From: Alphaproteobacteria bacterium
Lineage (GTDB): Bacteria; Pseudomonadota; Alphaproteobacteria; UBA7985
Direction of reading: 5' to 3'
Assembly (NCBI GenBank): GCA_965661545.1
Contig: CBFIEF010000008.1
Location: 38,231-102,230, forward strand
Length of the DNA: 64,000 nucleotides
Shown in pieces: positions 1-64,000 of this stretch (positions are counted from its first letter, which is position 1; the number at the start of each line of letters is the position of its first letter). The notes beneath the pieces were generated by a model that was not told the DNA's origin, did no database searches, and saw only the letters and a list, made by a program, of their open reading frames with translations. The translations under genes and the position numbers were made by a program.

Positions 1-606
1 CGTCAGCAGCCCAAGGCTCGCCCGGCGTTCAGGGTGCAAGTTCGCCGCGACCTCAAACCCCAGCGCGACTTCATCCCGCGCCAGATCGGCGGTGTTCGAA
101 GCAGAATAGGCCTGCGGGTTCTTCGCCAACCGTTGCTTCAGCGCCGGTTCTGACAAACCGCGCAGGAACGTCCCACTAACGGCGCCAGAGGACGGCAGGA
201 CGACCATGCCCTGACCGGAAACCTCAAAGAACACGTCTTTGATGCCCGGCAAGGCCAGCACGCGCGCGATGCGCGGGTCACCGGCGAGGAAGCCTTTTGG
301 TTCGGCCTCAGCCTGCGTGCACTGCTCCACCACACCCAGTGCAATGTTGATCGGATCAGTTTCTGGCACGCACATCGGGGCGGGTGTTTCGGGGTTTCTG
401 GCGGTGATGACGACGTGGGGACTGCGTCCCTGAATGGCCTCAAGCAGACTATCGCGCTGGCCGTTGAGAAAGGCGCTCGCGATGATCAGCGCAGCAACGC
501 CCACAGCAATACCCATCAGCGAGAACAACGCTGAGAGCGACAGAAAACGGCCCCCGCGTCCGGTAAGATACTTAAACGACGCCTGACGCTCATAAGATCG
601 GATCAT
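1..606 (-). CDS. LolC/LolE-family (FtsX/MacB-type) ABC permease, N-terminal part; gene continues beyond the left edge
   Basis: Manual minus-strand translation from ATG 606-604 gives MIRSYERQASFKYLTGRGGRFLSLSALFSLMGIAVGVAALIIASAFLNGQRDSLLEAIQG... This is a short N-terminus, then TM1, then a periplasmic domain, as in LolC/E. It starts 3 nt after the stop of the upstream permease and the frame stays open to position 1. Confidence 0.65.
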   Translation of the reverse strand, partial: MIRSYERQASFKYLTGRGGRFLSLSALFSLMGIAVGVAALIIASAFLNGQRDSLLEAIQGRSPHVVITARNPETPAPMCVPETDPINIALGVVEQCTQAEAEPKGFLAGDPRIARVLALPGIKDVFFEVSGQGMVVLPSSGAVSGTFLRGLSEPALKQRLAKNPQAYSASNTADLARDEVALGFEVAANLHPERRASLGLLT

Positions 607-609
607 CGC

Positions 610-2028
610 TCAGACCTCCTTCAACGCCAAGGCCGGCGGCACGCGGGACGCCCGCCACGCTGGATAGACGGTCGCGATCAACGACACAACCAGCGTCACC
701 AAGGAGACAAAGATCAATCCCCCGGGACGAACCACGCCGTTCAGCTGATCAATCTGGTAGAACTCTGCGTTCAGCAAAGGCCGTCCGAGCACCATTTCAG
801 CGAATAGCCGAATGTCATTCAGCGACACGGAAACCCACCAACCCAACAGCAATCCCAGCCCCAAACCCAGCATGGAAACCAGCGCGCCAGCGGCAAGGAA
901 AATCCATAAGATACCGCTGCCTTGAACACCAAAACCGCGCAAAATCGCAATGTCGGTTGTCCGCTCCTGCACCATCATCAACTGGCCCGAAGCAATGCCA
1001 AAGGCTGCCACGATCAGGATGACCACCACAATCAATGTCGCGGCATTACCCTGTGCGCGGACCCACTCGTAATCGCGGAATAGGTCGGTCGCGCGGTCGT
1101 TGACCAGAAAACCGAAGGGCAAGCGTTGCTGGATCGAACGGGTCAGAACGCGGCGCTGGCTCAAGTCGTTGAGCATCAGCCGAACCTCGCTCACCTCCCC
1201 CGTGGTATTGCGCCAGCTTTGGACATCATCGAGATAGGCGACAGCACCGGCTTGATCCGCCTCAAACAAACCAGCGGAAAAGGTACCAGCGACAATCAGG
1301 CCAAAGCTACTTGCCGCCGTTGTTCCCGCAGCGCGGTCTTCCGTGTTGGCGGAGAGGACAAGCCGCAACTCATCACCCGGTGCCACGTCCAACGTTTGCG
1401 CCAAACCCGCGCCTAGAAAGATCGGTGACAAGGGTGCGGCTTCCGCGCTCAACGTGTCGTTTTCACCACTGTCAAACAAGGCCGAAAGCGCATCAAAATT
1501 GGCGGCATCTTCACTGCGATCCGCCTCACTGGCCCCGCCGCCAAAGCCCAGCGCCGCTAAAGCATCCGCGTCGCTGCTGCTGCCGGTCTCTGCGTCAGGG
1601 CCTGCTAAAGTCGCCGTACGGTCAAAGCCCATGACCATATCAACCAGTGTGGGGTCGGCGAGCATCGCTTCTTCGGTCATCCCTTGCAGCGCAACACCAG
1701 CGCCCTGATTGCCGTTCAACAGCAATCCCTGCATGATCAAAACGGGCTGCACAGAGGCAATGCCGTCCGGCTGCCGTTCCAGCGCTGTTAGAGCATCTGA
1801 GGCGTCAAAGGTCCGGAACCCCGGCTTTGTCGCCACCAAGTGACCCGTCCGACTTAGCAGACGTTCGAGAATTTCCTGCCTGTAGCCCTCAAACACCGCC
1901 ATCACCACAACCAGTGTCGCAACACCGACCATGATGCCCAGCCCAGAGAGCAGCGGTACAACAGACAGCCCGCGACCTTCACGGCGTGCGGTTAGGTATC
2001 TCAGAGCAATGGTGAGGGTCGTTCCCAT
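610..2028 (-). CDS. LolC/LolE-family lipoprotein-release-type ABC permease with an acidic low-complexity insert in the periplasmic domain
   Basis: 472-aa ORF. N-terminus is LRYLTARREGRGLSVVPLLSGLGIMVGVATLVV. The C-terminal FtsX block (ILRGFG..., 3 TM) ends in YPAWRASRVPPALALKEV. It lies immediately downstream of proS, as is typical for alphaproteobacteria. Confidence 0.8.
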   Translation of the reverse strand: MGTTLTIALRYLTARREGRGLSVVPLLSGLGIMVGVATLVVVMAVFEGYRQEILERLLSRTGHLVATKPGFRTFDASDALTALERQPDGIASVQPVLIMQGLLLNGNQGAGVALQGMTEEAMLADPTLVDMVMGFDRTATLAGPDAETGSSSDADALAALGFGGGASEADRSEDAANFDALSALFDSGENDTLSAEAAPLSPIFLGAGLAQTLDVAPGDELRLVLSANTEDRAAGTTAASSFGLIVAGTFSAGLFEADQAGAVAYLDDVQSWRNTTGEVSEVRLMLNDLSQRRVLTRSIQQRLPFGFLVNDRATDLFRDYEWVRAQGNAATLIVVVILIVAAFGIASGQLMMVQERTTDIAILRGFGVQGSGILWIFLAAGALVSMLGLGLGLLLGWWVSVSLNDIRLFAEMVLGRPLLNAEFYQIDQLNGVVRPGGLIFVSLVTLVVSLIATVYPAWRASRVPPALALKEV

Positions 2029-2051
2029 GGCTGGTTCAGCGCTGCCTCACC

Positions 2052-3374
2052 CTAGCCCGCAATGACCTTTGCCAGAACATCGGCAATCGCCACGTCCTGC
2101 TTTTCGCCCGTGCGGCGGTTCTTGAGCTCGGCCATACCTTCTTTCAAGCCCCGCGGGCCGATGGTAATCACCCACGGCAAGCCAATAAGCTCCATATCCG
2201 CAAACTTACCGCCCGGACGCATGTTCCGATCGTCTAACAGCGGGTCGAGCCCTGCGGCCTGCGCCTGCGCGTACAACTGGTCACAGGCGGTAGAGCAGCC
2301 CTCATCATCGACTTTCAGGTTGATGATGCCCACGCCGAATGGAGCGATTTCTGTGGGCCAGATGATGCCGTCGTCATCGTGATTGGCCTCAATAATGCCG
2401 CCAACCAACCGCGACACACCAATGCCGTAGGAGCCCATGTGCACCGGAACATCCTTGCCGTCCGCATTGGAAACGGTTGCGCCAAGCGCTTCTGAGTATT
2501 TGGTGCCAAAGTAGAAGATGTGACCGACCTCAACGCCGCGAGAAACCACTTTCCGCTCTTCTGGCACTTCTGCATCAAACAAAGCCGCCTCGTGCGTCTC
2601 GTCCGTCCGCGCGTAGGCCGCCGTCAGTCGGTCAAAGGCTGCTTCGAGCTCTGCATCATTGGTCAGGTCTTCAGTGAAAGCCTTGTCCCCTGAAATCGCA
2701 CTGTCGAAGAACACTTCGGACTCGCCGGTTTCTGCCTGGATCAGGAACTCGTGACTCAAATCACCACCAATAGGCCCCGTATCAGCCTGCATCGGGATGG
2801 CGGTTAGACCCAAGCGACGGAACGTCCGCAGGTAGGAGATGAATACTTTCTTATAGGCCAGCTCTGCCGCTTCTTTATCAACGTCAAAGCTGTAGCCGTC
2901 CTTCATCAGGAATTCCCGGCCCCGCATGACCCCAAACCGGGGTCGCACTTCATCCCGGAACTTCCATTGGATGTGATAAAGGTTCATCGGCAGATTCTTG
3001 TAAGACTGAATGTCCCGCTTGAAGATGTCTGTGATCATCTCCTCATTGGTTGGACCGTAAAGCATGGTCCGGCCATGACGATCTTCAAAGCGCAGCATCT
3101 CCGGCCCGTAAGCGTCAAAGCGTCCGCTCTCTTGCCACAACTCAGCGGACTGAATGGTTGGCATCAGCACCTCATTCGCCCCCGCACGCGCTTGCTCGTC
3201 CCGCACGATATCGGCGATCTTAGTGAGCACCTTCAGCCCCATAGGCAGCCAAGTATAAATCCCGGCAGCGTTCTGCCGCACCATACCCGCGCGCAGCATA
3301 TACCGGTGCGAAGCAATCTGTGCCTCAGCCGGGGTGTCTTTCATGGTTGGCAAGAAATAACGGGACCAGCGCAT
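2052..3374 (-). CDS. proS: prolyl-tRNA synthetase (short alphaproteobacterial type)
   Basis: [34 protein letters not shown]... with class II aaRS motifs. ATG at 3374 is preferred over the upstream TTG at 3389 because ProRS N-termini start MR.SRYF. Confidence 0.93.
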
Positions 3375-3862
3375 GCCGTTCGGCTCCAAACTAATGATGA
3401 GAGTTATGCGGTCGTTTTAGGCCCACTCGCCCCGCCCGCCTAGCCTTTTGTGCGCGCTACTGATCTCTGCTTTCCAGCCCCTCAAGACGGGCCAGCAGTA
3501 TATGAGTAAAACCTAATATGCTCACTTACTGAGCAGGTGCCTGAGGACAAGTCACAAAAGCTACACATTTGTGCTTGCGTGAGTCGGTGCACTGGGGCAT
3601 AGGAGACAGGCATCAGGCGAATGACACGTCGCTCGACGGCCTTTAAGGGCCAAGCGCTTTTAAGCGCAGAGAGCGCGTCAGGTTCTGTTTATTACTTGTG
3701 GGGAGGAAGGCAGGACTACCCCGTTTGATGCACCAGAATAGAGTTTTTCAGCGCCCGTTTATCGAGCGCTAAAAAGCGCTGTTCGGGACCAGGTTTGACG
3801 CTTTGGTGTGGTGGCCATAAGCTTTAATCGAACAGGGTTCTAGGTTCCTTTGTCTCCTTAAG

Positions 3863-3897
3863 GGCGGGTAAGCTTCGGTTTGCTCGCCTTTATTTTT
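3863..3897 (+). terminator. rho-independent terminator with no annotated upstream gene on the + strand
   Basis: GGCGGGTAAGC-TTCG-GTTTGCTCGCC forms an 11-bp stem (with G-U pairs) and a TTCG tetraloop, followed by TTTATTTTT. Confidence 0.7.
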
Positions 3898-3970
3898 GTC
3901 TAAACGCCTGAATTTACGCCTTTTTTACCACGCTGTGACCGTGTGGCTTTATATTAGCAAATACTAAAAC

Positions 3971-4597
3971 ATGAAAACTGAATATTTCTCTTCTCCACGG
4001 TTGCACGCGCACAAAGTAGCGCTACGCCGTGCTCAGATTGACGACCGCCCGCAAATTTACCGCTGGTTGGCACGATCCGATGCCACAGCGGAAATGCTTG
4101 GACCGCCCACCTTTCCCGATGCGCCCGTCCCAACGTGGGAACAATATACCTCAGACTTCTCCATCGCAGAATTTTTCCAGCCCGGCTCGCCAACAGAATC
4201 GCATGTGACGTGGGGCGAATGCTGGATCATTTGTGTGGAGAATCGGGCGGACTTAACGACGCATGAAGTGGGTCAGATTAACTTCAGTGACAAACGTAAC
4301 CCGAACGACCCGGCCTCGGCTGGATTGGCAGAATTGGATATTTGGATCGGCTCGCGCCAATGGTGGTCACGTGGAATAGGCTCGCAGGCCATTGAAGCCC
4401 TCACCACCATCCTGCGTGGGTATGGATTTACCACGCTCCTCATCCGTCCATCAGCCCGAAACACGCGCGCCGTTGCCGCCTACAAACGCGCGGCTTTCGT
4501 CGAACAGTCCAAGCATGGAGGCACCCTACCCGCGCGAATCTATGAGCCCGACGATTGGGACTATGCTGACGTGGTGGTTCTGGTAAGGGCGCTTTAG
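3971..4597 (+). CDS. GNAT-family N-acetyltransferase (aminoglycoside/siderophore acetyltransferase-like)
   Basis: 208-aa ORF. It carries the acetyl-CoA binding core WWSRGIGSQAIEAL...RPSARNTRAVAAYKRAAF, which is typical of GNAT enzymes. Confidence 0.75.
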   Translation: MKTEYFSSPRLHAHKVALRRAQIDDRPQIYRWLARSDATAEMLGPPTFPDAPVPTWEQYTSDFSIAEFFQPGSPTESHVTWGECWIICVENRADLTTHEVGQINFSDKRNPNDPASAGLAELDIWIGSRQWWSRGIGSQAIEALTTILRGYGFTTLLIRPSARNTRAVAAYKRAAFVEQSKHGGTLPARIYEPDDWDYADVVVLVRAL

Positions 4598-4830
4598 CCT
4601 TCGAGTATGGCGCGAAGCTGCGGCCCAAAAATGCCGAGCAACCAGACGAACACAAGCGTGAAAACAAAACTGCCGGCGGTCACCATGAGGGCTTTGCGGA
4701 TGAGCTGCGGATTATCCGGCGCACCGCTTTCCCCATCGCGCTCGCCTTGACGCAAGCCAAACGACAGCACGGCAAACCAAACCATCCACCAGACAATGAC
4801 CCAGATCAGGATGAAGGACGCAAGCTGCAT
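4594..4830 (-). CDS. small two-TM membrane protein, DUF1467-like
   Basis: 78 aa: ILIWVIVWWMVWFAVLSFGLRQGE...GAPDNPQLIRKALMVTAGSFVF. This matches my recollection of the alphaproteobacterial DUF1467 pattern. Its stop codon overlaps the convergent GNAT stop. Confidence 0.6.
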   Translation of the reverse strand: MQLASFILIWVIVWWMVWFAVLSFGLRQGERDGESGAPDNPQLIRKALMVTAGSFVFTLVFVWLLGIFGPQLRAILEG

Positions 4831-4934
4831 AGGGAAAACTCCGTTCTAAGCGCGGGGTGACAAATATCCTGCCCCCTACTTACTGCGCCCAGCGCAAGCT
4901 GCAAGGCCCCCAAAGGCCGCATTTGCGCAAGGGC

Positions 4935-5717
4935 CTATTGCGCCGTCCATCCCCCATCGACCATCAGAGATGTTCCCGTCACCAACGACGATGCATCTGA
5001 GGCCAAATAGAGCACAGCACCCATCAAGTCTTCCACCTCGCCAATACGCCCCATCGGGATTTTAGACAGGGTATCGGCCTTGAAGGCTTCTTCTTTGAAA
5101 TAGGGATCAGTCAGCGGGGTGCGGATAAAGGTAGGGCACAGTGTGTTCGAGCGAATGCTGAATTCAGCCAAGTCCAAGGCCATGGCTTTGGAGAAACCTT
5201 CAATCGCGTGCTTACTGGCACAATAGACCGTTCGTTTCTTGCCGCCGATGTGCCCCATCTGGCTGGAAACGTGAACGATAGACCCAGCCTGCTCCGCCTC
5301 GATCAAGCCCTGAACCACCGCTTGCGCCATGAAGAAGGCTGAGCGGACGTTAAGCTCAAAAATGGCGTCGTAGGTCTCCACATCCACGTCCGTAAATGAT
5401 TGAGGCTGGTTGATGCCGGCGTTGTTCACCAAAATGTTGAACGGCCCATGCGCGGCGACAGCCTTCACTTGCTCAAGATCAAGCACGTCTGCCGTTACTG
5501 TATCGGCTGAACCACCGCCCTCGCGAATGCCGGCGGCAACGGCATCGATGTCCTTGGACGTCCGAGCCACCAAGGTCACATGCGCCCCTGCGCCCGCCAA
5601 CACTTCCGCAGCAGCCTTTCCAATGCCCCGACTGGCACCGGTCACCAGGGCCGTTTTGCCCGATAGATCAAACAGGGTGGCGGGTGTGGGCAGCATCAGC
5701 GTTTCTCCGGTTAACAA
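4935..5717 (-). CDS. short-chain dehydrogenase/reductase (SDR) family oxidoreductase
   Basis: TGASRGIG cofactor motif, NNAG, and the YCASKHAIEG catalytic Y-x3-K motif. The start could alternatively be the internal ATG at 5696. Confidence 0.9.
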   Translation of the reverse strand: MLTGETLMLPTPATLFDLSGKTALVTGASRGIGKAAAEVLAGAGAHVTLVARTSKDIDAVAAGIREGGGSADTVTADVLDLEQVKAVAAHGPFNILVNNAGINQPQSFTDVDVETYDAIFELNVRSAFFMAQAVVQGLIEAEQAGSIVHVSSQMGHIGGKKRTVYCASKHAIEGFSKAMALDLAEFSIRSNTLCPTFIRTPLTDPYFKEEAFKADTLSKIPMGRIGEVEDLMGAVLYLASDASSLVTGTSLMVDGGWTAQ

Positions 5718-6079
5718 CAGCGTTCACACACCTTAGCTGTCGCCCCTGCATCCGCTACTAAAAAAAGGCCACTACCCCAGAAATGCCGCCCCTCCTGATT
5801 CGCAGCGAATGGTCAATCTGGCCAAAATTCGTGACAAAAAGTACGTCTTATGCGCTATTTTGTGTGAATTTTTAGAGAGTTTCTACAGCCAATTTTAATT
5901 AATGCGATTTTATTTAATTCTTACCTTGATTTGTTAAGGCGTTCAGGAGAAGCACAACCTATGCGGCCCCGTGTTCACCGCGCTCCGATGATTGAGGCGA
6001 CCTAAGCAGAGTCAGAAAACTGACCGCCCTCATCAACGCAGGAGTGCTTCGTAGTTTGCCAAGAACCAAAGATAAAAAA

Positions 6080-6574
6080 ATGATCAAGCTCTCTTTGCGC
6101 ACTGTCGCTGTTTCCTCTTTTATCATCGTCGCCGGTTTGCTCGCCGCGCCGATGGCCCTCACACACGTTATTAAGCACCATCATGCTGAACCGCAGACCC
6201 ACTATCAGGCTGAACCGACCATCATCCAGTTGATGATCAAGGCCTTGGCCGCCCCTGCGCCGCAAAAACCGCACACCCACAGTCACGCACCGACCTACAC
6301 CCCCGCGCACGCCCCTGTACCGCTGATGAAAGTGCATACCGACATGTGCGTAAAAGGCACCTCATGGTTGAATGCCCGCTCCGGTCCATCAACAAAGCAC
6401 AGTGTTGTGGCCGAGTTGGGCGAAGGCCAGCGGATCCACGTGACCACCTGTCAGCCCTCCGCCGATGGCAGCATTTATTGGTGTAAGGCGAAGCTGGGTT
6501 ACGGAAAGGTTGCTTACGTTTCTAAGAAGTATCTTTCCACCTGCGAACTCGCATACCGCAATCATAAGTGGTAA
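6080..6574 (+). CDS. secreted His/Pro-rich protein with a C-terminal bacterial SH3 (SH3b)-like domain
   Basis: Signal-like MIKLSLRTVAVSSFIIVAGLLAAPMA; His-rich HHHAEPQTHY...HTHSHAP; C-terminal WLNARSGPSTKHSVVAELGEGQRIHVT...GKVAYVSKKYL resembles SH3_3. ATG 6080 is chosen over the upstream start at 6044. Confidence 0.55.
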   Translation: MIKLSLRTVAVSSFIIVAGLLAAPMALTHVIKHHHAEPQTHYQAEPTIIQLMIKALAAPAPQKPHTHSHAPTYTPAHAPVPLMKVHTDMCVKGTSWLNARSGPSTKHSVVAELGEGQRIHVTTCQPSADGSIYWCKAKLGYGKVAYVSKKYLSTCELAYRNHKW

Positions 6575-6583
6575 AAGACCCTG

Positions 6584-6628
6584 GAGCAAGCAAAGGACGG
6601 ACAAAAAATCACGTATCTTTGCTTGCTC
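6584..6628 (+). terminator. long hairpin downstream of the SH3b gene (possible terminator)
   Basis: GAGCAAGCAAAG (6584-6595) pairs perfectly with CTTTGCTTGCTC (6617-6628). The loop is 21 nt and the U-tract is weak. Confidence 0.35.
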
Positions 6629-6716
6629 GCGTCTTTAATCATTTAAACCAATTGTAATTCGCGTTTTAAGACGTTATCCCTTTGCCACTTATTGGTCAAA
6701 CGATGGAAACGCCTTC

Positions 6717-7184
6717 TTGATTTGGTTCGCCCTAGCCACCCTGATGCTCGCTTGCGCAGGGTTGGTGTTTTATCAAATTATAACGCCGTTCTGGCTCAGC
6801 CAGTTTCAGCGGAAGTCTGCGGATTTCATCGAAACGCCTAACGGCGCAGCTGCTCTCATGCTTGTGGCCATCGCAGAAACGCGGGGTCCGATTACTATTT
6901 TGGAGCGATCAATCATCGAGCGTCAATTGACCTCGATCTTGTCCCTGCACGCCGAGGCAACAGCCAACCTGGTGGATCGCGCCATCGACACCGTTAATGT
7001 CGAAAGCACACCCGCGTCTGTCCTTGACGAAGTGGCGCACATCCTAAAGCACAAGTCCGTTAGCGTTGAGCTTCAGCAGTACATCACCATGGTGCAGCGG
7101 GTCGCCCGCGCCCACGATGGGCCTACGGGTGACCAACAGGCTGAAATTGACAAGCTCGTTTCCCGCCTGAAAATCATCCACTAG
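6717..7184 (+). CDS. hypothetical membrane-anchored protein (possibly TerB-like helical domain)
   Basis: 155-aa ORF with an N-terminal TM (IWFALATLMLACAGLVFYQII) followed by a helical soluble domain. The start is TTG. The family call is tentative. Confidence 0.45.
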   Translation: MIWFALATLMLACAGLVFYQIITPFWLSQFQRKSADFIETPNGAAALMLVAIAETRGPITILERSIIERQLTSILSLHAEATANLVDRAIDTVNVESTPASVLDEVAHILKHKSVSVELQQYITMVQRVARAHDGPTGDQQAEIDKLVSRLKIIH

Positions 7185-7195
7185 AGCCCAAGCAA

Positions 7196-7774
7196 TTAGT
7201 TACCGCTGGCGTCCTTAATGTCGTCGGTGGTCAGCCACTCCACCGCTGGCCTTTCCTCGGCGAGTGCAGCAGGCGGCCCAAGATCAATAACCCCACGTCC
7301 ATGCTCCAACTCTTCATTTCGCAGGAAGGTCACAGGAACGTCGAGCTCGCCTATGGCGCGATTGAAAACAAGGTTGAGCGTGAAGGGCTTGCGGAACTGC
7401 GCGGCACTGCTCAACTCGGAGATCACCAAAGCATACTCAGGCATCCCCAACTCGACCCCCTGCCCACTGCGCAGCGCCAGTGTCCGCCGGGGCAGCAGTG
7501 TTTCCAGCCCATAAACCCGCTTGACCGAATAGAGCGTTACGGTGTCACCGGCGTCTGAGGACAGCCCCCGCAGCGTAATGCGGTTGCGCGTGCCGTTGTC
7601 CAATACTGCACGCAAAATTATGGCAGACTCGCCCTGCACTTGCGTTTGCTCCACCGAAGTCACAAAGAACGTCACGCGATTGTTCAAATCCGCCTCATGC
7701 CCCCAGGCCCGAGGCACCAGCGCCAGCATCATCAAAAAGACCGCCAGCCCTATCATTGATTTGGATTGTTGCAT
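7196..7774 (-). CDS. hypothetical secreted protein
   Basis: 192-aa ORF with signal peptide MIGLAVFLMMLALVPRAWGHE and a beta-rich body. No family was recognised with confidence. Confidence 0.5.
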   Translation of the reverse strand: MQQSKSMIGLAVFLMMLALVPRAWGHEADLNNRVTFFVTSVEQTQVQGESAIILRAVLDNGTRNRITLRGLSSDAGDTVTLYSVKRVYGLETLLPRRTLALRSGQGVELGMPEYALVISELSSAAQFRKPFTLNLVFNRAIGELDVPVTFLRNEELEHGRGVIDLGPPAALAEERPAVEWLTTDDIKDASGN

Positions 7775-7870
7775 CGAGCTTGGCTCCCCTTGTCCTCACC
7801 CCCAAGCTTAAGCCTGACCACCGAAACAAACAATGCCGTCGGCCCGAAAACAATGAACCAACTCACCATA

Positions 7871-8055
7871 GGGGTTCAGCTCGGCTGAACCTCTGACCAA
7901 CTGGCGAAGTTTAGGGTGTGCAGCGTCAAGGACGAAGCCGCCAAAGGCGGGGCGCGCAGCGCATCCTTGACGCTGTGAGGGGCAACGCCCCTAAAGTCCT
8001 TGGTCAAGACCGAGGCGGCAGCCGACCGGCGGCAAAGCCGCCGACCTGCTCGCGT
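7871..8055. repeat. composite GC-rich four-hairpin intergenic repeat (copy 1, inverted relative to copy at 53594-53769)
   Basis: Its reverse complement aligns module by module with 53594-53769. Hairpins lie at 7871-7893, 7921-7975, 7978-7992 and 8028-8042. Confidence 0.85.
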
Positions 8056-8087
8056 GAAGCCAAAGATTATTCAGGCCAAATTTCAGC

Positions 8088-10046
8088 CTATTTGTTGGCC
8101 CGGTTCGCGATCAACTCATCAACAACCGATGGATCGGCCAGCGTCGATGTATCGCCTAAATTGCCAAAGTCATTTTCGGCGATTTTCCGCAAAATTCGGC
8201 GCATGATTTTGCCCGAACGCGTCTTTGGCAAACCCGGCGCGAATTGCATGAGGTCTGGGGTCGCAACTGGCCCGATTTCAGTCCGAACGTGCTTGACCAA
8301 ATCTTTCATCAGGTCTGGCGTCGCCTCTTCACCGGCATTTAGCGTGACATAGCAATAAATGCCCTGCCCCTTGATATCATGCGGGTAGCCAACAACCGCG
8401 GCCTCGGCCACTTGGTCATGAAGCACCAATGCGCTTTCAATCTCGGCAGTCCCCATGCGATGACCCGAGACGTTCAGTACGTCATCCACTCGCCCAGTGA
8501 TCCAGTAATAGCCATCTTTGTCGCGCCGGCAGCCATCGCCAGAGAAATACAGGCCAGGGAACTGACTGAAGTATGTATCAACGAACCGAACATGGTCACC
8601 ATAGACCGAGCGCATTTGTCCCGGCCAACTGTCTTTCATGCACAAATTGCCCTCAATCTCGGTCCCGGGCGTCCATGCAATTTCTTTGCCCTCATTATCC
8701 ACGATGACAGGCTGCACGCCAAAGAACGGATTGGTGGCGGAGCCGGGCTTGAGATCAGTAGCGCCCGGCAGTGGGGTTATGAGGATCCCACCGGTTTCAG
8801 TTTGCCACCACGTATCCACAATCGGGCAGCGGCCTTCGCCAACGACGTCGTGGTACCAGCGCCAAGCCTCAGGGTTGATGGGCTCCCCGACCGACCCCAG
8901 CAGCTTGAGCGACGAGCGGTCGGTCTTGGTGACGAAGTCATCGCCTTCGCGCATCAGTGCGCGAATGGCGGTTGGGGCGGTGTAGAAAATGTTGACGCGG
9001 TGCTTTTCCACGACTTGCCAAAACCGACTGACATCGGGGTAGTTTGGCACGCCTTCAAACATCAGCGTGGTCGCACCATTCATCAGGGGACCATAAACGA
9101 TGTACGAGTGGCCGGTGATCCAGCCAACGTCCGCGGTGCACCAGTAAACGTCTCCGTCTTGGTAGTCGAAGACGTATTGGTGGGTCATGGCGGCATAGAC
9201 ACCGTAGCCGCCTGTGGTGTGCAGCACGCCCTTTGGCTTGCCGGTGGAGCCAGACGTGTACAAAATGAACAGGGGGTCTTCGGCGTTCATAGGCTCAGGC
9301 TCGCACACATCCGACTGCGCGCTGACCAGTTCGTGGTACCAAATGTCGTTGTCGCGCCACTCGACCTCGCCGCCCGTGCGCTTCACGACCAAGCATTTCA
9401 CGTCCCGTCCTGAGATGTCGATCGCTCGGTCTGCATTGGCCTTCAGTGGAATCGCTTTGGAACCGCGCAAGCCTTGGTCAGCTGTGATCAAGAAGTCTGA
9501 TTCGCAGCCCTCAATCCGCGACCCCAGCGCTTCGGGTGAAAATCCGCCAAACACAATTGAGTGGATTGCCCCAACCCGTGCACAGGCAAGCATGGCGTAA
9601 GCTGCTTCGAGGATCATGGGCATATACAGCGTCACCCGGTCGCCCTTCTTCACGCCCATCGCGCGCAGGCCGTTGGCCAGGCGGTTCACGTGGCCAGACA
9701 ACTCGCGATAGGTCACGCGCGCGTCCTCATTCGGGTCATCGCCCTCAAAGATAATCGCGACCTGATCGCCTCGCGTGTCCAAGTGACGATCGATGGCGTT
9801 CACCGACAGGTTCAGGACGCCGTCTTCGAACCACTTAATTTGCACGTCCGTGCCAGAACCGTTTCCGTAGTCCACCGACTTCACCGTCGCAAACGGCGTC
9901 ATCCAGTCCAGGCGCTTTCCTTGCTCCGCCCAAAACGCATCGGGATCATTGATGCTCTCAGCGTACATGCGTTGGTAGTCTTCGGGCGCAGCGTGCGTGG
10001 TATGTGGACCGCGCTCAGCGACGGGGTAGAGTTTCTTGGGTTCCAT
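8088..10046 (-). CDS. acs: acetyl-CoA synthetase
   Basis: 652 aa: ...[25 protein letters not shown]..., [15 protein letters not shown]-binding motif, C-terminal [17 protein letters not shown]. Confidence 0.95.
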
Positions 10047-10119
10047 GAGGAGCGTTCCCTCTTAAATGTAGCGTCATTGACAGTTTGTTTCGGTTGACCA
10101 GCAGCAATCAAGCTGAGGC

Positions 10120-12003
10120 TTAATGCGTCGGTTCGATCAGCGGCTTGATCTGATCCAGAACGGTGATGTCCTCAATGGTCCCCGGTACGGTGTAGGGTTG
10201 ACCGTCAGCCATCGCTCGAATGATGGCGCGCAAGATCTTGCCTGACCGGGTTTTGGGCAGTTTTGCCACCACCCGTGCGTTCTTGAAAGCCGCAACCGGG
10301 CCGAGTTTCTCCCGAACCAGCGCAACGACCTCACCGGCAACATCGGCTTCTGGCCGGGCGCAACCAGCGTTCAGCACCATCAGGCCCATGGGCAGCTGTC
10401 CTTTTAGCGCATCGGCGACCCCGACAACTGCGCATTCGGCTACGTCTTCGTGACCGGTTAGGATTTCTTCCAATTGCCCCGTGGAAAGCCTATGCCCGGC
10501 GACGTTAATCACGTCATCGGTCCGCGCCATGATGTGGACGTAGCCGTCTTCGTCGATCAACCCGGCATCACCGGTTTGGTAGTAACCGGGAAAGGCCTCC
10601 ATGTAGGAGCTGAGATAGCGCTCGTGGTTATTCCACAGCGTTGCAAAAGATCCCGGCGGCAGCGGCAGTTTGGCGACAATGTTGCCGATCTCGCCCATCG
10701 ACGCTGGGGCACCCGCATCGCTCAACACCTGAATGTCCCAGCCGCAACACGCATGCGTCACCGATCCGGCTTTCATGGGCAGCGCTTCGACGCCCATCAG
10801 GTTCGAACACATGGGCGAGCCGGTTTCCGTCTGCCACCAATTGTCGATCACAGGGACCCCAAGCACCGCGCCGGTCCAGTCCGAGGTCGGTGGATCGCTG
10901 CGCTCACCAGCAAGGAACTGATGCTCCAGCGCGCTGGTGTCGTATAGAGCTTTGAGCTGACCTTGGGGGTCTTGCTGGCGGATGGCACGCATGGCGGTCG
11001 GGGCGGTAAACATGCCTTGGACGCCATACTCCTCCATGATTCGCCAAAACGCACCCGCGTCCGGCGTGCCAACGGGCTTGCCTTCGTACATGATGGTCGT
11101 CAGGCCCGTCAGAAGTGGGGCGTAAATGATATAGGAATGCCCGACAACCCAGCCGATATCGGATGCGGTAAACCACACATCCCCCGGCCTTCGGCCATAG
11201 ACGTGCTCCATGGTAAAACGCGCGATGACCGCATGACCGCCATTGTCACGCACAACGCCTTTGGGCTTACCTGTGGTGCCGGATGTATAGAGGATATAAA
11301 GCGGATCCGTGCTGGCTACGGGCACACAATCCGCCGGCTCTACGCCGTCGACAAGGTCCGCCCAATCAAGCTCGCCGTTGTCCAGCTCAGCCCGGTGCTG
11401 CTCCCGCTGCAGTACGACCACATGCTCAACCTCAACCTCAGCCAAGCGACGGCCTTCGTCGATCATGGGCTTGTAGTCGACCAGCCGCGCAGGTTCGATC
11501 CCGCAACTGGCCGTCAGAATGGCTTTGCAGGCACAATCGTCGATGCGCGTGCTCAGTTCGGCTCCGCTGAACCCACCAAAAACCACTGAATGCACAGCCC
11601 CCAGGCGTGCGCAAGCAAGCATGGCAAAGGCGGCCTCCGGCACCATCGGCATATAGATCAGCACGCGATCACCCTTGCCCACGCCCAAACGCTTCAAGCC
11701 ACCGGCAACCCGCGCCACTTCGTCCAACAATTCGGCATAAGTGTAGGTGCGCTTGGTGCCTGTCACCGGGCTGTCGTAGCAAATGGCGCGTTGGTTGCCG
11801 CGACCGTCGCGAACATGGCGATCAACGGCATTGAAACACGTGTTCAGCGTGCCGTCAGGGAACCAATGCGCCGCCGGCGCGGCGCTGGTGTCGAGGACCG
11901 TGCTCGGCTCTTGATACCAATCGATCAACTGCGCCGCCTCGCCCCAAAACCCCTCTGGGTCTGTTATCGCGCGTTCTCGCAGCGCTTTGGCTTCACCGGC
12001 CAT
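10120..12003 (-). CDS. prpE: propionyl-CoA/acyl-CoA synthetase (PrpE-like, Acs family)
   Basis: MAGEAKALRERAITDPEGFWGEAAQLIDWY...[42 protein letters not shown] 12003 is chosen over the ORF-track start at 12063. Confidence 0.75.
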   Translation of the reverse strand: MAGEAKALRERAITDPEGFWGEAAQLIDWYQEPSTVLDTSAAPAAHWFPDGTLNTCFNAVDRHVRDGRGNQRAICYDSPVTGTKRTYTYAELLDEVARVAGGLKRLGVGKGDRVLIYMPMVPEAAFAMLACARLGAVHSVVFGGFSGAELSTRIDDCACKAILTASCGIEPARLVDYKPMIDEGRRLAEVEVEHVVVLQREQHRAELDNGELDWADLVDGVEPADCVPVASTDPLYILYTSGTTGKPKGVVRDNGGHAVIARFTMEHVYGRRPGDVWFTASDIGWVVGHSYIIYAPLLTGLTTIMYEGKPVGTPDAGAFWRIMEEYGVQGMFTAPTAMRAIRQQDPQGQLKALYDTSALEHQFLAGERSDPPTSDWTGAVLGVPVIDNWWQTETGSPMCSNLMGVEALPMKAGSVTHACCGWDIQVLSDAGAPASMGEIGNIVAKLPLPPGSFATLWNNHERYLSSYMEAFPGYYQTGDAGLIDEDGYVHIMARTDDVINVAGHRLSTGQLEEILTGHEDVAECAVVGVADALKGQLPMGLMVLNAGCARPEADVAGEVVALVREKLGPVAAFKNARVVAKLPKTRSGKILRAIIRAMADGQPYTVPGTIEDITVLDQIKPLIEPTH

Positions 12004-12074
12004 GCAGTTGTCCTCCCCAAAATCATCGAATCCCGCCCACGCCGAAGCCCGGTTCTCCCACAAAGCCCCGCGCT

Positions 12075-12791
12075 CTAAATCGCCAAGTAGCGATTGCGCA
12101 GGTCTTCGTTCTCCAGCACTTCCTTCGCAGGACCGTCGTACACAACAACGCCCGTGTCCAGAATAACGGCACGATCGGAATATTTAAGCACAGCCAGGGC
12201 GTTTTGTTCCACAATGATTGTGGTGATCCCTACTTCACGGATTTGCTCAACAATGCCCTCGATTTCCTTCACAATCGTCGGCGCCAAGCCCTCGTAAGGC
12301 TCATCCAGCAGCAGCAATTTAATGTCTCGCGCCAAAGCCCGCGCCACCGCCAGCATCTGCTGCTCGCCGCCTGACATCGTCACAGCCTCTTGCCGCCGCC
12401 GTTCCGCCAGTCGCGGGAAGTGGTGATAGATGCGATCCAGCTCCCAACCTACGGGCTCGGCCACTTGCGCCAGCGTCAGATTTTCCTCCACCGTCAGCCC
12501 CGGAATGATCCGCCGGTCTTCGGGCACGAGTTGGATCCCCGCACGGCTTGCCTGAAACCCGCGCTTGTCGTGCATGCTTTCGCCTTGCAGATAAATCTCA
12601 CCGCCCTTGAGCTGCGGTTCCTCTGCCCGTGCGATACACTTCAACGTCGATGTCTTGCCTGCGCCGTTGCGGCCCAGAAGGGCCAAAACTTGGCTTTCTT
12701 CGAGGCTAAAGGACACGTCCTGCACAATGTAGGATTCGCCGTAATAGCCACGAATGTTGCTCACCTGCAGATAGGGTTGATGCGTCTTCAT
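12075..12791 (-). CDS. livF: HAAT-family (branched-chain amino acid type) ABC transporter ATP-binding protein, LivF-like
   Basis: Walker A GRNGAGKTS, signature SGGEQQML, Walker B LLLLDEP. ATG 12791 is preferred over the upstream GTG at 12812. Confidence 0.8.
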   Translation of the reverse strand: MKTHQPYLQVSNIRGYYGESYIVQDVSFSLEESQVLALLGRNGAGKTSTLKCIARAEEPQLKGGEIYLQGESMHDKRGFQASRAGIQLVPEDRRIIPGLTVEENLTLAQVAEPVGWELDRIYHHFPRLAERRRQEAVTMSGGEQQMLAVARALARDIKLLLLDEPYEGLAPTIVKEIEGIVEQIREVGITTIIVEQNALAVLKYSDRAVILDTGVVVYDGPAKEVLENEDLRNRYLAI

Positions 12792-12821
12792 TGTTCTGGG
12801 GCCCTCACTCACTCAACCCGT

Positions 12822-13583
12822 TTATTCTTCGCCCGTGTTCCCGGCGAGATAGGCTTCCTGCACCTTTGCCGAGGCTTTGATTTGCTCCGGCGTGCCTTCT
12901 TCAATTACCGTCCCTTGCGCCATCACCGAGATGCGGGTGGACAGGGAAAAGACCACGTGCATGTCGTGCTCGATGATCACTTTGGTCATGCCGCGCGAAT
13001 GGATTTTTTGCAGCAGTTCGATGGTGTTGTTTGTGTCCGCGCGGGACATGCCAGCGGTAGGTTCATCCAGCAGCAGCAACCGCGGGTTTTGCACAAGGCA
13101 CATCGCCAGTTCCAACCGCCGTTTATCCCCGCGCGATTGATTCGCCGCCGTGCCGTGCATTTTGTCTGACAACCCAACGTCATCCAGCGCGTGCTCTGCC
13201 CGCTCGCGGATGGCTCGCCGGTTCATGGCGGCGCCCAGCGGGTTGATGGTGAAGGTGCCATCTTCCTTAGCCAAGGCTGGAATCATGACATTTTCCAGCA
13301 ATGACAGCTCAGCGAAGATTTCCGGCGTCTGAAACACCCTGCTTATGCCCAGTTGGTTGATCTGCGTCGGATCCTTGCCCAAAACAGCATCCCCGTTGAA
13401 CAGAATGGCCCCCTCATCGGGTTTGAGCTTGCCCACAAAGGTGTGCAGCAGGGTCGATTTGCCCGCGCCATTGGGTCCAATAACGGCGTGAACCGTCCCT
13501 TCTTCGACGTTCAAATTCACATCGTTCAGCGCCTTGAGACCGCCGAAGGACTTCTTGATACCGTTAACCGTTAGCAGGCTCAT
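12822..13583 (-). CDS. livG: HAAT-family ABC transporter ATP-binding protein, LivG-like
   Basis: GPNGAGKSTL, LLLLDEPTAGM, and the C-terminal LivG-type extension. Confidence 0.85.
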   Translation of the reverse strand: MSLLTVNGIKKSFGGLKALNDVNLNVEEGTVHAVIGPNGAGKSTLLHTFVGKLKPDEGAILFNGDAVLGKDPTQINQLGISRVFQTPEIFAELSLLENVMIPALAKEDGTFTINPLGAAMNRRAIRERAEHALDDVGLSDKMHGTAANQSRGDKRRLELAMCLVQNPRLLLLDEPTAGMSRADTNNTIELLQKIHSRGMTKVIIEHDMHVVFSLSTRISVMAQGTVIEEGTPEQIKASAKVQEAYLAGNTGEE

Positions 13584-13612
13584 GGTGGTTTCCTTATCCG
13601 AGGGTCTAACGC

Positions 13613-14368
13613 TTAAGCCGTAGCTGGCGAGGGCGCGTTGGGGTCCGTGGCTTTTCGGGTCAAATCTGGCGCTGCGGCCTCCTCCACCACGGGTGCATCA
13701 GCCGCTCCGCCGCCGCCAGAAGGCAACGCTGCAGCGCTCTTCGCCGCTTTTTCCTGCTGCCAAAGCACGATAGGCCGAATGATGGCGTAAACGATGAACA
13801 GCAGCAGCGGCACAAACATCGCCCAACCGGGTAAGACGTCACCCAGAACAAACCGATCAAGCGCGTAAATGACGTAAATCAGGCCAAAGCTCAGCAGGAA
13901 CAACCGCTTGGTCTGCGCCTGCCACCGCTGCCACAGCGATACCCCGCCACCGGGCAGGAAAATCACCATCAGCATGAACACCAAACCCATGCCCAATTCC
14001 CAGCCCTCGCCGACAAACAGGTGCGGCAGGTGCGCGATGGGCCACTCGATGAAGCTTGGAAACGGCAGGGCGTCTTCAATGGCGTGGGTCAGCCGATCCA
14101 CGTCGATAGAGGAGATGATGTTGCCGAAGTACTTTACGATCAATGCCCCGATAAACGGCCCGACCACCGACCCCATACCACCGAGGATGTTCATGATGAC
14201 CACCTTGCCAGATTCCGTCCATTCCATCCGGTCTGGCGGCGCATTGGGGTCCATCGCAACAAACAGCGCACCCGCCAGCCCCGCAAACATGGCGGCGGTC
14301 GGTCCCAGTTGAGGAGCTTCGCGGCCTGTCGCAGCGCTTTTTAGGGCGCCGAGCCACCGCAGGCTTGT
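13613..14368 (-). pseudogene. 5'-truncated LivM-type permease remnant (C-terminal half only, with extra C-terminal TM/low-complexity tail)
   Basis: The frame is open only from 14368, with an in-frame TAA at 14371-14369. It contains only late LivM motifs (FAGLAGALF, ILGGMGSVVGPFIGA). No livH or solute-binding gene lies upstream; a kinase gene on the opposite strand is there instead. Confidence 0.6.
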
Positions 14369-15336
14369 TTAGCGATACCCTGCCCCAAGACGAGCGCGCG
14401 CTGTCCAATCTTGTGAGCCGGGTAGAGGCAGAATTGGCCTCGACCATCGGGTCCGCCTCGGCGCGCCTGCTGGTGAGCCGAACGGGTCAGGGCGATAACC
14501 TGTCGGCCCACGACGTTTACCGCATTCTTGATGAAGCCAGCCAGATCCGCGAATACAGCCGCGAGCTCGAAAACCGCACCACCCAACTCCGCGACGCAAA
14601 CACCAAATTGCAGGCTTTGGACACGATGAAGGATCTATTCCTGTCCCAAGTCAGCCACGAACTGCGCACGCCCATGACCTCCGTCCGCTCGTTCTCCGAA
14701 ATTCTGGCTGAAGAGAGCGATTTGCCTGAAGATCAGCGGCGGCGCTTTGCAGGGATCATCAGTCAGGAAACCGACCGCCTGACCCAATTGCTCGACAATA
14801 TTCTGCACCTGAACCGGTTGGAAAGTCAGGACGCAGAAACGGCGCAGCGGGCCAAGAAAGCCCTCGTCGGCAATGCGCCCGTGCTGCGCGGGTTAACCCT
14901 GCTACAGCCCTTAGCCGACCAGCACGGTGTTGCCTTAGCCATCGAGCTGGAACACAGCGGAGCGGAGATTTTTGGGGACTTTGATAGTCTGGAACAAGTG
15001 GTGATTAACCTGCTGTCCAACGCCATCAAATTCGCCGATGGGGAACGCCCCCAGTGTGAAGTCAAAACCTTCATTGAAAACGGTACGTTCTATATCGAGA
15101 TTTCCGATAACGGGCCGGGGCTCAGTCCTGATTTCCTGACGGCCCACAGCCCGCAAGCGGTGCATCGGGTCGATCATACGTCCCGCGGACGCTGGCTGGG
15201 CAACGGGTTGGGGCTGACGATTTCGCGGCGGATCCTGAGCACCCATGATGGCACCCTAATTATCGCCAACACTGGCAAGCCCGGAACCTGCATTCGAGCC
15301 GGTCTACCGCTTCTGCCAGCAGGAAAATCCAGCTAA
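14365..15336 (+). CDS. histidine kinase core (HisKA + HATPase_c), no TM or sensor domain, TTG start; possibly 5'-truncated
   Basis: H-box SHELRTPMTSVRSFSEIL, N-box LLSNAIKF, G-boxes DNGPGL and GNGLGLTISRRI. The first possible start in the frame is TTG 14365. Confidence 0.75.
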   Translation: MFSDTLPQDERALSNLVSRVEAELASTIGSASARLLVSRTGQGDNLSAHDVYRILDEASQIREYSRELENRTTQLRDANTKLQALDTMKDLFLSQVSHELRTPMTSVRSFSEILAEESDLPEDQRRRFAGIISQETDRLTQLLDNILHLNRLESQDAETAQRAKKALVGNAPVLRGLTLLQPLADQHGVALAIELEHSGAEIFGDFDSLEQVVINLLSNAIKFADGERPQCEVKTFIENGTFYIEISDNGPGLSPDFLTAHSPQAVHRVDHTSRGRWLGNGLGLTISRRILSTHDGTLIIANTGKPGTCIRAGLPLLPAGKSS

Positions 15337-15338
15337 CC

Positions 15339-15366
15339 CCCTTTCATGCAGTGAAAGGGTCTTTTG
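15339..15366 (+). terminator. rho-independent terminator of the histidine kinase gene
   Basis: CCCTTTCA-TGCAG-TGAAAGGG (8-bp stem) followed by TCTTTTG. Confidence 0.7.
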
Positions 15367-15474
15367 CGCTACGGGTTACGGAAAATCGTCTGGAGAGCGG
15401 TTGCTAATGGCGCAAACGCGTCCTAGCCTTTGATGTAACAAACGTTTCATAAATCGAAACCAAGGGACCAAACT

Positions 15475-17916
15475 GTGCGCCGAGCCACCACTTTCGACGT
15501 TTCCCCTGAGACCCTAAAGCACGATATCCTCGATACCCTGTACTATGTAATCGGCAAGGATCCTGAGCACGCTCAGCCCTTTGATTGGATGGCGGCTCTT
15601 ACCCGTCTCACACGACGCTATATCGCTCATTCGTGGATTGATGCCACGCAATCCACCTACGCCTTTGACCGCAAGCGGGTTTATTACCTGTCGATGGAGT
15701 TCATGATTGGACGCATCATCGAAGACGCTTTGCGCAATATTGGCCTGTATGATGCGGCTCAAGAAGCCCTTTCCAGCCATGGTGTCGATATGCAAGCGGT
15801 CATGTCCAGCGAGCCGGATCCGGCCTTGGGCAATGGCGGTTTGGGACGCTTAGCAGCGTGCTATATGGAGTCGATGGCAACACTGGGAATCAGCGGTTTT
15901 GGCTATGGAATCCGCTACGAAAGCGGACTTTTCAAGCAAAGCGTCGAAAAAGGGTGGCAGGTCGAGGAGCCGGATGACTGGACCAGCGGCGGCTCATTTT
16001 GGGAGTTTCCCCGCTCAGAAGTCCACTACGACATCGGCTTTATGGGCACCACACGCCAGCGCGATAAAGCCGTCACATGGACCCCCGGTGAGACCGTCGA
16101 GGCTATGGCCAACGACTTTCCCATTATCGGCTGGCAAGGCAAGTCGGCGGCGACGCTACGGCTGTGGTCTGCACGGTCCAAAGCCCCGTTGAACATGTCC
16201 GCGTTTGACCAGGGCGACTATTTGGGCGCGTACCGCCCGAAAATTATGGCCGAAGCGATATCACAGGTTCTCTACCCCAACGACAGCACCGAACAGGGGA
16301 AACGACTGCGGTTGAGTCAGGAGTATTTCTTCTCCGCCGCATCAATCAAAGACATCATCCGCCGCTATTTGAGCAATCACAGTGATCTGCGGAACTTGCC
16401 GGACAAGGTAACGATCCAGCTCAACGATACCCATCCGGCGATTGCCATTCCTGAATTTGTGCGGCTGCTGATGGATGAGCATGGTGTCAGTCTGGATGAC
16501 GCGTTCGAGCTTGCTCAGCAGACGTTCAACTACACCAACCACACCCTGCTGCCCGAAGCATTAGAGACGTGGCACGTAGGCTTGCTGGGCGATTTGCTAC
16601 CCCGGCACATGCAGCTGATCTACGAGATCAATGCACGGGTTCTGACCAAGCGGCGGGCGGATGCGGGCAACCGGGATCCTTACCTGTCTGATGTATCGCT
16701 GATTGAGGAACAAGGCGGCGGTTACGTGCGCATGGGCCATTTGGCGTTTATTGGCTCGCAGAAAACCAATGGCGTCTCGGCTTTGCATTCGGATTTGGTT
16801 GAAAGCCAGTTGTTCCGCAATCTTGGAACACACTTCCCCAACAAAATCACCAACGTCACCAATGGCGTCACGCCGCGACGCTGGCTGAACGGCTGTAACC
16901 CCGGTTTAGCCACGTTCGTCACCGAAGCGGTGGGCGATGGATGGCAGACGGATCTGGAGCGCTTGCGCGGCTTGGAAGCGCTGACCGACGACGCCAGCGC
17001 GCGCGAACGGTTTGCAGCGGTTAAGCGACAGAACAAAACCGCTCTGGCCGCTTACATCGCTGATGAAGTCGATATTCGGGTCTCCCCAGATGCCATGTTC
17101 GACAGTCAGATCAAGCGCATCCACGAATATAAGCGCCAGCTGCTCAACGTCCTGCACGCCATCGCGCTCTATCTGAACATCAAGGACCGCGGCGAAGCGC
17201 CAATCGCGCCAACGGTGAAGATTTTCTCGGGCAAGGCTGCGGCAAGCTACACCCGCGCCAAAGAGATCATCCGCCTCATGCACGGCGTCGCGGACAAGGT
17301 GAACAATGACCCAGCGGTGGGCGATGCGCTGAAAGTTGTGTTCTTGCCAAACTATCGCGTTACGACGGCAGAGCTGATTATTCCCGCGACCGACCTTTCC
17401 GAGCAGATTTCGACCGCCGGTATGGAAGCGAGCGGAACCGGGAACATGAAGTTCGCGCTGAACGGCGCGCTGACCATCGGTACGCTCGATGGGGCCAACG
17501 TGGAGATCATGGAGCACGTCGGCGCTGAGAACATTGAGATCTTTGGCCTGACGACCGAAGAGGTCCACGAACGGCGGCTGATGGGGCAGTGTCCGTCAGA
17601 CCTTTCTGACCCGCTGGACATGAAAGCGCGGGTGCTGGATGCCATTTCGTCAGGCACCTTTGGGCACGATGTCGCTGAGGCCTGTACCGGCATGATCAAC
17701 GATCTGACGCTGCATGATTATTTCTTGGTGATGGCTGATTTTGACGACTACTTGAGCGCCCAGACGCGCGTCGAGACGAGCTTTCAAGATCAGCAGGGTT
17801 GGACACGCCGGACCATGCTGAACACCGCACGCATGGGCTGGTTCAGCTCGGATCGCTCGGTTGCTGATTACGCCCGAACCATCTGGAACCTGCCGGAGGA
17901 CAATTTTGGTGTCTGA
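15475..17916 (+). CDS. glgP: glycogen phosphorylase
   Basis: 813 aa: EPDPALGNGGLGRLAAC, and the PLP-site region EASGTGNMKFALNGALTIGTLDGANVEI. Confidence 0.95.
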   Translation: MRRATTFDVSPETLKHDILDTLYYVIGKDPEHAQPFDWMAALTRLTRRYIAHSWIDATQSTYAFDRKRVYYLSMEFMIGRIIEDALRNIGLYDAAQEALSSHGVDMQAVMSSEPDPALGNGGLGRLAACYMESMATLGISGFGYGIRYESGLFKQSVEKGWQVEEPDDWTSGGSFWEFPRSEVHYDIGFMGTTRQRDKAVTWTPGETVEAMANDFPIIGWQGKSAATLRLWSARSKAPLNMSAFDQGDYLGAYRPKIMAEAISQVLYPNDSTEQGKRLRLSQEYFFSAASIKDIIRRYLSNHSDLRNLPDKVTIQLNDTHPAIAIPEFVRLLMDEHGVSLDDAFELAQQTFNYTNHTLLPEALETWHVGLLGDLLPRHMQLIYEINARVLTKRRADAGNRDPYLSDVSLIEEQGGGYVRMGHLAFIGSQKTNGVSALHSDLVESQLFRNLGTHFPNKITNVTNGVTPRRWLNGCNPGLATFVTEAVGDGWQTDLERLRGLEALTDDASARERFAAVKRQNKTALAAYIADEVDIRVSPDAMFDSQIKRIHEYKRQLLNVLHAIALYLNIKDRGEAPIAPTVKIFSGKAAASYTRAKEIIRLMHGVADKVNNDPAVGDALKVVFLPNYRVTTAELIIPATDLSEQISTAGMEASGTGNMKFALNGALTIGTLDGANVEIMEHVGAENIEIFGLTTEEVHERRLMGQCPSDLSDPLDMKARVLDAISSGTFGHDVAEACTGMINDLTLHDYFLVMADFDDYLSAQTRVETSFQDQQGWTRRTMLNTARMGWFSSDRSVADYARTIWNLPEDNFGV

Positions 17917-19795
17917 GCCGGTCCTCGCCGCCAACCCGCATCCGCTGTCGGAGTTTGATCTGCATCTGATCAACCACGGCAACCACGAACGCCTGTTCGA
18001 AGTCCTTGGCTGTCACCTGTTCGACCAAGGCGCACGGTTCGCGGTTTGGGCACCGAACGCGCAGGCGGTTTCGGTGATTGGCGACTTCAACGGCTGGGCC
18101 GTCGATGCGACGCCGCTGCGCAAGCACGACACCTGCGGCGTGTGGGAAGGCTTCGTCCCGGATTTGGGGGAAAACGAGCGTTACAAGTACGCCGTCACCG
18201 GCGCAAATGGTCAGGTGGTTGAAAAGGCGGATCCGCTTGGTTTCGCCTCAGAACTTCGCCCGAATACGGCTTCGGTCTCCACCACCGTTGTCCGCGATTT
18301 GCCCCAACCCGACTACGAGCGTCGCATGGCCTATGACCAGCCCATGTCGATCTATGAAGTCCACCTTGGTTCTTGGCGCAAGCACGAGGGCTGGCGGTTT
18401 TATTCCTACGATGATCTGGCCGAGCAGTTGGTCGATTACGTAGCGGACCTTGGCTTTACCCATATCGAAGTCATGCCCCTGCATGAATTCCCATTCGATG
18501 GGTCTTGGGGCTATCAGCCGACGGGGCTTTTCTGTGCCACGAGCCGGTTTGGCAATGCCGGCGGATTGGCGCATTTGGTGCGCCGGGCGCATGAGCGGGG
18601 CTTGGGGGTTTTGATGGATTGGGTGCCGGGACACTTCCCCAAGGACGCCCACGGTTTGGCCCAATTCGACGGCGGCGCGCTGTATGAATACGCAGATCCA
18701 AAAAAGGGCGAACACCCGGACTGGGGCACGCTGGTCTATGACTATGGCCGGTGGGAAGTGGTCAACTTCCTCGAAGCCAACGCGGCTTTCTGGCTGGAGA
18801 AAATCGGCATGGACGGCCTGCGGGTCGATGCAGTCGCGTCGATGCTGTATCTGGATTACAGCCGCGACGACGGACAGTGGGTGCCGAACATTCATGGTGG
18901 CAACGAGAACCTCGAAACCACAGAATTCCTCAAGCGCCTGAACGCCAATCTCTACCGCCGCTATCCTCATGCTGCGGTTATTGCAGAAGAATCAACGGCG
19001 TGGCCGGGGGTTTCTCGGCCAGTAGATCAGGGCGGTTTGGGCTTTGGTTACAAGTGGAACATGGGCTGGATGAACGATACGCTGGCTTACATGGGCCGCG
19101 ATCCCATCCACCGACAATTCCATCACCGTGAAATCACCTTTGGCTTTGACTACGCCTTTGACGAGAACTTCATTCTGCCGCTGAGCCACGATGAAGTGGT
19201 GCATGGCAAAGGCTCCCTGCTGGGCCGCATGCCGGGCGATCCATGGCAGCGTTTTGCAAACCTCCGCGCCTATTATGGGTTCATGTGGGGGCATCCGGGG
19301 AAGAAGCTGCTGTTCATGGGCTGTGAGTTTGGCCAAGCGAGTGAATGGGACCACGAAAGCGAATTGCCGTGGGATGAAGCCGCTCAAGAACCCAACCGAC
19401 AGGTCAGCGCGCTGGTCCGCGAACTTAACGCCCTGCACTGCTCGGAACCCGCTCTGCACCAGCAAGACTGCCAGCCCGGCGGGCTGCAATGGATCGAAGG
19501 CGGAGACTCGGAGAACTCGGTGGTTGCCTTTATCCGGTGGGATCGCGCAGGCGCGGCACCGGTGGCCGTCATTACAAACTTTACACCCACGGTCCAAGAC
19601 TATCGCGTCGGCATGCCGCGCGCAGGAACGTGGACCTGCATTCTGAATACGGACAGCCGTGCCTATGGCGGGTCGGGCGTCTCCGAAGCAGCAGGCAGCA
19701 TGACCACAGAGGCCAGCGCGTGGCATGGGCAAGAGCAGTCTCTCGCCCTGAAACTGCCACCGCTCGCGACCCTTTATCTGCGTTTGGAGTCCTAA
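17909..19795 (+). CDS. glgB: 1,4-alpha-glucan branching enzyme
   Basis: GH13 motifs [41 protein letters not shown] 17909 ([20 protein letters not shown]) overlaps the glgP stop by 8 nt. ATG 17861 is the alternative start. Confidence 0.9.
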
Positions 19796-19833
19796 GGCGC
19801 GCAACAACGACTTTTCGGGGAGAAACGGAAATT

Positions 19834-21090
19834 ATGTCAGATCGAGTTACCATTCCAGAACTCACCAGAGCCACCTATGCGATGGTGCTGGCCGGTGGAC
19901 GCGGCAGTCGCCTCAAAGAGCTCACCAACGAGCGCGCAAAACCGGCGGTGCATTTTGGGGCTAAGAACCGGATCATTGACTTCGTACTTTCGAACGCCTG
20001 GAACAGCGGCATCCGAAAAATGGGCATTGCGACCCAGTACAAAGCCCACTCGCTCATCCGCCATTGTCAGCGCGGCTGGAACTTTGCGCGGGCTGAGCGG
20101 AACGAGTACTTCGACATTCTCCCCGCCTCGCAGCGGGTTGATGATGCTTGGTACAAAGGCACGGCTGATGCGGTGCTGCAGAACCTTGATATTATCGACG
20201 GCTACAAGCCGAAATATCTGCTGGTTCTGGCTGGAGATCATATCTACAAAATGGACTATGGCATCATGTTGCGGCAACACGTGGAGTCCGGTGCGGAAGT
20301 CACGGTTGGCTGTATCGATGTTCCGCTGGAGCAAGCTTCAGCCTTTGGCGTGATGACCGCAGACCCGTCGAACCGGATCACAGCCTTTACCGAAAAGCCG
20401 AAAAAGCCAGCGCCGATGGAGGGCAAACCAGACCGCGCTTTGGCGTCCATGGGCATCTATGTCTTCAACTACGACTTCATCAGCGACTTGCTGCGCAAGG
20501 ACGCCGGACAAGACGGCTCCACCCACGACTTTGGTACTGACATCATCCCCGAGTTGGTCAAACAAGGCGGCGCCTACTCCCATTGGTTCAACGAAAGTTG
20601 CGTGCGGGCCGAGGGCGAGAAGGAAGCATACTGGCGCGACGTGGGAACGCTCGACAGCTTCTGGGAAGCGAACATCGACCTGTGCACCCTCTCCCCCGCA
20701 CTCGACATCTACGACCGGTCCTGGCCGATCTGGACCTATGCGGAACTCAACGCGCCGGCCAAGTTCGTCCACGCAGAAGAAGGACGCACAGGGCGCGCGG
20801 TTGGCTCGCTGGTCGCAGGCGGCACCATCGTTTCGGGGGGCTTGGTCGAGCACTCCATGTTGTTCGCCAACGTGAAGGTCAACTCCTTCACCCACCTGCG
20901 CGATTGCATCGTGTTCCCTGATGCTGACATTGGCCGAGGCGCACGGCTGCATCGGGCGATCGTGGAAAAGGAAGTGCGGATTCCGCCAAATCTGGTCGTC
21001 GGTGAAGATGCAGCACTAGACGCGCAACGCTTCCGCCGAACGGAAAGCGGGATTACGCTGATTACAAAAGACATGATTGCGAAACTCTAA
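19834..21090 (+). CDS. glgC: glucose-1-phosphate adenylyltransferase
   Basis: [31 protein letters not shown]..., [10 protein letters not shown], and a C-terminal LbH domain. ATG 19834 is preceded by GGGGAG. Confidence 0.95.
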
Positions 21091-21093
21091 GCG

Positions 21094-22530
21094 ATGACAA
21101 AGCCCCTGCGCGTTCTATCGGTTGCTTCGGAAATGTATCCCTTTGTGAAAACAGGGGGATTGGCGGACGTTGTTGGTGCGCTGCCGGCGGCCTTGCGGGC
21201 GCAGGGTGTGGAGGTTACGACGCTCATCCCCGGTTATCGCTCTGTCCTGCCCAAGACAAGCGCGCGCGGAGACCTGCTCACGCTTGCGCCGGAAAGCAGC
21301 GCCTCGGGGCTGGTTCTCGCGGCAAATATTCCGGCGGCGTTTGACCGGGCGGGTGGGCCTTATCTGGATGAGCGTGGACAGGATTTTGCCGACAATCTGG
21401 CCCGGTTCAGTGCGTTCTCCGCTCGTGCCGCAGAAATCGCAGCAGGTCTATACGACGACCTGCCAGCCTTTGACCTCGTACACGCCCACGACTGGCAAGC
21501 GGCGGCGGTGATCGGCCATTTGCATCACAGACTGAAGGGACGGCCACTGCCCACCGTTTTCACCATCCACAACCTCGCTTTTCAAGGCCGGTTTGGGGGG
21601 GAGTGTTTTCAGGATGTTGGCTTGCCTGCGGCGTACTTCGACCGGCATTGGTTCGAGTTTTACGGTGATGTCAGCCTGCTGAAATCCGCTGTGCTGCGCG
21701 CGACCAAAGTAACCACCGTGAGCGAAACCTATGCCGCTGAGATCTGCGGTCCGGCGCAGGGCTTTGGCTTGAATGAACTGCTGGCGGGGCGCGGGGGCGA
21801 TTTGCTGGGGTTGGTAAACGGACTGGATACCACCGTTTGGAACCCCGCCACCGACAAGGCCCTGCCCCTAGCCTACGATAACGCGACCTTCGCGGCTGGA
21901 AAAGCGGCGGCAAAGGCGGCGTTGCAGGGGGAATACGGCCTGCAAGCCAGCGCTGAAAAACCGCTGTTCGGGCTGGTTTCTCGTCTGTCGGATCAAAAGG
22001 GCATCGACTTGATCGCTGAGCAAATCGACGGCTTGGTGTTTCGTGGGGCGCAAATGGCAATTCTGGGCAGTGGCGACCCGGCACTCGCGGCTGCGCTGGC
22101 GGCGAAAGCGAAGCAGCACCCGACGCAAGTGGCCTTCATCGATGGCTACAACGAAGCCTTCTCGCACCTGCTCCACGCTGCCTCTGACTTATTGCTGGTG
22201 CCATCACGGTTTGAGCCGTGCGGCTTGACGCAACTCAGCGCACAACGCTATGGCGCCGTGCCCGTCGTCTCCCCGGTCGGAGGCTTAGTCGATACGGTCA
22301 TTGACGCAAACACCGCCGCGCAGCGTGCGGGCGTCGGAACCGGGATCATCATGCGGGACGTTAGTTCGACGGGGCTGGGGCAAGCGCTGGATCGGGCGCT
22401 GAAGCTGTATCAGGAAACCCCCGAGGCCATGCGCCAAACGATCACGCGCGGCATGGGCGCGGACGTGGGATGGGATGCATCGGCGGCGGGGTATGCCGCG
22501 CTGTATCACAGCCTGACCTCAGATGTCTGA
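21094..22530 (+). CDS. glgA: glycogen synthase
   Basis: MTKPLRVLSVASEMYPFVKTGGLADVVGALP (KTGGL motif); GT5 family; 478 aa. Confidence 0.95.
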   Translation: MTKPLRVLSVASEMYPFVKTGGLADVVGALPAALRAQGVEVTTLIPGYRSVLPKTSARGDLLTLAPESSASGLVLAANIPAAFDRAGGPYLDERGQDFADNLARFSAFSARAAEIAAGLYDDLPAFDLVHAHDWQAAAVIGHLHHRLKGRPLPTVFTIHNLAFQGRFGGECFQDVGLPAAYFDRHWFEFYGDVSLLKSAVLRATKVTTVSETYAAEICGPAQGFGLNELLAGRGGDLLGLVNGLDTTVWNPATDKALPLAYDNATFAAGKAAAKAALQGEYGLQASAEKPLFGLVSRLSDQKGIDLIAEQIDGLVFRGAQMAILGSGDPALAAALAAKAKQHPTQVAFIDGYNEAFSHLLHAASDLLLVPSRFEPCGLTQLSAQRYGAVPVVSPVGGLVDTVIDANTAAQRAGVGTGIIMRDVSSTGLGQALDRALKLYQETPEAMRQTITRGMGADVGWDASAAGYAALYHSLTSDV

Positions 22531-24544
22531 AGCTCCAAAACCTGGCCTACACCGCCATAAAGATGGCCTCTCCGCGACGCTGTTTTCAGCGCATGCCGAA
22601 GCCGTCACCCTGTGCCTGTTCGCCGATGACCTGGAAACAGAACACGCGCGCGTGCCGCTGGTCCGTGGCACAGAGGGATGGTGGAGCGCGACGGTTACGA
22701 ATGCGCCGGAAAGCTTTGCTTACGGCTACCGAGTGGACGGCCCCTATGAGCCCGCTGCCGGTCATCGGTTCAATGCCAACAAACTGCTGGCCGATCCCTA
22801 CGCACGGGTGCTCAAGGGCACACTGATCAATGATCCTGCGCTTTTTGGCTTTACAGACTTTGAGACCGGAGACGGATTTTCAGCGCTTGATAGCGCGGCC
22901 CTCGTCCCCAAGGGCTGGTTCGAAGGCAAAGGCGAAGGCGATGGCTTTGCGACCCCGCGGGCGTGGACGCGCCCCAACACGCGCTGGCGGGACACAGTGA
23001 TTTATGAAGCCCACCTGAAAGGCTTTTCTAAGCAACACCCCACGGTATCAATCAGTGCTCAGGGGACATTCCAAGCCTACGCCGGGCCAGACAATCCCTT
23101 GGTGGCCTATTTGGCGGATTTGGGTGTGACGGCGGCTGAGTTTTTGCCGCTCATGGCCTTTTACGACGAGCGCCATCTTGGTCCCTTGGGCCTGACAAAT
23201 TACTGGGGCTACAACCCCTTGCACTTCTTCGTGCCAACGGACCGCTACAACGCCGATGGCGACCCCGTCGCAGCCGTTCAGGCCATGGTCGAAGGCTTCC
23301 ATGCAGCCGGCCTCGAAGTGCTGCACGACGTTGTGTTCAACCATACCGCTGAAAGCGACCATTTGGGGCCAACGCTGAGCTTTCGCGGGCTGGATAACGC
23401 CAGCTACTACCACTTAGAACCCGGCAATCCCGCCCGTTACTTCAACCCCACTGGCACGGGAAACGCGCTCAATGGCGGTCATCCGGCGGTGCAGCGTTTG
23501 GTGCTGGATGCGCTGGCCTATTGGCATCACGCGCTGGGGTTCGACGGGTTCCGCTTTGACCTCGCCTCAACACTTGCCCGCGACGCACAAGGGAAAATGC
23601 AAAGTCCGCCAAGCAGTCTCATCGGGCTGATCGACACAGACCCTCGGCTTGCTGGTGCAAAGTTGATCGCGGAGCCGTGGGACATTGGCGAAGACGGCTA
23701 TCAACTGGGGCAGTTTGACGGGCGTTGGACGGAGTGGAACGACCGCTTCCGCGATGGTGCCCGCGCGCTGTGGCATCCGGCGCATCGATCAGGCGCTTTG
23801 CAGCGGTTTGCGGACCATTTACTCGGGTCGGCCACCAGCTTTGACCGGCCTCTGCAATCCATCAACTTCATCGCCGCCCACGATGGCTTCACGCTGGCGG
23901 ATATGGTCGCCTTTGACCACAAACACAACGAGGCCAATGGCGAGCAAAACCGCGATGGTCACGGACATAACCTGTCATGGAACCATGGGGTTGAAGGGCC
24001 GACGGTCTCGCCGTCAATCCTGGCGGAACGCGCCCGCACACAGCGCGCTTTGCTGCTGACGCTGCTGCTGTCCCAAGGGGTGCCAATGCTGGCCATGGGG
24101 GATGAGCAAGGCCACAGCCAAGACGGTAACAACAACGCCTATTGTCAGGATGGGCCGCTGTCGTGGCTGGATTGGTCGGATAGCGATGCCGGATTAGCAG
24201 ACTTTGTTCGGGACGCCCTCGCGCTGGTGCGTCGCCTGCCGTCGCTGCGCCAAGCGCGGCATCTTCACCGGGCCGAGCACGTATCATGGTGGCGGACCGA
24301 TGCGCTGCAAATGCGCGCACCAGACTGGGAAAACGACGATTTGTGCGCGCTGGTGATGCACTTGGCTCCGGTAACAGACACAGACCCAGCCGTAGCGATT
24401 GCCCTGAATATCGGGGATGCTGATTGCCCGTTGCAGCTTCCAAACGGTCCAGACTGGTCTTTGGCGCTTAGCTCCGCCGATGGGGGGAGCGTTGAGCAGT
24501 TGCCGCGTCGTTCGATTGCTGTTTTCCAAAGCGCGCAGGACTGA
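22523..24544 (+). CDS. glgX: glycogen debranching enzyme
   Basis: GH13_11-like: YWGYNP, DVVFNHTAE, GFRFDLAS, AEPWD, FIAAHDGFTL. It overlaps the glgA stop by 8 nt. Confidence 0.9.
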   Translation: MSEAPKPGLHRHKDGLSATLFSAHAEAVTLCLFADDLETEHARVPLVRGTEGWWSATVTNAPESFAYGYRVDGPYEPAAGHRFNANKLLADPYARVLKGTLINDPALFGFTDFETGDGFSALDSAALVPKGWFEGKGEGDGFATPRAWTRPNTRWRDTVIYEAHLKGFSKQHPTVSISAQGTFQAYAGPDNPLVAYLADLGVTAAEFLPLMAFYDERHLGPLGLTNYWGYNPLHFFVPTDRYNADGDPVAAVQAMVEGFHAAGLEVLHDVVFNHTAESDHLGPTLSFRGLDNASYYHLEPGNPARYFNPTGTGNALNGGHPAVQRLVLDALAYWHHALGFDGFRFDLASTLARDAQGKMQSPPSSLIGLIDTDPRLAGAKLIAEPWDIGEDGYQLGQFDGRWTEWNDRFRDGARALWHPAHRSGALQRFADHLLGSATSFDRPLQSINFIAAHDGFTLADMVAFDHKHNEANGEQNRDGHGHNLSWNHGVEGPTVSPSILAERARTQRALLLTLLLSQGVPMLAMGDEQGHSQDGNNNAYCQDGPLSWLDWSDSDAGLADFVRDALALVRRLPSLRQARHLHRAEHVSWWRTDALQMRAPDWENDDLCALVMHLAPVTDTDPAVAIALNIGDADCPLQLPNGPDWSLALSSADGGSVEQLPRRSIAVFQSAQD

Positions 24545-25414
24545 CTAGGCTGCGTCCAGCAACAACGTTTCCAGCATCTGGAACTGTATCAGCCGCTGCG
24601 GCGCCCAATCATCGTCCCACCCCCACAGCAGTGACATGCCACCATAGAGAACGGCAAACTCCAACACTCTGCGCCGCCCCTCGCCCCCCTGCGCGTTGGC
24701 AGCGATATGGTTTGCCAGCCAGTCCATTCGCTCGATTTGAGCCACGCGGCTGGGCTGGTCCATAGGGTTGAAAAACAGGTTGGCGAAGTCGTAGGCGACG
24801 TGTCCCAACAAGCCTTTTGGATCAATCACCACCCAGTCGCCACTCCGACCTTCGCGCAAAACATTACCGTGGTGGATGTCGCCATGGAGGGGTTGAGGTG
24901 AGGTGCCCATGAGATCCAAGGCCTGCGCGAACGGTCGCCAGCGGTCAAAGCATGCTTCCCCTATGGCGCGGAGCGTAAAGACGTGGTCCCGCACTGCCGT
25001 GAGCGGCACCAATCCATCGGGCGCTTCATCGGCTTGGTTGCCGTTTCTATGCAAGGCGTCAGCGGTTTGGACCAGCACAGCAAAGGCGGTTTGATCGTCG
25101 AAGGCGCTGGCGTCGTCTAAGGCTGGAATTTCGGTGGCCTCGGCCATCAACACGGCGTCGGCATCGCGGTTCCATACCGAAACTGCACCCCTTTGCTCTC
25201 CCGAAGCTCCCCACCACTGCAGCAGCGCCATGCCCGGGCGCTCGTCACTGTCTGGCTTAGCGACTTTGAGAACCGCGGGCTCAGGCGCGAAGACGCGTTG
25301 CAGCCACGACGAGTTGGTTTCAAAACCAGCCTCCCGCGGCTCCAGCGACCAACGCTGCGCATAGTCGCGCAGGACGGCTGCGCCGGGGCTGCTGTCGTCG
25401 AGTGGACGCTGCAC
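24545..25414 (-). CDS. aminoglycoside/hydroxyurea-resistance-type kinase (APH(6)/StrB-like family)
   Basis: 289 aa with the catalytic loop LHGDIHHGNVL and VIDPKG. The overall layout is that of APH(6)-family phosphotransferases. Confidence 0.7.
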   Translation of the reverse strand: MQRPLDDSSPGAAVLRDYAQRWSLEPREAGFETNSSWLQRVFAPEPAVLKVAKPDSDERPGMALLQWWGASGEQRGAVSVWNRDADAVLMAEATEIPALDDASAFDDQTAFAVLVQTADALHRNGNQADEAPDGLVPLTAVRDHVFTLRAIGEACFDRWRPFAQALDLMGTSPQPLHGDIHHGNVLREGRSGDWVVIDPKGLLGHVAYDFANLFFNPMDQPSRVAQIERMDWLANHIAANAQGGEGRRRVLEFAVLYGGMSLLWGWDDDWAPQRLIQFQMLETLLLDAA

Positions 25415-25424
25415 GTGCTGCCCC

Positions 25425-27464
25425 CTATTTGTTACGGATTTTGCCGGTTACCAGATCGAGTACCGCCGCCCCGGCGTCAATCACGTTGGTGCCGGGGCCA
25501 AAGATGGCAGCGACGCCGGCGGCTTTCAGGATGTCGTAATCCTGCTCCGGGATCACCCCGCCACAAATGACAATCATATCTTCCCGTCCCCCGGCGCGCA
25601 GGGCGTCAATCAGTGCGGGAAGCAAGGTCTTATGCCCCGCCGCCAAGGACGAGACACCCACCACTTGCGCCTTGGCCGCGATGGCTTGCTCGGCGGCCTC
25701 TTCAGGGGTCTGAAACAGCGGCGACGTTTGAACGTCGTATCCGAAATCAAGGAAGGCGGAGGCAATCACCCGACTGCCTCGGTCGTGACCGTCTTGCCCG
25801 AGCTTAGCCATATACAGGCGCGGGGCGCTGTCCATGGCAGTGATGCGAGCGATGAGGGTTTGCACTTGCGGATCATCGGCCAACTCAGCGCCGTACACGC
25901 CTCGCACCAAAGAAGGGTTGCCGTCATACTCGGCAAACACGGCACGCAGACGATCACTGACCTCACCCACGGTGGCCCGCACGCGCATGGCCTCAACGGT
26001 GGCTGCGAGCAAATTGCCGTCGCTGCGCGCCGCCTCTTCCAAGGCCGCTAATGCGGCTTCAACGCGGTCTGTGGGACGGGTCGCGCGCAAGGATTGCAAC
26101 TGCGCCACTTGGGCCTCGCGGACGGCGTTATTGTCGATGTCGAGCACCTCGATGGGGTCACTCTCATCACGCTGGTATTTGTTGACGCCGACGATCACCT
26201 GACGGCCACTGTCGATGGCGGCTTGTCGCTGGATGGCGGCAGTTTCGATTTGCGCTTTGGGCCAGCCGGTTTCGATGGCTGCGGTCATACCGCCGCGGGC
26301 TTCGACTTCTTGGATCAGCGCCCAAGCCTGCTCGGCCATGTCGGCGGTCATCTTCTCCACGTAGTACGACCCAGCGAGCGGATCCACGACGTCGGTGACA
26401 CCGGTTTCGTGGGCGAGGATCAGCTGCGTGTTTCGGGCGATGCGGGAGCTGAATTCTGTGGGCAGCGCAATGGCTTCATCAAAGCTGTTGGTGTGCAGGG
26501 ACTGAGTACCGCCCAAGACCGCACTCATCGCCTCGAATGCCGTGCGGACGACGTTGTTGTAGGGCTCTTGCTCCTGCAAGGAGACACCGGATGTCTGGCA
26601 GTGTGTCCGCAGCATCATGGATTTGGGGTTCTGGGGCTCAAACTCTGCCATGATCCGCGACCACAGCAAGCGCGCGGCGCGCAGCTTGGCGGCTTCGGCA
26701 AAGAAATCCATGCCGATCGCAAAGAAGAACGACAAGCGCGGGGCAAAAGCGTCCACGTCCAAGCCTTTGGCCAATGCTGCCCGCACGTACTCCCGCCCAT
26801 CAGCGAGGGTAAAGGCCAACTCCTGCACCAGCGAGGCGCCGGCTTCTTGCATGTGATAGCCGGAAATGGAGATCGAGTTGAACTTGGGCATATTCTGCGC
26901 GGTGTATTCGATGATGTCGGCAACGATGCGCATGCTCGGCTGTGGGGGGTAGATGTAGGTGTTGCGGACCATGAACTCCTTGAGAATATCATTCTGGATC
27001 GTTCCGGCCAGCGCCGCTTGGCTCGCGCCCTGCTCCTCACCCGCAACGATATAGGCGGCGAGAACCGGCAGCACGGCGCCGTTCATGGTCATGGACACAG
27101 AGACATCTTGCAGCGATATGCCGTCGAACAGGCGGCGCATGTCCTCAACACTGTCGATGGCAACCCCCGCCTTGCCCACGTCCCCGCGTACGCGCTCGTG
27201 GTCGCTGTCATAGCCGCGGTGGGTGGCGAGATCGAAGGCGACAGACAAACCCTTTTGCCCACCGGCTAAAGCTTGCCGATAAAAGGCGTTGCTTTCTTCG
27301 GCGGTGGAAAAGCCGGCGTATTGGCGAATGGTCCAAGACCGCTGCGTGTACATGCTGGCATAGGGGCCGCGCACAAACGGCGCTTCGCCTGGCGCGCTGT
27401 CCAGATGATCCAAGCCGTCCAGATCTTGGGCCGTATAAATGGTTTTGGTGGTATCGCTCGTCAT
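25425..27464 (-). CDS. scpA: methylmalonyl-CoA mutase (B12-dependent, single-polypeptide type)
   Basis: [58 protein letters not shown]. The C-terminal B12-binding domain carries GQDGHDRG. Confidence 0.88.
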
Positions 27465-27632
27465 TGTGCGCCCCGGTTTCGTTTGTCTGACAACATAAGG
27501 CGTTCTCCACTTTCTTGGCTAACACGGCAGGCAACCCTCGCACAGGGGGGAATCAGAGCGCTGGTCGCAGTCGTGCAAGAAATTGCCGCCTGGTCCCTTG
27601 CGCACGGTACGTTCTTGCGGCAGAACGACGCG

Positions 27633-27850
27633 GACCTTTGGTGTCTCATTACAGTCCAAGACTGGAGACTTAATAGGGAACTCGGTGCGGCGTACCCATT
27701 AGGGACCAAAACCGAGGCTGTCCCCGCAACTGTAAGCGGATAGCGCAGCTCCACCAGGCCACTGAAGCCCTCGCCCCGTGTGAGTGCCTTGGGAAGGCCG
27801 GAGCAACAAGCGCCATGACCCGCGAGCCAGAAGACCTGCCAAGGCATTGT
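27633..27850 (+). promoter_or_regulatory. cobalamin (B12) riboswitch
   Basis: Conserved core read directly: AATAGGGAA 27672-27680, GGTGCGG 27684-27690, CCCCGCAACTGTAAGCGG 27722-27739, GCCACTG 27758-27764, GGGAAGGCCGG 27791-27801, B12 box AGCCAGAAGACCTGCC 27825-27840. The outer boundaries are approximate. Confidence 0.85.
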
Positions 27851-27890
27851 GAAACCATCTTTGAGGGCGGGTGACCCTCTGGGAGTGACC

Positions 27891-28043
27891 ATGACGATTG
27901 TCAATTCTGACCGTGCAACCCGCGCGGCTTCGCGTTCCTTTACTTTAGACGTCACACGACCGTCGCAAGCCATGCTGCTGATCAGCGCTGGCGGGGCTTC
28001 GGTGCTGTGTTGGCTGGGCCTTATTGCGCTGATCCTGCTCTAG
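27891..28043 (+). CDS. small single-TM protein / leader ORF downstream of the B12 riboswitch
   Basis: SD GGGAG (27881-27885) lies 5 nt before the ATG. The 50-aa product MTIVNSDRATRAASRSFTLDVTRPSQAMLLISAGGASVLCWLGLIALILL has one TM. Its stop is 3 nt before the ATPase start. Confidence 0.5.
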   Translation: MTIVNSDRATRAASRSFTLDVTRPSQAMLLISAGGASVLCWLGLIALILL

Positions 28044-28046
28044 GGC

Positions 28047-28805
28047 ATGCTACACGCAATAGACCTTGCCGTCGGCTACCGTGCCGAAACGGTGGCGCGT
28101 GACCTGACGTTTGATGTACAGCCCGGAGAAATCCTCGCGGTCATCGGCCATAACGGCTCTGGCAAATCAACGTTGGTGAAAACCATTCTTGGGATTGAAA
28201 CCCCGCGGGCTGGCGCGCTGGCTTGGACACAGGGCCGTGCGCCCCAGCCGATTGGCTATCTGGGCCAACTCACGGAATTCGACCGGCGTTTCCCGATGCG
28301 TGTCTGCGATCTGGTGGAAACCGGCGGGTGGAGCAAGCTGGGTTTCTTTGATGCTGCTGGCACTCGAGCGCGGGTTCGGGCGAGCGAGGCGCTTGACCGT
28401 GTTGGCCTGAACGATATCGCGACCTTGCCCCTGCATAAACTCTCCGCCGGGCAACTCCAACGCGCACTGTTCGCGCGAACGATGGTGCAAGACGCACAGG
28501 TGATCATCCTCGACGAACCCTTTGCCGCCGTGGACCAGAACACCGAAGCGGACCTGATGCAGCACGTACTGACGTGGGTCGGCGAAGGCCGTTCGGTCAT
28601 CATGGTGCTGCACAACCTCTCCGCTGTCCTCCATCACTGCGAACGCACGCTACTGCTGGGCCGAGGCTCGGGCCGCTTTGGCCCTTCACGCGCGGTGTTG
28701 AACGCGGGTGCGCTGGTTGAGATGGGCTATTTGGCAGCCGATCAAGCGCGCTGGTTGATGGGATCACTCGATGGCTCGGCTGAGGACGGGCGCGACGATG
28801 CTTGA
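28047..28805 (+). CDS. metal ABC transporter ATP-binding protein (ZnuC/MntA/TroB type)
   Basis: GHNGSGKSTL, LSAGQLQR, IILDEP; 252 aa. Confidence 0.88.
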   Translation: MLHAIDLAVGYRAETVARDLTFDVQPGEILAVIGHNGSGKSTLVKTILGIETPRAGALAWTQGRAPQPIGYLGQLTEFDRRFPMRVCDLVETGGWSKLGFFDAAGTRARVRASEALDRVGLNDIATLPLHKLSAGQLQRALFARTMVQDAQVIILDEPFAAVDQNTEADLMQHVLTWVGEGRSVIMVLHNLSAVLHHCERTLLLGRGSGRFGPSRAVLNAGALVEMGYLAADQARWLMGSLDGSAEDGRDDA

Positions 28806-29634
28806 GTTCTTCGAATTTGACTTCATGCGGAAGGCGATCGTGGCGGTGATTGTGCTCTCGCTCGGCATGGCGCCGGTCGGCTGCTTTCTGGTGCTGCGCC
28901 GGCTGTCGTTGGCCGGTGAAGCCATGAGCCACGCGGCCATTCCAGGCATTGTCGTGGCCTACTCGATTGCCGGGCTGTCTGTCCTGTCTATGACACTGGG
29001 CGGGCTGATTGCCGGGCTGAGTGTGGCGCTTCTATCGACGGTGTTGGCGCGGGTTACCTTGCTGCGTGAAGACGCAAACATGGCGACGCTGTATTTGCTG
29101 GCGCTGGCGGGGGGTATCTTTTTGCTGTCGATCAGAGGAACGGCGGTGAACCTTGAATCCTTCCTGTTTGGCAACATTTTGGGGCTGCGCGCCTCCACGC
29201 TGATCTTGATCGGCGCGACGACGACGGTGACGCTGCTGGTGATGGCGCTGATCCTCCGTCCGCTGATCCTGCAAACTGTCGATCCGGTTTTTGCCCGCTC
29301 CCAATCCAAGCATACGTGGCTGATCAGCGCGGTCTTTATGGTCCTGGTCGTGCTCAACCTGATTGCTGGTTTTCGGGCGCTTGGGACGTTGATGGCTGTG
29401 GGCCTGATGATCGTGCCAGCGACGGCAGCGCGTTACTGGGTGAACGCTGTAACCCCCATGCTTGGGCTGGCGTTCTGCTTTGGGGCTGGCAGCGGCCTGC
29501 TGGGCTTGGCCCTGTCCTATTGGCTGTCAAACGTCCCCTCCGGGCCGAGCATCGTACTGGTCTGCGGGGTGGTGTTCTTGGTCAGCCTGCTTTTTGGCCG
29601 CAATGGCCTCAACCTGCTCGCGCGGCGAGCCTAA
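28798..29634 (+). CDS. metal ABC transporter permease (ABC-3 family, ZnuB/MntB/TroC type)
   Basis: MLEFFEFDFMRKAIVAVIVLSLGMAPVGCFLVLRRLSLAGEAMSHA... is the typical ABC-3 N-terminus. ATG 28798 overlaps the ATPase stop by 8 nt (ATGCTTGA). Confidence 0.88.
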   Translation: MLEFFEFDFMRKAIVAVIVLSLGMAPVGCFLVLRRLSLAGEAMSHAAIPGIVVAYSIAGLSVLSMTLGGLIAGLSVALLSTVLARVTLLREDANMATLYLLALAGGIFLLSIRGTAVNLESFLFGNILGLRASTLILIGATTTVTLLVMALILRPLILQTVDPVFARSQSKHTWLISAVFMVLVVLNLIAGFRALGTLMAVGLMIVPATAARYWVNAVTPMLGLAFCFGAGSGLLGLALSYWLSNVPSGPSIVLVCGVVFLVSLLFGRNGLNLLARRA

Positions 29635-29656
29635 TCACGCCGGAGTTCCTCTGATC

Positions 29657-30526
29657 ATGCGCCTCATTCTTTTCCCGCTTATCACGCTCTTCTTGAACCT
29701 GCCAACGCTCGCCGCTGCGGAAACGATCAAAGCGACTGCGAGCTTCTCCATTCTTGGGGACATCGTGGAACGTGTTGGGGGTGACTTGGTAGACGTTTCC
29801 AGCATCGTCGGCCCCGACAGCGATGCCCATACCTACAGCCCCACTGTTGGAGATGCGCGCGCCGTTGCCAAGGCCGATATCGTGTTCATTAACGGTCTGG
29901 GCTTTGAAGGCTGGGTTGGCGATCTGATCGCGGCCTCGGGCAACGATGCGCCCGTGATCGCCGTCACACGCGACATCGAACCGCTGCTGGTCGAAGGCGA
30001 AGCGGACCCCCACGCTTGGAACGACTTGAGCAACGGTGCGACCTACGCCCGAGCCGTAATGGAAGGCTTGAGCGCGCTGGATCCAGACAACGCCGCAACC
30101 TACGCCGCCAACCAACAAGCCTTTGCCAATGATATCGCCGCGCTGCTGTCCTCCGCCCAAGAACGCTTTGCCGCCCTGCCTGAGAACCAGCGTAGTGTGG
30201 TCACCGCGCACGACGCCTTTGGCTACTTCGAAGCGCAATTCGGCCTGCGCTTCCTGGCGCCGGTTGGCATGAACACCGAAGCGGAGCCGTCTGCACGGGA
30301 ACTAGCAGGGCTGATCCGGCAGATTAAAGACGAAGGCATCGGCGGTCTGTTTGTCGAAAATATCACAAACCCGGATCTGGTCGCGCAAATCGCCAAGGAA
30401 ACAGGCCTCGAATTTGGCGGGCGACTGTACTCGGACGCGCTATCCGCTCAAGGCGGCCCGGCGACGTCCTACCTCGCCATGATGGAACACAACATCGCCA
30501 CCCTGCTCAGCACACTCAGCCGCTAA
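29657..30526 (+). CDS. periplasmic metal-binding protein (cluster A-I, ZnuA/TroA/MntC type) lacking a His-rich loop
   Basis: Signal peptide MRLILFPLITLFLNLPTLAAA; FSILGDIVERVGG; ligand-region motifs DAHTYSP, DPHAW, AHDAFGYF; 289 aa. Confidence 0.85.
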   Translation: MRLILFPLITLFLNLPTLAAAETIKATASFSILGDIVERVGGDLVDVSSIVGPDSDAHTYSPTVGDARAVAKADIVFINGLGFEGWVGDLIAASGNDAPVIAVTRDIEPLLVEGEADPHAWNDLSNGATYARAVMEGLSALDPDNAATYAANQQAFANDIAALLSSAQERFAALPENQRSVVTAHDAFGYFEAQFGLRFLAPVGMNTEAEPSARELAGLIRQIKDEGIGGLFVENITNPDLVAQIAKETGLEFGGRLYSDALSAQGGPATSYLAMMEHNIATLLSTLSR

Positions 30527-30984
30527 TTCGGGCACGAAGAGGGGGGGCGTACTTCACTTGCACTTGTAAGCAATTCGATAGCAAGGCGTGAAGAAATAGC
30601 CCCCTAACCCATTGGTTCCCATCATAAATCTCGCCTAACGCACCGCAAACAGTGCTTTCGCTTGAAATAAGGCGACATTTTCAAGGGTAATTCTGCAACA
30701 GGCTGTGGAAAAGTCGCATGAACCTTGGTTTTTAATACCCCTAATTCAATAAGATCATCTTATCTAATGATGCCAATACACGAATTTGGCGAAGGCGATG
30801 CAATTTATCGCTGAATGGAGCGCGATCCGACCTGAGCCTGAAGTTTTCTTCTTTGGATTCGACGCTCCAGACAAAATGAAAAGTGGGTGTCTCCGGGAGT
30901 GTGTCTCTCTCCTCCCTTCCTCCCCCAAGGCACTGTCGGGGGCACCACTTTTATCAACAAGATTCCTCCCTAGACGCTGTATCC

Positions 30985-31020
30985 GAGGAGCCCAAGAAAC
31001 GAACTTGGGCTCCTCTTTTT
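30985..31020 (+). terminator. orphan rho-independent terminator (candidate sRNA 3' end)
   Basis: GAGGAGCCCAAG-AAACGAA-CTTGGGCTCCTC forms a 12-bp perfect stem followed by TTTTT. It lies about 460 nt downstream of the nearest + strand CDS. Confidence 0.75.
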
Positions 31021-31090
31021 CGTGTACCCATCAGCACGAGGTGGCGCCCCGCTGTTTCAACCCGCTTTGCGGCTTTCAACACCGCAACGC

Positions 31091-31135
31091 GCAAGCAGGT
31101 CGGCGACGGTGTCGCCGGTCGGCTGCCGCCTCCGT
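31091..31135. repeat. solo copy of repeat module 1 (GGCGAC-GGT-GTCGCC hairpin plus GGTCGGCTGCCGCCTCCG)
   Basis: Near-identical to 31236-31283, to 53594-53632, and to the reverse complement of 8010-8055. Confidence 0.8.
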
Positions 31136-31235
31136 TTTATGAGTCGGTGGTGGCTGCTGTAAACGTATACCGAGCTTGAGGTTGATGATGCCTTGAGGCC
31201 AAGACGGCCCTGCGTGGGTTGGGTAATTTATGGCT

Positions 31236-31283
31236 TCACGCGAGCAAGTCGGCGACGGTGTCGCCGGTCGGCTGCCGCCTCCG
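31236..31283. repeat. second solo copy of repeat module 1, direct repeat of 31091-31135
   Basis: CTTCACGCGAGCAAGTCGGCGACGGTGTCGCCGGTCGGCTGCCGCCTCCG matches the reverse complement of 8010-8059 almost base for base. Confidence 0.8.
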
Positions 31284-31365
31284 CTTCACACAAAAACCCC
31301 CGGCCCACCAAAGGTGCGCGAGGGGTTGCTGTAACTGGCATTTCTGCGTGGTTGGCCGCAGAGCC

Positions 31366-32118
31366 TTAGGCGTCGTCCTGCTTGTCGTAGAGGATATCCG
31401 CAAGGAATTCCTTCAAGCGCTCAGACTTCGGCTTTTCGAAGAACTCAATTGGCGGCGCCACTTCAACGATCTGACCCTGATCCATAAAGATCACACGATC
31501 AGCAACCTTTTTGGCAAAGCCCATCTCGTGGGTCACCACCAACATGGTCATGCCCTCGTCCGCCAGTTCGATCATGGTGTCCAGCACCTCCTTGATCATC
31601 TCGGGATCAAGGGCGGAGGTTGGCTCATCAAACAGCATGACCTTTGGCTGCATGCACAGCGAGCGGGCAATGGCCACACGCTGCTGCTGACCACCGGAAA
31701 GCTGGCCCGGATACTTGTTGGCCTGCTCCGGAATGCGTACGCGTTCGAGGTAGTACATGGCCCGGTCAACGGCTTCCTTGCGCGGCAACTTACGCACCCA
31801 CATGGGCGCCAAGATGCAGTTTTCCAGAATGGTCAAGTGCGGGAACAGGTTGAAGTGCTGGAACACCATGCCGACTTCGCGCCGAATGGCTTCAATTTGT
31901 TCCAGGTTGTTGGTTAGCTCCACGCCGTCCACGACAATCTTGCCGCGCTGGTGTTCTTCCAGACGGTTGATGCAGCGGATGAGGGTGGATTTACCGGACC
32001 CCGAAGGCCCAGCAATCACGATACGTTCCTTGGGCTTAACCGCGAGGTCAATGTCCTTGAGAACGTGGAATGTGCCGTACCATTTATTCAGGCCGGAGAT
32101 GCTTACGATGTTTTCCAT
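31366..32118 (-). CDS. aapP: general L-amino acid ABC transporter ATP-binding protein
   Basis: [41 protein letters not shown]; polar amino acid (PAAT) type; last gene of the aapJQMP order. Confidence 0.88.
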
Positions 32119-32129
32119 GATGCAACTCT

Positions 32130-34547
32130 CTATCGCTGCTTAAGAATGCCGAACCGTTCCTCAAGCCACATGGAGTAGCGGGAAAGCCCGAACATAAAGA
32201 TGAAGAAGAAAATGGCGACGTAAATCAAACCCTCAGTCAGGGTCTGGTTCCACTCAACCTTGGTGACAATCTTGTTCCGCATGACGGTCAGTACGTCGAG
32301 CAGGCCAATCACGATCACCAACGTTGTATCCTTGAACAAGCCAATCAGCGTGTTCACAATCGCCGGAATTACAGTACGGGTTGCCTGAGGCACGATGATC
32401 AGGTTCGTTTCCTGCCAATAGGACAGACCCAGCGACTGCGCCGCCTCGTACTGCCCTTTTGGAATGGCTTGAAGACCACCGCGGATGACCTCGGCCATGT
32501 AGGCCGTTCCAAACAGACACACAGCCACCAAAGTCGCAACAAGCGGCTGGGGCTGGAACTGAATGGGCAGGATCAGCGGTAGTACAAACACGGACATGAT
32601 CAGAATGGTAATGAGCGGCACGCCGCGCATCCCTTCGATGAAGCCTGTCGACAGGTAGCGCACCACTGGCAAGGTCGATTGACGCCCCAGTGCCAGCAGA
32701 ATGCCGGCTCGCATCGCAAAGGCTGAACCGACCAGGCCCAAAATCATGGTGATCAGAATGCCGCCCCACGTGTTCTCAACAGGAACATGGGTCAGGAAGA
32801 CGATGTTACCCGGTGCGTGATCGCCCCGGCTCTCGGCGAGGTCTGTCGCGTTGATCCGATCATCGGCGTTCAGGTCATCCTGAGCGTCAACCACACCATC
32901 TCGGTTCATGTCATAGATGGGGTTGTCAGCGATAGCCGCCCAAGCGGCGTCCTGCTGCTCTTGCGTCGCGCCAATCGATGCTGGATCGCGGGTCATGAGC
33001 GCGCTGAAACGCACCGCTTCCGGCAGGCGTCCCAGCTGATTGTGAGAGCCGTATTTGGCCTCAAGATCCTCTTGGGACAGCTTTTCGATGGGGTCAGCGG
33101 TCAGGTCCAGCAGCCCGCGCTTGTGCTCGAAGTGCGGGTTGTTGATGACCGTACCCCAAACCGCAATCACAATGGCAAAACCAGCGACAAACTGCAGGAA
33201 ACGCAAGAAGGGCCGCGCAACTCGGCCAAACCGGGTTTGAGCGATAACAAAGCCCAGAACGACCAGCAGGACCAAAGCCCCCGCAGCGATCATCAAACGC
33301 CCCGTTTCCGAGGAAGTGATGCCGTTGAAGGATGCGGACAGACCATAGAAGGTCCGGCCAAAGCCCGCCGGTAAGATCTCAGCGACTTCACCGGTCGATA
33401 AACGGACGGTCCACTGGTCTACGAATTCCAGGCTCTGCCCTTCAACCCACTGACCATCACGGCGGGACAGCCGCAAGCCGACTTCGGCTAAAGCATCATC
33501 CATCTGATGCTGCGTCATTTCCTCCACGGCAATATTTGGATAGGCCCCCTGTATCGGCTCGAAGTGCGAAAGCTTAAGCGCCGCACCCGACAGGACGAAG
33601 AACGCCACGAAGGGGAACAGACCCGTTGAAATGCCGAGAACCATGCCGATGGAGCCTTCGCGCAGGCGAGGAACCATCACAAACGCAAGCACGGGGATCA
33701 GCAGCAAGGCCACAAGAATAGGCCGCCATAGCTGGTCACGGTCATAGGCGTTCACCAGCAGCTGCCAGTAGTTCTTCTTGAACACAGCGTGACAGGCGCC
33801 GCTGTTGGCTTTGCCCCAGTCCACGAAGGGTTGGAGCTGCCCGACACCGTCTTGTGCCACGTCAAGGTTGCCGGTTTTCAGCGATGACGCGATCATCACG
33901 CCCGCAGCAGCCCAATCGAGTTGATCCGGGCCATCGACAAAGAATTTCTCAGCGTCCGGGTGAACCGTATCGCCTTCGAACGCCTTTTTCAGACGGGCAT
34001 CGCGCACGCGATCTGGCGCGTCGCCGACGCCGCCGGCTTCGACCCATTCAACAATCGCGGCTTTCCGCGCCGCTTGAGCGGCCTCGAATTTGGCGATTTC
34101 GCCATTGTTGAATTCAACGTTGGCTTCGTTCTTCAGGATGTCGGCATAGGACTTCGGAATGTCCTTGGACGCCAAGTTGGCCAGGTTGTTGATGAACGCC
34201 TTAAACCGGCGATCCTCAAAGGCGCTGCCTTCTTCACCGCTGATGCGATCCAACCGACGCTGCTCGGTGCGCAGGGAGCCCAAACGCTCCTCCAGCAAGG
34301 TGGCCTGTGTTGCCATGCGGCAGGCCTGCTGGGTTTCACCGTGGAACGTGCTGGTCAGGAAGAACCAGCTGACAAAGCCCCAGATGACCCACGCGAAGAT
34401 TGCGACGATAATAACCGTCGCGACGCTGTTCACCGGACCGGAAAACAGGTTTTCGCGCAGCCACTTTGCAGGGCCAGTGTTACCCGGAGGCGGTGCCTGC
34501 TCTGGCAGGTACTCGTCCAGGCGACGGAAAAAAGTCTCGTTTGACAT
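32130..34547 (-). CDS. aapM: general L-amino acid ABC transporter permease AapM/BztC-like, greatly expanded (805 aa)
   Basis: The N-terminus ...[31 protein letters not shown] and the C-terminal His/Glu/Gln-type permease core ([12 protein letters not shown]..., IVPQA) fit AapM. Several hundred extra residues are inserted between them. Confidence 0.8.
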
Positions 34548-34565
34548 GCGTGTCTCTCCCCTGCC

Positions 34566-36296
34566 TTAGCGTTCGACCAGCTTCACGCGCTCGTTGATGG
34601 TATTCATCACGGCGGAGATCAGCAGGGAGTTGGTGAGATAGGCCAGCATAATGATCGCGGTAATCTCGATCGCGTGGCCCTTCTGGTTCAGGATGGTTCC
34701 GTGGAAAATCGAGGTGATCTCCGGGAACGAGATGATGGCCGCAAGCGAGCTGTTCTTCATCAGGTTCATGTACTGAGAATTCAGCGGCGGGATGATCACC
34801 CGCAGGGCTTGTGGAATGACGATCAGGTTGGTGATGTGGCTCTGTTTCATGCCCACTGACCGTGCCGCTTCTGTCTGGCCTTTATCGACAGCCTGAATGC
34901 CCGCACGCACGGTTTCCGCGATGAAGGCTGAGGTGTAGATGGCCAAAGCGGCCACAAGGATCCAAAAGCCGTTTACAATCTGCAAACCACCAGAGTTCGC
35001 AGTGTAGCGACCGAACTTGTTCGGCTCCGGCACAGAAACGCCGATTGGGCCACCCAATACGACGAAGATAGAACCCACCACCACAATGAAAATCGCAGTC
35101 TTGGCCAGCAACGTTCCCGGACGTTCACCCGTGCGGTTCTGGATGTCTTGCGCCCGAATATCGAGCAGTGTGGCAAAGCAGTTTGCAACCATCAGACCAA
35201 CGACAAATACCCAGAACATGGTCCAAGAAGTCATGGGCGGAACGGAGGTTTCGATCATCAAAGCGTAGACGATCAAAATGATCCCCGCGACGGTGCGGAA
35301 GATGATGCCGATCGACTTGATACCCGGCGCATCCGTTTGACGCTCGCGGGCTTCGATCTGGTTCGAAATGGTGAAGGCCGCAAGGAAAAGCACAACCCAA
35401 ATCAGGATATAAAACGCCGTCGCAGCAAAGACCACAGAGCTGGCAATGCCCATCGCCATGTTCGCGCCAAACAGCAGCAGCACCAGAACGGCGACAACCA
35501 GCAGGCCCAGCCACACGTAAAGCGTATCGATTTCGCGATCGTTGAAAGCACGCATCATATCCCGGCGGCGGTTGAGCACGATCAGCGCAGCGGTGCCGAT
35601 GCCCAAAGCGATCAGCAGGCCAACAAGCGGCGCCCCCATGACGCTTGATTCAAGGCCAACCGTCTTAAAAGGTTGCCAATCAAACGGCGCAAAGCCCAGC
35701 CACGTTCCGGCGCCCATACCATCGCCAAACTTCAGCGCGGGCAGGATGATTTTCTCGTTAGATATGGACAATCCCAGCGGTCCCGAAATGGGGGCTGAGG
35801 CCACGATATTCGGCAAGGTCAGCGCAAGTGCAAAAGCAAACAGCAGCCAAACAGCCAAAGGAATGTTTCTCAGGATCTCAACATAAACCGTCGCAGCGCG
35901 CGCGATCAGCCAGTTGTTGGACAGGCGCGCCAAACCCATAACAAAACCCAGCACCGTCGCTGCAAAAATACCAATCAGCGATACGATGATCGTATTGATA
36001 TAGCCCAAGGCGAGGAAGCGGAAGACGAGGTCGTTGTTTTTCAGCGGGATGGGGAAGAACGGCGACGGGTCGTAACTGCCCGGCGTGGCCATGAAGCCAA
36101 GTCCGAAGTTACCAGAGCGGCGCAGCAGGTTAACCGGCGCGTTATTTACGAAATAGACGACGGCAAAAACGATCAGTCCGACGATAAATGTCTGGACCAG
36201 AATGTTTCTCAGCCACCGGGTTGCGAAGATGTTTCGCGTGCCGCCAGAGCCGGAAGAAACGGCGTTGCCGTCAGCGGACATGTTAGAAGTTGTCAT
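34566..36296 (-). CDS. aapQ: general L-amino acid ABC transporter permease AapQ/BztB-like, expanded (576 aa)
   Basis: TRWLRNILVQTFIVGLIVFAVVYF N-terminus and the C-terminal core EAARSVGMKQSHITNLIVIPQALRVIIPPL. An inserted block of extra hydrophobic helices is present. Confidence 0.8.
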   Translation of the reverse strand: MTTSNMSADGNAVSSGSGGTRNIFATRWLRNILVQTFIVGLIVFAVVYFVNNAPVNLLRRSGNFGLGFMATPGSYDPSPFFPIPLKNNDLVFRFLALGYINTIIVSLIGIFAATVLGFVMGLARLSNNWLIARAATVYVEILRNIPLAVWLLFAFALALTLPNIVASAPISGPLGLSISNEKIILPALKFGDGMGAGTWLGFAPFDWQPFKTVGLESSVMGAPLVGLLIALGIGTAALIVLNRRRDMMRAFNDREIDTLYVWLGLLVVAVLVLLLFGANMAMGIASSVVFAATAFYILIWVVLFLAAFTISNQIEARERQTDAPGIKSIGIIFRTVAGIILIVYALMIETSVPPMTSWTMFWVFVVGLMVANCFATLLDIRAQDIQNRTGERPGTLLAKTAIFIVVVGSIFVVLGGPIGVSVPEPNKFGRYTANSGGLQIVNGFWILVAALAIYTSAFIAETVRAGIQAVDKGQTEAARSVGMKQSHITNLIVIPQALRVIIPPLNSQYMNLMKNSSLAAIISFPEITSIFHGTILNQKGHAIEITAIIMLAYLTNSLLISAVMNTINERVKLVER

Positions 36297-36480
36297 GTTG
36301 CTGGCAGTTACGTTGTGAGTGGGTTTGAATGCCCAGTGTGGGCCAAGTCTCGGTGCATATACGACGGAGCGAATTTGTCCACCGTGGATAAAAAAATAGG
36401 GCGCCTGCCATAAGGTAGGCGCCCTGTCTCAGGTCTTCTCAAGGAAGATCTGAGTTAACAAGGCTATGCTTGCTTCGAAC

Positions 36481-37497
36481 CTAGCGGAACGGAGGAGCGT
36501 ACAGGATGCCGCCATCAGTCCACAGAGCGTTCAGACCGCGGTCGAGACCAACAGCTGTTTCTGGGCCTACGTTGCGAGCGAAGGACTCACCGTAGTTACC
36601 AACCTGAGACAAGGAGTTCAGGAACGCGTCATCGGACAGACCAAGCATGGAGCCGTAGCCGCCTTCAACACCGAGAAGACGCTTTACGCCAGCAGATGCA
36701 TCAGCATCAGCAGCCATAGCAGCAGCGTTGTCGGAGGTGATGCCAAGCTCTTCAGCAATGATCATGGAGTTGAGGGTCCAGCGTACGATGTCGCCCCATA
36801 CGTCGTCGCCCTGGCGGGTCACTGGGCCGAGTGGCTCTTTGGACACGATTTCAGGCAGGATCACGTGCGCAGAAGGATCTGGGAACGTGGTACGGTTAGC
36901 AGCGAGACCGGAAGCGTCGGTTGTGTATACGTCACACAGACCAGCAAGGTATGCTTCGTTGGTTTCAGCAGCAGTTGTTACAACGTATGGCGTGTAAGAA
37001 ATGCCGTTGTCCGCGAAGAAGTCTGCGAGGTTCAGCTCGGTGGTTGTACCGGTCTGTACACAAACGGTTGCACCGTCGAGATCAGCAGCGGAAGAAACGC
37101 CCAAGGACGTTGGGACCATGAAGCCCTGACCGTCGTAGTAGTTCACGCCCTGGAAAGACAGGCCGAGGTCTACGTCACGGGAGAAGGTCCACGTGGTGTT
37201 ACGGGACAGAAGGTCATATTCGCCAGCGTTCAGCTTGTTAAAGCGCTCAGAAGAGTTCACTGGGAAGTAAGCAACCTTGTCAGCGTCGCCGAAGATTGCT
37301 GCACCAACGGAGCGACAAACGTCAACGTCGAGACCGGACCAGGAACCGTCGTCTGCTTGCTCAGCAAAACCTGGTACGCCGATGTTTACGCCACAGTTCA
37401 AAACACCGCGAGCGATGGTGTCGGACAGGGTATCAGCCTGTGCGCCACCGGCAAACGCAACTGCACCAGCAGCTGCAACAAATGCCAACTTTTTCAT
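36481..37497 (-). CDS. aapJ: general L-amino acid ABC transporter periplasmic binding protein
   Basis: Signal peptide MKKLAFVAAAGAVAFAGGAQA; C-terminus ...WTDGGILYAPPFR is typical of AapJ/BztA. ATG 37497 is preceded by GGAGAG. Confidence 0.88.
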   Translation of the reverse strand: MKKLAFVAAAGAVAFAGGAQADTLSDTIARGVLNCGVNIGVPGFAEQADDGSWSGLDVDVCRSVGAAIFGDADKVAYFPVNSSERFNKLNAGEYDLLSRNTTWTFSRDVDLGLSFQGVNYYDGQGFMVPTSLGVSSAADLDGATVCVQTGTTTELNLADFFADNGISYTPYVVTTAAETNEAYLAGLCDVYTTDASGLAANRTTFPDPSAHVILPEIVSKEPLGPVTRQGDDVWGDIVRWTLNSMIIAEELGITSDNAAAMAADADASAGVKRLLGVEGGYGSMLGLSDDAFLNSLSQVGNYGESFARNVGPETAVGLDRGLNALWTDGGILYAPPFR

Positions 37498-38031
37498 TTT
37501 GGATTCTCTCCACATAGGGTTCGACCAACCAGCGTCTTCCTCCCCCCTAACGGTTGGAAATAAAGCAGCGGCATTCGCCACTTGCAACGCAGATCGGCTA
37601 CGGGCGAAAACTTAGTCTCACGCCTTCGACACGCAAGCCTCATTTCTGGTTTTGCCCGATTTTTTGTCGCATTCTCGCAGAATTGCTGTGGATAAGGCCA
37701 TTATCAGCAGGATTGCTTAACAGGCTAACAATTTCTTGCGCATAATGGGAATTTGCCGATTCGCCTACGTCGGAAGGATGATGAAATAAATTATTCAAAG
37801 TATTGTTTAAAATAGAGTTTTTGTTTCTGCGCAAAGCCGTCTAGCTAGTGGAAATCCCTAAATCCAGTCGATTCTTTGCCAACTGAAAAGTTTTCGGGCC
37901 TGTTTGGATATATTGCGAGGTCGGCATACGTTGGTCGCATGATTTCGCAAAATGACTCAGAATTCAGCTTGCTCCAACCTGCCAGTTGAAGGATCACACG
38001 GATAATTTCGCAAGCAGGTAAGGTGGTATTC

Positions 38032-39228
38032 TTGAAAGACGAAACGAAACTGGTTCACGGCCATCGTGGTCCAAAGATGGAACGTCTGGACGTTCGTACA
38101 GTCAATCCAGCCATCCAGCGCGGGTCCACTTATCTCTACGATAGCATTGACCATCTGCGTGAGGCCAAGGCCAAGGCCGTAGATTTGGGCATCGCGTCTT
38201 ATGGCATTGGTGGCGGCGATATCACGCTGCATTTTCAAGAAGCCTTTTGCGCCATTGAAAATGGCTTTCGGGGCGTTGCGGTGAACTCCGGCCTGCTTGC
38301 CTGTACCCTGCCCTTGATGGCGTTACTCCAGCACGGCGACCACCTATTGATGGTTGATACCGTTTACGGCCCCGTTCGAACCTTTTGCGATGGCTACTTG
38401 CCCCGCATCGGTGTGACCGTGACATACTACGATCCGCTGGCCACCATCGACGAGCTGGATGCCCTGACGACCGACCGCACGCGCGTGATCTATCTTGAAA
38501 CGCCGGGTTCGCTGACGTTTGAGATGCAGGACATTCCCGCCATTGCCGCATGGGCGCAGGATCGCAGCATCCGCACCATTATCGACAACACATGGGCGAC
38601 GGGGCTTTACTTCAAGCCGCTTGACCATGGCATCGACATCTCCACGCACGCAGCCACTAAGTATATGTGTGGCCATTCTGACGTGATTTCTGGGGCGATT
38701 GTCTGCAACAAAGATACCGCCCTCGCTGTCGAGCAAACCCGCGACCAGTTGGGCTTGGCCATGCCGCCCGATGAAGCCTACCTCGGCCTGCGCGGCTTGC
38801 GAACGATGGCGGTACGCCTGCCTGTTCACTGGCAAAACGGCCTGAAACTCGCCTCTTACCTCGCAGGTCGCGAAGAGGTTTCGAACGTTCTCCACCCCGC
38901 GATGGAACAAGATCCGGGCTATGCCCTCTGGTCTCGCGATTTCAGCGGTGCATCGGGCTTATTCTCCGTGGTCATGCGCAGCGATATCAGCTGGGAGCAA
39001 CTCAACGGCTTCTTGGGCGCGCTCAAGCTTTACGGTCTGGGCTACAGTTGGGGTGGATTTGAAAGCCTTTGTGTGCTGCAAAGTCCGAAGACCGTCCGCA
39101 CTGGCAGCCATTGGCCGCGGCCAGGCATTGGCACCGGCTACGTGCTGCGCTTCCATGCCGGGCTTGAAGATGCGGACGACCTGATCGAAGATGTTGAACA
39201 GGCCTTCCACGCCATGAAAGAGGCTTAG
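38032..39228 (+). CDS. metC: cystathionine beta-lyase (Cys/Met-metabolism PLP enzyme)
   Basis: KDETKLVHGHRG..., PLP-lysine context HAATKYMCGHSDVISG, about 398 aa. TTG 38032 follows AAGGTGG. GTG 38023 is the alternative start. Confidence 0.78.
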   Translation: MKDETKLVHGHRGPKMERLDVRTVNPAIQRGSTYLYDSIDHLREAKAKAVDLGIASYGIGGGDITLHFQEAFCAIENGFRGVAVNSGLLACTLPLMALLQHGDHLLMVDTVYGPVRTFCDGYLPRIGVTVTYYDPLATIDELDALTTDRTRVIYLETPGSLTFEMQDIPAIAAWAQDRSIRTIIDNTWATGLYFKPLDHGIDISTHAATKYMCGHSDVISGAIVCNKDTALAVEQTRDQLGLAMPPDEAYLGLRGLRTMAVRLPVHWQNGLKLASYLAGREEVSNVLHPAMEQDPGYALWSRDFSGASGLFSVVMRSDISWEQLNGFLGALKLYGLGYSWGGFESLCVLQSPKTVRTGSHWPRPGIGTGYVLRFHAGLEDADDLIEDVEQAFHAMKEA

Positions 39229-39231
39229 CCC

Positions 39232-39582
39232 ATGGACCTCCGCCCCGACGCGATCGACGCATTGCTCAGCAAAGTCACGTATAACAGCGATGGCCTCGTC
39301 GCCGCGATTGCTCAGGATGCCGAAAACGGCGACGTTCTGATGATGGCATGGATGAACGCTGACACGCTGCGGAAAACGCTCGAAACGGGGCGCGCCTGCT
39401 ATTGGTCGCGCAGTCGGCAGGCGTTTTGGCGCAAAGGCGATACCTCTGGCCATCACCAGACCGTGCACGATCTGCGCATTGACTGCGATGGTGACACCAT
39501 CCTCATGAAAATTTCACAAGTCGGCGCGGCTTGTCATACGGGTGAGAGGACTTGTTTCTTCACGTCAGTGAACGACCTTTAA
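39232..39582 (+). CDS. hisI: phosphoribosyl-AMP cyclohydrolase
   Basis: [55 protein letters not shown]...[10 protein letters not shown]. Confidence 0.93.
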
Positions 39583-39621
39583 GGGCAGACAAAAGTTCCT
39601 CTCGTACTGACACGGACTCCT

Positions 39622-40662
39622 ATGACCCTGCCTGCTGATCACCCACCCGTTAAATCACCGAAAATCGGCGTGATTCTGATGAATCTTGGCACTCCAGATG
39701 CCCCCGATGCCCCCAGTCTCCGCCGCTACTTGGCGCAGTTTCTCTCAGATCAGCGGGTGGTCGATTACCCCGCTTGGCTATGGCAGCCGCTGTTGCGGGG
39801 GATCATCCTCCGCACGCGACCGGCAAAGTCCGCTGCGCTCTATGCCAAAATCTGGGACTATGAGCGAGGCGATAGCCCGCTGCGTTTGATCCTCGGCGAT
39901 CAAGTCGAGGCTATGCAGGAACGCATTGATCCCAGCGCTGAAACCGTGATTTTCCGCGCCGGCATGCGGTACGGCAGCCCCAGCACCACTGACGTCTTGC
40001 ATGAATTGCAAGACATGGGCTGTCAGCAAATCATTCTTGCAGCGCTCTACCCGCACTACGCCGGGGCGACGATGGCGACGGGCTATGACGAAGCCTTTGA
40101 TTTCCTCAAAAAAGCCAACTGGCAGCCCGCCATTCGGACGATGCCATCCTATCAGGATCATCCAAAGTACATCGCGGCCCTGGCTGAATCCGTCGAACAA
40201 CACCTCAAGTCGCTCGACTGGGAGCCAGACGTCATCGTTACGTCCTACCACGGCGTGCCCCAGCGCTATCTGACCGGCAAGGGCGACCCCTATCACTGCC
40301 AGTGTCACAAAACGACGCGCTTGCTGGGTGAGGCCCTGCCCCATCTTGCAGACAAGCTGAAAGTCACGTTCCAATCACGCTTTGGCCCGGAAAAGTGGCT
40401 TCAGCCCTATACGGACGAAACCATCGATAAACTGGGTGAAGAGGGCAAAAAGATTGCCGTTATCACGCCCGGGTTCTCCGCTGACTGCCTTGAAACACTG
40501 GATGAGATTGGCAATGAAGCGCGCGAGGATTTCGAGGAAGCGGGCGGTACGCATTTCGCCTATATCCCCTGCCTCAACACAGAGCCAGCGCATCTGGAAA
40601 TGCTGGAAAGCCTCGTTCGGCGGGAACTTTCCGGCTGGTACCCGTTGCACGCTGACGCCTAA
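39622..40662 (+). CDS. hemH: ferrochelatase
   Basis: IGVILMNLGTPDAPDAPSLRRYLAQFLSDQRVV..., SYHGVP, and the FSADCLETLDEI motif. Confidence 0.93.
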   Translation: MTLPADHPPVKSPKIGVILMNLGTPDAPDAPSLRRYLAQFLSDQRVVDYPAWLWQPLLRGIILRTRPAKSAALYAKIWDYERGDSPLRLILGDQVEAMQERIDPSAETVIFRAGMRYGSPSTTDVLHELQDMGCQQIILAALYPHYAGATMATGYDEAFDFLKKANWQPAIRTMPSYQDHPKYIAALAESVEQHLKSLDWEPDVIVTSYHGVPQRYLTGKGDPYHCQCHKTTRLLGEALPHLADKLKVTFQSRFGPEKWLQPYTDETIDKLGEEGKKIAVITPGFSADCLETLDEIGNEAREDFEEAGGTHFAYIPCLNTEPAHLEMLESLVRRELSGWYPLHADA

Positions 40663-40782
40663 GCGCGCATATCTTGAAACATGAACGCTCGCGGCTCCCT
40701 TTTGACACGATACGCGCTCTTCCTGTTCAAGCGGGAACTGAGCATCCTTAGCCACTTTCTCATTCATGGCCGAAAACGGCGA

Positions 40783-41397
40783 ATGTTGATGGGCGCTTAC
40801 TGGCAGGCTTCGTTTCTGCCCGGGCTGCTGGGGCTTTATTTTGTCGTCATGCGTTTGGCGGGGATGGAGCTGGGGTCTTCAACGGCGGCGGTTTTGCTGT
40901 TCTGCGCGGGCGCCTTGGTGACGGAATTCCTGCTGTACGAGCAAAACAAGTTCACCTGGCCGATTTTTCAGCGGATCATTGCCCCTGAAAAGTTCAGCCG
41001 CGCGGTTAACGATCGCCTCGGCTATAGCGGCTTTCCGGGCCGCGACAGTTGGCGCCCGGTCGAGGCTAACGCGCCGGAGCAAGTTCGGCGGATTGTGCTA
41101 TCGAGCCTGCAGCAAACCCGGCAAACACCGCCCACGTTGCAAGCCTATTTGACGAAAGCGCCAGAGGTTAAAGTCGCTGGCATCATGACCGGTTTCACGC
41201 TTCTGATGATGTACGGCCCATCGGGCAGCTCAGCGTTTACGGTGCCGGTGCTGTCTTTCTTGCTGGGCGTAGTTTTACGCCGGGTGAAGCAAGGCATCGA
41301 TAGCGCGTTGGTCTGGCCCTACGTGGAAAACCTTATCGACTGGACCATGGTCAACTCACTGGCTGGCGGTCGCTACGAACGCGCAGAATTCAACTAA
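40783..41397 (+). CDS. hypothetical multi-TM membrane protein
   Basis: ORF with several hydrophobic segments (LLGLYFVVMRLAG, AAVLLFCAGALVTEFLL, VAGIMTGFTLLMMYG, VPVLSFLLGVVL). The start is uncertain: 40681 in the ORF track, ATG 40783 preferred. Confidence 0.45.
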   Translation: MLMGAYWQASFLPGLLGLYFVVMRLAGMELGSSTAAVLLFCAGALVTEFLLYEQNKFTWPIFQRIIAPEKFSRAVNDRLGYSGFPGRDSWRPVEANAPEQVRRIVLSSLQQTRQTPPTLQAYLTKAPEVKVAGIMTGFTLLMMYGPSGSSAFTVPVLSFLLGVVLRRVKQGIDSALVWPYVENLIDWTMVNSLAGGRYERAEFN

Positions 41398-41426
41398 GCA
41401 CCGTTCGCGCGTCCCTTCCCCACAAA

Positions 41427-41462
41427 CGCAAAAGAGCCCGCCGACCGTTAAGGCCTGCGGGC
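41427..41462 (-). terminator. probable terminator of the porin gene
   Basis: GCCCGC...GCGGGC stem with a 15-nt loop. On the minus strand it is followed by TCTTTTGCG. It lies 37 nt past the porin stop. Confidence 0.5.
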
Positions 41463-41498
41463 ATCTTCGCATTTATATTGTCGAGGTGCGTCGAACGC

Positions 41499-42668
41499 TT
41501 AGAACGTAATCGTCGCCGTCAAGCCAAACTCTTGGCCGTCGGAGGTCTTGAAACCTCGTCCCATGCCAATTGCCGTGGTGTTGTCCAAGGCCAAGGTCGT
41601 GACGTTGTTGTACTGCTTGAAGTAGCCACCGATGGTGACGTTCTTCGTCGCTTGAAACTCTGCCCCCACGCTCAAAGCCGTGCTGACTTCAGCAGAGGTT
41701 GGGAAAATCCCGCCAATGCCGGCGTCAAAGTAGGCTGGGCTGGTTGGAATGGTTGAGCCGCTGAGACACTCAGCTTCAAGGCTGGTACAGCCCCATTCCG
41801 CGCTGGTTACAGCCCGGTCCATGTCGATCGACAGCTTGATCGCATCGATTGCGGTGTAAGACACACCCAAGGACGCGAACTGACGCTTTACATCAGTTTC
41901 ATTATCGACAGACGCAAGCATCCAGTTGGAAACACGTTCCTGACCGATCGACACGCCAAGTTCAATATCACCGAAGTCCACACCACCCATTGCCGTTAGG
42001 CCGTAGTAGTCATCCGCCAGCAACTCGAGCACTGGATCCTGAATAGGGCTGGTAACGCCCTCAACACCGACGGTGAAGTCATACCCTGCGAAACCGACGT
42101 TGTAGTGCAACTGGCCCGAGAAACCCCGGTGGTCCAAATCGTAAGCAACTTCAGCATTCAAATCGCCAAAGTTCAGCGAGTAGCCCACTTCATCGCCAAC
42201 GAAGTCGCCGGAAAATTCTGTAGAGAAGAGTTTCGTCGAAATGCCAGAACCGCCCGCTGCGACGCTGTCTGCGTAGCTGTACAGGTTAGACCGAGCACCG
42301 CCCTCGCGGTAGAACAGTGTTCCCAAATCGCTCTGGATACCGAGCATCCCGCGCTGGAATGCGATCGCGCTACCTGTTGCGTCGAGCGCCATGTCCATTT
42401 GACCCAACCAAGTGAGGCCAGCGACATCGACGGATGCGGTTGTGTTAAGCGCACCGCTCAGGGCGCGGCTAGAACCAACAACGGCATCAGTTGCACCCAA
42501 GCCGCCTGAGATCAGCGGATCACCGGCTGTGTCTAAGGTATTAAAGATAGGGGAAGCGTCTCTATCGCTCCAGTTGAGGGTAACATGTCCACCCAACATG
42601 ACGTCCACATCGGCCAAGGCAACGCCTGGCACGAGGAGGCAAGAGGCGGCAAATAGCACCTTTCGCAT
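41499..42668 (-). CDS. outer-membrane beta-barrel porin
   Basis: Signal peptide MRKVLFAASCLLVPGVALA, alternating beta-strand pattern rich in G/S/D/Y, and a C-terminal ...GLTATITF ending in Phe. Confidence 0.75.
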   Translation of the reverse strand: MRKVLFAASCLLVPGVALADVDVMLGGHVTLNWSDRDASPIFNTLDTAGDPLISGGLGATDAVVGSSRALSGALNTTASVDVAGLTWLGQMDMALDATGSAIAFQRGMLGIQSDLGTLFYREGGARSNLYSYADSVAAGGSGISTKLFSTEFSGDFVGDEVGYSLNFGDLNAEVAYDLDHRGFSGQLHYNVGFAGYDFTVGVEGVTSPIQDPVLELLADDYYGLTAMGGVDFGDIELGVSIGQERVSNWMLASVDNETDVKRQFASLGVSYTAIDAIKLSIDMDRAVTSAEWGCTSLEAECLSGSTIPTSPAYFDAGIGGIFPTSAEVSTALSVGAEFQATKNVTIGGYFKQYNNVTTLALDNTTAIGMGRGFKTSDGQEFGLTATITF

Positions 42669-43086
42669 CGTAAAAACTCCGACAATATGAAATATGAACG
42701 AAAAAATTTTCGTTTTGAAATTAGATGGACCTTACGCGACGCCTAAGACCGTTTCAACTGGATTCGTGTATATTGTGTCGATTCGACAATTCCATGGCGA
42801 ATGTGTGATTTTTTCACCACAACTTGTTGATTCACTTGGTTTTACTAAATCCCTTTTTAGAGCCTTTATCAGCTTATTCATTTTGCAGTCGTCATAACGC
42901 TCGCATTCTACTTGAAGAACAAACCATGATATTAATTCTGTATTATCCCCTATATTTGGTGAAATCCTCTGGGTAACTGCATAATTTTTGATCAAAGATG
43001 AATTTTAGATAAATCAGATTCTCCTCGAAATCTGGCTTGGCTGTTGCAGCAGACAGTACAAACCAAAACAATGAGGAAATCGTTAG

Positions 43087-44544
43087 ATGAGCCCAAAACT
43101 TATCTTCTCTACTCTCGCCGTGACCGCCTCGAGCGTGGTTGCCGCCCATTCGGTGTGGGCTGAGGGCTATGTGAAATCGCACGGAACCCCGACGTATAGC
43201 GAAGGCTGCCACGTCATTACCCCCGGTCAGAGCTTAGAGGACAGCTGCGTTCCCGCCGCCGCCTACGGCGCGGCGCAAACTTACGGCGCAGCCTCAGCTT
43301 ATGGCGCGGCTTCCGCCTATCATAGCGCACCAATTGTGCAGGAGGGCCCTCGCCCGGTCATCCAGCAGCATGTGCAGCAGGTTCAAGAAATTCGGATCCA
43401 GAAGGTTCCTGTCGTAAAGCGCGTTTATGAACAGCGGATCGAGAAAGTGCCCGTGATCAAACGCGTGGAGGAAGTCCACATCCAAAAAGTCCCTGTTGTG
43501 AAGCGGGTCTATGAGGAGCGGATTGAGAAGGTTCCTGTGATCAAACGCGTAGAAGTGCCGATCATTGAGCGCGTTCCCGTGGTCAAGCGCGTCTACGAAC
43601 AGCGCATTGAGAAGGTGCCAGTGGTCAAGCGCGTGGAAGAAGTCCACATCCAAAAGGTTCCCGTCTACAAGCGTGTCGAAGTGCCGGTAATCCAGAAGGT
43701 TTATGTGCCACAAGTGGTTAAGGTGCCGGTAAAAGTCGTGCAGGAAGTGCCGCAGATTGTGCCAGCTGGCGTGGCCGTGCAGCAGCAGGTGCCGCAAATC
43801 CAGCAGCAGGTTGTCCCTGTTCGACAGCAAGCCGCGCAGGTTCATACACAGGCCATTCCAGTGCTGCAGCAGCGGCCACAAGTGCACGTTCAGCCCGTTC
43901 CTGTGGTTGGTCAGCGCGCTGTGGTACAGACCCAAGCGGTTCAGGTGCTACAGCAGCAACCGCAGGTCATTCGTCAGATGGTTCCGGTTGCACAGCATTA
44001 CGTCAACTATGCCCAAGCGCCCTTACACATGGGTGTGAACTGTGGGGCCGCCTATGCCTGCGGCACTGCTGGCGGTTTCTATACACAGCCTCAACCCGTT
44101 GGGACGCCGTCGGTTGTTACAAGCCGTGGGCCTACCAGTTACGTCACCAATGGTGGCGCGATCAACAGCTACAATGCTCACGCGGCTGTTGGACATGCAG
44201 GTGTACTGAAAACTGACGCCACAGGTTCATTTTCGAATTTGATGTCGGTAGAAGGCGCCGGAGCAATGGCCCAATCGAGTTTGTCGTCTTCGTCGTACGA
44301 CACGGCGGCATCATCCCAAGCGCTAACCTCGGCTTCGGCGTCAGGCACAACTGTTACCATCCAGCAGATCCCAAGCGATCTCAGCCAAGATATCTTTGGC
44401 TCAGTTGCAGACGGCTATGACGGGTCAATCGACTACGCATCAGATTTGGCAACTTCGAACTATGTCACCAACGGCTACACAACGGCTGGGGATGCGGCTG
44501 CCAGCTTTGTTCAGGGGGTGAACGTGAGTGGGTACTCGCAGTGA
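43087..44544 (+). CDS. secreted tandem-repeat protein (8 x 14-aa I-Q/E-K-V-P-V-x-K-R-V repeats, Q/V/P-rich middle, S/T/G/A-rich tail)
   Basis: Signal peptide MSPKLIFSTLAVTASSVVAAHSVWA. The repeat structure was read from the translation. No family was recognised. Confidence 0.7.
   Translation: MSPKLIFSTLAVTASSVVAAHSVWAEGYVKSHGTPTYSEGCHVITPGQSLEDSCVPAAAYGAAQTYGAASAYGAASAYHSAPIVQEGPRPVIQQHVQQVQEIRIQKVPVVKRVYEQRIEKVPVIKRVEEVHIQKVPVVKRVYEERIEKVPVIKRVEVPIIERVPVVKRVYEQRIEKVPVVKRVEEVHIQKVPVYKRVEVPVIQKVYVPQVVKVPVKVVQEVPQIVPAGVAVQQQVPQIQQQVVPVRQQAAQVHTQAIPVLQQRPQVHVQPVPVVGQRAVVQTQAVQVLQQQPQVIRQMVPVAQHYVNYAQAPLHMGVNCGAAYACGTAGGFYTQPQPVGTPSVVTSRGPTSYVTNGGAINSYNAHAAVGHAGVLKTDATGSFSNLMSVEGAGAMAQSSLSSSSYDTAASSQALTSASASGTTVTIQQIPSDLSQDIFGSVADGYDGSIDYASDLATSNYVTNGYTTAGDAAASFVQGVNVSGYSQ
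43396..43731 (+). repeat. eight in-frame 42-nt tandem repeats inside the secreted protein gene
   Basis: ATC-CAG/GAG-AAG/AAA-GT... units start at 43396, 43438 ... 43690, an exact 42-nt period. Confidence 0.9.
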
Positions 44545-44598
44545 TGAGCCCTCTGCCCCCGATTTCATGCTGCCTTACGCAGTCATGAAACTGGCTTT

Positions 44599-44635
44599 CC
44601 GCTACCCTCTCCTTATCGGAGAGGAGTAGCGGTTT
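44599..44635 (+). terminator. probable terminator of the repeat-protein gene
   Basis: CCGCTACCCTCTCC-TTATC-GGAGAGGAGTAGCGG forms a 14-bp stem with one bulge, followed by TTT. Confidence 0.5.
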
Positions 44636-44701
44636 GAAGGCCGCTGCTTTGATTTTTGGGCTCGGGCAGCGGCCTCTTTCTTGTCTTACGAGCCTTCCTT
44701 G

Positions 44702-45202
44702 CTAGATGGCGTCCCCAGCGAGGGGGCGTTCCATCAAGCCGCGGCTATCACCCGGCTCCCAAATGGATGCCAAAGGGCCATCGTACCAGCCGGGCACCTG
44801 GCCATAGAGATTTTCGCGCTCGGAATAGAAGAGCGGCTTGCAATGCGTGCCGCTTGGATAGGTCCAACAGACCTCGTCTTCTTCAATCTGCCAGAAGCCG
44901 GTATTTGCATCCTCTGCGCCCTCCCATCCATTGATGGTGGCACCGCTTTCCATGTGCAATTCCTGCTCTTCGCCAGATGGGTGCAGGAAGATCAGCGTAT
45001 TGCCGGTGAGCAATTCTCGCAGCTCATCACCATCGAGTGGACGGGTGAGAAAATACCGCTCACCCTCATAGAGAACGGACATCCGGGTCTCGGCTTCATC
45101 ACCCTGCCCAGCAGCACTGGCAACAGATGCCCCAAGGGCCAGCGCAATTGCGCCCGACGTAAGCGCAGAAAGCGCTGTTGCAGGTAAATTCGGCGTCTTC
45201 AT
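44702..45202 (-). CDS. small secreted protein, CWTY-motif family (paralog A)
   Basis: Signal peptide ...AIALALGASVASAAG. Its core YEGERYFLTRPLDGDELRELLTGNT...FWQIEEDEVCWTYPSGTHCKP aligns with the neighbouring gene product. Confidence 0.65.
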   Translation of the reverse strand: MKTPNLPATALSALTSGAIALALGASVASAAGQGDEAETRMSVLYEGERYFLTRPLDGDELRELLTGNTLIFLHPSGEEQELHMESGATINGWEGAEDANTGFWQIEEDEVCWTYPSGTHCKPLFYSERENLYGQVPGWYDGPLASIWEPGDSRGLMERPLAGDAI

Positions 45203-45211
45203 TCTTGCATT

Positions 45212-45871
45212 TTACTCCAACGTGAAGAGTTGCGGACCGCCCTTGTCGTCGATCGCACGATCAGCTTCATCAGGGTTCTGCTGCGGGGCAACTTCGGGCT
45301 TGGTCGGATTGAGGGGGCGCCGTTGGTTTGAATCCTGGCTTTGTGTCACCAGCCAGTGGACCTGACGGTTTGCCAGCCCCAGCGGGTCGCCAATCTCAAA
45401 CCGTGCCGGCATCAATGGTTGATCTGGGCCGACAGGCACAGCAAATAAATCGCCGCGCTCTGTCTGCCAAATCCGGCGACAAAAGGGGCCGTTGTAAGTC
45501 CAGCAGATGCGCTGATCGATAATCTGCCACGCCCCGGCGACGACCACGGTGCTGTTTTCATTCCACCGCAAAACATAGCCGTCAAAAGTGTGATACTCCC
45601 ACTGCGTTGTGCCATCTTCGCGATAGTAAACCCACGTGACACCGGGCATCATCAGCTTCATTTGATCGGTGCTGAGCGGCTTACCGGTCAGCTTGTAGAC
45701 CTGCCCCTCATAGGTGACTGTGTTGGGCAGCGAGTAATGACTTTCGGTTTCGACCTGTTGCTCCCGATCAGTGGCCCGCACCGCAGCTTCGTCCACAGCA
45801 AAGGCCGCGGGTGTGGTCACCAACACCAAAAGAGCCATCGTTAAACATCGAAAAAGCAGCATGGAATCCAA
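45212..45871 (-). CDS. small secreted protein, CWTY-motif family (paralog B, with Pro/Gln-rich tail)
   Basis: Signal peptide MALLVLVTTPAAFAVDE. Its core YEGQVYKLTGKPLSTDQMKLMMPGVT...AWQIIDQRICWTYNGPFCRR is paralogous to 44702-45202. Confidence 0.65.
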   Translation of the reverse strand: MDSMLLFRCLTMALLVLVTTPAAFAVDEAAVRATDREQQVETESHYSLPNTVTYEGQVYKLTGKPLSTDQMKLMMPGVTWVYYREDGTTQWEYHTFDGYVLRWNENSTVVVAGAWQIIDQRICWTYNGPFCRRIWQTERGDLFAVPVGPDQPLMPARFEIGDPLGLANRQVHWLVTQSQDSNQRRPLNPTKPEVAPQQNPDEADRAIDDKGGPQLFTLE

Positions 45872-46027
45872 GTCATTGGGGGTTCGATCTCAAATCTGGT
45901 CCTTAAATAGGGCAAGAGCGCGACGAGTGCATCAATCCTTTCGCGTTTCACACAACAGATTGAGCTTTTGTGAACACCGCGCTAGCGTTGGAGGAACACT
46001 GAGTTTTGTTTGCAGAGGACTGGACCT

Positions 46028-47200
46028 ATGCCCCTAATCAATTCGCTGGCCGATCACCTCGACGACATTCGCGCATGGCGTCATGACATCCACGCCCACC
46101 CCGAGCTGCAATACGATGTTCATCGAACAGCCGGATTGGTGGCGGACAAGCTCAGAGAATTCGGGCTTGATGATGTTGTGACCGGCATCGGGCGCACCGG
46201 TGTCGTGGGCGTTATTCGCGGCAAGGGCAACAGCAGTGGGAAGACGGTCGGCTTGCGCGCCGATATGGACGCCCTGCCCATTCAGGAAATCCGCGATCTG
46301 CCACACAAATCGCAGACCGCCGGCAAGATGCACGCGTGCGGCCATGATGGTCACACGGCCATGTTGCTCGGCGCCGCCCGCCACTTGGCCGAGAACCGCG
46401 ATTTTGACGGAACGGTGGTTGTGATCTTCCAACCTGCCGAAGAAGGCGGCGCAGGCGGCAAGGCGATGGTCGATGATGGTATGATGGAGCGCTTTGGTAT
46501 CCAAGAAGTCTACGGCATGCACAACGTTCCGGGAATGCCCGTGGGTACCTTTGCCAGCAAAGTTGGCCCCCTGATGGCCGCAGCGGATCACATCGAAATC
46601 ACTGTCGAAGGCAAGGGCGCGCATGCCGCCATGCCGCACAATGGCGTTGATACTGTGGTTGTTGCCTCAGCGGTTGTACAGGCGCTGCAATCCATCGTGT
46701 CGCGCAACGTCGATCCTTTGGATCAGGCGGTGATTTCGATCACGCAGATCCACGCAGGCGACGCGTTCAACGTGATTCCACAGACCGCTGAGCTGGCCGG
46801 AACAGTCCGGACGTTCCTGCCTGAAACCCGCGATATGGCAGAGCGGCGGATCGCGGAAGTCTGTGCCGGGGTCGCGGCGGCTTACGGCGCAACGATTACG
46901 CCTAACTACACCCGCAACTATCCAGCTACCGTCAACCATGCCGACCAAACAGGCTTCGCGCTGGACGTGGCAGCCGACATCGTTGGCGAAAGTGCGGTTC
47001 AGCGGGATATGGATGGCATGATGGGCGGGGAAGATTTCTCGTTCATGCTGCTAGAGCGACCCGGCAACTTCATTTTCGTCGGAAACGGCGATACCGCTGG
47101 CCTGCATCACCCCGAGTACGACTTCAACGACGAGGCCATTCCCTATGGCTGCTCATACTGGATTTCGCTGGTTGAGCGGGCGATGCCGCTGACGGCTTAA
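46028..47200 (+). CDS. M20-family amidohydrolase (hippurate hydrolase / N-acyl-amino acid amidohydrolase-like)
   Basis: WRHDIHAHPEL, MHACGHDGHTAML, FQPAEEGGAGG, and the HHPEYDFNDE motif. Confidence 0.85.
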   Translation: MPLINSLADHLDDIRAWRHDIHAHPELQYDVHRTAGLVADKLREFGLDDVVTGIGRTGVVGVIRGKGNSSGKTVGLRADMDALPIQEIRDLPHKSQTAGKMHACGHDGHTAMLLGAARHLAENRDFDGTVVVIFQPAEEGGAGGKAMVDDGMMERFGIQEVYGMHNVPGMPVGTFASKVGPLMAAADHIEITVEGKGAHAAMPHNGVDTVVVASAVVQALQSIVSRNVDPLDQAVISITQIHAGDAFNVIPQTAELAGTVRTFLPETRDMAERRIAEVCAGVAAAYGATITPNYTRNYPATVNHADQTGFALDVAADIVGESAVQRDMDGMMGGEDFSFMLLERPGNFIFVGNGDTAGLHHPEYDFNDEAIPYGCSYWISLVERAMPLTA

Positions 47201-48186
47201 TCGGCCTGTGACGTGTCGCCGCCCAGTTCATCGGCAACGATAAACAGCGGGCGGCGCTTTTGCTCCATAAACAGCCGTCCGAGGTATTCGCCGACAAGGC
47301 CGATACACAGAAGCTGCACCGACTGGAAAAACAGGAAAATCATCGCCAAACTGGCCCAGCCGCGCACGGCGGACCCGGTCAGCACACTGCTCAACACGTA
47401 AACCAGCAACACCAGTGCCACCCCAATCGACAGCCCCGCCAGCGCTAAACACAGTCGCAGCGGCGCCATGGAAAAGCCGGTGATCGCGTCTGCTGCAAAG
47501 CTGAACATGCGGCGCAGCGGATACCCCGTCTGCCCCGCAGTACGAGGGTCGCGGCGATAGTCATAAGCCACCTGTGTTCCACCCAACCACGCTATCATTC
47601 CACGCAGATAGCGCTGCTGCTCCGGCATGGCATTGAGGTGCGCGACGATGCGGCTCGACAACAGGCGAAAATCCCCTGTATCGGTTGGAATATCGGTCGA
47701 GGATAGCCAGCGCAGCACGCGATAGAACAGGCGCGCCGAGACCCGCTTGAACCACCCCTCGCCCGCGCGTTCCAACCGGCGGCCATAGACGACATCGGCC
47801 TGCTGCGCTTCCATGAGGTCGAGCATGGGGCCGAGGGCTTCGGGGGGATCTTGCAAGTCGGCATCGATCAGCAACACGCGCTCACCCCGCGCACGGGATA
47901 AACCGGCACTCAGAGCGCGCTGGTGGCCAAAGTTCCGCGACAGGCGCACAGCGCGCAGGTGCGAATTGTTGGCGCGTGCCTCGACCATGCGAGTCCATGT
48001 CTGATCGGTCGAACCGTCATCAACCAGCACGATTTCATAGGACAGGCCCGTTGCCTCTGCGGCGGTGGTCATGCGGGCTAGAAAGGCGGCCAGTCCGTCT
48101 GCTTCGTTCAAGCAGGGCGCGACGATCGACAAAGCCGGTGCTTGCGACATCGGGGTCGCGATGGTCTCAGGGTGCTGTGCTGTCAT
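47197..48186 (-). CDS. family 2 glycosyltransferase (polyprenol-phosphate sugar transferase, ArnC/GtrB/DPM1-like) with two C-terminal TM helices
   Basis: LSIVAPCLNEADGL...YEIVLVDDGSTDQT, IDADLQDPPE, and C-terminal TMs. ATG 48186 overlaps the galE end by 20 nt. ATG 48150 is the alternative start. Confidence 0.8.
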   Translation of the reverse strand: MTAQHPETIATPMSQAPALSIVAPCLNEADGLAAFLARMTTAAEATGLSYEIVLVDDGSTDQTWTRMVEARANNSHLRAVRLSRNFGHQRALSAGLSRARGERVLLIDADLQDPPEALGPMLDLMEAQQADVVYGRRLERAGEGWFKRVSARLFYRVLRWLSSTDIPTDTGDFRLLSSRIVAHLNAMPEQQRYLRGMIAWLGGTQVAYDYRRDPRTAGQTGYPLRRMFSFAADAITGFSMAPLRLCLALAGLSIGVALVLLVYVLSSVLTGSAVRGWASLAMIFLFFQSVQLLCIGLVGEYLGRLFMEQKRRPLFIVADELGGDTSQAD

Positions 48187-49222
48187 CCTCGTCCCATAGC
48201 CCCCACTGTCGCGCAGCACCAGCCCAGCGCCAAGCATCGCGCACCATTTCCGGCAAATCGCGCTCTGCTTTCCAGCCGATTGCACGTTCTGCGGCGGTTG
48301 GATCGGCGAGCAAGGTGCTGACATCACCAGCCCGGCGCGCACCCATTTTTTGCGGCAAGTCCTGCCCCAGCTCAGCCTCAAACGCTGTCACCACGTCTCG
48401 AACGGAATAGGGCGTTCCGGTGCCAAGGTTGAGGACTGTGAAGCGCGCGTCAAAGGCTCCTGCAAGTAAAGATTTCATCGCCATGACGTGGGCCTTGGCC
48501 AGATCGACAACGTGGATGTAATCCCGCACGCCGGTGCCGTCTGGCGTGTCATAGTCCTCGCCAAGGATCGTCAGATGGTCCCGCTTACCGACAGCAACCT
48601 GGACGATGATGGGAAAGAGGTTGTTGGGGCGGTCTTTGGGGTCTTCGCCGATGAGCGCGCTATCGTGGGCACCGGCGGGGTTGAAGTAGCGCAGTGACAA
48701 GCCGTGGGTTTTGGAGGTCGAGGCGTTGGCAAGATCAGCCAGCACCTGCTCAATCATCGCTTTTGTCGCGCCATAGGGGTTCGTCGGCTGAACCCGCATG
48801 CCTTCGTGCAGCGGAAACACCTTTACATCACCATAGACTGTCGCGGAGGAGGAAAAAACGATTCCACCGCCCCCGGCGCGCTCAAACACATCAAACAGCG
48901 CGACAGAACCGGCGACGTTGTTGTCGTAATACTTCAGCGGCTCTTCGACTGACTCACCAACAGCTTTGAATGCTGCCAAGTGGATGAGGCCATCGCAGGG
49001 CGCTTGTTGCAGCACGGTTTCCATGGCAGCCCGATTGCGGATATCGACATCGAAATGCGTCAGCTTGCGCTGCGTCAGGCGCTCCAGCCGCTCCAAGACC
49101 GAGCCGCGGGCGTTCGAGAGGTTATCGACAATCACAGGCTCATAGCCTGCCGCGCACAGCTCCACCACCACGTGACTGCCGATGTAGCCCAAGCCTCCGG
49201 TGACGAGAATTTTCTGTGACAT
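48167..49222 (-). CDS. galE: UDP-glucose 4-epimerase
   Basis: MSQKILVTGGLGYIGSH, YGATKAMIEQ (Y-x3-K), about 351 aa. ATG 49222 is chosen over the upstream ORF-track start. Confidence 0.85.
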   Translation of the reverse strand: MSQKILVTGGLGYIGSHVVVELCAAGYEPVIVDNLSNARGSVLERLERLTQRKLTHFDVDIRNRAAMETVLQQAPCDGLIHLAAFKAVGESVEEPLKYYDNNVAGSVALFDVFERAGGGGIVFSSSATVYGDVKVFPLHEGMRVQPTNPYGATKAMIEQVLADLANASTSKTHGLSLRYFNPAGAHDSALIGEDPKDRPNNLFPIIVQVAVGKRDHLTILGEDYDTPDGTGVRDYIHVVDLAKAHVMAMKSLLAGAFDARFTVLNLGTGTPYSVRDVVTAFEAELGQDLPQKMGARRAGDVSTLLADPTAAERAIGWKAERDLPEMVRDAWRWAGAARQWGLWDEDDSTAP

Positions 49223-49347
49223 GGAAAAGCAGCCCTTCGCTGTGCTTGGATTAATCGACGTTTGTTGGGTTGTAGCAAACCAGCACGGCAAATCTTCACG
49301 AAATCCACGCCCTGATCTCGCTTATCGCCTTTTTCGCAGGTAGAGCC

Positions 49348-49908
49348 TCACGAAAATACGGCCTCTATGGCGAAGGCCTTGCGGGCGCGGGCTTCGAGGC
49401 CGGGGGAGCAATTGACCAGAACAGCGCCGCGAGCGGCTTGCCAAACCGGCCAGTCTTGCTGAGAATTGCCAGCATAGACGAAGCCGTCCGGGAACATGTG
49501 TGTTAGGCGCCGGGCTTTGGCTTCACCGGTCAGATTGGTCGTGCCATCGCTGGCAATGACACCATCAAAGTAGTCAAACTCTGCCCCGACCCGGCGGACG
49601 AATTCAACGTCAGACCCACTGGCCAGAACCACTGTGCGATCCATTGCACCTTGCTGATCCAGCCAACTTTCGAAATCTGCGTTCCATTTGAGGTCATAGG
49701 CGTCGAAATGGCGGAGAACTTGGACCGCCAAGGCTTGCTTGGCAGCAGCACGAGGCAGCCGAAGCGCGCGCCCAGCCTTCCACGGGTTCAGCCACAGCGC
49801 CACGCGCAACGACCACCACGACAAATCACCACGGTGCAAAGTACCGTCGAGATCAACCGCCAAAGGCAGCTTATCGAGCCCTTCGCTCGTTCGGGACACA
49901 TCGGCCAT
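49348..49908 (-). CDS. HAD-superfamily hydrolase (subfamily IB-like)
   Basis: Motif I AVDLDGTLH, then ASGSD, then a C-terminal YAGNSQQD. Confidence 0.65.
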   Translation of the reverse strand: MADVSRTSEGLDKLPLAVDLDGTLHRGDLSWWSLRVALWLNPWKAGRALRLPRAAAKQALAVQVLRHFDAYDLKWNADFESWLDQQGAMDRTVVLASGSDVEFVRRVGAEFDYFDGVIASDGTTNLTGEAKARRLTHMFPDGFVYAGNSQQDWPVWQAARGAVLVNCSPGLEARARKAFAIEAVFS

Positions 49909-50000
49909 GCCAGTTTCCGGCTCTGTTGCGACACGAGGCAGGGTGACAGCCCCTGCTCACACTGATTAATATAAGCATGAAGACAAGAGAGCCAAACCAC

Positions 50001-50501
50001 ATGACTCAGATTTCAATGACCGTTAACGGGAAAGCCGTTTCTGCCGACGTTGAGGACCGCACCTTGCTGGTCAGTTTCATCCGGGACCATTTGGGCCTAA
50101 CGGGAACACACGTTGGCTGCGAAACCTCCCAGTGCGGTGCGTGTACAGTGCACTTAGACGGTCAAGCGATGAAGTCCTGTTCCATGCTGGCCGTGATGGC
50201 CGAGGGCGCAGCGATCACGACCATCGAAGGTTTGGCCCCCAGCGCACACAAGCTCCATCCCGTCCAAGAAGCGTTTCGGGAGCATCACGGTTTACAGTGC
50301 GGCTTCTGTACACCGGGCATGATTATGTCAGCCACTGATATGATCCGCCGGTACGAAGGCAAGCTGGACGAGAAAACCATCCGCGAGCAGCTCGAAGGCA
50401 ATCTTTGCCGCTGCACGGGCTACCACAACATCGTCAAGGCCATCGAAGCGGCGGCTGAAACCATGGCTGAATCGGGTGACACCGGCGCGGCTTCGGCCTG
50501 A
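50001..50501 (+). CDS. (2Fe-2S)-binding small subunit of a molybdenum hydroxylase (CoxS/CutS-like)
   Basis: [12 protein letters not shown] and [11 protein letters not shown]...CRCTGYHNI cluster motifs. Confidence 0.88.
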
Positions 50502-50523
50502 TCCAGACGGGAAGATATAAGAT

Positions 50524-51321
50524 ATGTACGACGTTTCCTATGCGCGTGTGAACGCGGTTCCTGCGGCGGTTGATGCGTTTTCCAAAGGCGATGACCCAAA
50601 ATATGTTGCAGGCGGTCAAACCCTCATCCCCACCATGAAAGCCCGCTTGGCGGCACCGTCTGACTTGGTAGATGTTTCCAAGATTGAAGACCTGATTGGG
50701 ATTTGTGAAGATGGCGACGTGGTGATCGTTGGCGCGTCCACGACTCATGCTGCGGTAAACGCCGACGCCCTGATGAACCAACGCATCCCGAGCATCAGCG
50801 AATTGGCTGGGCAGATTGGTGACCCCATGGTCCGCCATCGCGGAACAATGGGCGGCTCGGTTGCCAACAATGACCCGTCCGCAGACTACCCCGCTGCGGT
50901 CCTCGCCCTCGGTGCGACAGTGCGCACGGACCGCCGGGATATGCGCGCCGACGACTTCTTTGTTGATATGTTTGAAACCGCGCTGGAAGAAGACGAGCTG
51001 GTCACCGCCATTGCTTTTCCTGTTCCGAAGCGCGCCGCCTATGCCAAGTTTCCCAACCCCGCATCGCGCTATGCCATGGTCGGTGTGATGGTCGCTGAAT
51101 TGGCCGATGGCTCCATTCGGGTTGCCGTGACCGGTGCAGGATCCAGCGGCGTTTTCCGTTGGACAGCGGCGGAAAAGGCGCTGGCCGGATCCATGGACGC
51201 GAAGGCACTGGAAGGGTTGAGCGTTGATGCTGATGACATGCTCGAAGACCTTCACGGCTCAGGCGAATATCGCGCCCACTTGGTCTCCGTCATGACGCGC
51301 CGGGCGGTTTTGGCGCTCTAG
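50524..51321 (+). CDS. FAD-binding medium subunit of a molybdenum hydroxylase (CoxM/CutM-like)
   Basis: [26 protein letters not shown], and a C-terminal GSGEYRAHL. Confidence 0.85.
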
Positions 51322-51514
51322 CGCCTGCCGCCACTGGGTCAAGCTCCCACCTTCGCTCTCAAACTTCACTTCCGACCTAGGCTGTGAAACGCTGGTAGGA
51401 GACAGCCCGCCCTTTCGCACTCAAGGCTTGCATGTCGAGGCGATGACAAAGGCCCGTTTGCGTTGTATTGGGCTATTGAAAAGCAGAACAACCTTTAGCG
51501 TAGGATCAAACCGC

Positions 51515-52927
51515 ATGAGCACTTCGGCTGGCCCCAAAACCCTCTATGACAAAATCTGGGACAAGCACGTTGTTCGTCAAAACGACGACGGCACGCACCT
51601 GATCTACATTGACCGTCACCTCGTGCACGAAGTGACCTCCCCGCAGGCTTTTGAAGGGCTGGAGCTGGCAGGCCGCAAAGTGCGCCGTCCTGACCTGACC
51701 CTCGCGGTTCCAGATCACAACGTCCCCACCTCTGACCGTGCTGGCGGCATTGCCAACAATGAAAGCCGGATTCAGGTTGAAACCCTGATGGAAAACTGTG
51801 CCAAGAACGATGTTCCGGTGTACGGCATGAACGACCCGCGACAGGGCATCGTTCACATCATCGGCCCAGAGCAAGGCTTCACCCTGCCCGGTACGACTGT
51901 TGTTTGCGGTGACTCCCATACCTCCACCCACGGCGCGTTTGGCGCTTTGGCATTTGGGATCGGCACCAGCCAAGTTGAGCACGTTTTGGCGACGCAGACC
52001 CTCGCGCTGGCGAAATCCAAGAACATGCTGATCCAAGTCAACGGCGACTTGGGCTTCGGTGTCACCGCCAAAGATCTGATCCTTGCGATTATCGGCAAAA
52101 TCGGCACTGCAGGCGGCACCGGCTATGTCATGGAATATGCAGGCGAAGCTGTACGGGCCCTGTCCGTCGAAGGCCGCATGACCATGTGCAACATGTCCAT
52201 CGAAGGCGGCGCACGCGCAGGATTGATTGCGCCCGATGAAAAAACATTCGAGTTCTTCAAAGGCCGTCCTTTGGCGCCCCAAGGTGCGGCTTGGGATGCA
52301 GCCGTCGAGTACTGGTCCACACTGCACACCGACGCTGGCGCGCACTACGACAAGACCGTTACCCTCAACACCGCTGAAATTCCGCCCATGGTGACGTGGG
52401 GCACCTCTCCGGAGGACGTTGCACCGATTACCGGCAACGTGCCACACCCGGACGACTTCGATGACGAAAACAAGCGAGACGCAGCGGCCCGTAGCCTCGA
52501 ATACATGGGCCTGACCGCTGGTGAGCCGATGAGTAACGTGAAGGTCGATACCGTCTTTGTCGGATCTTGCACCAATGGCCGGATCGAAGATCTGCGCGCT
52601 GCAGCGGTGATCGCCAAAGGCAAAAAAGTCAAAAATGGCGTTCGGGCCATGGTTGTTCCGGGCTCGGGTTTGGTTAAGGCGCAGGCGGAGGAAGAAGGCC
52701 TAGCAGCAATCTTCAAGGAAGCTGGTTTCGACTGGCGCGAGCCGGGTTGTTCCATGTGTTTGGCGATGAACGACGACAAACTCACCGTCGGTGAGCGCGC
52801 TGCGTCCACGTCCAACCGCAACTTCGAAGGCCGTCAGGGCCGGGGTGGCCGAACACACTTGGTTTCCCCCGCAATGGCAGCAGCAGCAGCGATCACCGGT
52901 CACCTGACCGACGTTCGCGACTTCTAA
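51515..52927 (+). CDS. leuC: 3-isopropylmalate dehydratase large subunit
   Basis: [20 protein letters not shown]...[32 protein letters not shown]. Confidence 0.95.
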
Positions 52928-52962
52928 GCCAACCCACCGCACAAGAAAAAGGATCAAGCATC

Positions 52963-53574
52963 ATGGAAAAGCTTCGTTCGCACAGCGGTGTGGCCGCGCC
53001 GCTCAATCTGGTCAACGTCGATACCGACATGATCATCCCCAAGCAATTCCTCAAAACCATTAAGCGCACCGGCTTATCAGAAGGCCTATTCGACGAGATG
53101 CGCCGGACGCCGGATGGGACCGTGGTTGAAGGCTTTACGCTGAACCAGCCGCAGTACCAAAACAGCTCGGTATTGGTCGCAGGCGACAACTTTGGCTGTG
53201 GCTCGTCTCGTGAGCACGCGCCTTGGGCGCTGGTTGATTGGGGCTTTCGCGTGATCATCGCGCCAAGCTTCGCTGATATCTTCTACAACAACTGCTTCAA
53301 CAATTCGATTTTGCCCATCACTCTGCCGCAGGAGCAGGTTGATAAGCTCATGCAAGACGCCAACCAAGCCTCTACCATCAGCGTCAATGTTGAAGCCCTG
53401 ACCATTGAACGTCCCAATGGTGAAATCATTCGTTTCACGTTGGATAAAGGTTTGCAGCACCGCCTGCTCGAGGGCTTGGACCCTGTGGGTATGACACTGG
53501 AACACGCTGAAGACATCACCGCGTTTGAGGCCGCAGACCGCGCGGACCGACCGTGGGCCCATAAGGCCTTTTAG
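52963..53574 (+). CDS. leuD: 3-isopropylmalate dehydratase small subunit
   Basis: MEKLRSHSGVAAPLNLVNVDTDMIIPKQFLK..., GDNFGCGSSREHAPWAL. Confidence 0.95.
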   Translation: MEKLRSHSGVAAPLNLVNVDTDMIIPKQFLKTIKRTGLSEGLFDEMRRTPDGTVVEGFTLNQPQYQNSSVLVAGDNFGCGSSREHAPWALVDWGFRVIIAPSFADIFYNNCFNNSILPITLPQEQVDKLMQDANQASTISVNVEALTIERPNGEIIRFTLDKGLQHRLLEGLDPVGMTLEHAEDITAFEAADRADRPWAHKAF

Positions 53575-53593
53575 GGATCGAAGTTGGGACAAG

Positions 53594-53769
53594 GTTGCTC
53601 GGCGACCCTGTCGCCGGTCGGCTCTCGCCTCCGACTATACGAAGGTGATCAGGGGCTTTGCCCCTCGATCGGTCAAGGCCAAGCCGACTGCGTGGGTGCT
53701 GCGCAGCCTTGACCGATCACACCCTAGACTTCGCCAGTCTGGCAGAGGTTCAGGCGAGCTGAACCTCTG
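53594..53769. repeat. composite GC-rich four-hairpin intergenic repeat (copy 2)
   Basis: Hairpins: 53601-53615; 53651-53665; 53667-53718 (13-bp perfect stem GATCGGTCAAGGC/GCCTTGACCGATC); 53743-53769 (11-bp stem). Colinear with the reverse complement of 7871-8055. Confidence 0.85.
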
Positions 53770-53805
53770 ATTCTAGGTAAAAGGCCTATGATTTCCGGGC
53801 GGGCG

Positions 53806-54354
53806 CTATCCGTCCTTGGAGACCGTCTTGCTGGGGCGCACCAGTCCCCAGAACAGCCGCGCCACCATGCGCGCGACATAGTAAGCAAGCACCGCAGCGC
53901 TCAGCGCCATCACTGCGCTTTCCAGATTGAAGGCAATGCCCATCTCGAAATTCCGCAAAGTGCCTTGAACGAATTCTGGGCGCAGGTTCAGCGGTAACTT
54001 GAGAAGCCGCTCAAACGCCTTTTGGCCAGTCATATCCACGATGGTCGCTTGCAACCAAGCGGCACGCTCAACCAACGCTTCCCATGCCGTCACGGAGCTT
54101 TGCAGAGCAACGGCGGCCATTCCCTCACTGTGTGTAACAGCGCTCTTCAGCGCCTCAGCGCTCGCCACACCCATGGTTTCCATGGCTCGGTTGAGCTCTT
54201 GCTGGGCGATCTGGGCGGTTCGATTGGCTTCATCGACGCGCCCTTGCAAGTAATTGAGATAGGCGCTTTGAAAGGTGGGCACTTGGGACGCTGCCGCCCC
54301 GCCAACGGCACCCGTCAAGAGCGCAAGAGGCCGGGTCAATATCCATCCAATCAT
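53806..54354 (-). CDS. hypothetical membrane-associated protein, DUF2937-like
   Basis: 182 aa. N-terminal LTRPLALLTGAVGGAAASQVPTFQSAYLNYLQGRVDEA resembles my recollection of the DUF2937 N-terminus. It has a C-terminal TM. The family call is tentative. Confidence 0.5.
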   Translation of the reverse strand: MIGWILTRPLALLTGAVGGAAASQVPTFQSAYLNYLQGRVDEANRTAQIAQQELNRAMETMGVASAEALKSAVTHSEGMAAVALQSSVTAWEALVERAAWLQATIVDMTGQKAFERLLKLPLNLRPEFVQGTLRNFEMGIAFNLESAVMALSAAVLAYYVARMVARLFWGLVRPSKTVSKDG

Positions 54355-54725
54355 GGTTCGCGATATCCTTATTCATTTCAACGAGCCAATTAGGCCCCGT
54401 CTGATGGGCACCAGCGTACATCGGTCACCGTTGCAAGGACAACTGTAAGGCAGACTGAAACACGAAAGAATCTGTTTGTGATCGCGCCATCTTAAGAGAA
54501 TGCTGGGGTCGAAAAGTGGAGCGGGGGTGCTCAACGCTGCATCAAGATACGACCTAGAAACGGTGGCACGCTGCCTATCCACAATTTTATGCAAAATCTC
54601 CACAGCGGCTCAACTGAAGCATGCTCTACCGCCGACACCTTAGCGCAATTGAACGCATAATATGGGTGGCGGGTCGAGTGTGGGCTGTCATTGCTGAAAA
54701 AACTGGTTCTTGGGGTGGTAGAAAA

Positions 54726-57122
54726 ATGTTCAGGAAACTTAGAGCTTGGTCGATATCCCTTCTCGTGGGTCTGGCCTCGCTTGGCTTTGCAGGGGCACAG
54801 ACAGAGACGGCGACAGCACCGATCGAGGGCAACATTGCGATTACCCCAATAAATACGGCGGACTTGCACCAAATCATGCGCATGCTGCAGTCCCTCCCCG
54901 TTCAAATCCCAACCAGTCCTCCGCGACCTCGGGTTGCCGTGATCTACGATGGCTCCCGATCCATGCTGTCGTCGATGAGTGCGTCAGAGCCTATTTCAAA
55001 GGCGCAGGTTGCCGCTGAAGCCTTTGAGACCGTGATGCCATTGCTGATGCAAGACGCTGATGTCGATATCCTTCGGTTTGGTGGAGAGGCACAGGGCACC
55101 TGTTGGCCCCAACATGCCTACTCCACTCAGCAGGGCAAAGTTCGGGTGCCTTCTGCTGCAGAATTAGACAGCTGGCAGGCTGTCGCCAACAGTCCTTCGG
55201 CTCAGGGTTCTCCCTTGTGGCTGTCGGTGCAGGCTGCTGCTGAAATCATGCGCGCCCAAGGTGACGCAGGCGGATCGATCGTCTTGCTTTCTGATGGACG
55301 AGATCAGTGCCCAGAAACGCCCGAAAATGTCTGTGAACGCATGGTTGACTTGGGCAATGAAGGCTTCACCGTCCATGTTCTGTCGGTCAACGCACCACGC
55401 GCCGATCGCCCCGGCCTGCGCTGTATCGCCAATAATACCGGTGGGGTCTTTGCCCACGCCAGTGACCCGGCCAGTGTTGAAGCTTTATTGGGTGTGCTGA
55501 CCCGCGTCGCACAGGCGGAGTCGCACACCAAGGCCGTAGAACAAGCCCATCAGCGCCTGCGCAACCTGGTAGAAAGCCAAACGGGTCAGGCCGTTGTGAT
55601 TGAGCGGCAGTTGGGCGAAGTCATCAGCGATATCATGGCTGCGAACCGGAACCTTGCCACTCTCCAAGACGACCTCGCAAGTCACCTTGACCGGGATATT
55701 TCCGTGTTGCAAATCGCGGAAACCATCGATGTCCTTCGCACGAAAGTAGACGGCCTCACCAAAGAGCTGACTGAGGCAAGTCAGGTGATCAGGGTCTTGC
55801 AGGTTCGCATGGATGAGGCCAATCAAACCATCGGCGATCGAGATGATATTATCTTGGGGATGGAGAAAGAGATCCTGCGCCTGCGTGGTGTCTCTGACCG
55901 GTTCCATAAGAGTTTGGGCCGTAAGACGCAGCAAATCAGCGAATTGATGATCCGTGGCACGCAAATCGAGCAAAAATTGATCGAACTTCATCAGGAAAAC
56001 ATGAGCTTGAAGGACCAGGTTGGGATACTGGAGGCGTCCTTGGTTGAACAGGTTGCCAGTAGTATGGCCCGCGCTGGTGAGCTGAAGAATCAATGCGATC
56101 AGTCCATTCGGGACCTAAAGGATCACCATCAAACTCACCTCAGTCCGCTTCAAGCTGAACTGATGCAGTGCAAGGCCACCAAGACGCAAGCGGATCGCGC
56201 ATCGGAAAGCGTGATGAGCAACCTTCGGACGGAGATTAGCGAACTTAAGGCGCAAAGTGTGCTGTTGGAGGAAGCGGTGGTCAAAGCGCAAGCGGACCGT
56301 AACATGTACCGCACTCAATATGGGGAAGAGCGGAATAAGCACTCCGCCTTGTTAACCACGCTGGCAGAGCTGCAGTCGGACCGCGAAAGCCTGAAGGCTG
56401 AGATCGCAGTCGCTGAAGCGGCGAATAAGACACAAGCCGCTGAGATCATCCAATGCAAGGCTTCTCTGGACTTGGCCATAGGAGAGCGTGGAGGCTTCAC
56501 AGCAGCTTTAGAAAACTGTCAAAGCGAGAAAGATCAGCTGCGCGCAGAATTGGATCAGACGCGCTCAGAACTGAGCACTGTTCGGGCTAAACTTTCGGCA
56601 GCAAACCGCGCGCTCAACAATGCGCACAAAGGTAATCAGGCCCTGCAACTCAGCCTGTTCGACGCCCAACAGGACGCCAAAGCCGGGGCCACGCGCATCA
56701 TCGCGCTAGAGGCTAGAATTATTGAACAAGAAGGCACGATTGTTCGGCTTGAAGATATTCTGCGGACGATGAAAGCCTGTCGCCACGACCTGAGCGCGCT
56801 CGGCAAAGGCAAGAGAGGACAGGGTCCGGGAGCGGGCCATAGGGATGGGTTTAAGCAATTCCACGAGGGCATGCCCGACGGGGAGGACGACCAAGCCCGC
56901 CATGAAGAACCGCCGAAGCGAGACCCTCGTCACCACCAATGTGGCGGAGATGAACGGGGGACAAAGGATGAAGACCGGCACTCAGACCTTCGAGCGCCAG
57001 ACACAATCATCGACCTTGGTCCAAACATCCAAGAACCTGAGCCCGTTGAACGAACCTCTGGCGATGACATCATCGAACGTCTTCAGGAGCTGAGTACGGC
57101 GAGCTTGGAAATTTTGCTGTAA
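54726..57122 (+). CDS. signal-peptide protein with an N-terminal vWA domain (intact MIDAS), a ~430-aa coiled coil and a charged His/Asp/Glu/Arg-rich tail
   Basis: Signal peptide MFRKLRAWSISLLVGLASLGFAGAQ. MIDAS DGSRS at 54948-54962, later IVLLSDGRD. A long heptad-like region is rich in L/E/Q/K/A. ATG 54726 is preceded by GGTGG. Confidence 0.7.
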   Translation: MFRKLRAWSISLLVGLASLGFAGAQTETATAPIEGNIAITPINTADLHQIMRMLQSLPVQIPTSPPRPRVAVIYDGSRSMLSSMSASEPISKAQVAAEAFETVMPLLMQDADVDILRFGGEAQGTCWPQHAYSTQQGKVRVPSAAELDSWQAVANSPSAQGSPLWLSVQAAAEIMRAQGDAGGSIVLLSDGRDQCPETPENVCERMVDLGNEGFTVHVLSVNAPRADRPGLRCIANNTGGVFAHASDPASVEALLGVLTRVAQAESHTKAVEQAHQRLRNLVESQTGQAVVIERQLGEVISDIMAANRNLATLQDDLASHLDRDISVLQIAETIDVLRTKVDGLTKELTEASQVIRVLQVRMDEANQTIGDRDDIILGMEKEILRLRGVSDRFHKSLGRKTQQISELMIRGTQIEQKLIELHQENMSLKDQVGILEASLVEQVASSMARAGELKNQCDQSIRDLKDHHQTHLSPLQAELMQCKATKTQADRASESVMSNLRTEISELKAQSVLLEEAVVKAQADRNMYRTQYGEERNKHSALLTTLAELQSDRESLKAEIAVAEAANKTQAAEIIQCKASLDLAIGERGGFTAALENCQSEKDQLRAELDQTRSELSTVRAKLSAANRALNNAHKGNQALQLSLFDAQQDAKAGATRIIALEARIIEQEGTIVRLEDILRTMKACRHDLSALGKGKRGQGPGAGHRDGFKQFHEGMPDGEDDQARHEEPPKRDPRHHQCGGDERGTKDEDRHSDLRAPDTIIDLGPNIQEPEPVERTSGDDIIERLQELSTASLEILL

Positions 57123-57143
57123 ACCAGCGATATTCAATCCAAG

Positions 57144-57172
57144 AAAAAGGGGGCCGCAAGCCCCCTTTTTTT
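57144..57172. terminator. bidirectional rho-independent terminator
   Basis: AAAAAGGGGGC-CGCAA-GCCCCCTTTTTTT lies between the convergent vWA gene and the aminomethyltransferase gene. Confidence 0.85.
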
Positions 57173-57196
57173 ATGGTGCTGGATTGGCTAGCAGGT

Positions 57197-58339
57197 CTAC
57201 GCGAAAGGAACGCCAACGACCGTTGCCTCGATAACTCCGGTGCCAACATCGGCCTTAACCGTACTGCCCAGGGTGGAGTGGCCGCTTGCGATCCGTCCCA
57301 GCGCAATATTCTTGTTCAACCGAGGCGACCAGGCGGACGCGCGCAGGGTGCCGATGACCGCGCCTGAAGCATCAGTGATCGGCATGGGCTTAACGACGCT
57401 TGGCAAAGGTTCACCCGCTGCCAGCTGCAGGCCTACCAGCGCTTCGCGGGCGCCCTCTTCTTGGATGCGCCTCAGCGCTGCTTTAGCGAGGAAATCGTGC
57501 TCGCCATCCAGCTTGCACCACTTGCCCAAGCCACACTCATAGGGGTTATTCAACTCATCAAAGTCAGTGCCCCAGCTGAACAAGCCACTTTCAATGCGCT
57601 CGATGGCGTTTGGAGCACCGGGGCCCCAAGGCGCGCCGACAATTTCTTCACCCGCTGCCCAAATGATATCCCAGAGCTCAGCACCACGGGACCCGTCGCG
57701 CAGGTAAATCTCAAAGCCGCCCTGCTTGGACCAACCCGAGCGTTGCAGGACCACGGGAATGCCCTGTAGCTCCGTTTGGATAAACCAGAAGTACCGAATA
57801 TCTCGCACGTGCTCACCGAAGACATGAGCGATGACATCCTCTGCTTTTGGTCCTTGGACCGCCAGCGGCGAGGCGTCGGGTTCGGAGACCTCAACATCCA
57901 GTTCATAGGCATCTGCCAGCCCCATAGCGTAGAGGCGGACATCACTGTCTGCGATGGACAACCACAGCAAGTCCTCTTCGAGCTTGAGCAAGATGGGATC
58001 GTTCACAACCCCGCCCGCTTTGTTGAGGATGGGAGTGTAGAAGCCCTGCCCGATCTTGCATTTACTGACGTCACGCGGGGACATCATCTGAGCCAGCTTT
58101 TTAGCGTCTGGGCCTTTGAGCTGAACCTGACGTTCCGCCGCAACATCCCAGATGGAAGCATGATTCATCAGGCGGTCATACTCAGCACTGGGATTGCCGT
58201 AACTTACCGGCATAATCATATGATTATAGAGCGTGTACATAGACGCCCCCGACGACCGCGCCCGCTCAAAATACGGGGACTGACGCGCACGTGCGCCAAA
58301 GGCAAACTCGGGGCGATTTGGATCGGAGGGGTAGGTCAT
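57197..58339 (-). CDS. GcvT-family aminomethyltransferase, DmdA (DMSP demethylase)-like
   Basis: 380 aa: YNHMIMP...WDVAAERQVQLKGPDA...SIADSD...EPDASPLAVQGPKAEDV...RSGWSKQGGFEIY...IERIESGL. The GcvT fold call is strong; the DmdA subfamily call is from memory only. Confidence 0.75.
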   Translation of the reverse strand: MTYPSDPNRPEFAFGARARQSPYFERARSSGASMYTLYNHMIMPVSYGNPSAEYDRLMNHASIWDVAAERQVQLKGPDAKKLAQMMSPRDVSKCKIGQGFYTPILNKAGGVVNDPILLKLEEDLLWLSIADSDVRLYAMGLADAYELDVEVSEPDASPLAVQGPKAEDVIAHVFGEHVRDIRYFWFIQTELQGIPVVLQRSGWSKQGGFEIYLRDGSRGAELWDIIWAAGEEIVGAPWGPGAPNAIERIESGLFSWGTDFDELNNPYECGLGKWCKLDGEHDFLAKAALRRIQEEGAREALVGLQLAAGEPLPSVVKPMPITDASGAVIGTLRASAWSPRLNKNIALGRIASGHSTLGSTVKADVGTGVIEATVVGVPFA

Positions 58340-58510
58340 GTCTCGGCGCTCACAAAGGACTGTATTACAGCTAGTGAGCTAACGCTTTGTAGGGGCGTCA
58401 GCATGCGAGACACGACCACCGACAGTTTAATTTGCGACATATCCAAGATGACGCAACGGCACGGGGCTTTTTGGATCGCTAAAAAGCGATTTTTGTAGGC
58501 CCGCGTGGTC

Positions 58511-58726
58511 TTAGCTAGACTTGATCTTGAGACCCTGTTTGTCTTCAAAATTCTGCGTCGCAATCATCACCAGATCGATGAGCTGCCAAATGCCAAGACC
58601 ACCAAGGGTAATCAGCATGAGGATACCTTTGACGATACGCCCAACATAGAAAGCATGAATGCCCAGACCACCCAAGAACAGACACAACAGAAGGGTTGGC
58701 ACGAAGCCCTTTTCACTCGTTTCCAT
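58511..58726 (-). CDS. TM2-domain membrane protein
   Basis: 71 aa: LLLCLFLGGLGIHAFYVGRIVKGILMLITLGGLGIWQLIDL (TM2 pattern G..G.H.FY.G). Its ATG shares one nt with the stop of the upstream TM2 gene. Confidence 0.75.
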   Translation of the reverse strand: METSEKGFVPTLLLCLFLGGLGIHAFYVGRIVKGILMLITLGGLGIWQLIDLVMIATQNFEDKQGLKIKSS

Positions 58727-59070
58727 CAGTCGAAAACCTTTTCAATTTCTTTTTTCTCTTGCCCGGGATAGGGGACTTTAAGCCCTTTGCCGTCCCGGTA
58801 TTCACCAATCAATAAGCGGATTGTGACGATAAAGGTGTGGATGCCGTCAATAATCAGCAGCAGGATGCCCAAGAGCACCAAGGAAAAGCTGCCAAAACTG
58901 ATCAAAACGATACCACCGACCGACAAGCTGAGGTCAAAGAGACCGTGTCCCCAGCGACCAAGATAAAAGTGGTGTATCCCAAGCACGCCGAATATAGCCG
59001 ACAGGCAAACGGCGACTGCGTATCGCTTATCTGAATAGACCTGCTGGTTCACACCCAACTCCAACGCCAA
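58726..59070 (-). CDS. TM2-domain membrane protein with extra C-terminal TM and cytosolic tail
   Basis: AVAVCLSAIFGVLGIHHFYLGRWGHGLFDL... The start is uncertain: TTG 59070 or GTG 59052. Confidence 0.65.
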   Translation of the reverse strand: MALELGVNQQVYSDKRYAVAVCLSAIFGVLGIHHFYLGRWGHGLFDLSLSVGGIVLISFGSFSLVLLGILLLIIDGIHTFIVTIRLLIGEYRDGKGLKVPYPGQEKKEIEKVFD

Positions 59071-59173
59071 TGATTGATAGATCCGCCAACCATATACCAG
59101 TTGCTCATGAACTTCGATGCGTTATGAAACTTTTGTTTCAAATTTCAGCGTTACGCCAATGCCTTGAAGCCGC

Positions 59174-59209
59174 ATGCCGCCACCCAGCAAGCCTGTTGGG
59201 TGGCGGCAT
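59174..59209 (-). terminator. 13-bp perfect hairpin just downstream of aspS (no clear U-tract)
   Basis: ATGCCGCCACCCA (59174-59186) pairs with TGGGTGGCGGCAT (59197-59209). Confidence 0.4.
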
Positions 59210-59223
59210 CTGTATAAGCCAGC

Positions 59224-61041
59224 TTAGGTGATTTCCAGTGGCGGCACTGATTTGATGTGCAGGTCATCAAGCTGTTGCGTGCTGACCTCGGAGGGGGCCT
59301 GCATCATCAGATCCTGCCCCTGCCCGTTCAGCGGGAAGGCAATTACCTCACGGATGTTTGGCTCGTCGGCCAACAGCATGACCATCCGGTCAACGCCCGG
59401 TGCAGCACCGCCGTGTGGAGGCGCGCCGAACTTCATCGCGCTAAGCATGCCGCCAAACTCTTCCTCGACCACGTCCTGACCATAGCCAGCGATGGAGAAG
59501 GCCTTGTACATCACTTCGGGCAAATGGTTCCGGATCGCGCCAGAACACAGCTCAATACCGTTGCAGACGATGTCGTATTGGAAGGCTTTGATGTCCAGCG
59601 GGTCTTGGGTTTCCAGCGCGTCCATCCCACCTTGTGGCATGGAGAATGGGTTGTGCGAAAACTCGATTTTGCCGGTGTCTTCGTCTTCCTCGAACATGGG
59701 GAAGTCGACGATCCAGACGAATTTGAACTCGCCTTCTTCGATCAGACCCAACTCGCGGCCTGCTTCATTCCGAGCTTGACCGGCGAACTGAAGCGCAGGC
59801 AGGCGCTTGTCACAGGTGAAGAAACACGCATCACCAGCCTCGAGCCCCAACTGCTGTCGAATGGCTTCAGTGCGCTCCGGACCGATATTTTTGGCCAGAG
59901 GGCCAGAGCCTTCAATGCCGCCATCATCGCCAGTCCGCCAGAAGATGTAGCCAAGGCCCGGCTTGCCCTGCTTCTTTGCCCAAGAATCCATGCGATCACA
60001 CTTGGCCCGCGAGCCGCCGCCCTTACCGGGCACGGCAATAACCTTGAAGTCTTTCTCTTCGATCAGCTTGGCGAAGATCTTGAACCCGGACCCGGCAAAG
60101 TGCTCTGTAACGTCACCCAATATGATCGGGTTCCGCAGGTCCGGCTTATCCGAGCCGTACTTTGTCATCGACTCATCGTAAGCCACGTGCGGGAATGGCA
60201 TCGGCGTGACTTTGTGCGGCGTGCCAGAGGCGTCATGGAACTCCGTGAACAAGCCGTGCAGTACAGGCTCAATGGCGTCAAAAACGTCCTGCTGTGTGAC
60301 AAAGCTCATCTCGAAATCGAGTTGGTAGAACTCACCCGGTGAGCGGTCTGCGCGGCTGTCTTCATCGCGGAAACATGGTGCGATCTGGAAGTAGCGATCA
60401 AAGCCGGCCATCATCAGCAGCTGCTTGAATTGCTGCGGCGCCTGGGGCAGCGCATAGAATTTGCCGGGATTGAGGCGCGAAGGCACCAGAAAGTCGCGTG
60501 CCCCTTCAGGCGAGGACGCGGTCAGGATCGGCGTTTGGAACTCAGTAAAGCCCTGCGCCACCATCATCTTGCGCAGGCTCTCAATCACCTTGGCGCGCAG
60601 CATGATGTTCGCGTGAACCTTCTCCCTGCGCAAATCCAGATAGCGGTAGGTCAGGCGCAGATCTTCGTTGATGTCCTCGTTGGAGTTCACCTGCAACGGC
60701 ACTTGGTCAGAGGAGGACTGAACAATCGCTTCATCGACGTAGAGCTCGATCTCGCCGGTGGCCAGCTTGTCGTTGATCGCCTCATCATCGCGCTTCATCA
60801 CGCGCCCCGTCAGGGTGACGACGGATTCCAGCTTGATGCGCTTGAGCATCTCGTAGTGCGGGCTGCTTTCCAGCACGACACACTGCGTCACGCCATAGTG
60901 GTCGCGCAGGTCGATAAACAAGGGACCAGCGTGTTCGCGCCGGCGGTTGATCCAGCCTGAAACACGGGCCGTGGTGCCAACATCGCTGGCGCGCAAATCG
61001 CTGCAAGTATGGCTGCGGAAAGGGTGAAGAGAGTCGCTCAT
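59224..61041 (-). CDS. aspS: aspartyl-tRNA synthetase
   Basis: [50 protein letters not shown]..., class II motifs FRDED, GGMDA..., GGAAPGVDR. The true ATG is at 61041. The ORF-track extension to 61797 is rejected. Confidence 0.93.
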
Positions 61042-61293
61042 AGCAAGGGCTTCCAGTTGTCTGTGTTCGATCAGACGAGCGGCCTCAGGCGAAACAGGCC
61101 TGCTGCCGTGGTCTTTGCGCGCGCAGGAATAAGACAGAGTGCGCCATTCCACAAACGCCAAGCACGCGGCCGGGCTGTGCACCAGATGCGAGGCGGGGTG
61201 TCTGCGCGCGCGCTGGACAGCAGCACCGCTTTGCCCCAACACAGGACTGTACTCTCGGTTCAGACGAGGGCTTGCACAGCATCCGGACGCCCT

Positions 61294-62181
61294 ATGACCC
61301 GCTTTACACCGCTGATCCCTGTCGCCTTTGTCCTGCTGTGGCACACTGGTTTTCTCGGTGCGCGAGGCACCATGCCGCACGGTCCAGCGCTGACCACATT
61401 GTCGATCCGGTTCTTTATCGTCATGCTGCTGGTCGCGGGCTTGGCATGGCTGAGCCGAGCGGCTTGGCCGGCAACGTGGCAGCAGCGCGGGCATTTGATG
61501 GTCGCCGGCGCGCTGATCCACGGCGTGTATCTGGGCGGCGTCTTCTGGGCGGTTGAACACGGCATGGGCGCGGCGACTTCGGCGCTGATTGTCGGTCTTC
61601 AGCCCCTGCTGACGGCCCTGCTGGCCATCTGGCTGCTGGCCGAGCGAACCACCGTGGTGCTGTGGCTGGGGCTGGTGTTTGGGCTGGCCGGAACCGTGTT
61701 GGTGGTTGTTTTTGACGCTGGACAAGTCGGCACCACCGGGGCCGTCTACGCCATATTGGTTGCTCTGGTCGGGATATCGGTGGGATCGGTTTATCAAAAG
61801 AAATTCGTCCGCCCCTTTGACTGGCGCGCCGGCGCGGTCTGGCAGTTCGCGGGCTCCCTGCTGGTGACCGTCCCGATAACCGTCTTTATCGAACGCGAAC
61901 TGCCAACCGTCACGGGCCAGTATCTGTTTTGGCTGGGCTGGTTGATCGTGGTGCTCAGCATCGGCGCGGTCGCCCTGCTCAATACGCTGATCCAGTCGCA
62001 GTCGGCCATCAACGTGGCGAGTTTCTTCTATCTCATCCCATCACTGGTCGCGGTCACAAGCTGGCTGGTGTTTGGCGACACCATGCGCTGGACGACATGG
62101 ATCGGCATCGGTTTGACCAGTTTCGGCGTCTGGCTGGCCACCCGACCACGCCCCGCACGCGCGCCCGCAAACGAGGCCTGA
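61294..62181 (+). CDS. DMT-superfamily (EamA-like) transporter
   Basis: About 295 aa with ten hydrophobic segments in two EamA-like halves. ATG 61294 ([20 protein letters not shown]) is chosen over the ORF-track start at 61009. Confidence 0.75.
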
Positions 62182-62227
62182 ACACAAAGGCTTGGCCTTG
62201 CTGGGGTTTCGGCGCTAAAAGCCCTGC

Positions 62228-63388
62228 ATGACCCATCCAGACATGATCGAAGATCAAGCGGCCCTTGAGGCCTTTTGCGAGCGCGCCAAGAGCGCTGATT
62301 TCCTCACCGTCGATACGGAATTTGTGAGGGAAAAGACCTATTATCCGCTGCTGTGTCTGGTGCAGGTCGCGACCGATGACGAAGCCGTCGCCATCGATCC
62401 TTTGGCCGACGGCATGGACCTGACGCCGCTGTTTACCCTGATGAACGACACGGATATGCCCAAGGTGTTTCACGCCGCCGGGCAGGATCTTGAGATCTTC
62501 GCCAACCTCTCCGGCACCTTGCCCTCGCCGTTGTTCGACACGCAAATCGCGGCCATGGTCTGCGGCTTTGGTGAGCAAGTGGGCTATGAGCGCTTGGCCC
62601 GCGCCTTGGCCGGGGCAGAGCTGGATAAAACCGCCCGCTACACCGACTGGTCCCGCCGCCCGCTGACAGAAACGCAAATCAACTACGCCCTTGGTGACGT
62701 CACCCACCTGCGGAAAGTGTTTGTGGAGCTGACCGCCCAACTCGAACGCGAAAACCGCGTAGGCTGGGTGCAAGAAGAAATGAGCGCCATTGCGGACCTT
62801 GCGCGCTACCAACCCAACGTCGAAGACGCATGGCGCCGGCTCAAACCACGGGGCGACAAGCCCCAGTTCCTGAACGTGCTGGTTTCCGTGGCCAAGTGGC
62901 GCGAGCTCGAAGCCCAGCGCCGCGACGTGCCCCGCAACCGCGTGATCCGCGACGACACCGTCATGGAAATCGCCGCCAGTGCGCCAACCAATGCGGCAAC
63001 CTTGGGTCAAGTGCGCGGCTACTCGGAAAATGCGGCCAAAGGCAAGCAGGGCCACGCGATCTTGGAGGCCATCAAAGAAGGTCTGGAAAAATCCCGTGAT
63101 GAGGCGCCCAAGCTGAAAAAACGCAAGCCACTGTCCGACGCAGCCGCCCAAGGCGCGGCGCTGCTGCGGGTGTTGCTGAAGTCGAGGGCCGAAAACGCCG
63201 GCGTCGCACAGCGCATTATTGCCAACACCGAAGAGCTGGAACGCCTCGCAGAAGACGGCAGCGAGTCCGGCGTTGCGGCTCTATCAGGGTGGCGTCGAGA
63301 TTTGTTCGGCGACGCCGCGTTAGAGCTTTTGGCTGGACGCCTGTTCATCGGCTTCGAAGACGGCAAAGTCTCCGAGCGCCACCACTAA
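62228..63388 (+). CDS. rnd: ribonuclease D
   Basis: DEDD exonuclease motifs LTVDTEFVRE, KVFHAAGQDLE, YALGDVTHL, plus C-terminal HRDC-like region(s). Confidence 0.9.
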   Translation: MTHPDMIEDQAALEAFCERAKSADFLTVDTEFVREKTYYPLLCLVQVATDDEAVAIDPLADGMDLTPLFTLMNDTDMPKVFHAAGQDLEIFANLSGTLPSPLFDTQIAAMVCGFGEQVGYERLARALAGAELDKTARYTDWSRRPLTETQINYALGDVTHLRKVFVELTAQLERENRVGWVQEEMSAIADLARYQPNVEDAWRRLKPRGDKPQFLNVLVSVAKWRELEAQRRDVPRNRVIRDDTVMEIAASAPTNAATLGQVRGYSENAAKGKQGHAILEAIKEGLEKSRDEAPKLKKRKPLSDAAAQGAALLRVLLKSRAENAGVAQRIIANTEELERLAEDGSESGVAALSGWRRDLFGDAALELLAGRLFIGFEDGKVSERHH

Positions 63389-63401
63389 GAATCCACAAAA
63401 T

Positions 63402-63540
63402 CCCTGCAAAGCGAAGCGTTTTGCAGGGTCAGGATGTCGGTGCTGGCCCTGTCACGCCGGCGCACGCGCCCTGCGGCTCGGTCCAAGCCCTTGCAAAAGG
63501 GCGCCGGGCCGAGCGAAAAACGCCGCGTGGGTCACGGCGA
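63402..63540. repeat. GC-rich nested inverted repeats downstream of rnd
   Basis: CCCTGCAAA/TTTGCAGGG (63402-63428), GCCCTT-GCAA-AAGGGC (63487-63502) nested inside GCTCGG/CCGAGC (63476-63513), and CACGCG/CGCGTG (63463-63529). Confidence 0.6.
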
Positions 63541-63589
63541 AGCCGAGAGCCGCGCGTCCGCTTGATCCCGGCTTCATGCCAACCGCAGG

Positions 63590-64000
63590 CTAGTGCCCTT
63601 TGAACGCCGGTGGCCGCTTCTTGAAGAAGGCCGAAACCCCCTCATTGAAATCCTTGGAGTTCATGCACTCGAACTGCCGGTGCGCCTCATCGTCGATCAC
63701 CGCACTCAAGTCATTTTCCGTCGCCGCCCGCAAGATGCGCTTGACGTTACGAACCGCCAGCGGCGCAGCATTCGCGGCTTTCTCAGCCCAGGCTTTGGCG
63801 TCTTCGAGCAGGGTCTCATCTGCTGTTACCCGATTTGCCAAACCCCACTCGACCGCTTGAGCGGCTGGAATTTTCTGACCTTCCAAAATGGCCTCATAGG
63901 CCCGCTTGTACCCCAACTGGCGCACCAACTGCCACGTGTTCCCGCCATCAGGAACCAGCGCAATCGCGGCAAACGCCATGTAGATATAGGCGCCCTCACC
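63590..64000 (-). CDS. enoyl-CoA hydratase/isomerase (crotonase family), C-terminal part; 5' end beyond the right edge
   Basis: ...LANRVTADETLLEDAKAWAEKAANAAPLAV..., and C-terminus DFNEGVSAFFKKRPPAFKGH is typical of crotonases. The frame is open to position 64000. Confidence 0.8.
   Translation of the reverse strand, partial: GEGAYIYMAFAAIALVPDGGNTWQLVRQLGYKRAYEAILEGQKIPAAQAVEWGLANRVTADETLLEDAKAWAEKAANAAPLAVRNVKRILRAATENDLSAVIDDEAHRQFECMNSKDFNEGVSAFFKKRPPAFKGH

Follow-up and report, generated by a model that had tools for sequence, protein, structure and literature searches.

A single match to the cobalamin riboswitch family RF00174 was returned by Rfam cmscan in the whole 64-kb stretch of DNA that was analysed (hereafter, the window). 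The match scored 104.4 bits against a gathering score of 31.5 (E = 4.5e-25) and covered the full model (1-189). The conserved B12 box and core junction motifs of the family (AGCCAGAAGACCTGCC, GGGAA and GCCACTG) are present, and every motif of the B12-riboswitch core that the initial annotation had quoted on the forward strand was recovered at its position. This RNA is a true cobalamin riboswitch as judged from its sequence, and is predicted to bind cobalamin. Four tightly packed genes lie 3' of it, encoding a small membrane protein, an ABC ATPase, an ABC-3 permease and a ZnuA-family binding protein, and a B12-dependent methylmalonyl-CoA mutase is transcribed divergently from them (Table 1). 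The ATPase gene starts 3 nt past the stop codon of the 50-aa ORF, the permease gene overlaps it by 8 nt and the binding-protein gene starts 22 nt past the permease stop, in agreement with the coupled ATPase-permease-binding protein operon described initially.

Table 1. Features of the riboswitch-led importer operon and its divergent neighbour (positions in the window).
Feature	Position	Strand	Basis or remark
B12-dependent methylmalonyl-CoA mutase	25425..27464	-	PF01642 and PF02310; NF006944, 1153 bits (cutoff 876)
Cobalamin riboswitch aptamer (RF00174)	27622..27857	+	covariance-model match; homologous aptamers at the same position in 21 other loci
Aptamer motif AATAGGGAA	27672-27680	+	read from sequence
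Aptamer motif GGTGCGG	27684-27690	+	read from sequence
Aptamer motif CCCCGCAACTGTAAGCGG	27722-27739	+	read from sequence
L5 loop CCCCGC	within 27722-27729	+	part of aptamer
Aptamer motif GCCACTG	27758-27764	+	read from sequence
B12 box AGCCAGAAGACCTGCC	27825-27840	+	read from sequence
Expression platform	27858..27890	+	read from sequence; stem and loop covariation among loci
Pyrimidine tract	27858-27862	+	platform
P13 hairpin GAGGG-CGGGUGA-CCCUC	27863-27879	+	loop L13 complementary to L5
Shine-Dalgarno GGGAG	27881-27885	+	adjoins hairpin; start codon at 27891
Small membrane protein, 50 aa	27891..28043	+	also called by gene callers
ABC ATPase, 252 aa	28047..28805	+	PF00005, 94 bits
ABC-3 permease, 278 aa	28798..29634	+	PF00950, 174 bits
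ZnuA-family periplasmic cluster A-I metal-binding protein, 289 aa, signal peptide	29657..30526	+	PF01297, 270 bits

The Pfam matches place the importer in the cluster A-I (ABC-3/ZnuA) family, as had been proposed. Its best NCBIfam matches are the zinc importer proteins AztA, AztB and AztC, all under the equivalog cutoffs (NF040873, 185 bits against 220; NF040871, 204 against 280; NF040870, 265 against 350). The binding protein carries the motifs DAHTY, DPHAW, AHDAFGYF and LYSDAL, and its closest solved structures are ZniA (8SVC) and AztC (5KZJ/5W56). Its ligands His58, His119, His185 and Asp260 (His3Asp) align with the AztC ligand motifs and are invariant in 27 clade members. As noted initially, these ligand regions come without a His-rich loop; the His-containing loop before DPHAW is absent clade-wide. 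AztABC(D) of Paracoccus denitrificans and ZniCBA of Klebsiella pneumoniae / Rhizobium leguminosarum, which are cluster A-I zinc importers under Zur control, consist of the same three core proteins, with the same gene order in the Zur-type relatives examined and the same His-His-His-Asp/Glu binding site. The window operon differs from Azt in having neither a Zur box nor the AztC His loop, in a permease Glu for Asp and in its B12 riboswitch.

The association between riboswitch and importer was then surveyed across orthologous loci, with the clade defined by binding proteins at 52% identity or more and the outgroup by loci at 50% or less. Of the 26 clade loci with enough upstream DNA, 22 carry RF00174 ahead of the operon in the same orientation, against none of the 38 outgroup loci (Fisher p = 2e-13, uncorrected for phylogeny). 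Named hosts include Geminicoccus, Rhodospirillaceae, Filomicrobium, Tritonibacter litoralis and Pelagibius, the remaining riboswitch loci coming from MAGs or metagenomes. Hence, the pairing is conserved across many Alphaproteobacteria and is not due to chance. That the riboswitch is a chance neighbour or decayed remnant beside an ordinary zinc importer would be suggested by the automatic "zinc/manganese" annotations and nothing further. Such a view is already contradicted and scarcely credible, as untruncated aptamers are full-length and high-scoring (76-126 bits), occupy the same position and strand in 22 loci from several orders, and are followed by a covarying platform. Within the clade, both the riboswitch and the Zur box are missing from L030, L112 and L115, and a nested subclade (L046, L048, L051, L053, L068 and L112) lacks the riboswitch where visible and keeps a COG0523 and WD40 gene pair.

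The divergent mutase had been taken as a physiological rationale for the riboswitch. No general rationale of this kind emerged: its adjacency is limited to the Geminicoccus-like lineage of the window (the window itself, L001, L004, L006, L014, L024-L027 and L031), the gene is absent from the flanks examined at the remaining riboswitch loci, and a general functional link was therefore rejected. Among the ORFs scanned in the rest of the window, there were no cob genes and no second metal transporter.

The expression platform points to control of translation. The GAGGG/CCCTC hairpin and GGGAG Shine-Dalgarno sequence reported initially were both found. No U-run lies 3' of the P13 hairpin, and the stretch from the aptamer to the 50-aa ORF contains no terminator-like site; transcription attenuation was rejected on this ground and translational control is therefore favoured. 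Since the fold-energy Z-scores were uninformative (0.06 for the platform, -0.45 for the whole leader), covariation was used as evidence instead, the stems being read sequence by sequence because the hairpins of two groups were not in register in the MAFFT alignment. The P13 stem covaries among loci (GAGGG/CCCUC, AGGG/CCCU, GGGG/CCCC and CCAGG/CCUGG), and so do the loops L5 and L13 (CCCCCGC with GCGGGG; UACCCGC with GCGGGU(G/A)). In the window, CGGGUG in the hairpin loop L13 is complementary to CCCCGC in L5. In the minimum-free-energy fold of the platform, CUUU is paired with GGAG, so that the Shine-Dalgarno sequence can pair with the upstream pyrimidine tract. These comparative data indicate a platform coupled to the aptamer through a predicted L5-L13 kissing loop and occlusion of the ribosome-binding site. 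From this leader anatomy and covariation, plentiful cobalamin would bind the aptamer and bring L5 into contact with L13 of the downstream hairpin. This contact would lock the hairpin and the adjoining anti-Shine-Dalgarno pairing, and ribosomes would not start on the small ORF. Left untranslated, the latter would lower expression of the three tightly coupled downstream genes as well. Conversely, the importer operon would be translated when B12 is scarce.

Many of the distant relatives bear hallmarks of zinc import. A Zur box matching 14-17 of 19 positions was found in 10 of 21 outgroup loci (nine at 15 or more), and in several others a Fur-family (zur-like) gene appears, as judged by eye, to end shortly before the operon. 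In contrast, no Zur box was found near 19 clade operons at a threshold of 13/19 or better. A Zur-like 14/19 match in L051 was rejected, since about 1 such match per 22 kb is expected as background. The outgroup binding proteins, small proteins and COG0523 GTPases have His-rich tracts, which the clade lacks; the in-clade COG0523 proteins are without a long His stretch. Clusters of znuABC with COG0523 subfamily 5 and WD40 genes under Zur sites have been tied to zinc limitation (Haas et al. 2009, PMC2770081). This architecture is shared by the relatives at 43-50% identity but not by the riboswitch-bearing loci, where no COG0523 or WD40 gene was present in the downstream sequence available. Reading the COG0523 protein adjacent to the transporter as "CobW", and hence as a sign of cobalt, was rejected as ambiguous: the same pair follows Zur-boxed relatives and belongs to the zinc-linked subfamily 5 (PMC2770081), and NCBIfam scores do not separate CobW, YjiA and ZigA. 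Only eight binding-protein positions are clade-specific (e.g., Asn122 versus Gln); none is an added metal ligand, and this candidate explanation was also dropped.

A change is also seen in the permease. In an alignment to PsaC (7KYO; 260 residues, E = 3e-30), Glu41 falls on Asp46 and His45 on His50, so that the His of the channel site is kept and its Asp is replaced. The Asp46/His50 site is essential in PsaC, and a high degree of conservation was reported for it among 52 characterised Mn/Zn importers (PMC8346216). All 38 clade permeases read GEAM[AS]H, versus GDAxxH in all 36 outgroup permeases.

Taken with the riboswitch, these changes suggest that the clade most likely marks an undescribed cobalt importer feeding B12 synthesis. 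The whole proposal, i.e., that a cobalt importer which evolved from Azt/Zni-type zinc importers is shut off at translation once B12 binds, is probably correct, although by no means certainly. Comparative genomics would have Co(II) imported for the corrin ring by descendants of Zur-controlled zinc importers, which would have come under a B12 riboswitch in place of the Zur box, shed the His-rich segments for zinc capture and replaced the metal-coordinating Asp of the permease by Glu. The standard metal transporters in B12 regulons are indeed cobalt importers (PMC7689651, PMC3766115). In L047, the riboswitch operon is directly followed by cobS, cobT, cobU, cobC, cbiB, cobD and cobQ, five of which (cobT, cobU, cbiB, cobD and cobQ) score above NCBIfam cutoffs. 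The operons of L046 and L051 are preceded by a gene of the DUF1636 family, whose member in Phaeobacter inhibens opens a riboswitch-led Cbl operon. The initial annotation had argued for cobalt or another B12-linked metal; the comparative data allow this, with cobalt favoured but unproven. Against cobalt, cob genes adjoin only one of about 22 riboswitch loci, and the His3Asp site is identical to that of zinc-specific AztC, with no extra ligand in the clade. For a site of this kind, the Irving-Williams order predicts a preference for Zn over Co. The His at the third ligand position is a classical zinc marker of binding proteins (PMC12183173), and ZniA is a zinc importer that likewise lacks the His loop. 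The nested subclade without riboswitch, with its zinc-limitation-linked gene pair, and L030 and L115 also count against a cobalt substrate.

In the main rival reading, the transporter would still move Zn(II), like its Azt/Zni relatives, under B12 regulation. Scarce B12 would then raise zinc uptake, e.g., for the abundant zinc enzyme MetE (the B12-independent methionine synthase) or other B12-independent back-up enzymes. Besides the binding site, the nearest homologues with a characterised function all import zinc (PMC12183173), AztC is the sister of the clade in the tree, the nested subclade retains the zinc-associated pair (PMC2770081), and B12-independent isozymes such as MetE are known under B12 riboswitches (PMC2770081, PMC3766115). 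However, the 19 clade loci lack the Zur box that relatives have, His-rich zinc-capture tracts are lost throughout the clade, the Asp-to-Glu change departs from characterised Zn importers, and no metE adjoins any locus whereas cob genes do in L047. Moreover, zinc demand is normally sensed via Zur, which would make B12 control redundant. Continued zinc transport is hence unlikely, though not negligible. Its fuller form, in which the riboswitch would be a direct wire from B12 status to the zinc economy, metallating MetE and other zinc-dependent back-ups, is likewise a doubtful prospect. It would represent the first case in which a riboswitch ties a vitamin to a metal other than its own cofactor metal, and would bear on B12-Zn-Co co-limitation in the ocean.

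An importer of low selectivity (Co, Zn, perhaps Ni) under B12 control, with cobalt as one of several substrates, would be in line with the unchanged first coordination shell of the binding protein and with the three clade members lacking both riboswitch and Zur box. The strict clade-wide Glu/His permease site and binding-protein ligands instead suggest one tuned substrate, making this improbable. Still less probable is import of Mn or Fe to supply a B12-independent ribonucleotide reductase (NrdEF/NrdAB) at low B12. The nrd genes are under B12 riboswitches in some Alphaproteobacteria (RegPrecise: nrdHIAB), cluster A-I includes Mn/Fe importers, and MntC is the second-best NCBIfam match of the binding protein (227 bits). 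The MntC/MntA matches are nevertheless far under cutoffs, the nearest relatives are all Zur-type rather than Mur/MntR-type, and a His stands at the third ligand position, where Mn/Fe binding proteins typically have Glu (PMC12183173). The same ligand, together with its regulation and Glu41, sets the system apart from the manganese importer PsaBCA of Streptococcus pneumoniae, to which the permease otherwise aligns.

The favoured cobalt importer would follow a known logic with unrelated proteins. In CbiMNQO, CbtAB, CbtC, NiCoT/HoxN and HupE, metal uptake is also repressed through the riboswitch when B12 is replete (PMC3766115 supplements, PMC7689651), but these belong to ECF or secondary families, none with a periplasmic cluster A-I binding protein. 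Similar in design is CbtJKL of Sinorhizobium meliloti, a binding-protein-dependent ABC importer behind a cobalamin riboswitch with the same proposed role in cobalt supply; CbtJ is nonetheless BtuF-like (FecCD / Peripla_BP_2 class), not of the ZnuA/ABC-3 cluster A-I, and has no homology to the window proteins (PMC7689651). The window permease and binding protein showed no Pfam or NCBIfam homology to CbiMNQO, CbtAB, NiCoT or CbtJKL, their matches being to cluster A-I Zn/Mn families. Cobalt- or corrinoid-transporter matches were weak generic ABC-ATPase ones far under cutoff (e.g., cbiO, 81 bits against 212). Znu-type importers are absent from published lists of B12-riboswitch transporters, as implied in the initial annotation, and a limited full-text literature search, which may have passed over a brief earlier mention, did not turn up any paper in which a ZnuA/TroA/AztC-type system is connected with a B12 riboswitch.

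Cobalt is picomolar in much of the ocean and limits the production of B12, on which many algae depend, while the catalogue of bacterial cobalt importers still comes largely from riboswitch-based prediction. The importer clade is widespread in marine and soil Alphaproteobacteria; its best 120 database relatives are all at 56% identity or more and come mostly from metagenomes. As had been anticipated, its members are uniformly auto-annotated as "zinc/manganese ABC transporter", and surveys of cobalt and B12 metabolism therefore overlook the clade. Should it import cobalt, a new transporter class would be added to the B12 regulon, and the clade would offer a natural experiment in retuning a zinc importer, through the Asp-to-Glu change, the loss of His-rich segments and the passage from a protein to an RNA regulator. 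If zinc is the substrate, an unexpected link between B12 and zinc would be revealed.

The 50-aa ORF noted earlier is present at its reported place, but is not a mere leader ORF. It encodes a small membrane protein conserved family-wide, with a polar N-terminal half followed by a single C-terminal transmembrane helix with a conserved Trp, and matched no Pfam or NCBIfam family. All clade loci and most of the Zur-type relatives have a small ORF between leader and ATPase gene, and its substitutions by codon position (104/85/185) follow a coding pattern. This protein is a probable fourth subunit of the transporter and, whichever metal is carried, a conserved small subunit in the membrane that has escaped annotation is of consequence for the Azt/Zni importer family as a whole.

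The cobalamin riboswitch proposed in the initial annotation was recovered in the window, where each of the motifs quoted for it was found at the position assigned to it and where RF00174 was the sole above-threshold match, with the full model covered (Rfam 15 scan). The tightly coupled ATPase-permease-binding protein operon described downstream was likewise borne out, with 3 nt between the 50-aa ORF and the ATPase, 8 nt of overlap between ATPase and permease and 22 nt before the binding-protein gene, and with Pfam matches for all three proteins (Table).

Table. Coordinates of features in the window and in homologous loci from genome and metagenome collections (L numbers); positions refer to the sequence named in each row
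Feature	Sequence	Position	Strand	Match or remark
Cobalamin riboswitch	window	27622-27857	+	RF00174, 104.4 bits (gathering score 31.5), E = 4.5e-25
Aptamer loop L5	window	27722-27729		CCCCGC
Hairpin	window	27863-27879		GAGGG-CGGGUGA-CCCUC
Shine-Dalgarno (SD)	window	27881-27885		GGGAG; ATG at 27891
50-aa ORF	window	27891-28043	+	no Pfam/NCBIfam family
ABC ATPase	window	28047-28805	+	PF00005
ABC-3 permease	window	28798-29634	+	PF00950, 174 bits
ZnuA-family binding protein	window	29657-30526	+	PF01297, 270 bits
Methylmalonyl-CoA mutase, single-chain, with B12-binding domain	window	25425-27464	opposite	NF006944, 1153 bits (cutoff 876)
Noncoding stretch, 840 nt	window	30527-31365		GC dip to 43%
48-nt direct repeat	window	31090-31137; 31239-31286		94% identical
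Acetyl/propionyl-CoA-synthetase-like pair	window	8088-10046; 10120-12063	-	ACAS_N + AMP-binding
Glycogen cluster	window	15475-24544		glgP, glgB, glgC, glgA, glgX
ORFs of 833 and 485 aa	window	54621-57122; 43087-44544	+	no Pfam family at E <= 1e-5
ORFs of 389 and 273 aa	window	41499-42668; 50434-51255	-	no Pfam family at E <= 1e-5
Nested-subclade operon regions	L046; L051; L068; L112	81-4946; 2431-7988; 2-3472; 8316-12975
His-rich small ORFs	L096; L105; L103	4177-4365; 1650-1838; 4050-4214		just upstream of ATPase genes
Split mutase genes	L006; L031; L026	1701-3724; 5598-7623; 5745-7779		two reading frames each
Riboswitch; binding-protein gene	L054	650-848; 923-1825		RF00174
Riboswitch	L072	1558-1756	+	RF00174, full length, 67.7 bits
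Binding-protein gene	L072	599-1495
BtuFCD/CbtJKL-class system	L115	11621-14422		ABC_tran, Peripla_BP_2, FecCD
Fluoride riboswitch	L075	975-1036	-	RF01734
TPP riboswitch	L061	2881-2998	-	RF00059

A hairpin separates the aptamer from the start codon and is followed one base later by the SD. Its stem covaries across loci (GAGGG/CCCUC, AGGG/CCCU, GGGG/CCCC, CCAGG/CCUGG) while its loop keeps CGGG(G)U. This loop is complementary to the aptamer loop L5 and the two covary: CCCCCGC pairs with GCGGGG in L008, L038, L044, L049 and L054, and UACCCGC with GCGGGU(G/A) in L028, L037, L047 and L114. The pairing is predicted to be the L5-L13 kissing loop, a known feature of solved cobalamin riboswitches (PMC7689651). 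Just 5' of the hairpin, a pyrimidine tract is able to pair with the SD (CUUU in the window; in L004, UUUCC with GGAGA), and this pairing is present in the minimum-free-energy fold. No U-run follows the hairpin and a terminator scan found none at that site. From the absence of a terminator, the SD-occluding pairing and the observed covariation, we therefore infer translational repression: bound B12 would repress translation of the first ORF, and this repression would pass to the three coupled genes by translational coupling, perhaps also through mRNA decay. In the Tritonibacter-like loci L008 (~4112-4231), L038 and L044 (equivalent positions), the post-hairpin SD is followed by an additional short ORF (MFDLRTVDLF... 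or MFDARKPLIY...) lying ahead of, or overlapping with, the small membrane-protein ORF, for which a separate GGAGG is present. The additional ORF may encode a leader peptide or relay translational coupling.

Relatives of the binding protein were collected from one genome per GTDB species, from JGI metagenomes queried with an alignment of 27 clade members, and from contigs encoding individual database homologues. All loci were searched with the Rfam models at their gathering thresholds and with an nhmmer profile built from the aptamers. The clade was delimited by a binding protein at least 52% identical to that of the window. The pairing of riboswitch and importer held across orthologous loci, RF00174 being found in 22 of the 26 clade loci that had sufficient sequence on the upstream side, ~2 kb ahead of the binding-protein gene and on the same strand (window, with near-identical copies L001 and L024-L027; L002, L004-L008, L014, L028, L029, L031, L034, L037, L038, L042, L044, L047, L049, L054, L099, L113, L114). 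Named hosts were Geminicoccus, Rhodospirillaceae, Filomicrobium, the cultured strain Tritonibacter litoralis and Pelagibius; the other riboswitch loci came from MAGs or metagenome contigs. The remaining four (L030, L115, L051, L112) had no riboswitch, and the L046 contig leaves only 80 nt ahead of its first gene. By comparison, no riboswitch lay upstream in the 38 loci whose binding protein was at most 50% identical (Fisher's exact p = 2e-13, shared ancestry ignored). Because that test ignores shared ancestry, a stronger statement comes from a coarse neighbour-joining tree, in which the riboswitch falls on one monophyletic clade, sister to AztC (from the Paracoccus zinc importer AztABC) and enterobacterial homologues. 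The riboswitch-importer association is thus conserved and not due to chance.

Several loci depart from this layout. In L054, a short contig of low GC (45%), RF00174 directly precedes a stand-alone binding-protein gene, with no ATPase or permease between. In L072, whose binding protein (44% identity) belongs to the Zur-type group, RF00174 lies downstream of the binding-protein gene and the contig stops short of the gene that this riboswitch would regulate. L115 carries a BtuFCD/CbtJKL-class ABC system 0.7 kb downstream of its riboswitch-less clade operon, in a region rich in transposase and integrase genes. The fluoride and TPP riboswitches in flanks of the outgroup loci L075 and L061 are unrelated.

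Counterparts of the 50-aa ORF measure 45-57 aa in most clade loci, with length and position both conserved, and every clade locus has one, riboswitch-less ones included. The architecture is shared too: a polar N-terminal half and a single C-terminal helix with a conserved Trp, directly after which the protein stops. Substitutions at codon positions 1/2/3 numbered 104/85/185 in related pairs, and the ORF was also predicted by independent gene callers. A homologous-looking one-helix ORF, again with no Pfam/NCBIfam family, lies ahead of the ATPase gene in most of the Zur-type relatives, its N-terminus being strongly His-rich in L096 (e.g., MPHDHSHDSGHHHGHAHSHG), L103 and L105. The product probably serves this importer family as a small membrane subunit, and for Azt/Zni-type zinc importers such a protein may be a subunit that has been overlooked.

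The best NCBIfam models for the ATPase, permease and binding protein were AztA, AztB and AztC, with the window proteins below the equivalog cutoffs (185/220, 204/280 and 265/350). The solved structures closest to the binding protein were ZniA of K. pneumoniae (8SVC) and AztC (5KZJ, 5W56), both zinc proteins (PMC12183173). Its ligands His58, His119, His185 and Asp260 were invariant in 27 clade members; His as third ligand is the classical zinc marker, Glu occupying that position in Mn/Fe proteins (PMC12183173). Only eight positions were clade-specific (e.g., Asn122 vs Gln), and no extra conserved ligand sets the clade apart from its relatives in this comparison.

Relatives at 43-50% identity carry a coherent zinc signature that is absent from the clade. 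Zur boxes (consensus AATGTTATAATATAACATT) closely preceded the operon in 10 of 21 relatives' loci, matching 14-17 of 19 positions (at least 15 in nine loci), whereas none (>=13/19) was found in 19 clade loci. In several further relatives, the sequence ahead of the operon seems, by eye, to code for the last part of a Fur-family (zur-like) regulator. In many relatives, the DPHAW ligand is preceded by His-rich insertions (e.g., EDEHGHGHDHGHSHG in L061); the clade proteins have none there, in line with the missing His-rich loop noted initially. Directly downstream, the relatives encode a COG0523 GTPase bearing a long His stretch and, in most cases, a WD40 protein after it, the zinc-linked gene order that Haas et al. 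described for COG0523 subfamily 5 (PMC2770081).

The permease also differs. In PsaC, a channel coordination site made up of Asp46 and His50 is essential for import and is reported to be highly conserved among 52 characterised importers of Mn and Zn (PMC8346216). Glu41 and His45 of the window permease align with these residues; GEAM[AS]H was present in all 38 recovered clade permeases and GDAxxH in all 36 outgroup permeases. The Asp-to-Glu change does not by itself name the metal; it does show that the clade is more than one further zinc importer under a different promoter.

Taken together, the imported metal is probably cobalt. This reading is favoured by regulatory precedent, the riboswitch-led cobalt importers CbiMNQO, CbtAB, NiCoT and CbtJKL being directly comparable in regulatory logic (PMC7689651, PMC3766115), by the loss of the Zur box and of all His-rich zinc-capture tracts, and by the Asp-to-Glu change. 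It is also favoured by L047, in which cobS, cobT, cobU, cobC, cbiB, cobD and cobQ immediately follow the riboswitch operon, and by L046 and L051, in which the operon is preceded by a gene for DUF1636, a family that supplies the first gene of a riboswitch-led Cbl operon in Phaeobacter inhibens. Arguments against cobalt are that the first coordination shell remains zinc-like and unaltered, that zinc specificity is possible in a protein with no loop, as in ZniA, that cob genes adjoin only one locus, and that a nested subclade with COG0523 and WD40 genes (L046, L048, L051, L053, L068, L112) points to zinc, although its GTPases have no long His stretch. Zinc import tied to B12 status is unlikely given the lost zinc signature. 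An importer of low selectivity is less likely still, and Mn/Fe import (set against the third-ligand His) or a non-functional riboswitch (set against the covarying platform) are, even jointly, the least probable.

The ZnuA/ABC-3 system was, as the initial annotation had supposed, missing from published surveys of cobalamin-riboswitch transporters and from RegPrecise tables, Rhodobacterales genomes included; CbtJKL differs in being BtuF-like. A full-text search, in which subscription journals were thinly covered and a brief earlier mention could have escaped, returned no paper tying such a system to a B12 riboswitch. A known regulatory scheme, in which a B12 riboswitch governs a metal importer, is found here on a class of transporter to which it had not been linked before, and this transporter bears marks of retuning.

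In the nested subclade, no riboswitch was found wherever the upstream region was visible. The operon is followed by the COG0523 GTPase and a WD40 protein without an obvious signal peptide, and in L046 and L068 an ORF of 102-119 aa with no family lies between binding protein and GTPase. In L051 (9666 nt), positions 309-1789 are repeated at 6951-8431; the contig is a ~6.64 kb unit repeated ~1.45 times, which could reflect a small circular molecule or an artefact of assembly, and the unit has an apparent tRNA fragment, judged by eye. Upstream of its DUF1636 gene, the palindrome ATGATA-N5-TATCAT matches the Zur box at 14/19 positions, within background.

The divergent mutase, initially offered as a physiological rationale, adjoins the operon only in the lineage of the window (window, L001, L024-L027, L004, L014, L006, L031), the other riboswitch loci with examined flanks having unrelated neighbours instead. 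It is a plausible local convenience and not functional evidence. The split mutase genes in L006, L031 and L026 probably reflect frameshifts from assembly, not pseudogenes. The tandem acetyl/propionyl-CoA-synthetase-like pair lies 15 kb away from the mutase, and a glycogen cluster and four ORFs without a Pfam family are listed in the Table. After the binding-protein gene, the noncoding stretch contains a direct repeat with the palindrome GGCGAC..GTCGCC, and this gap varies from ~770 to 1220 nt among the near-identical contigs L024, L025 and L027.
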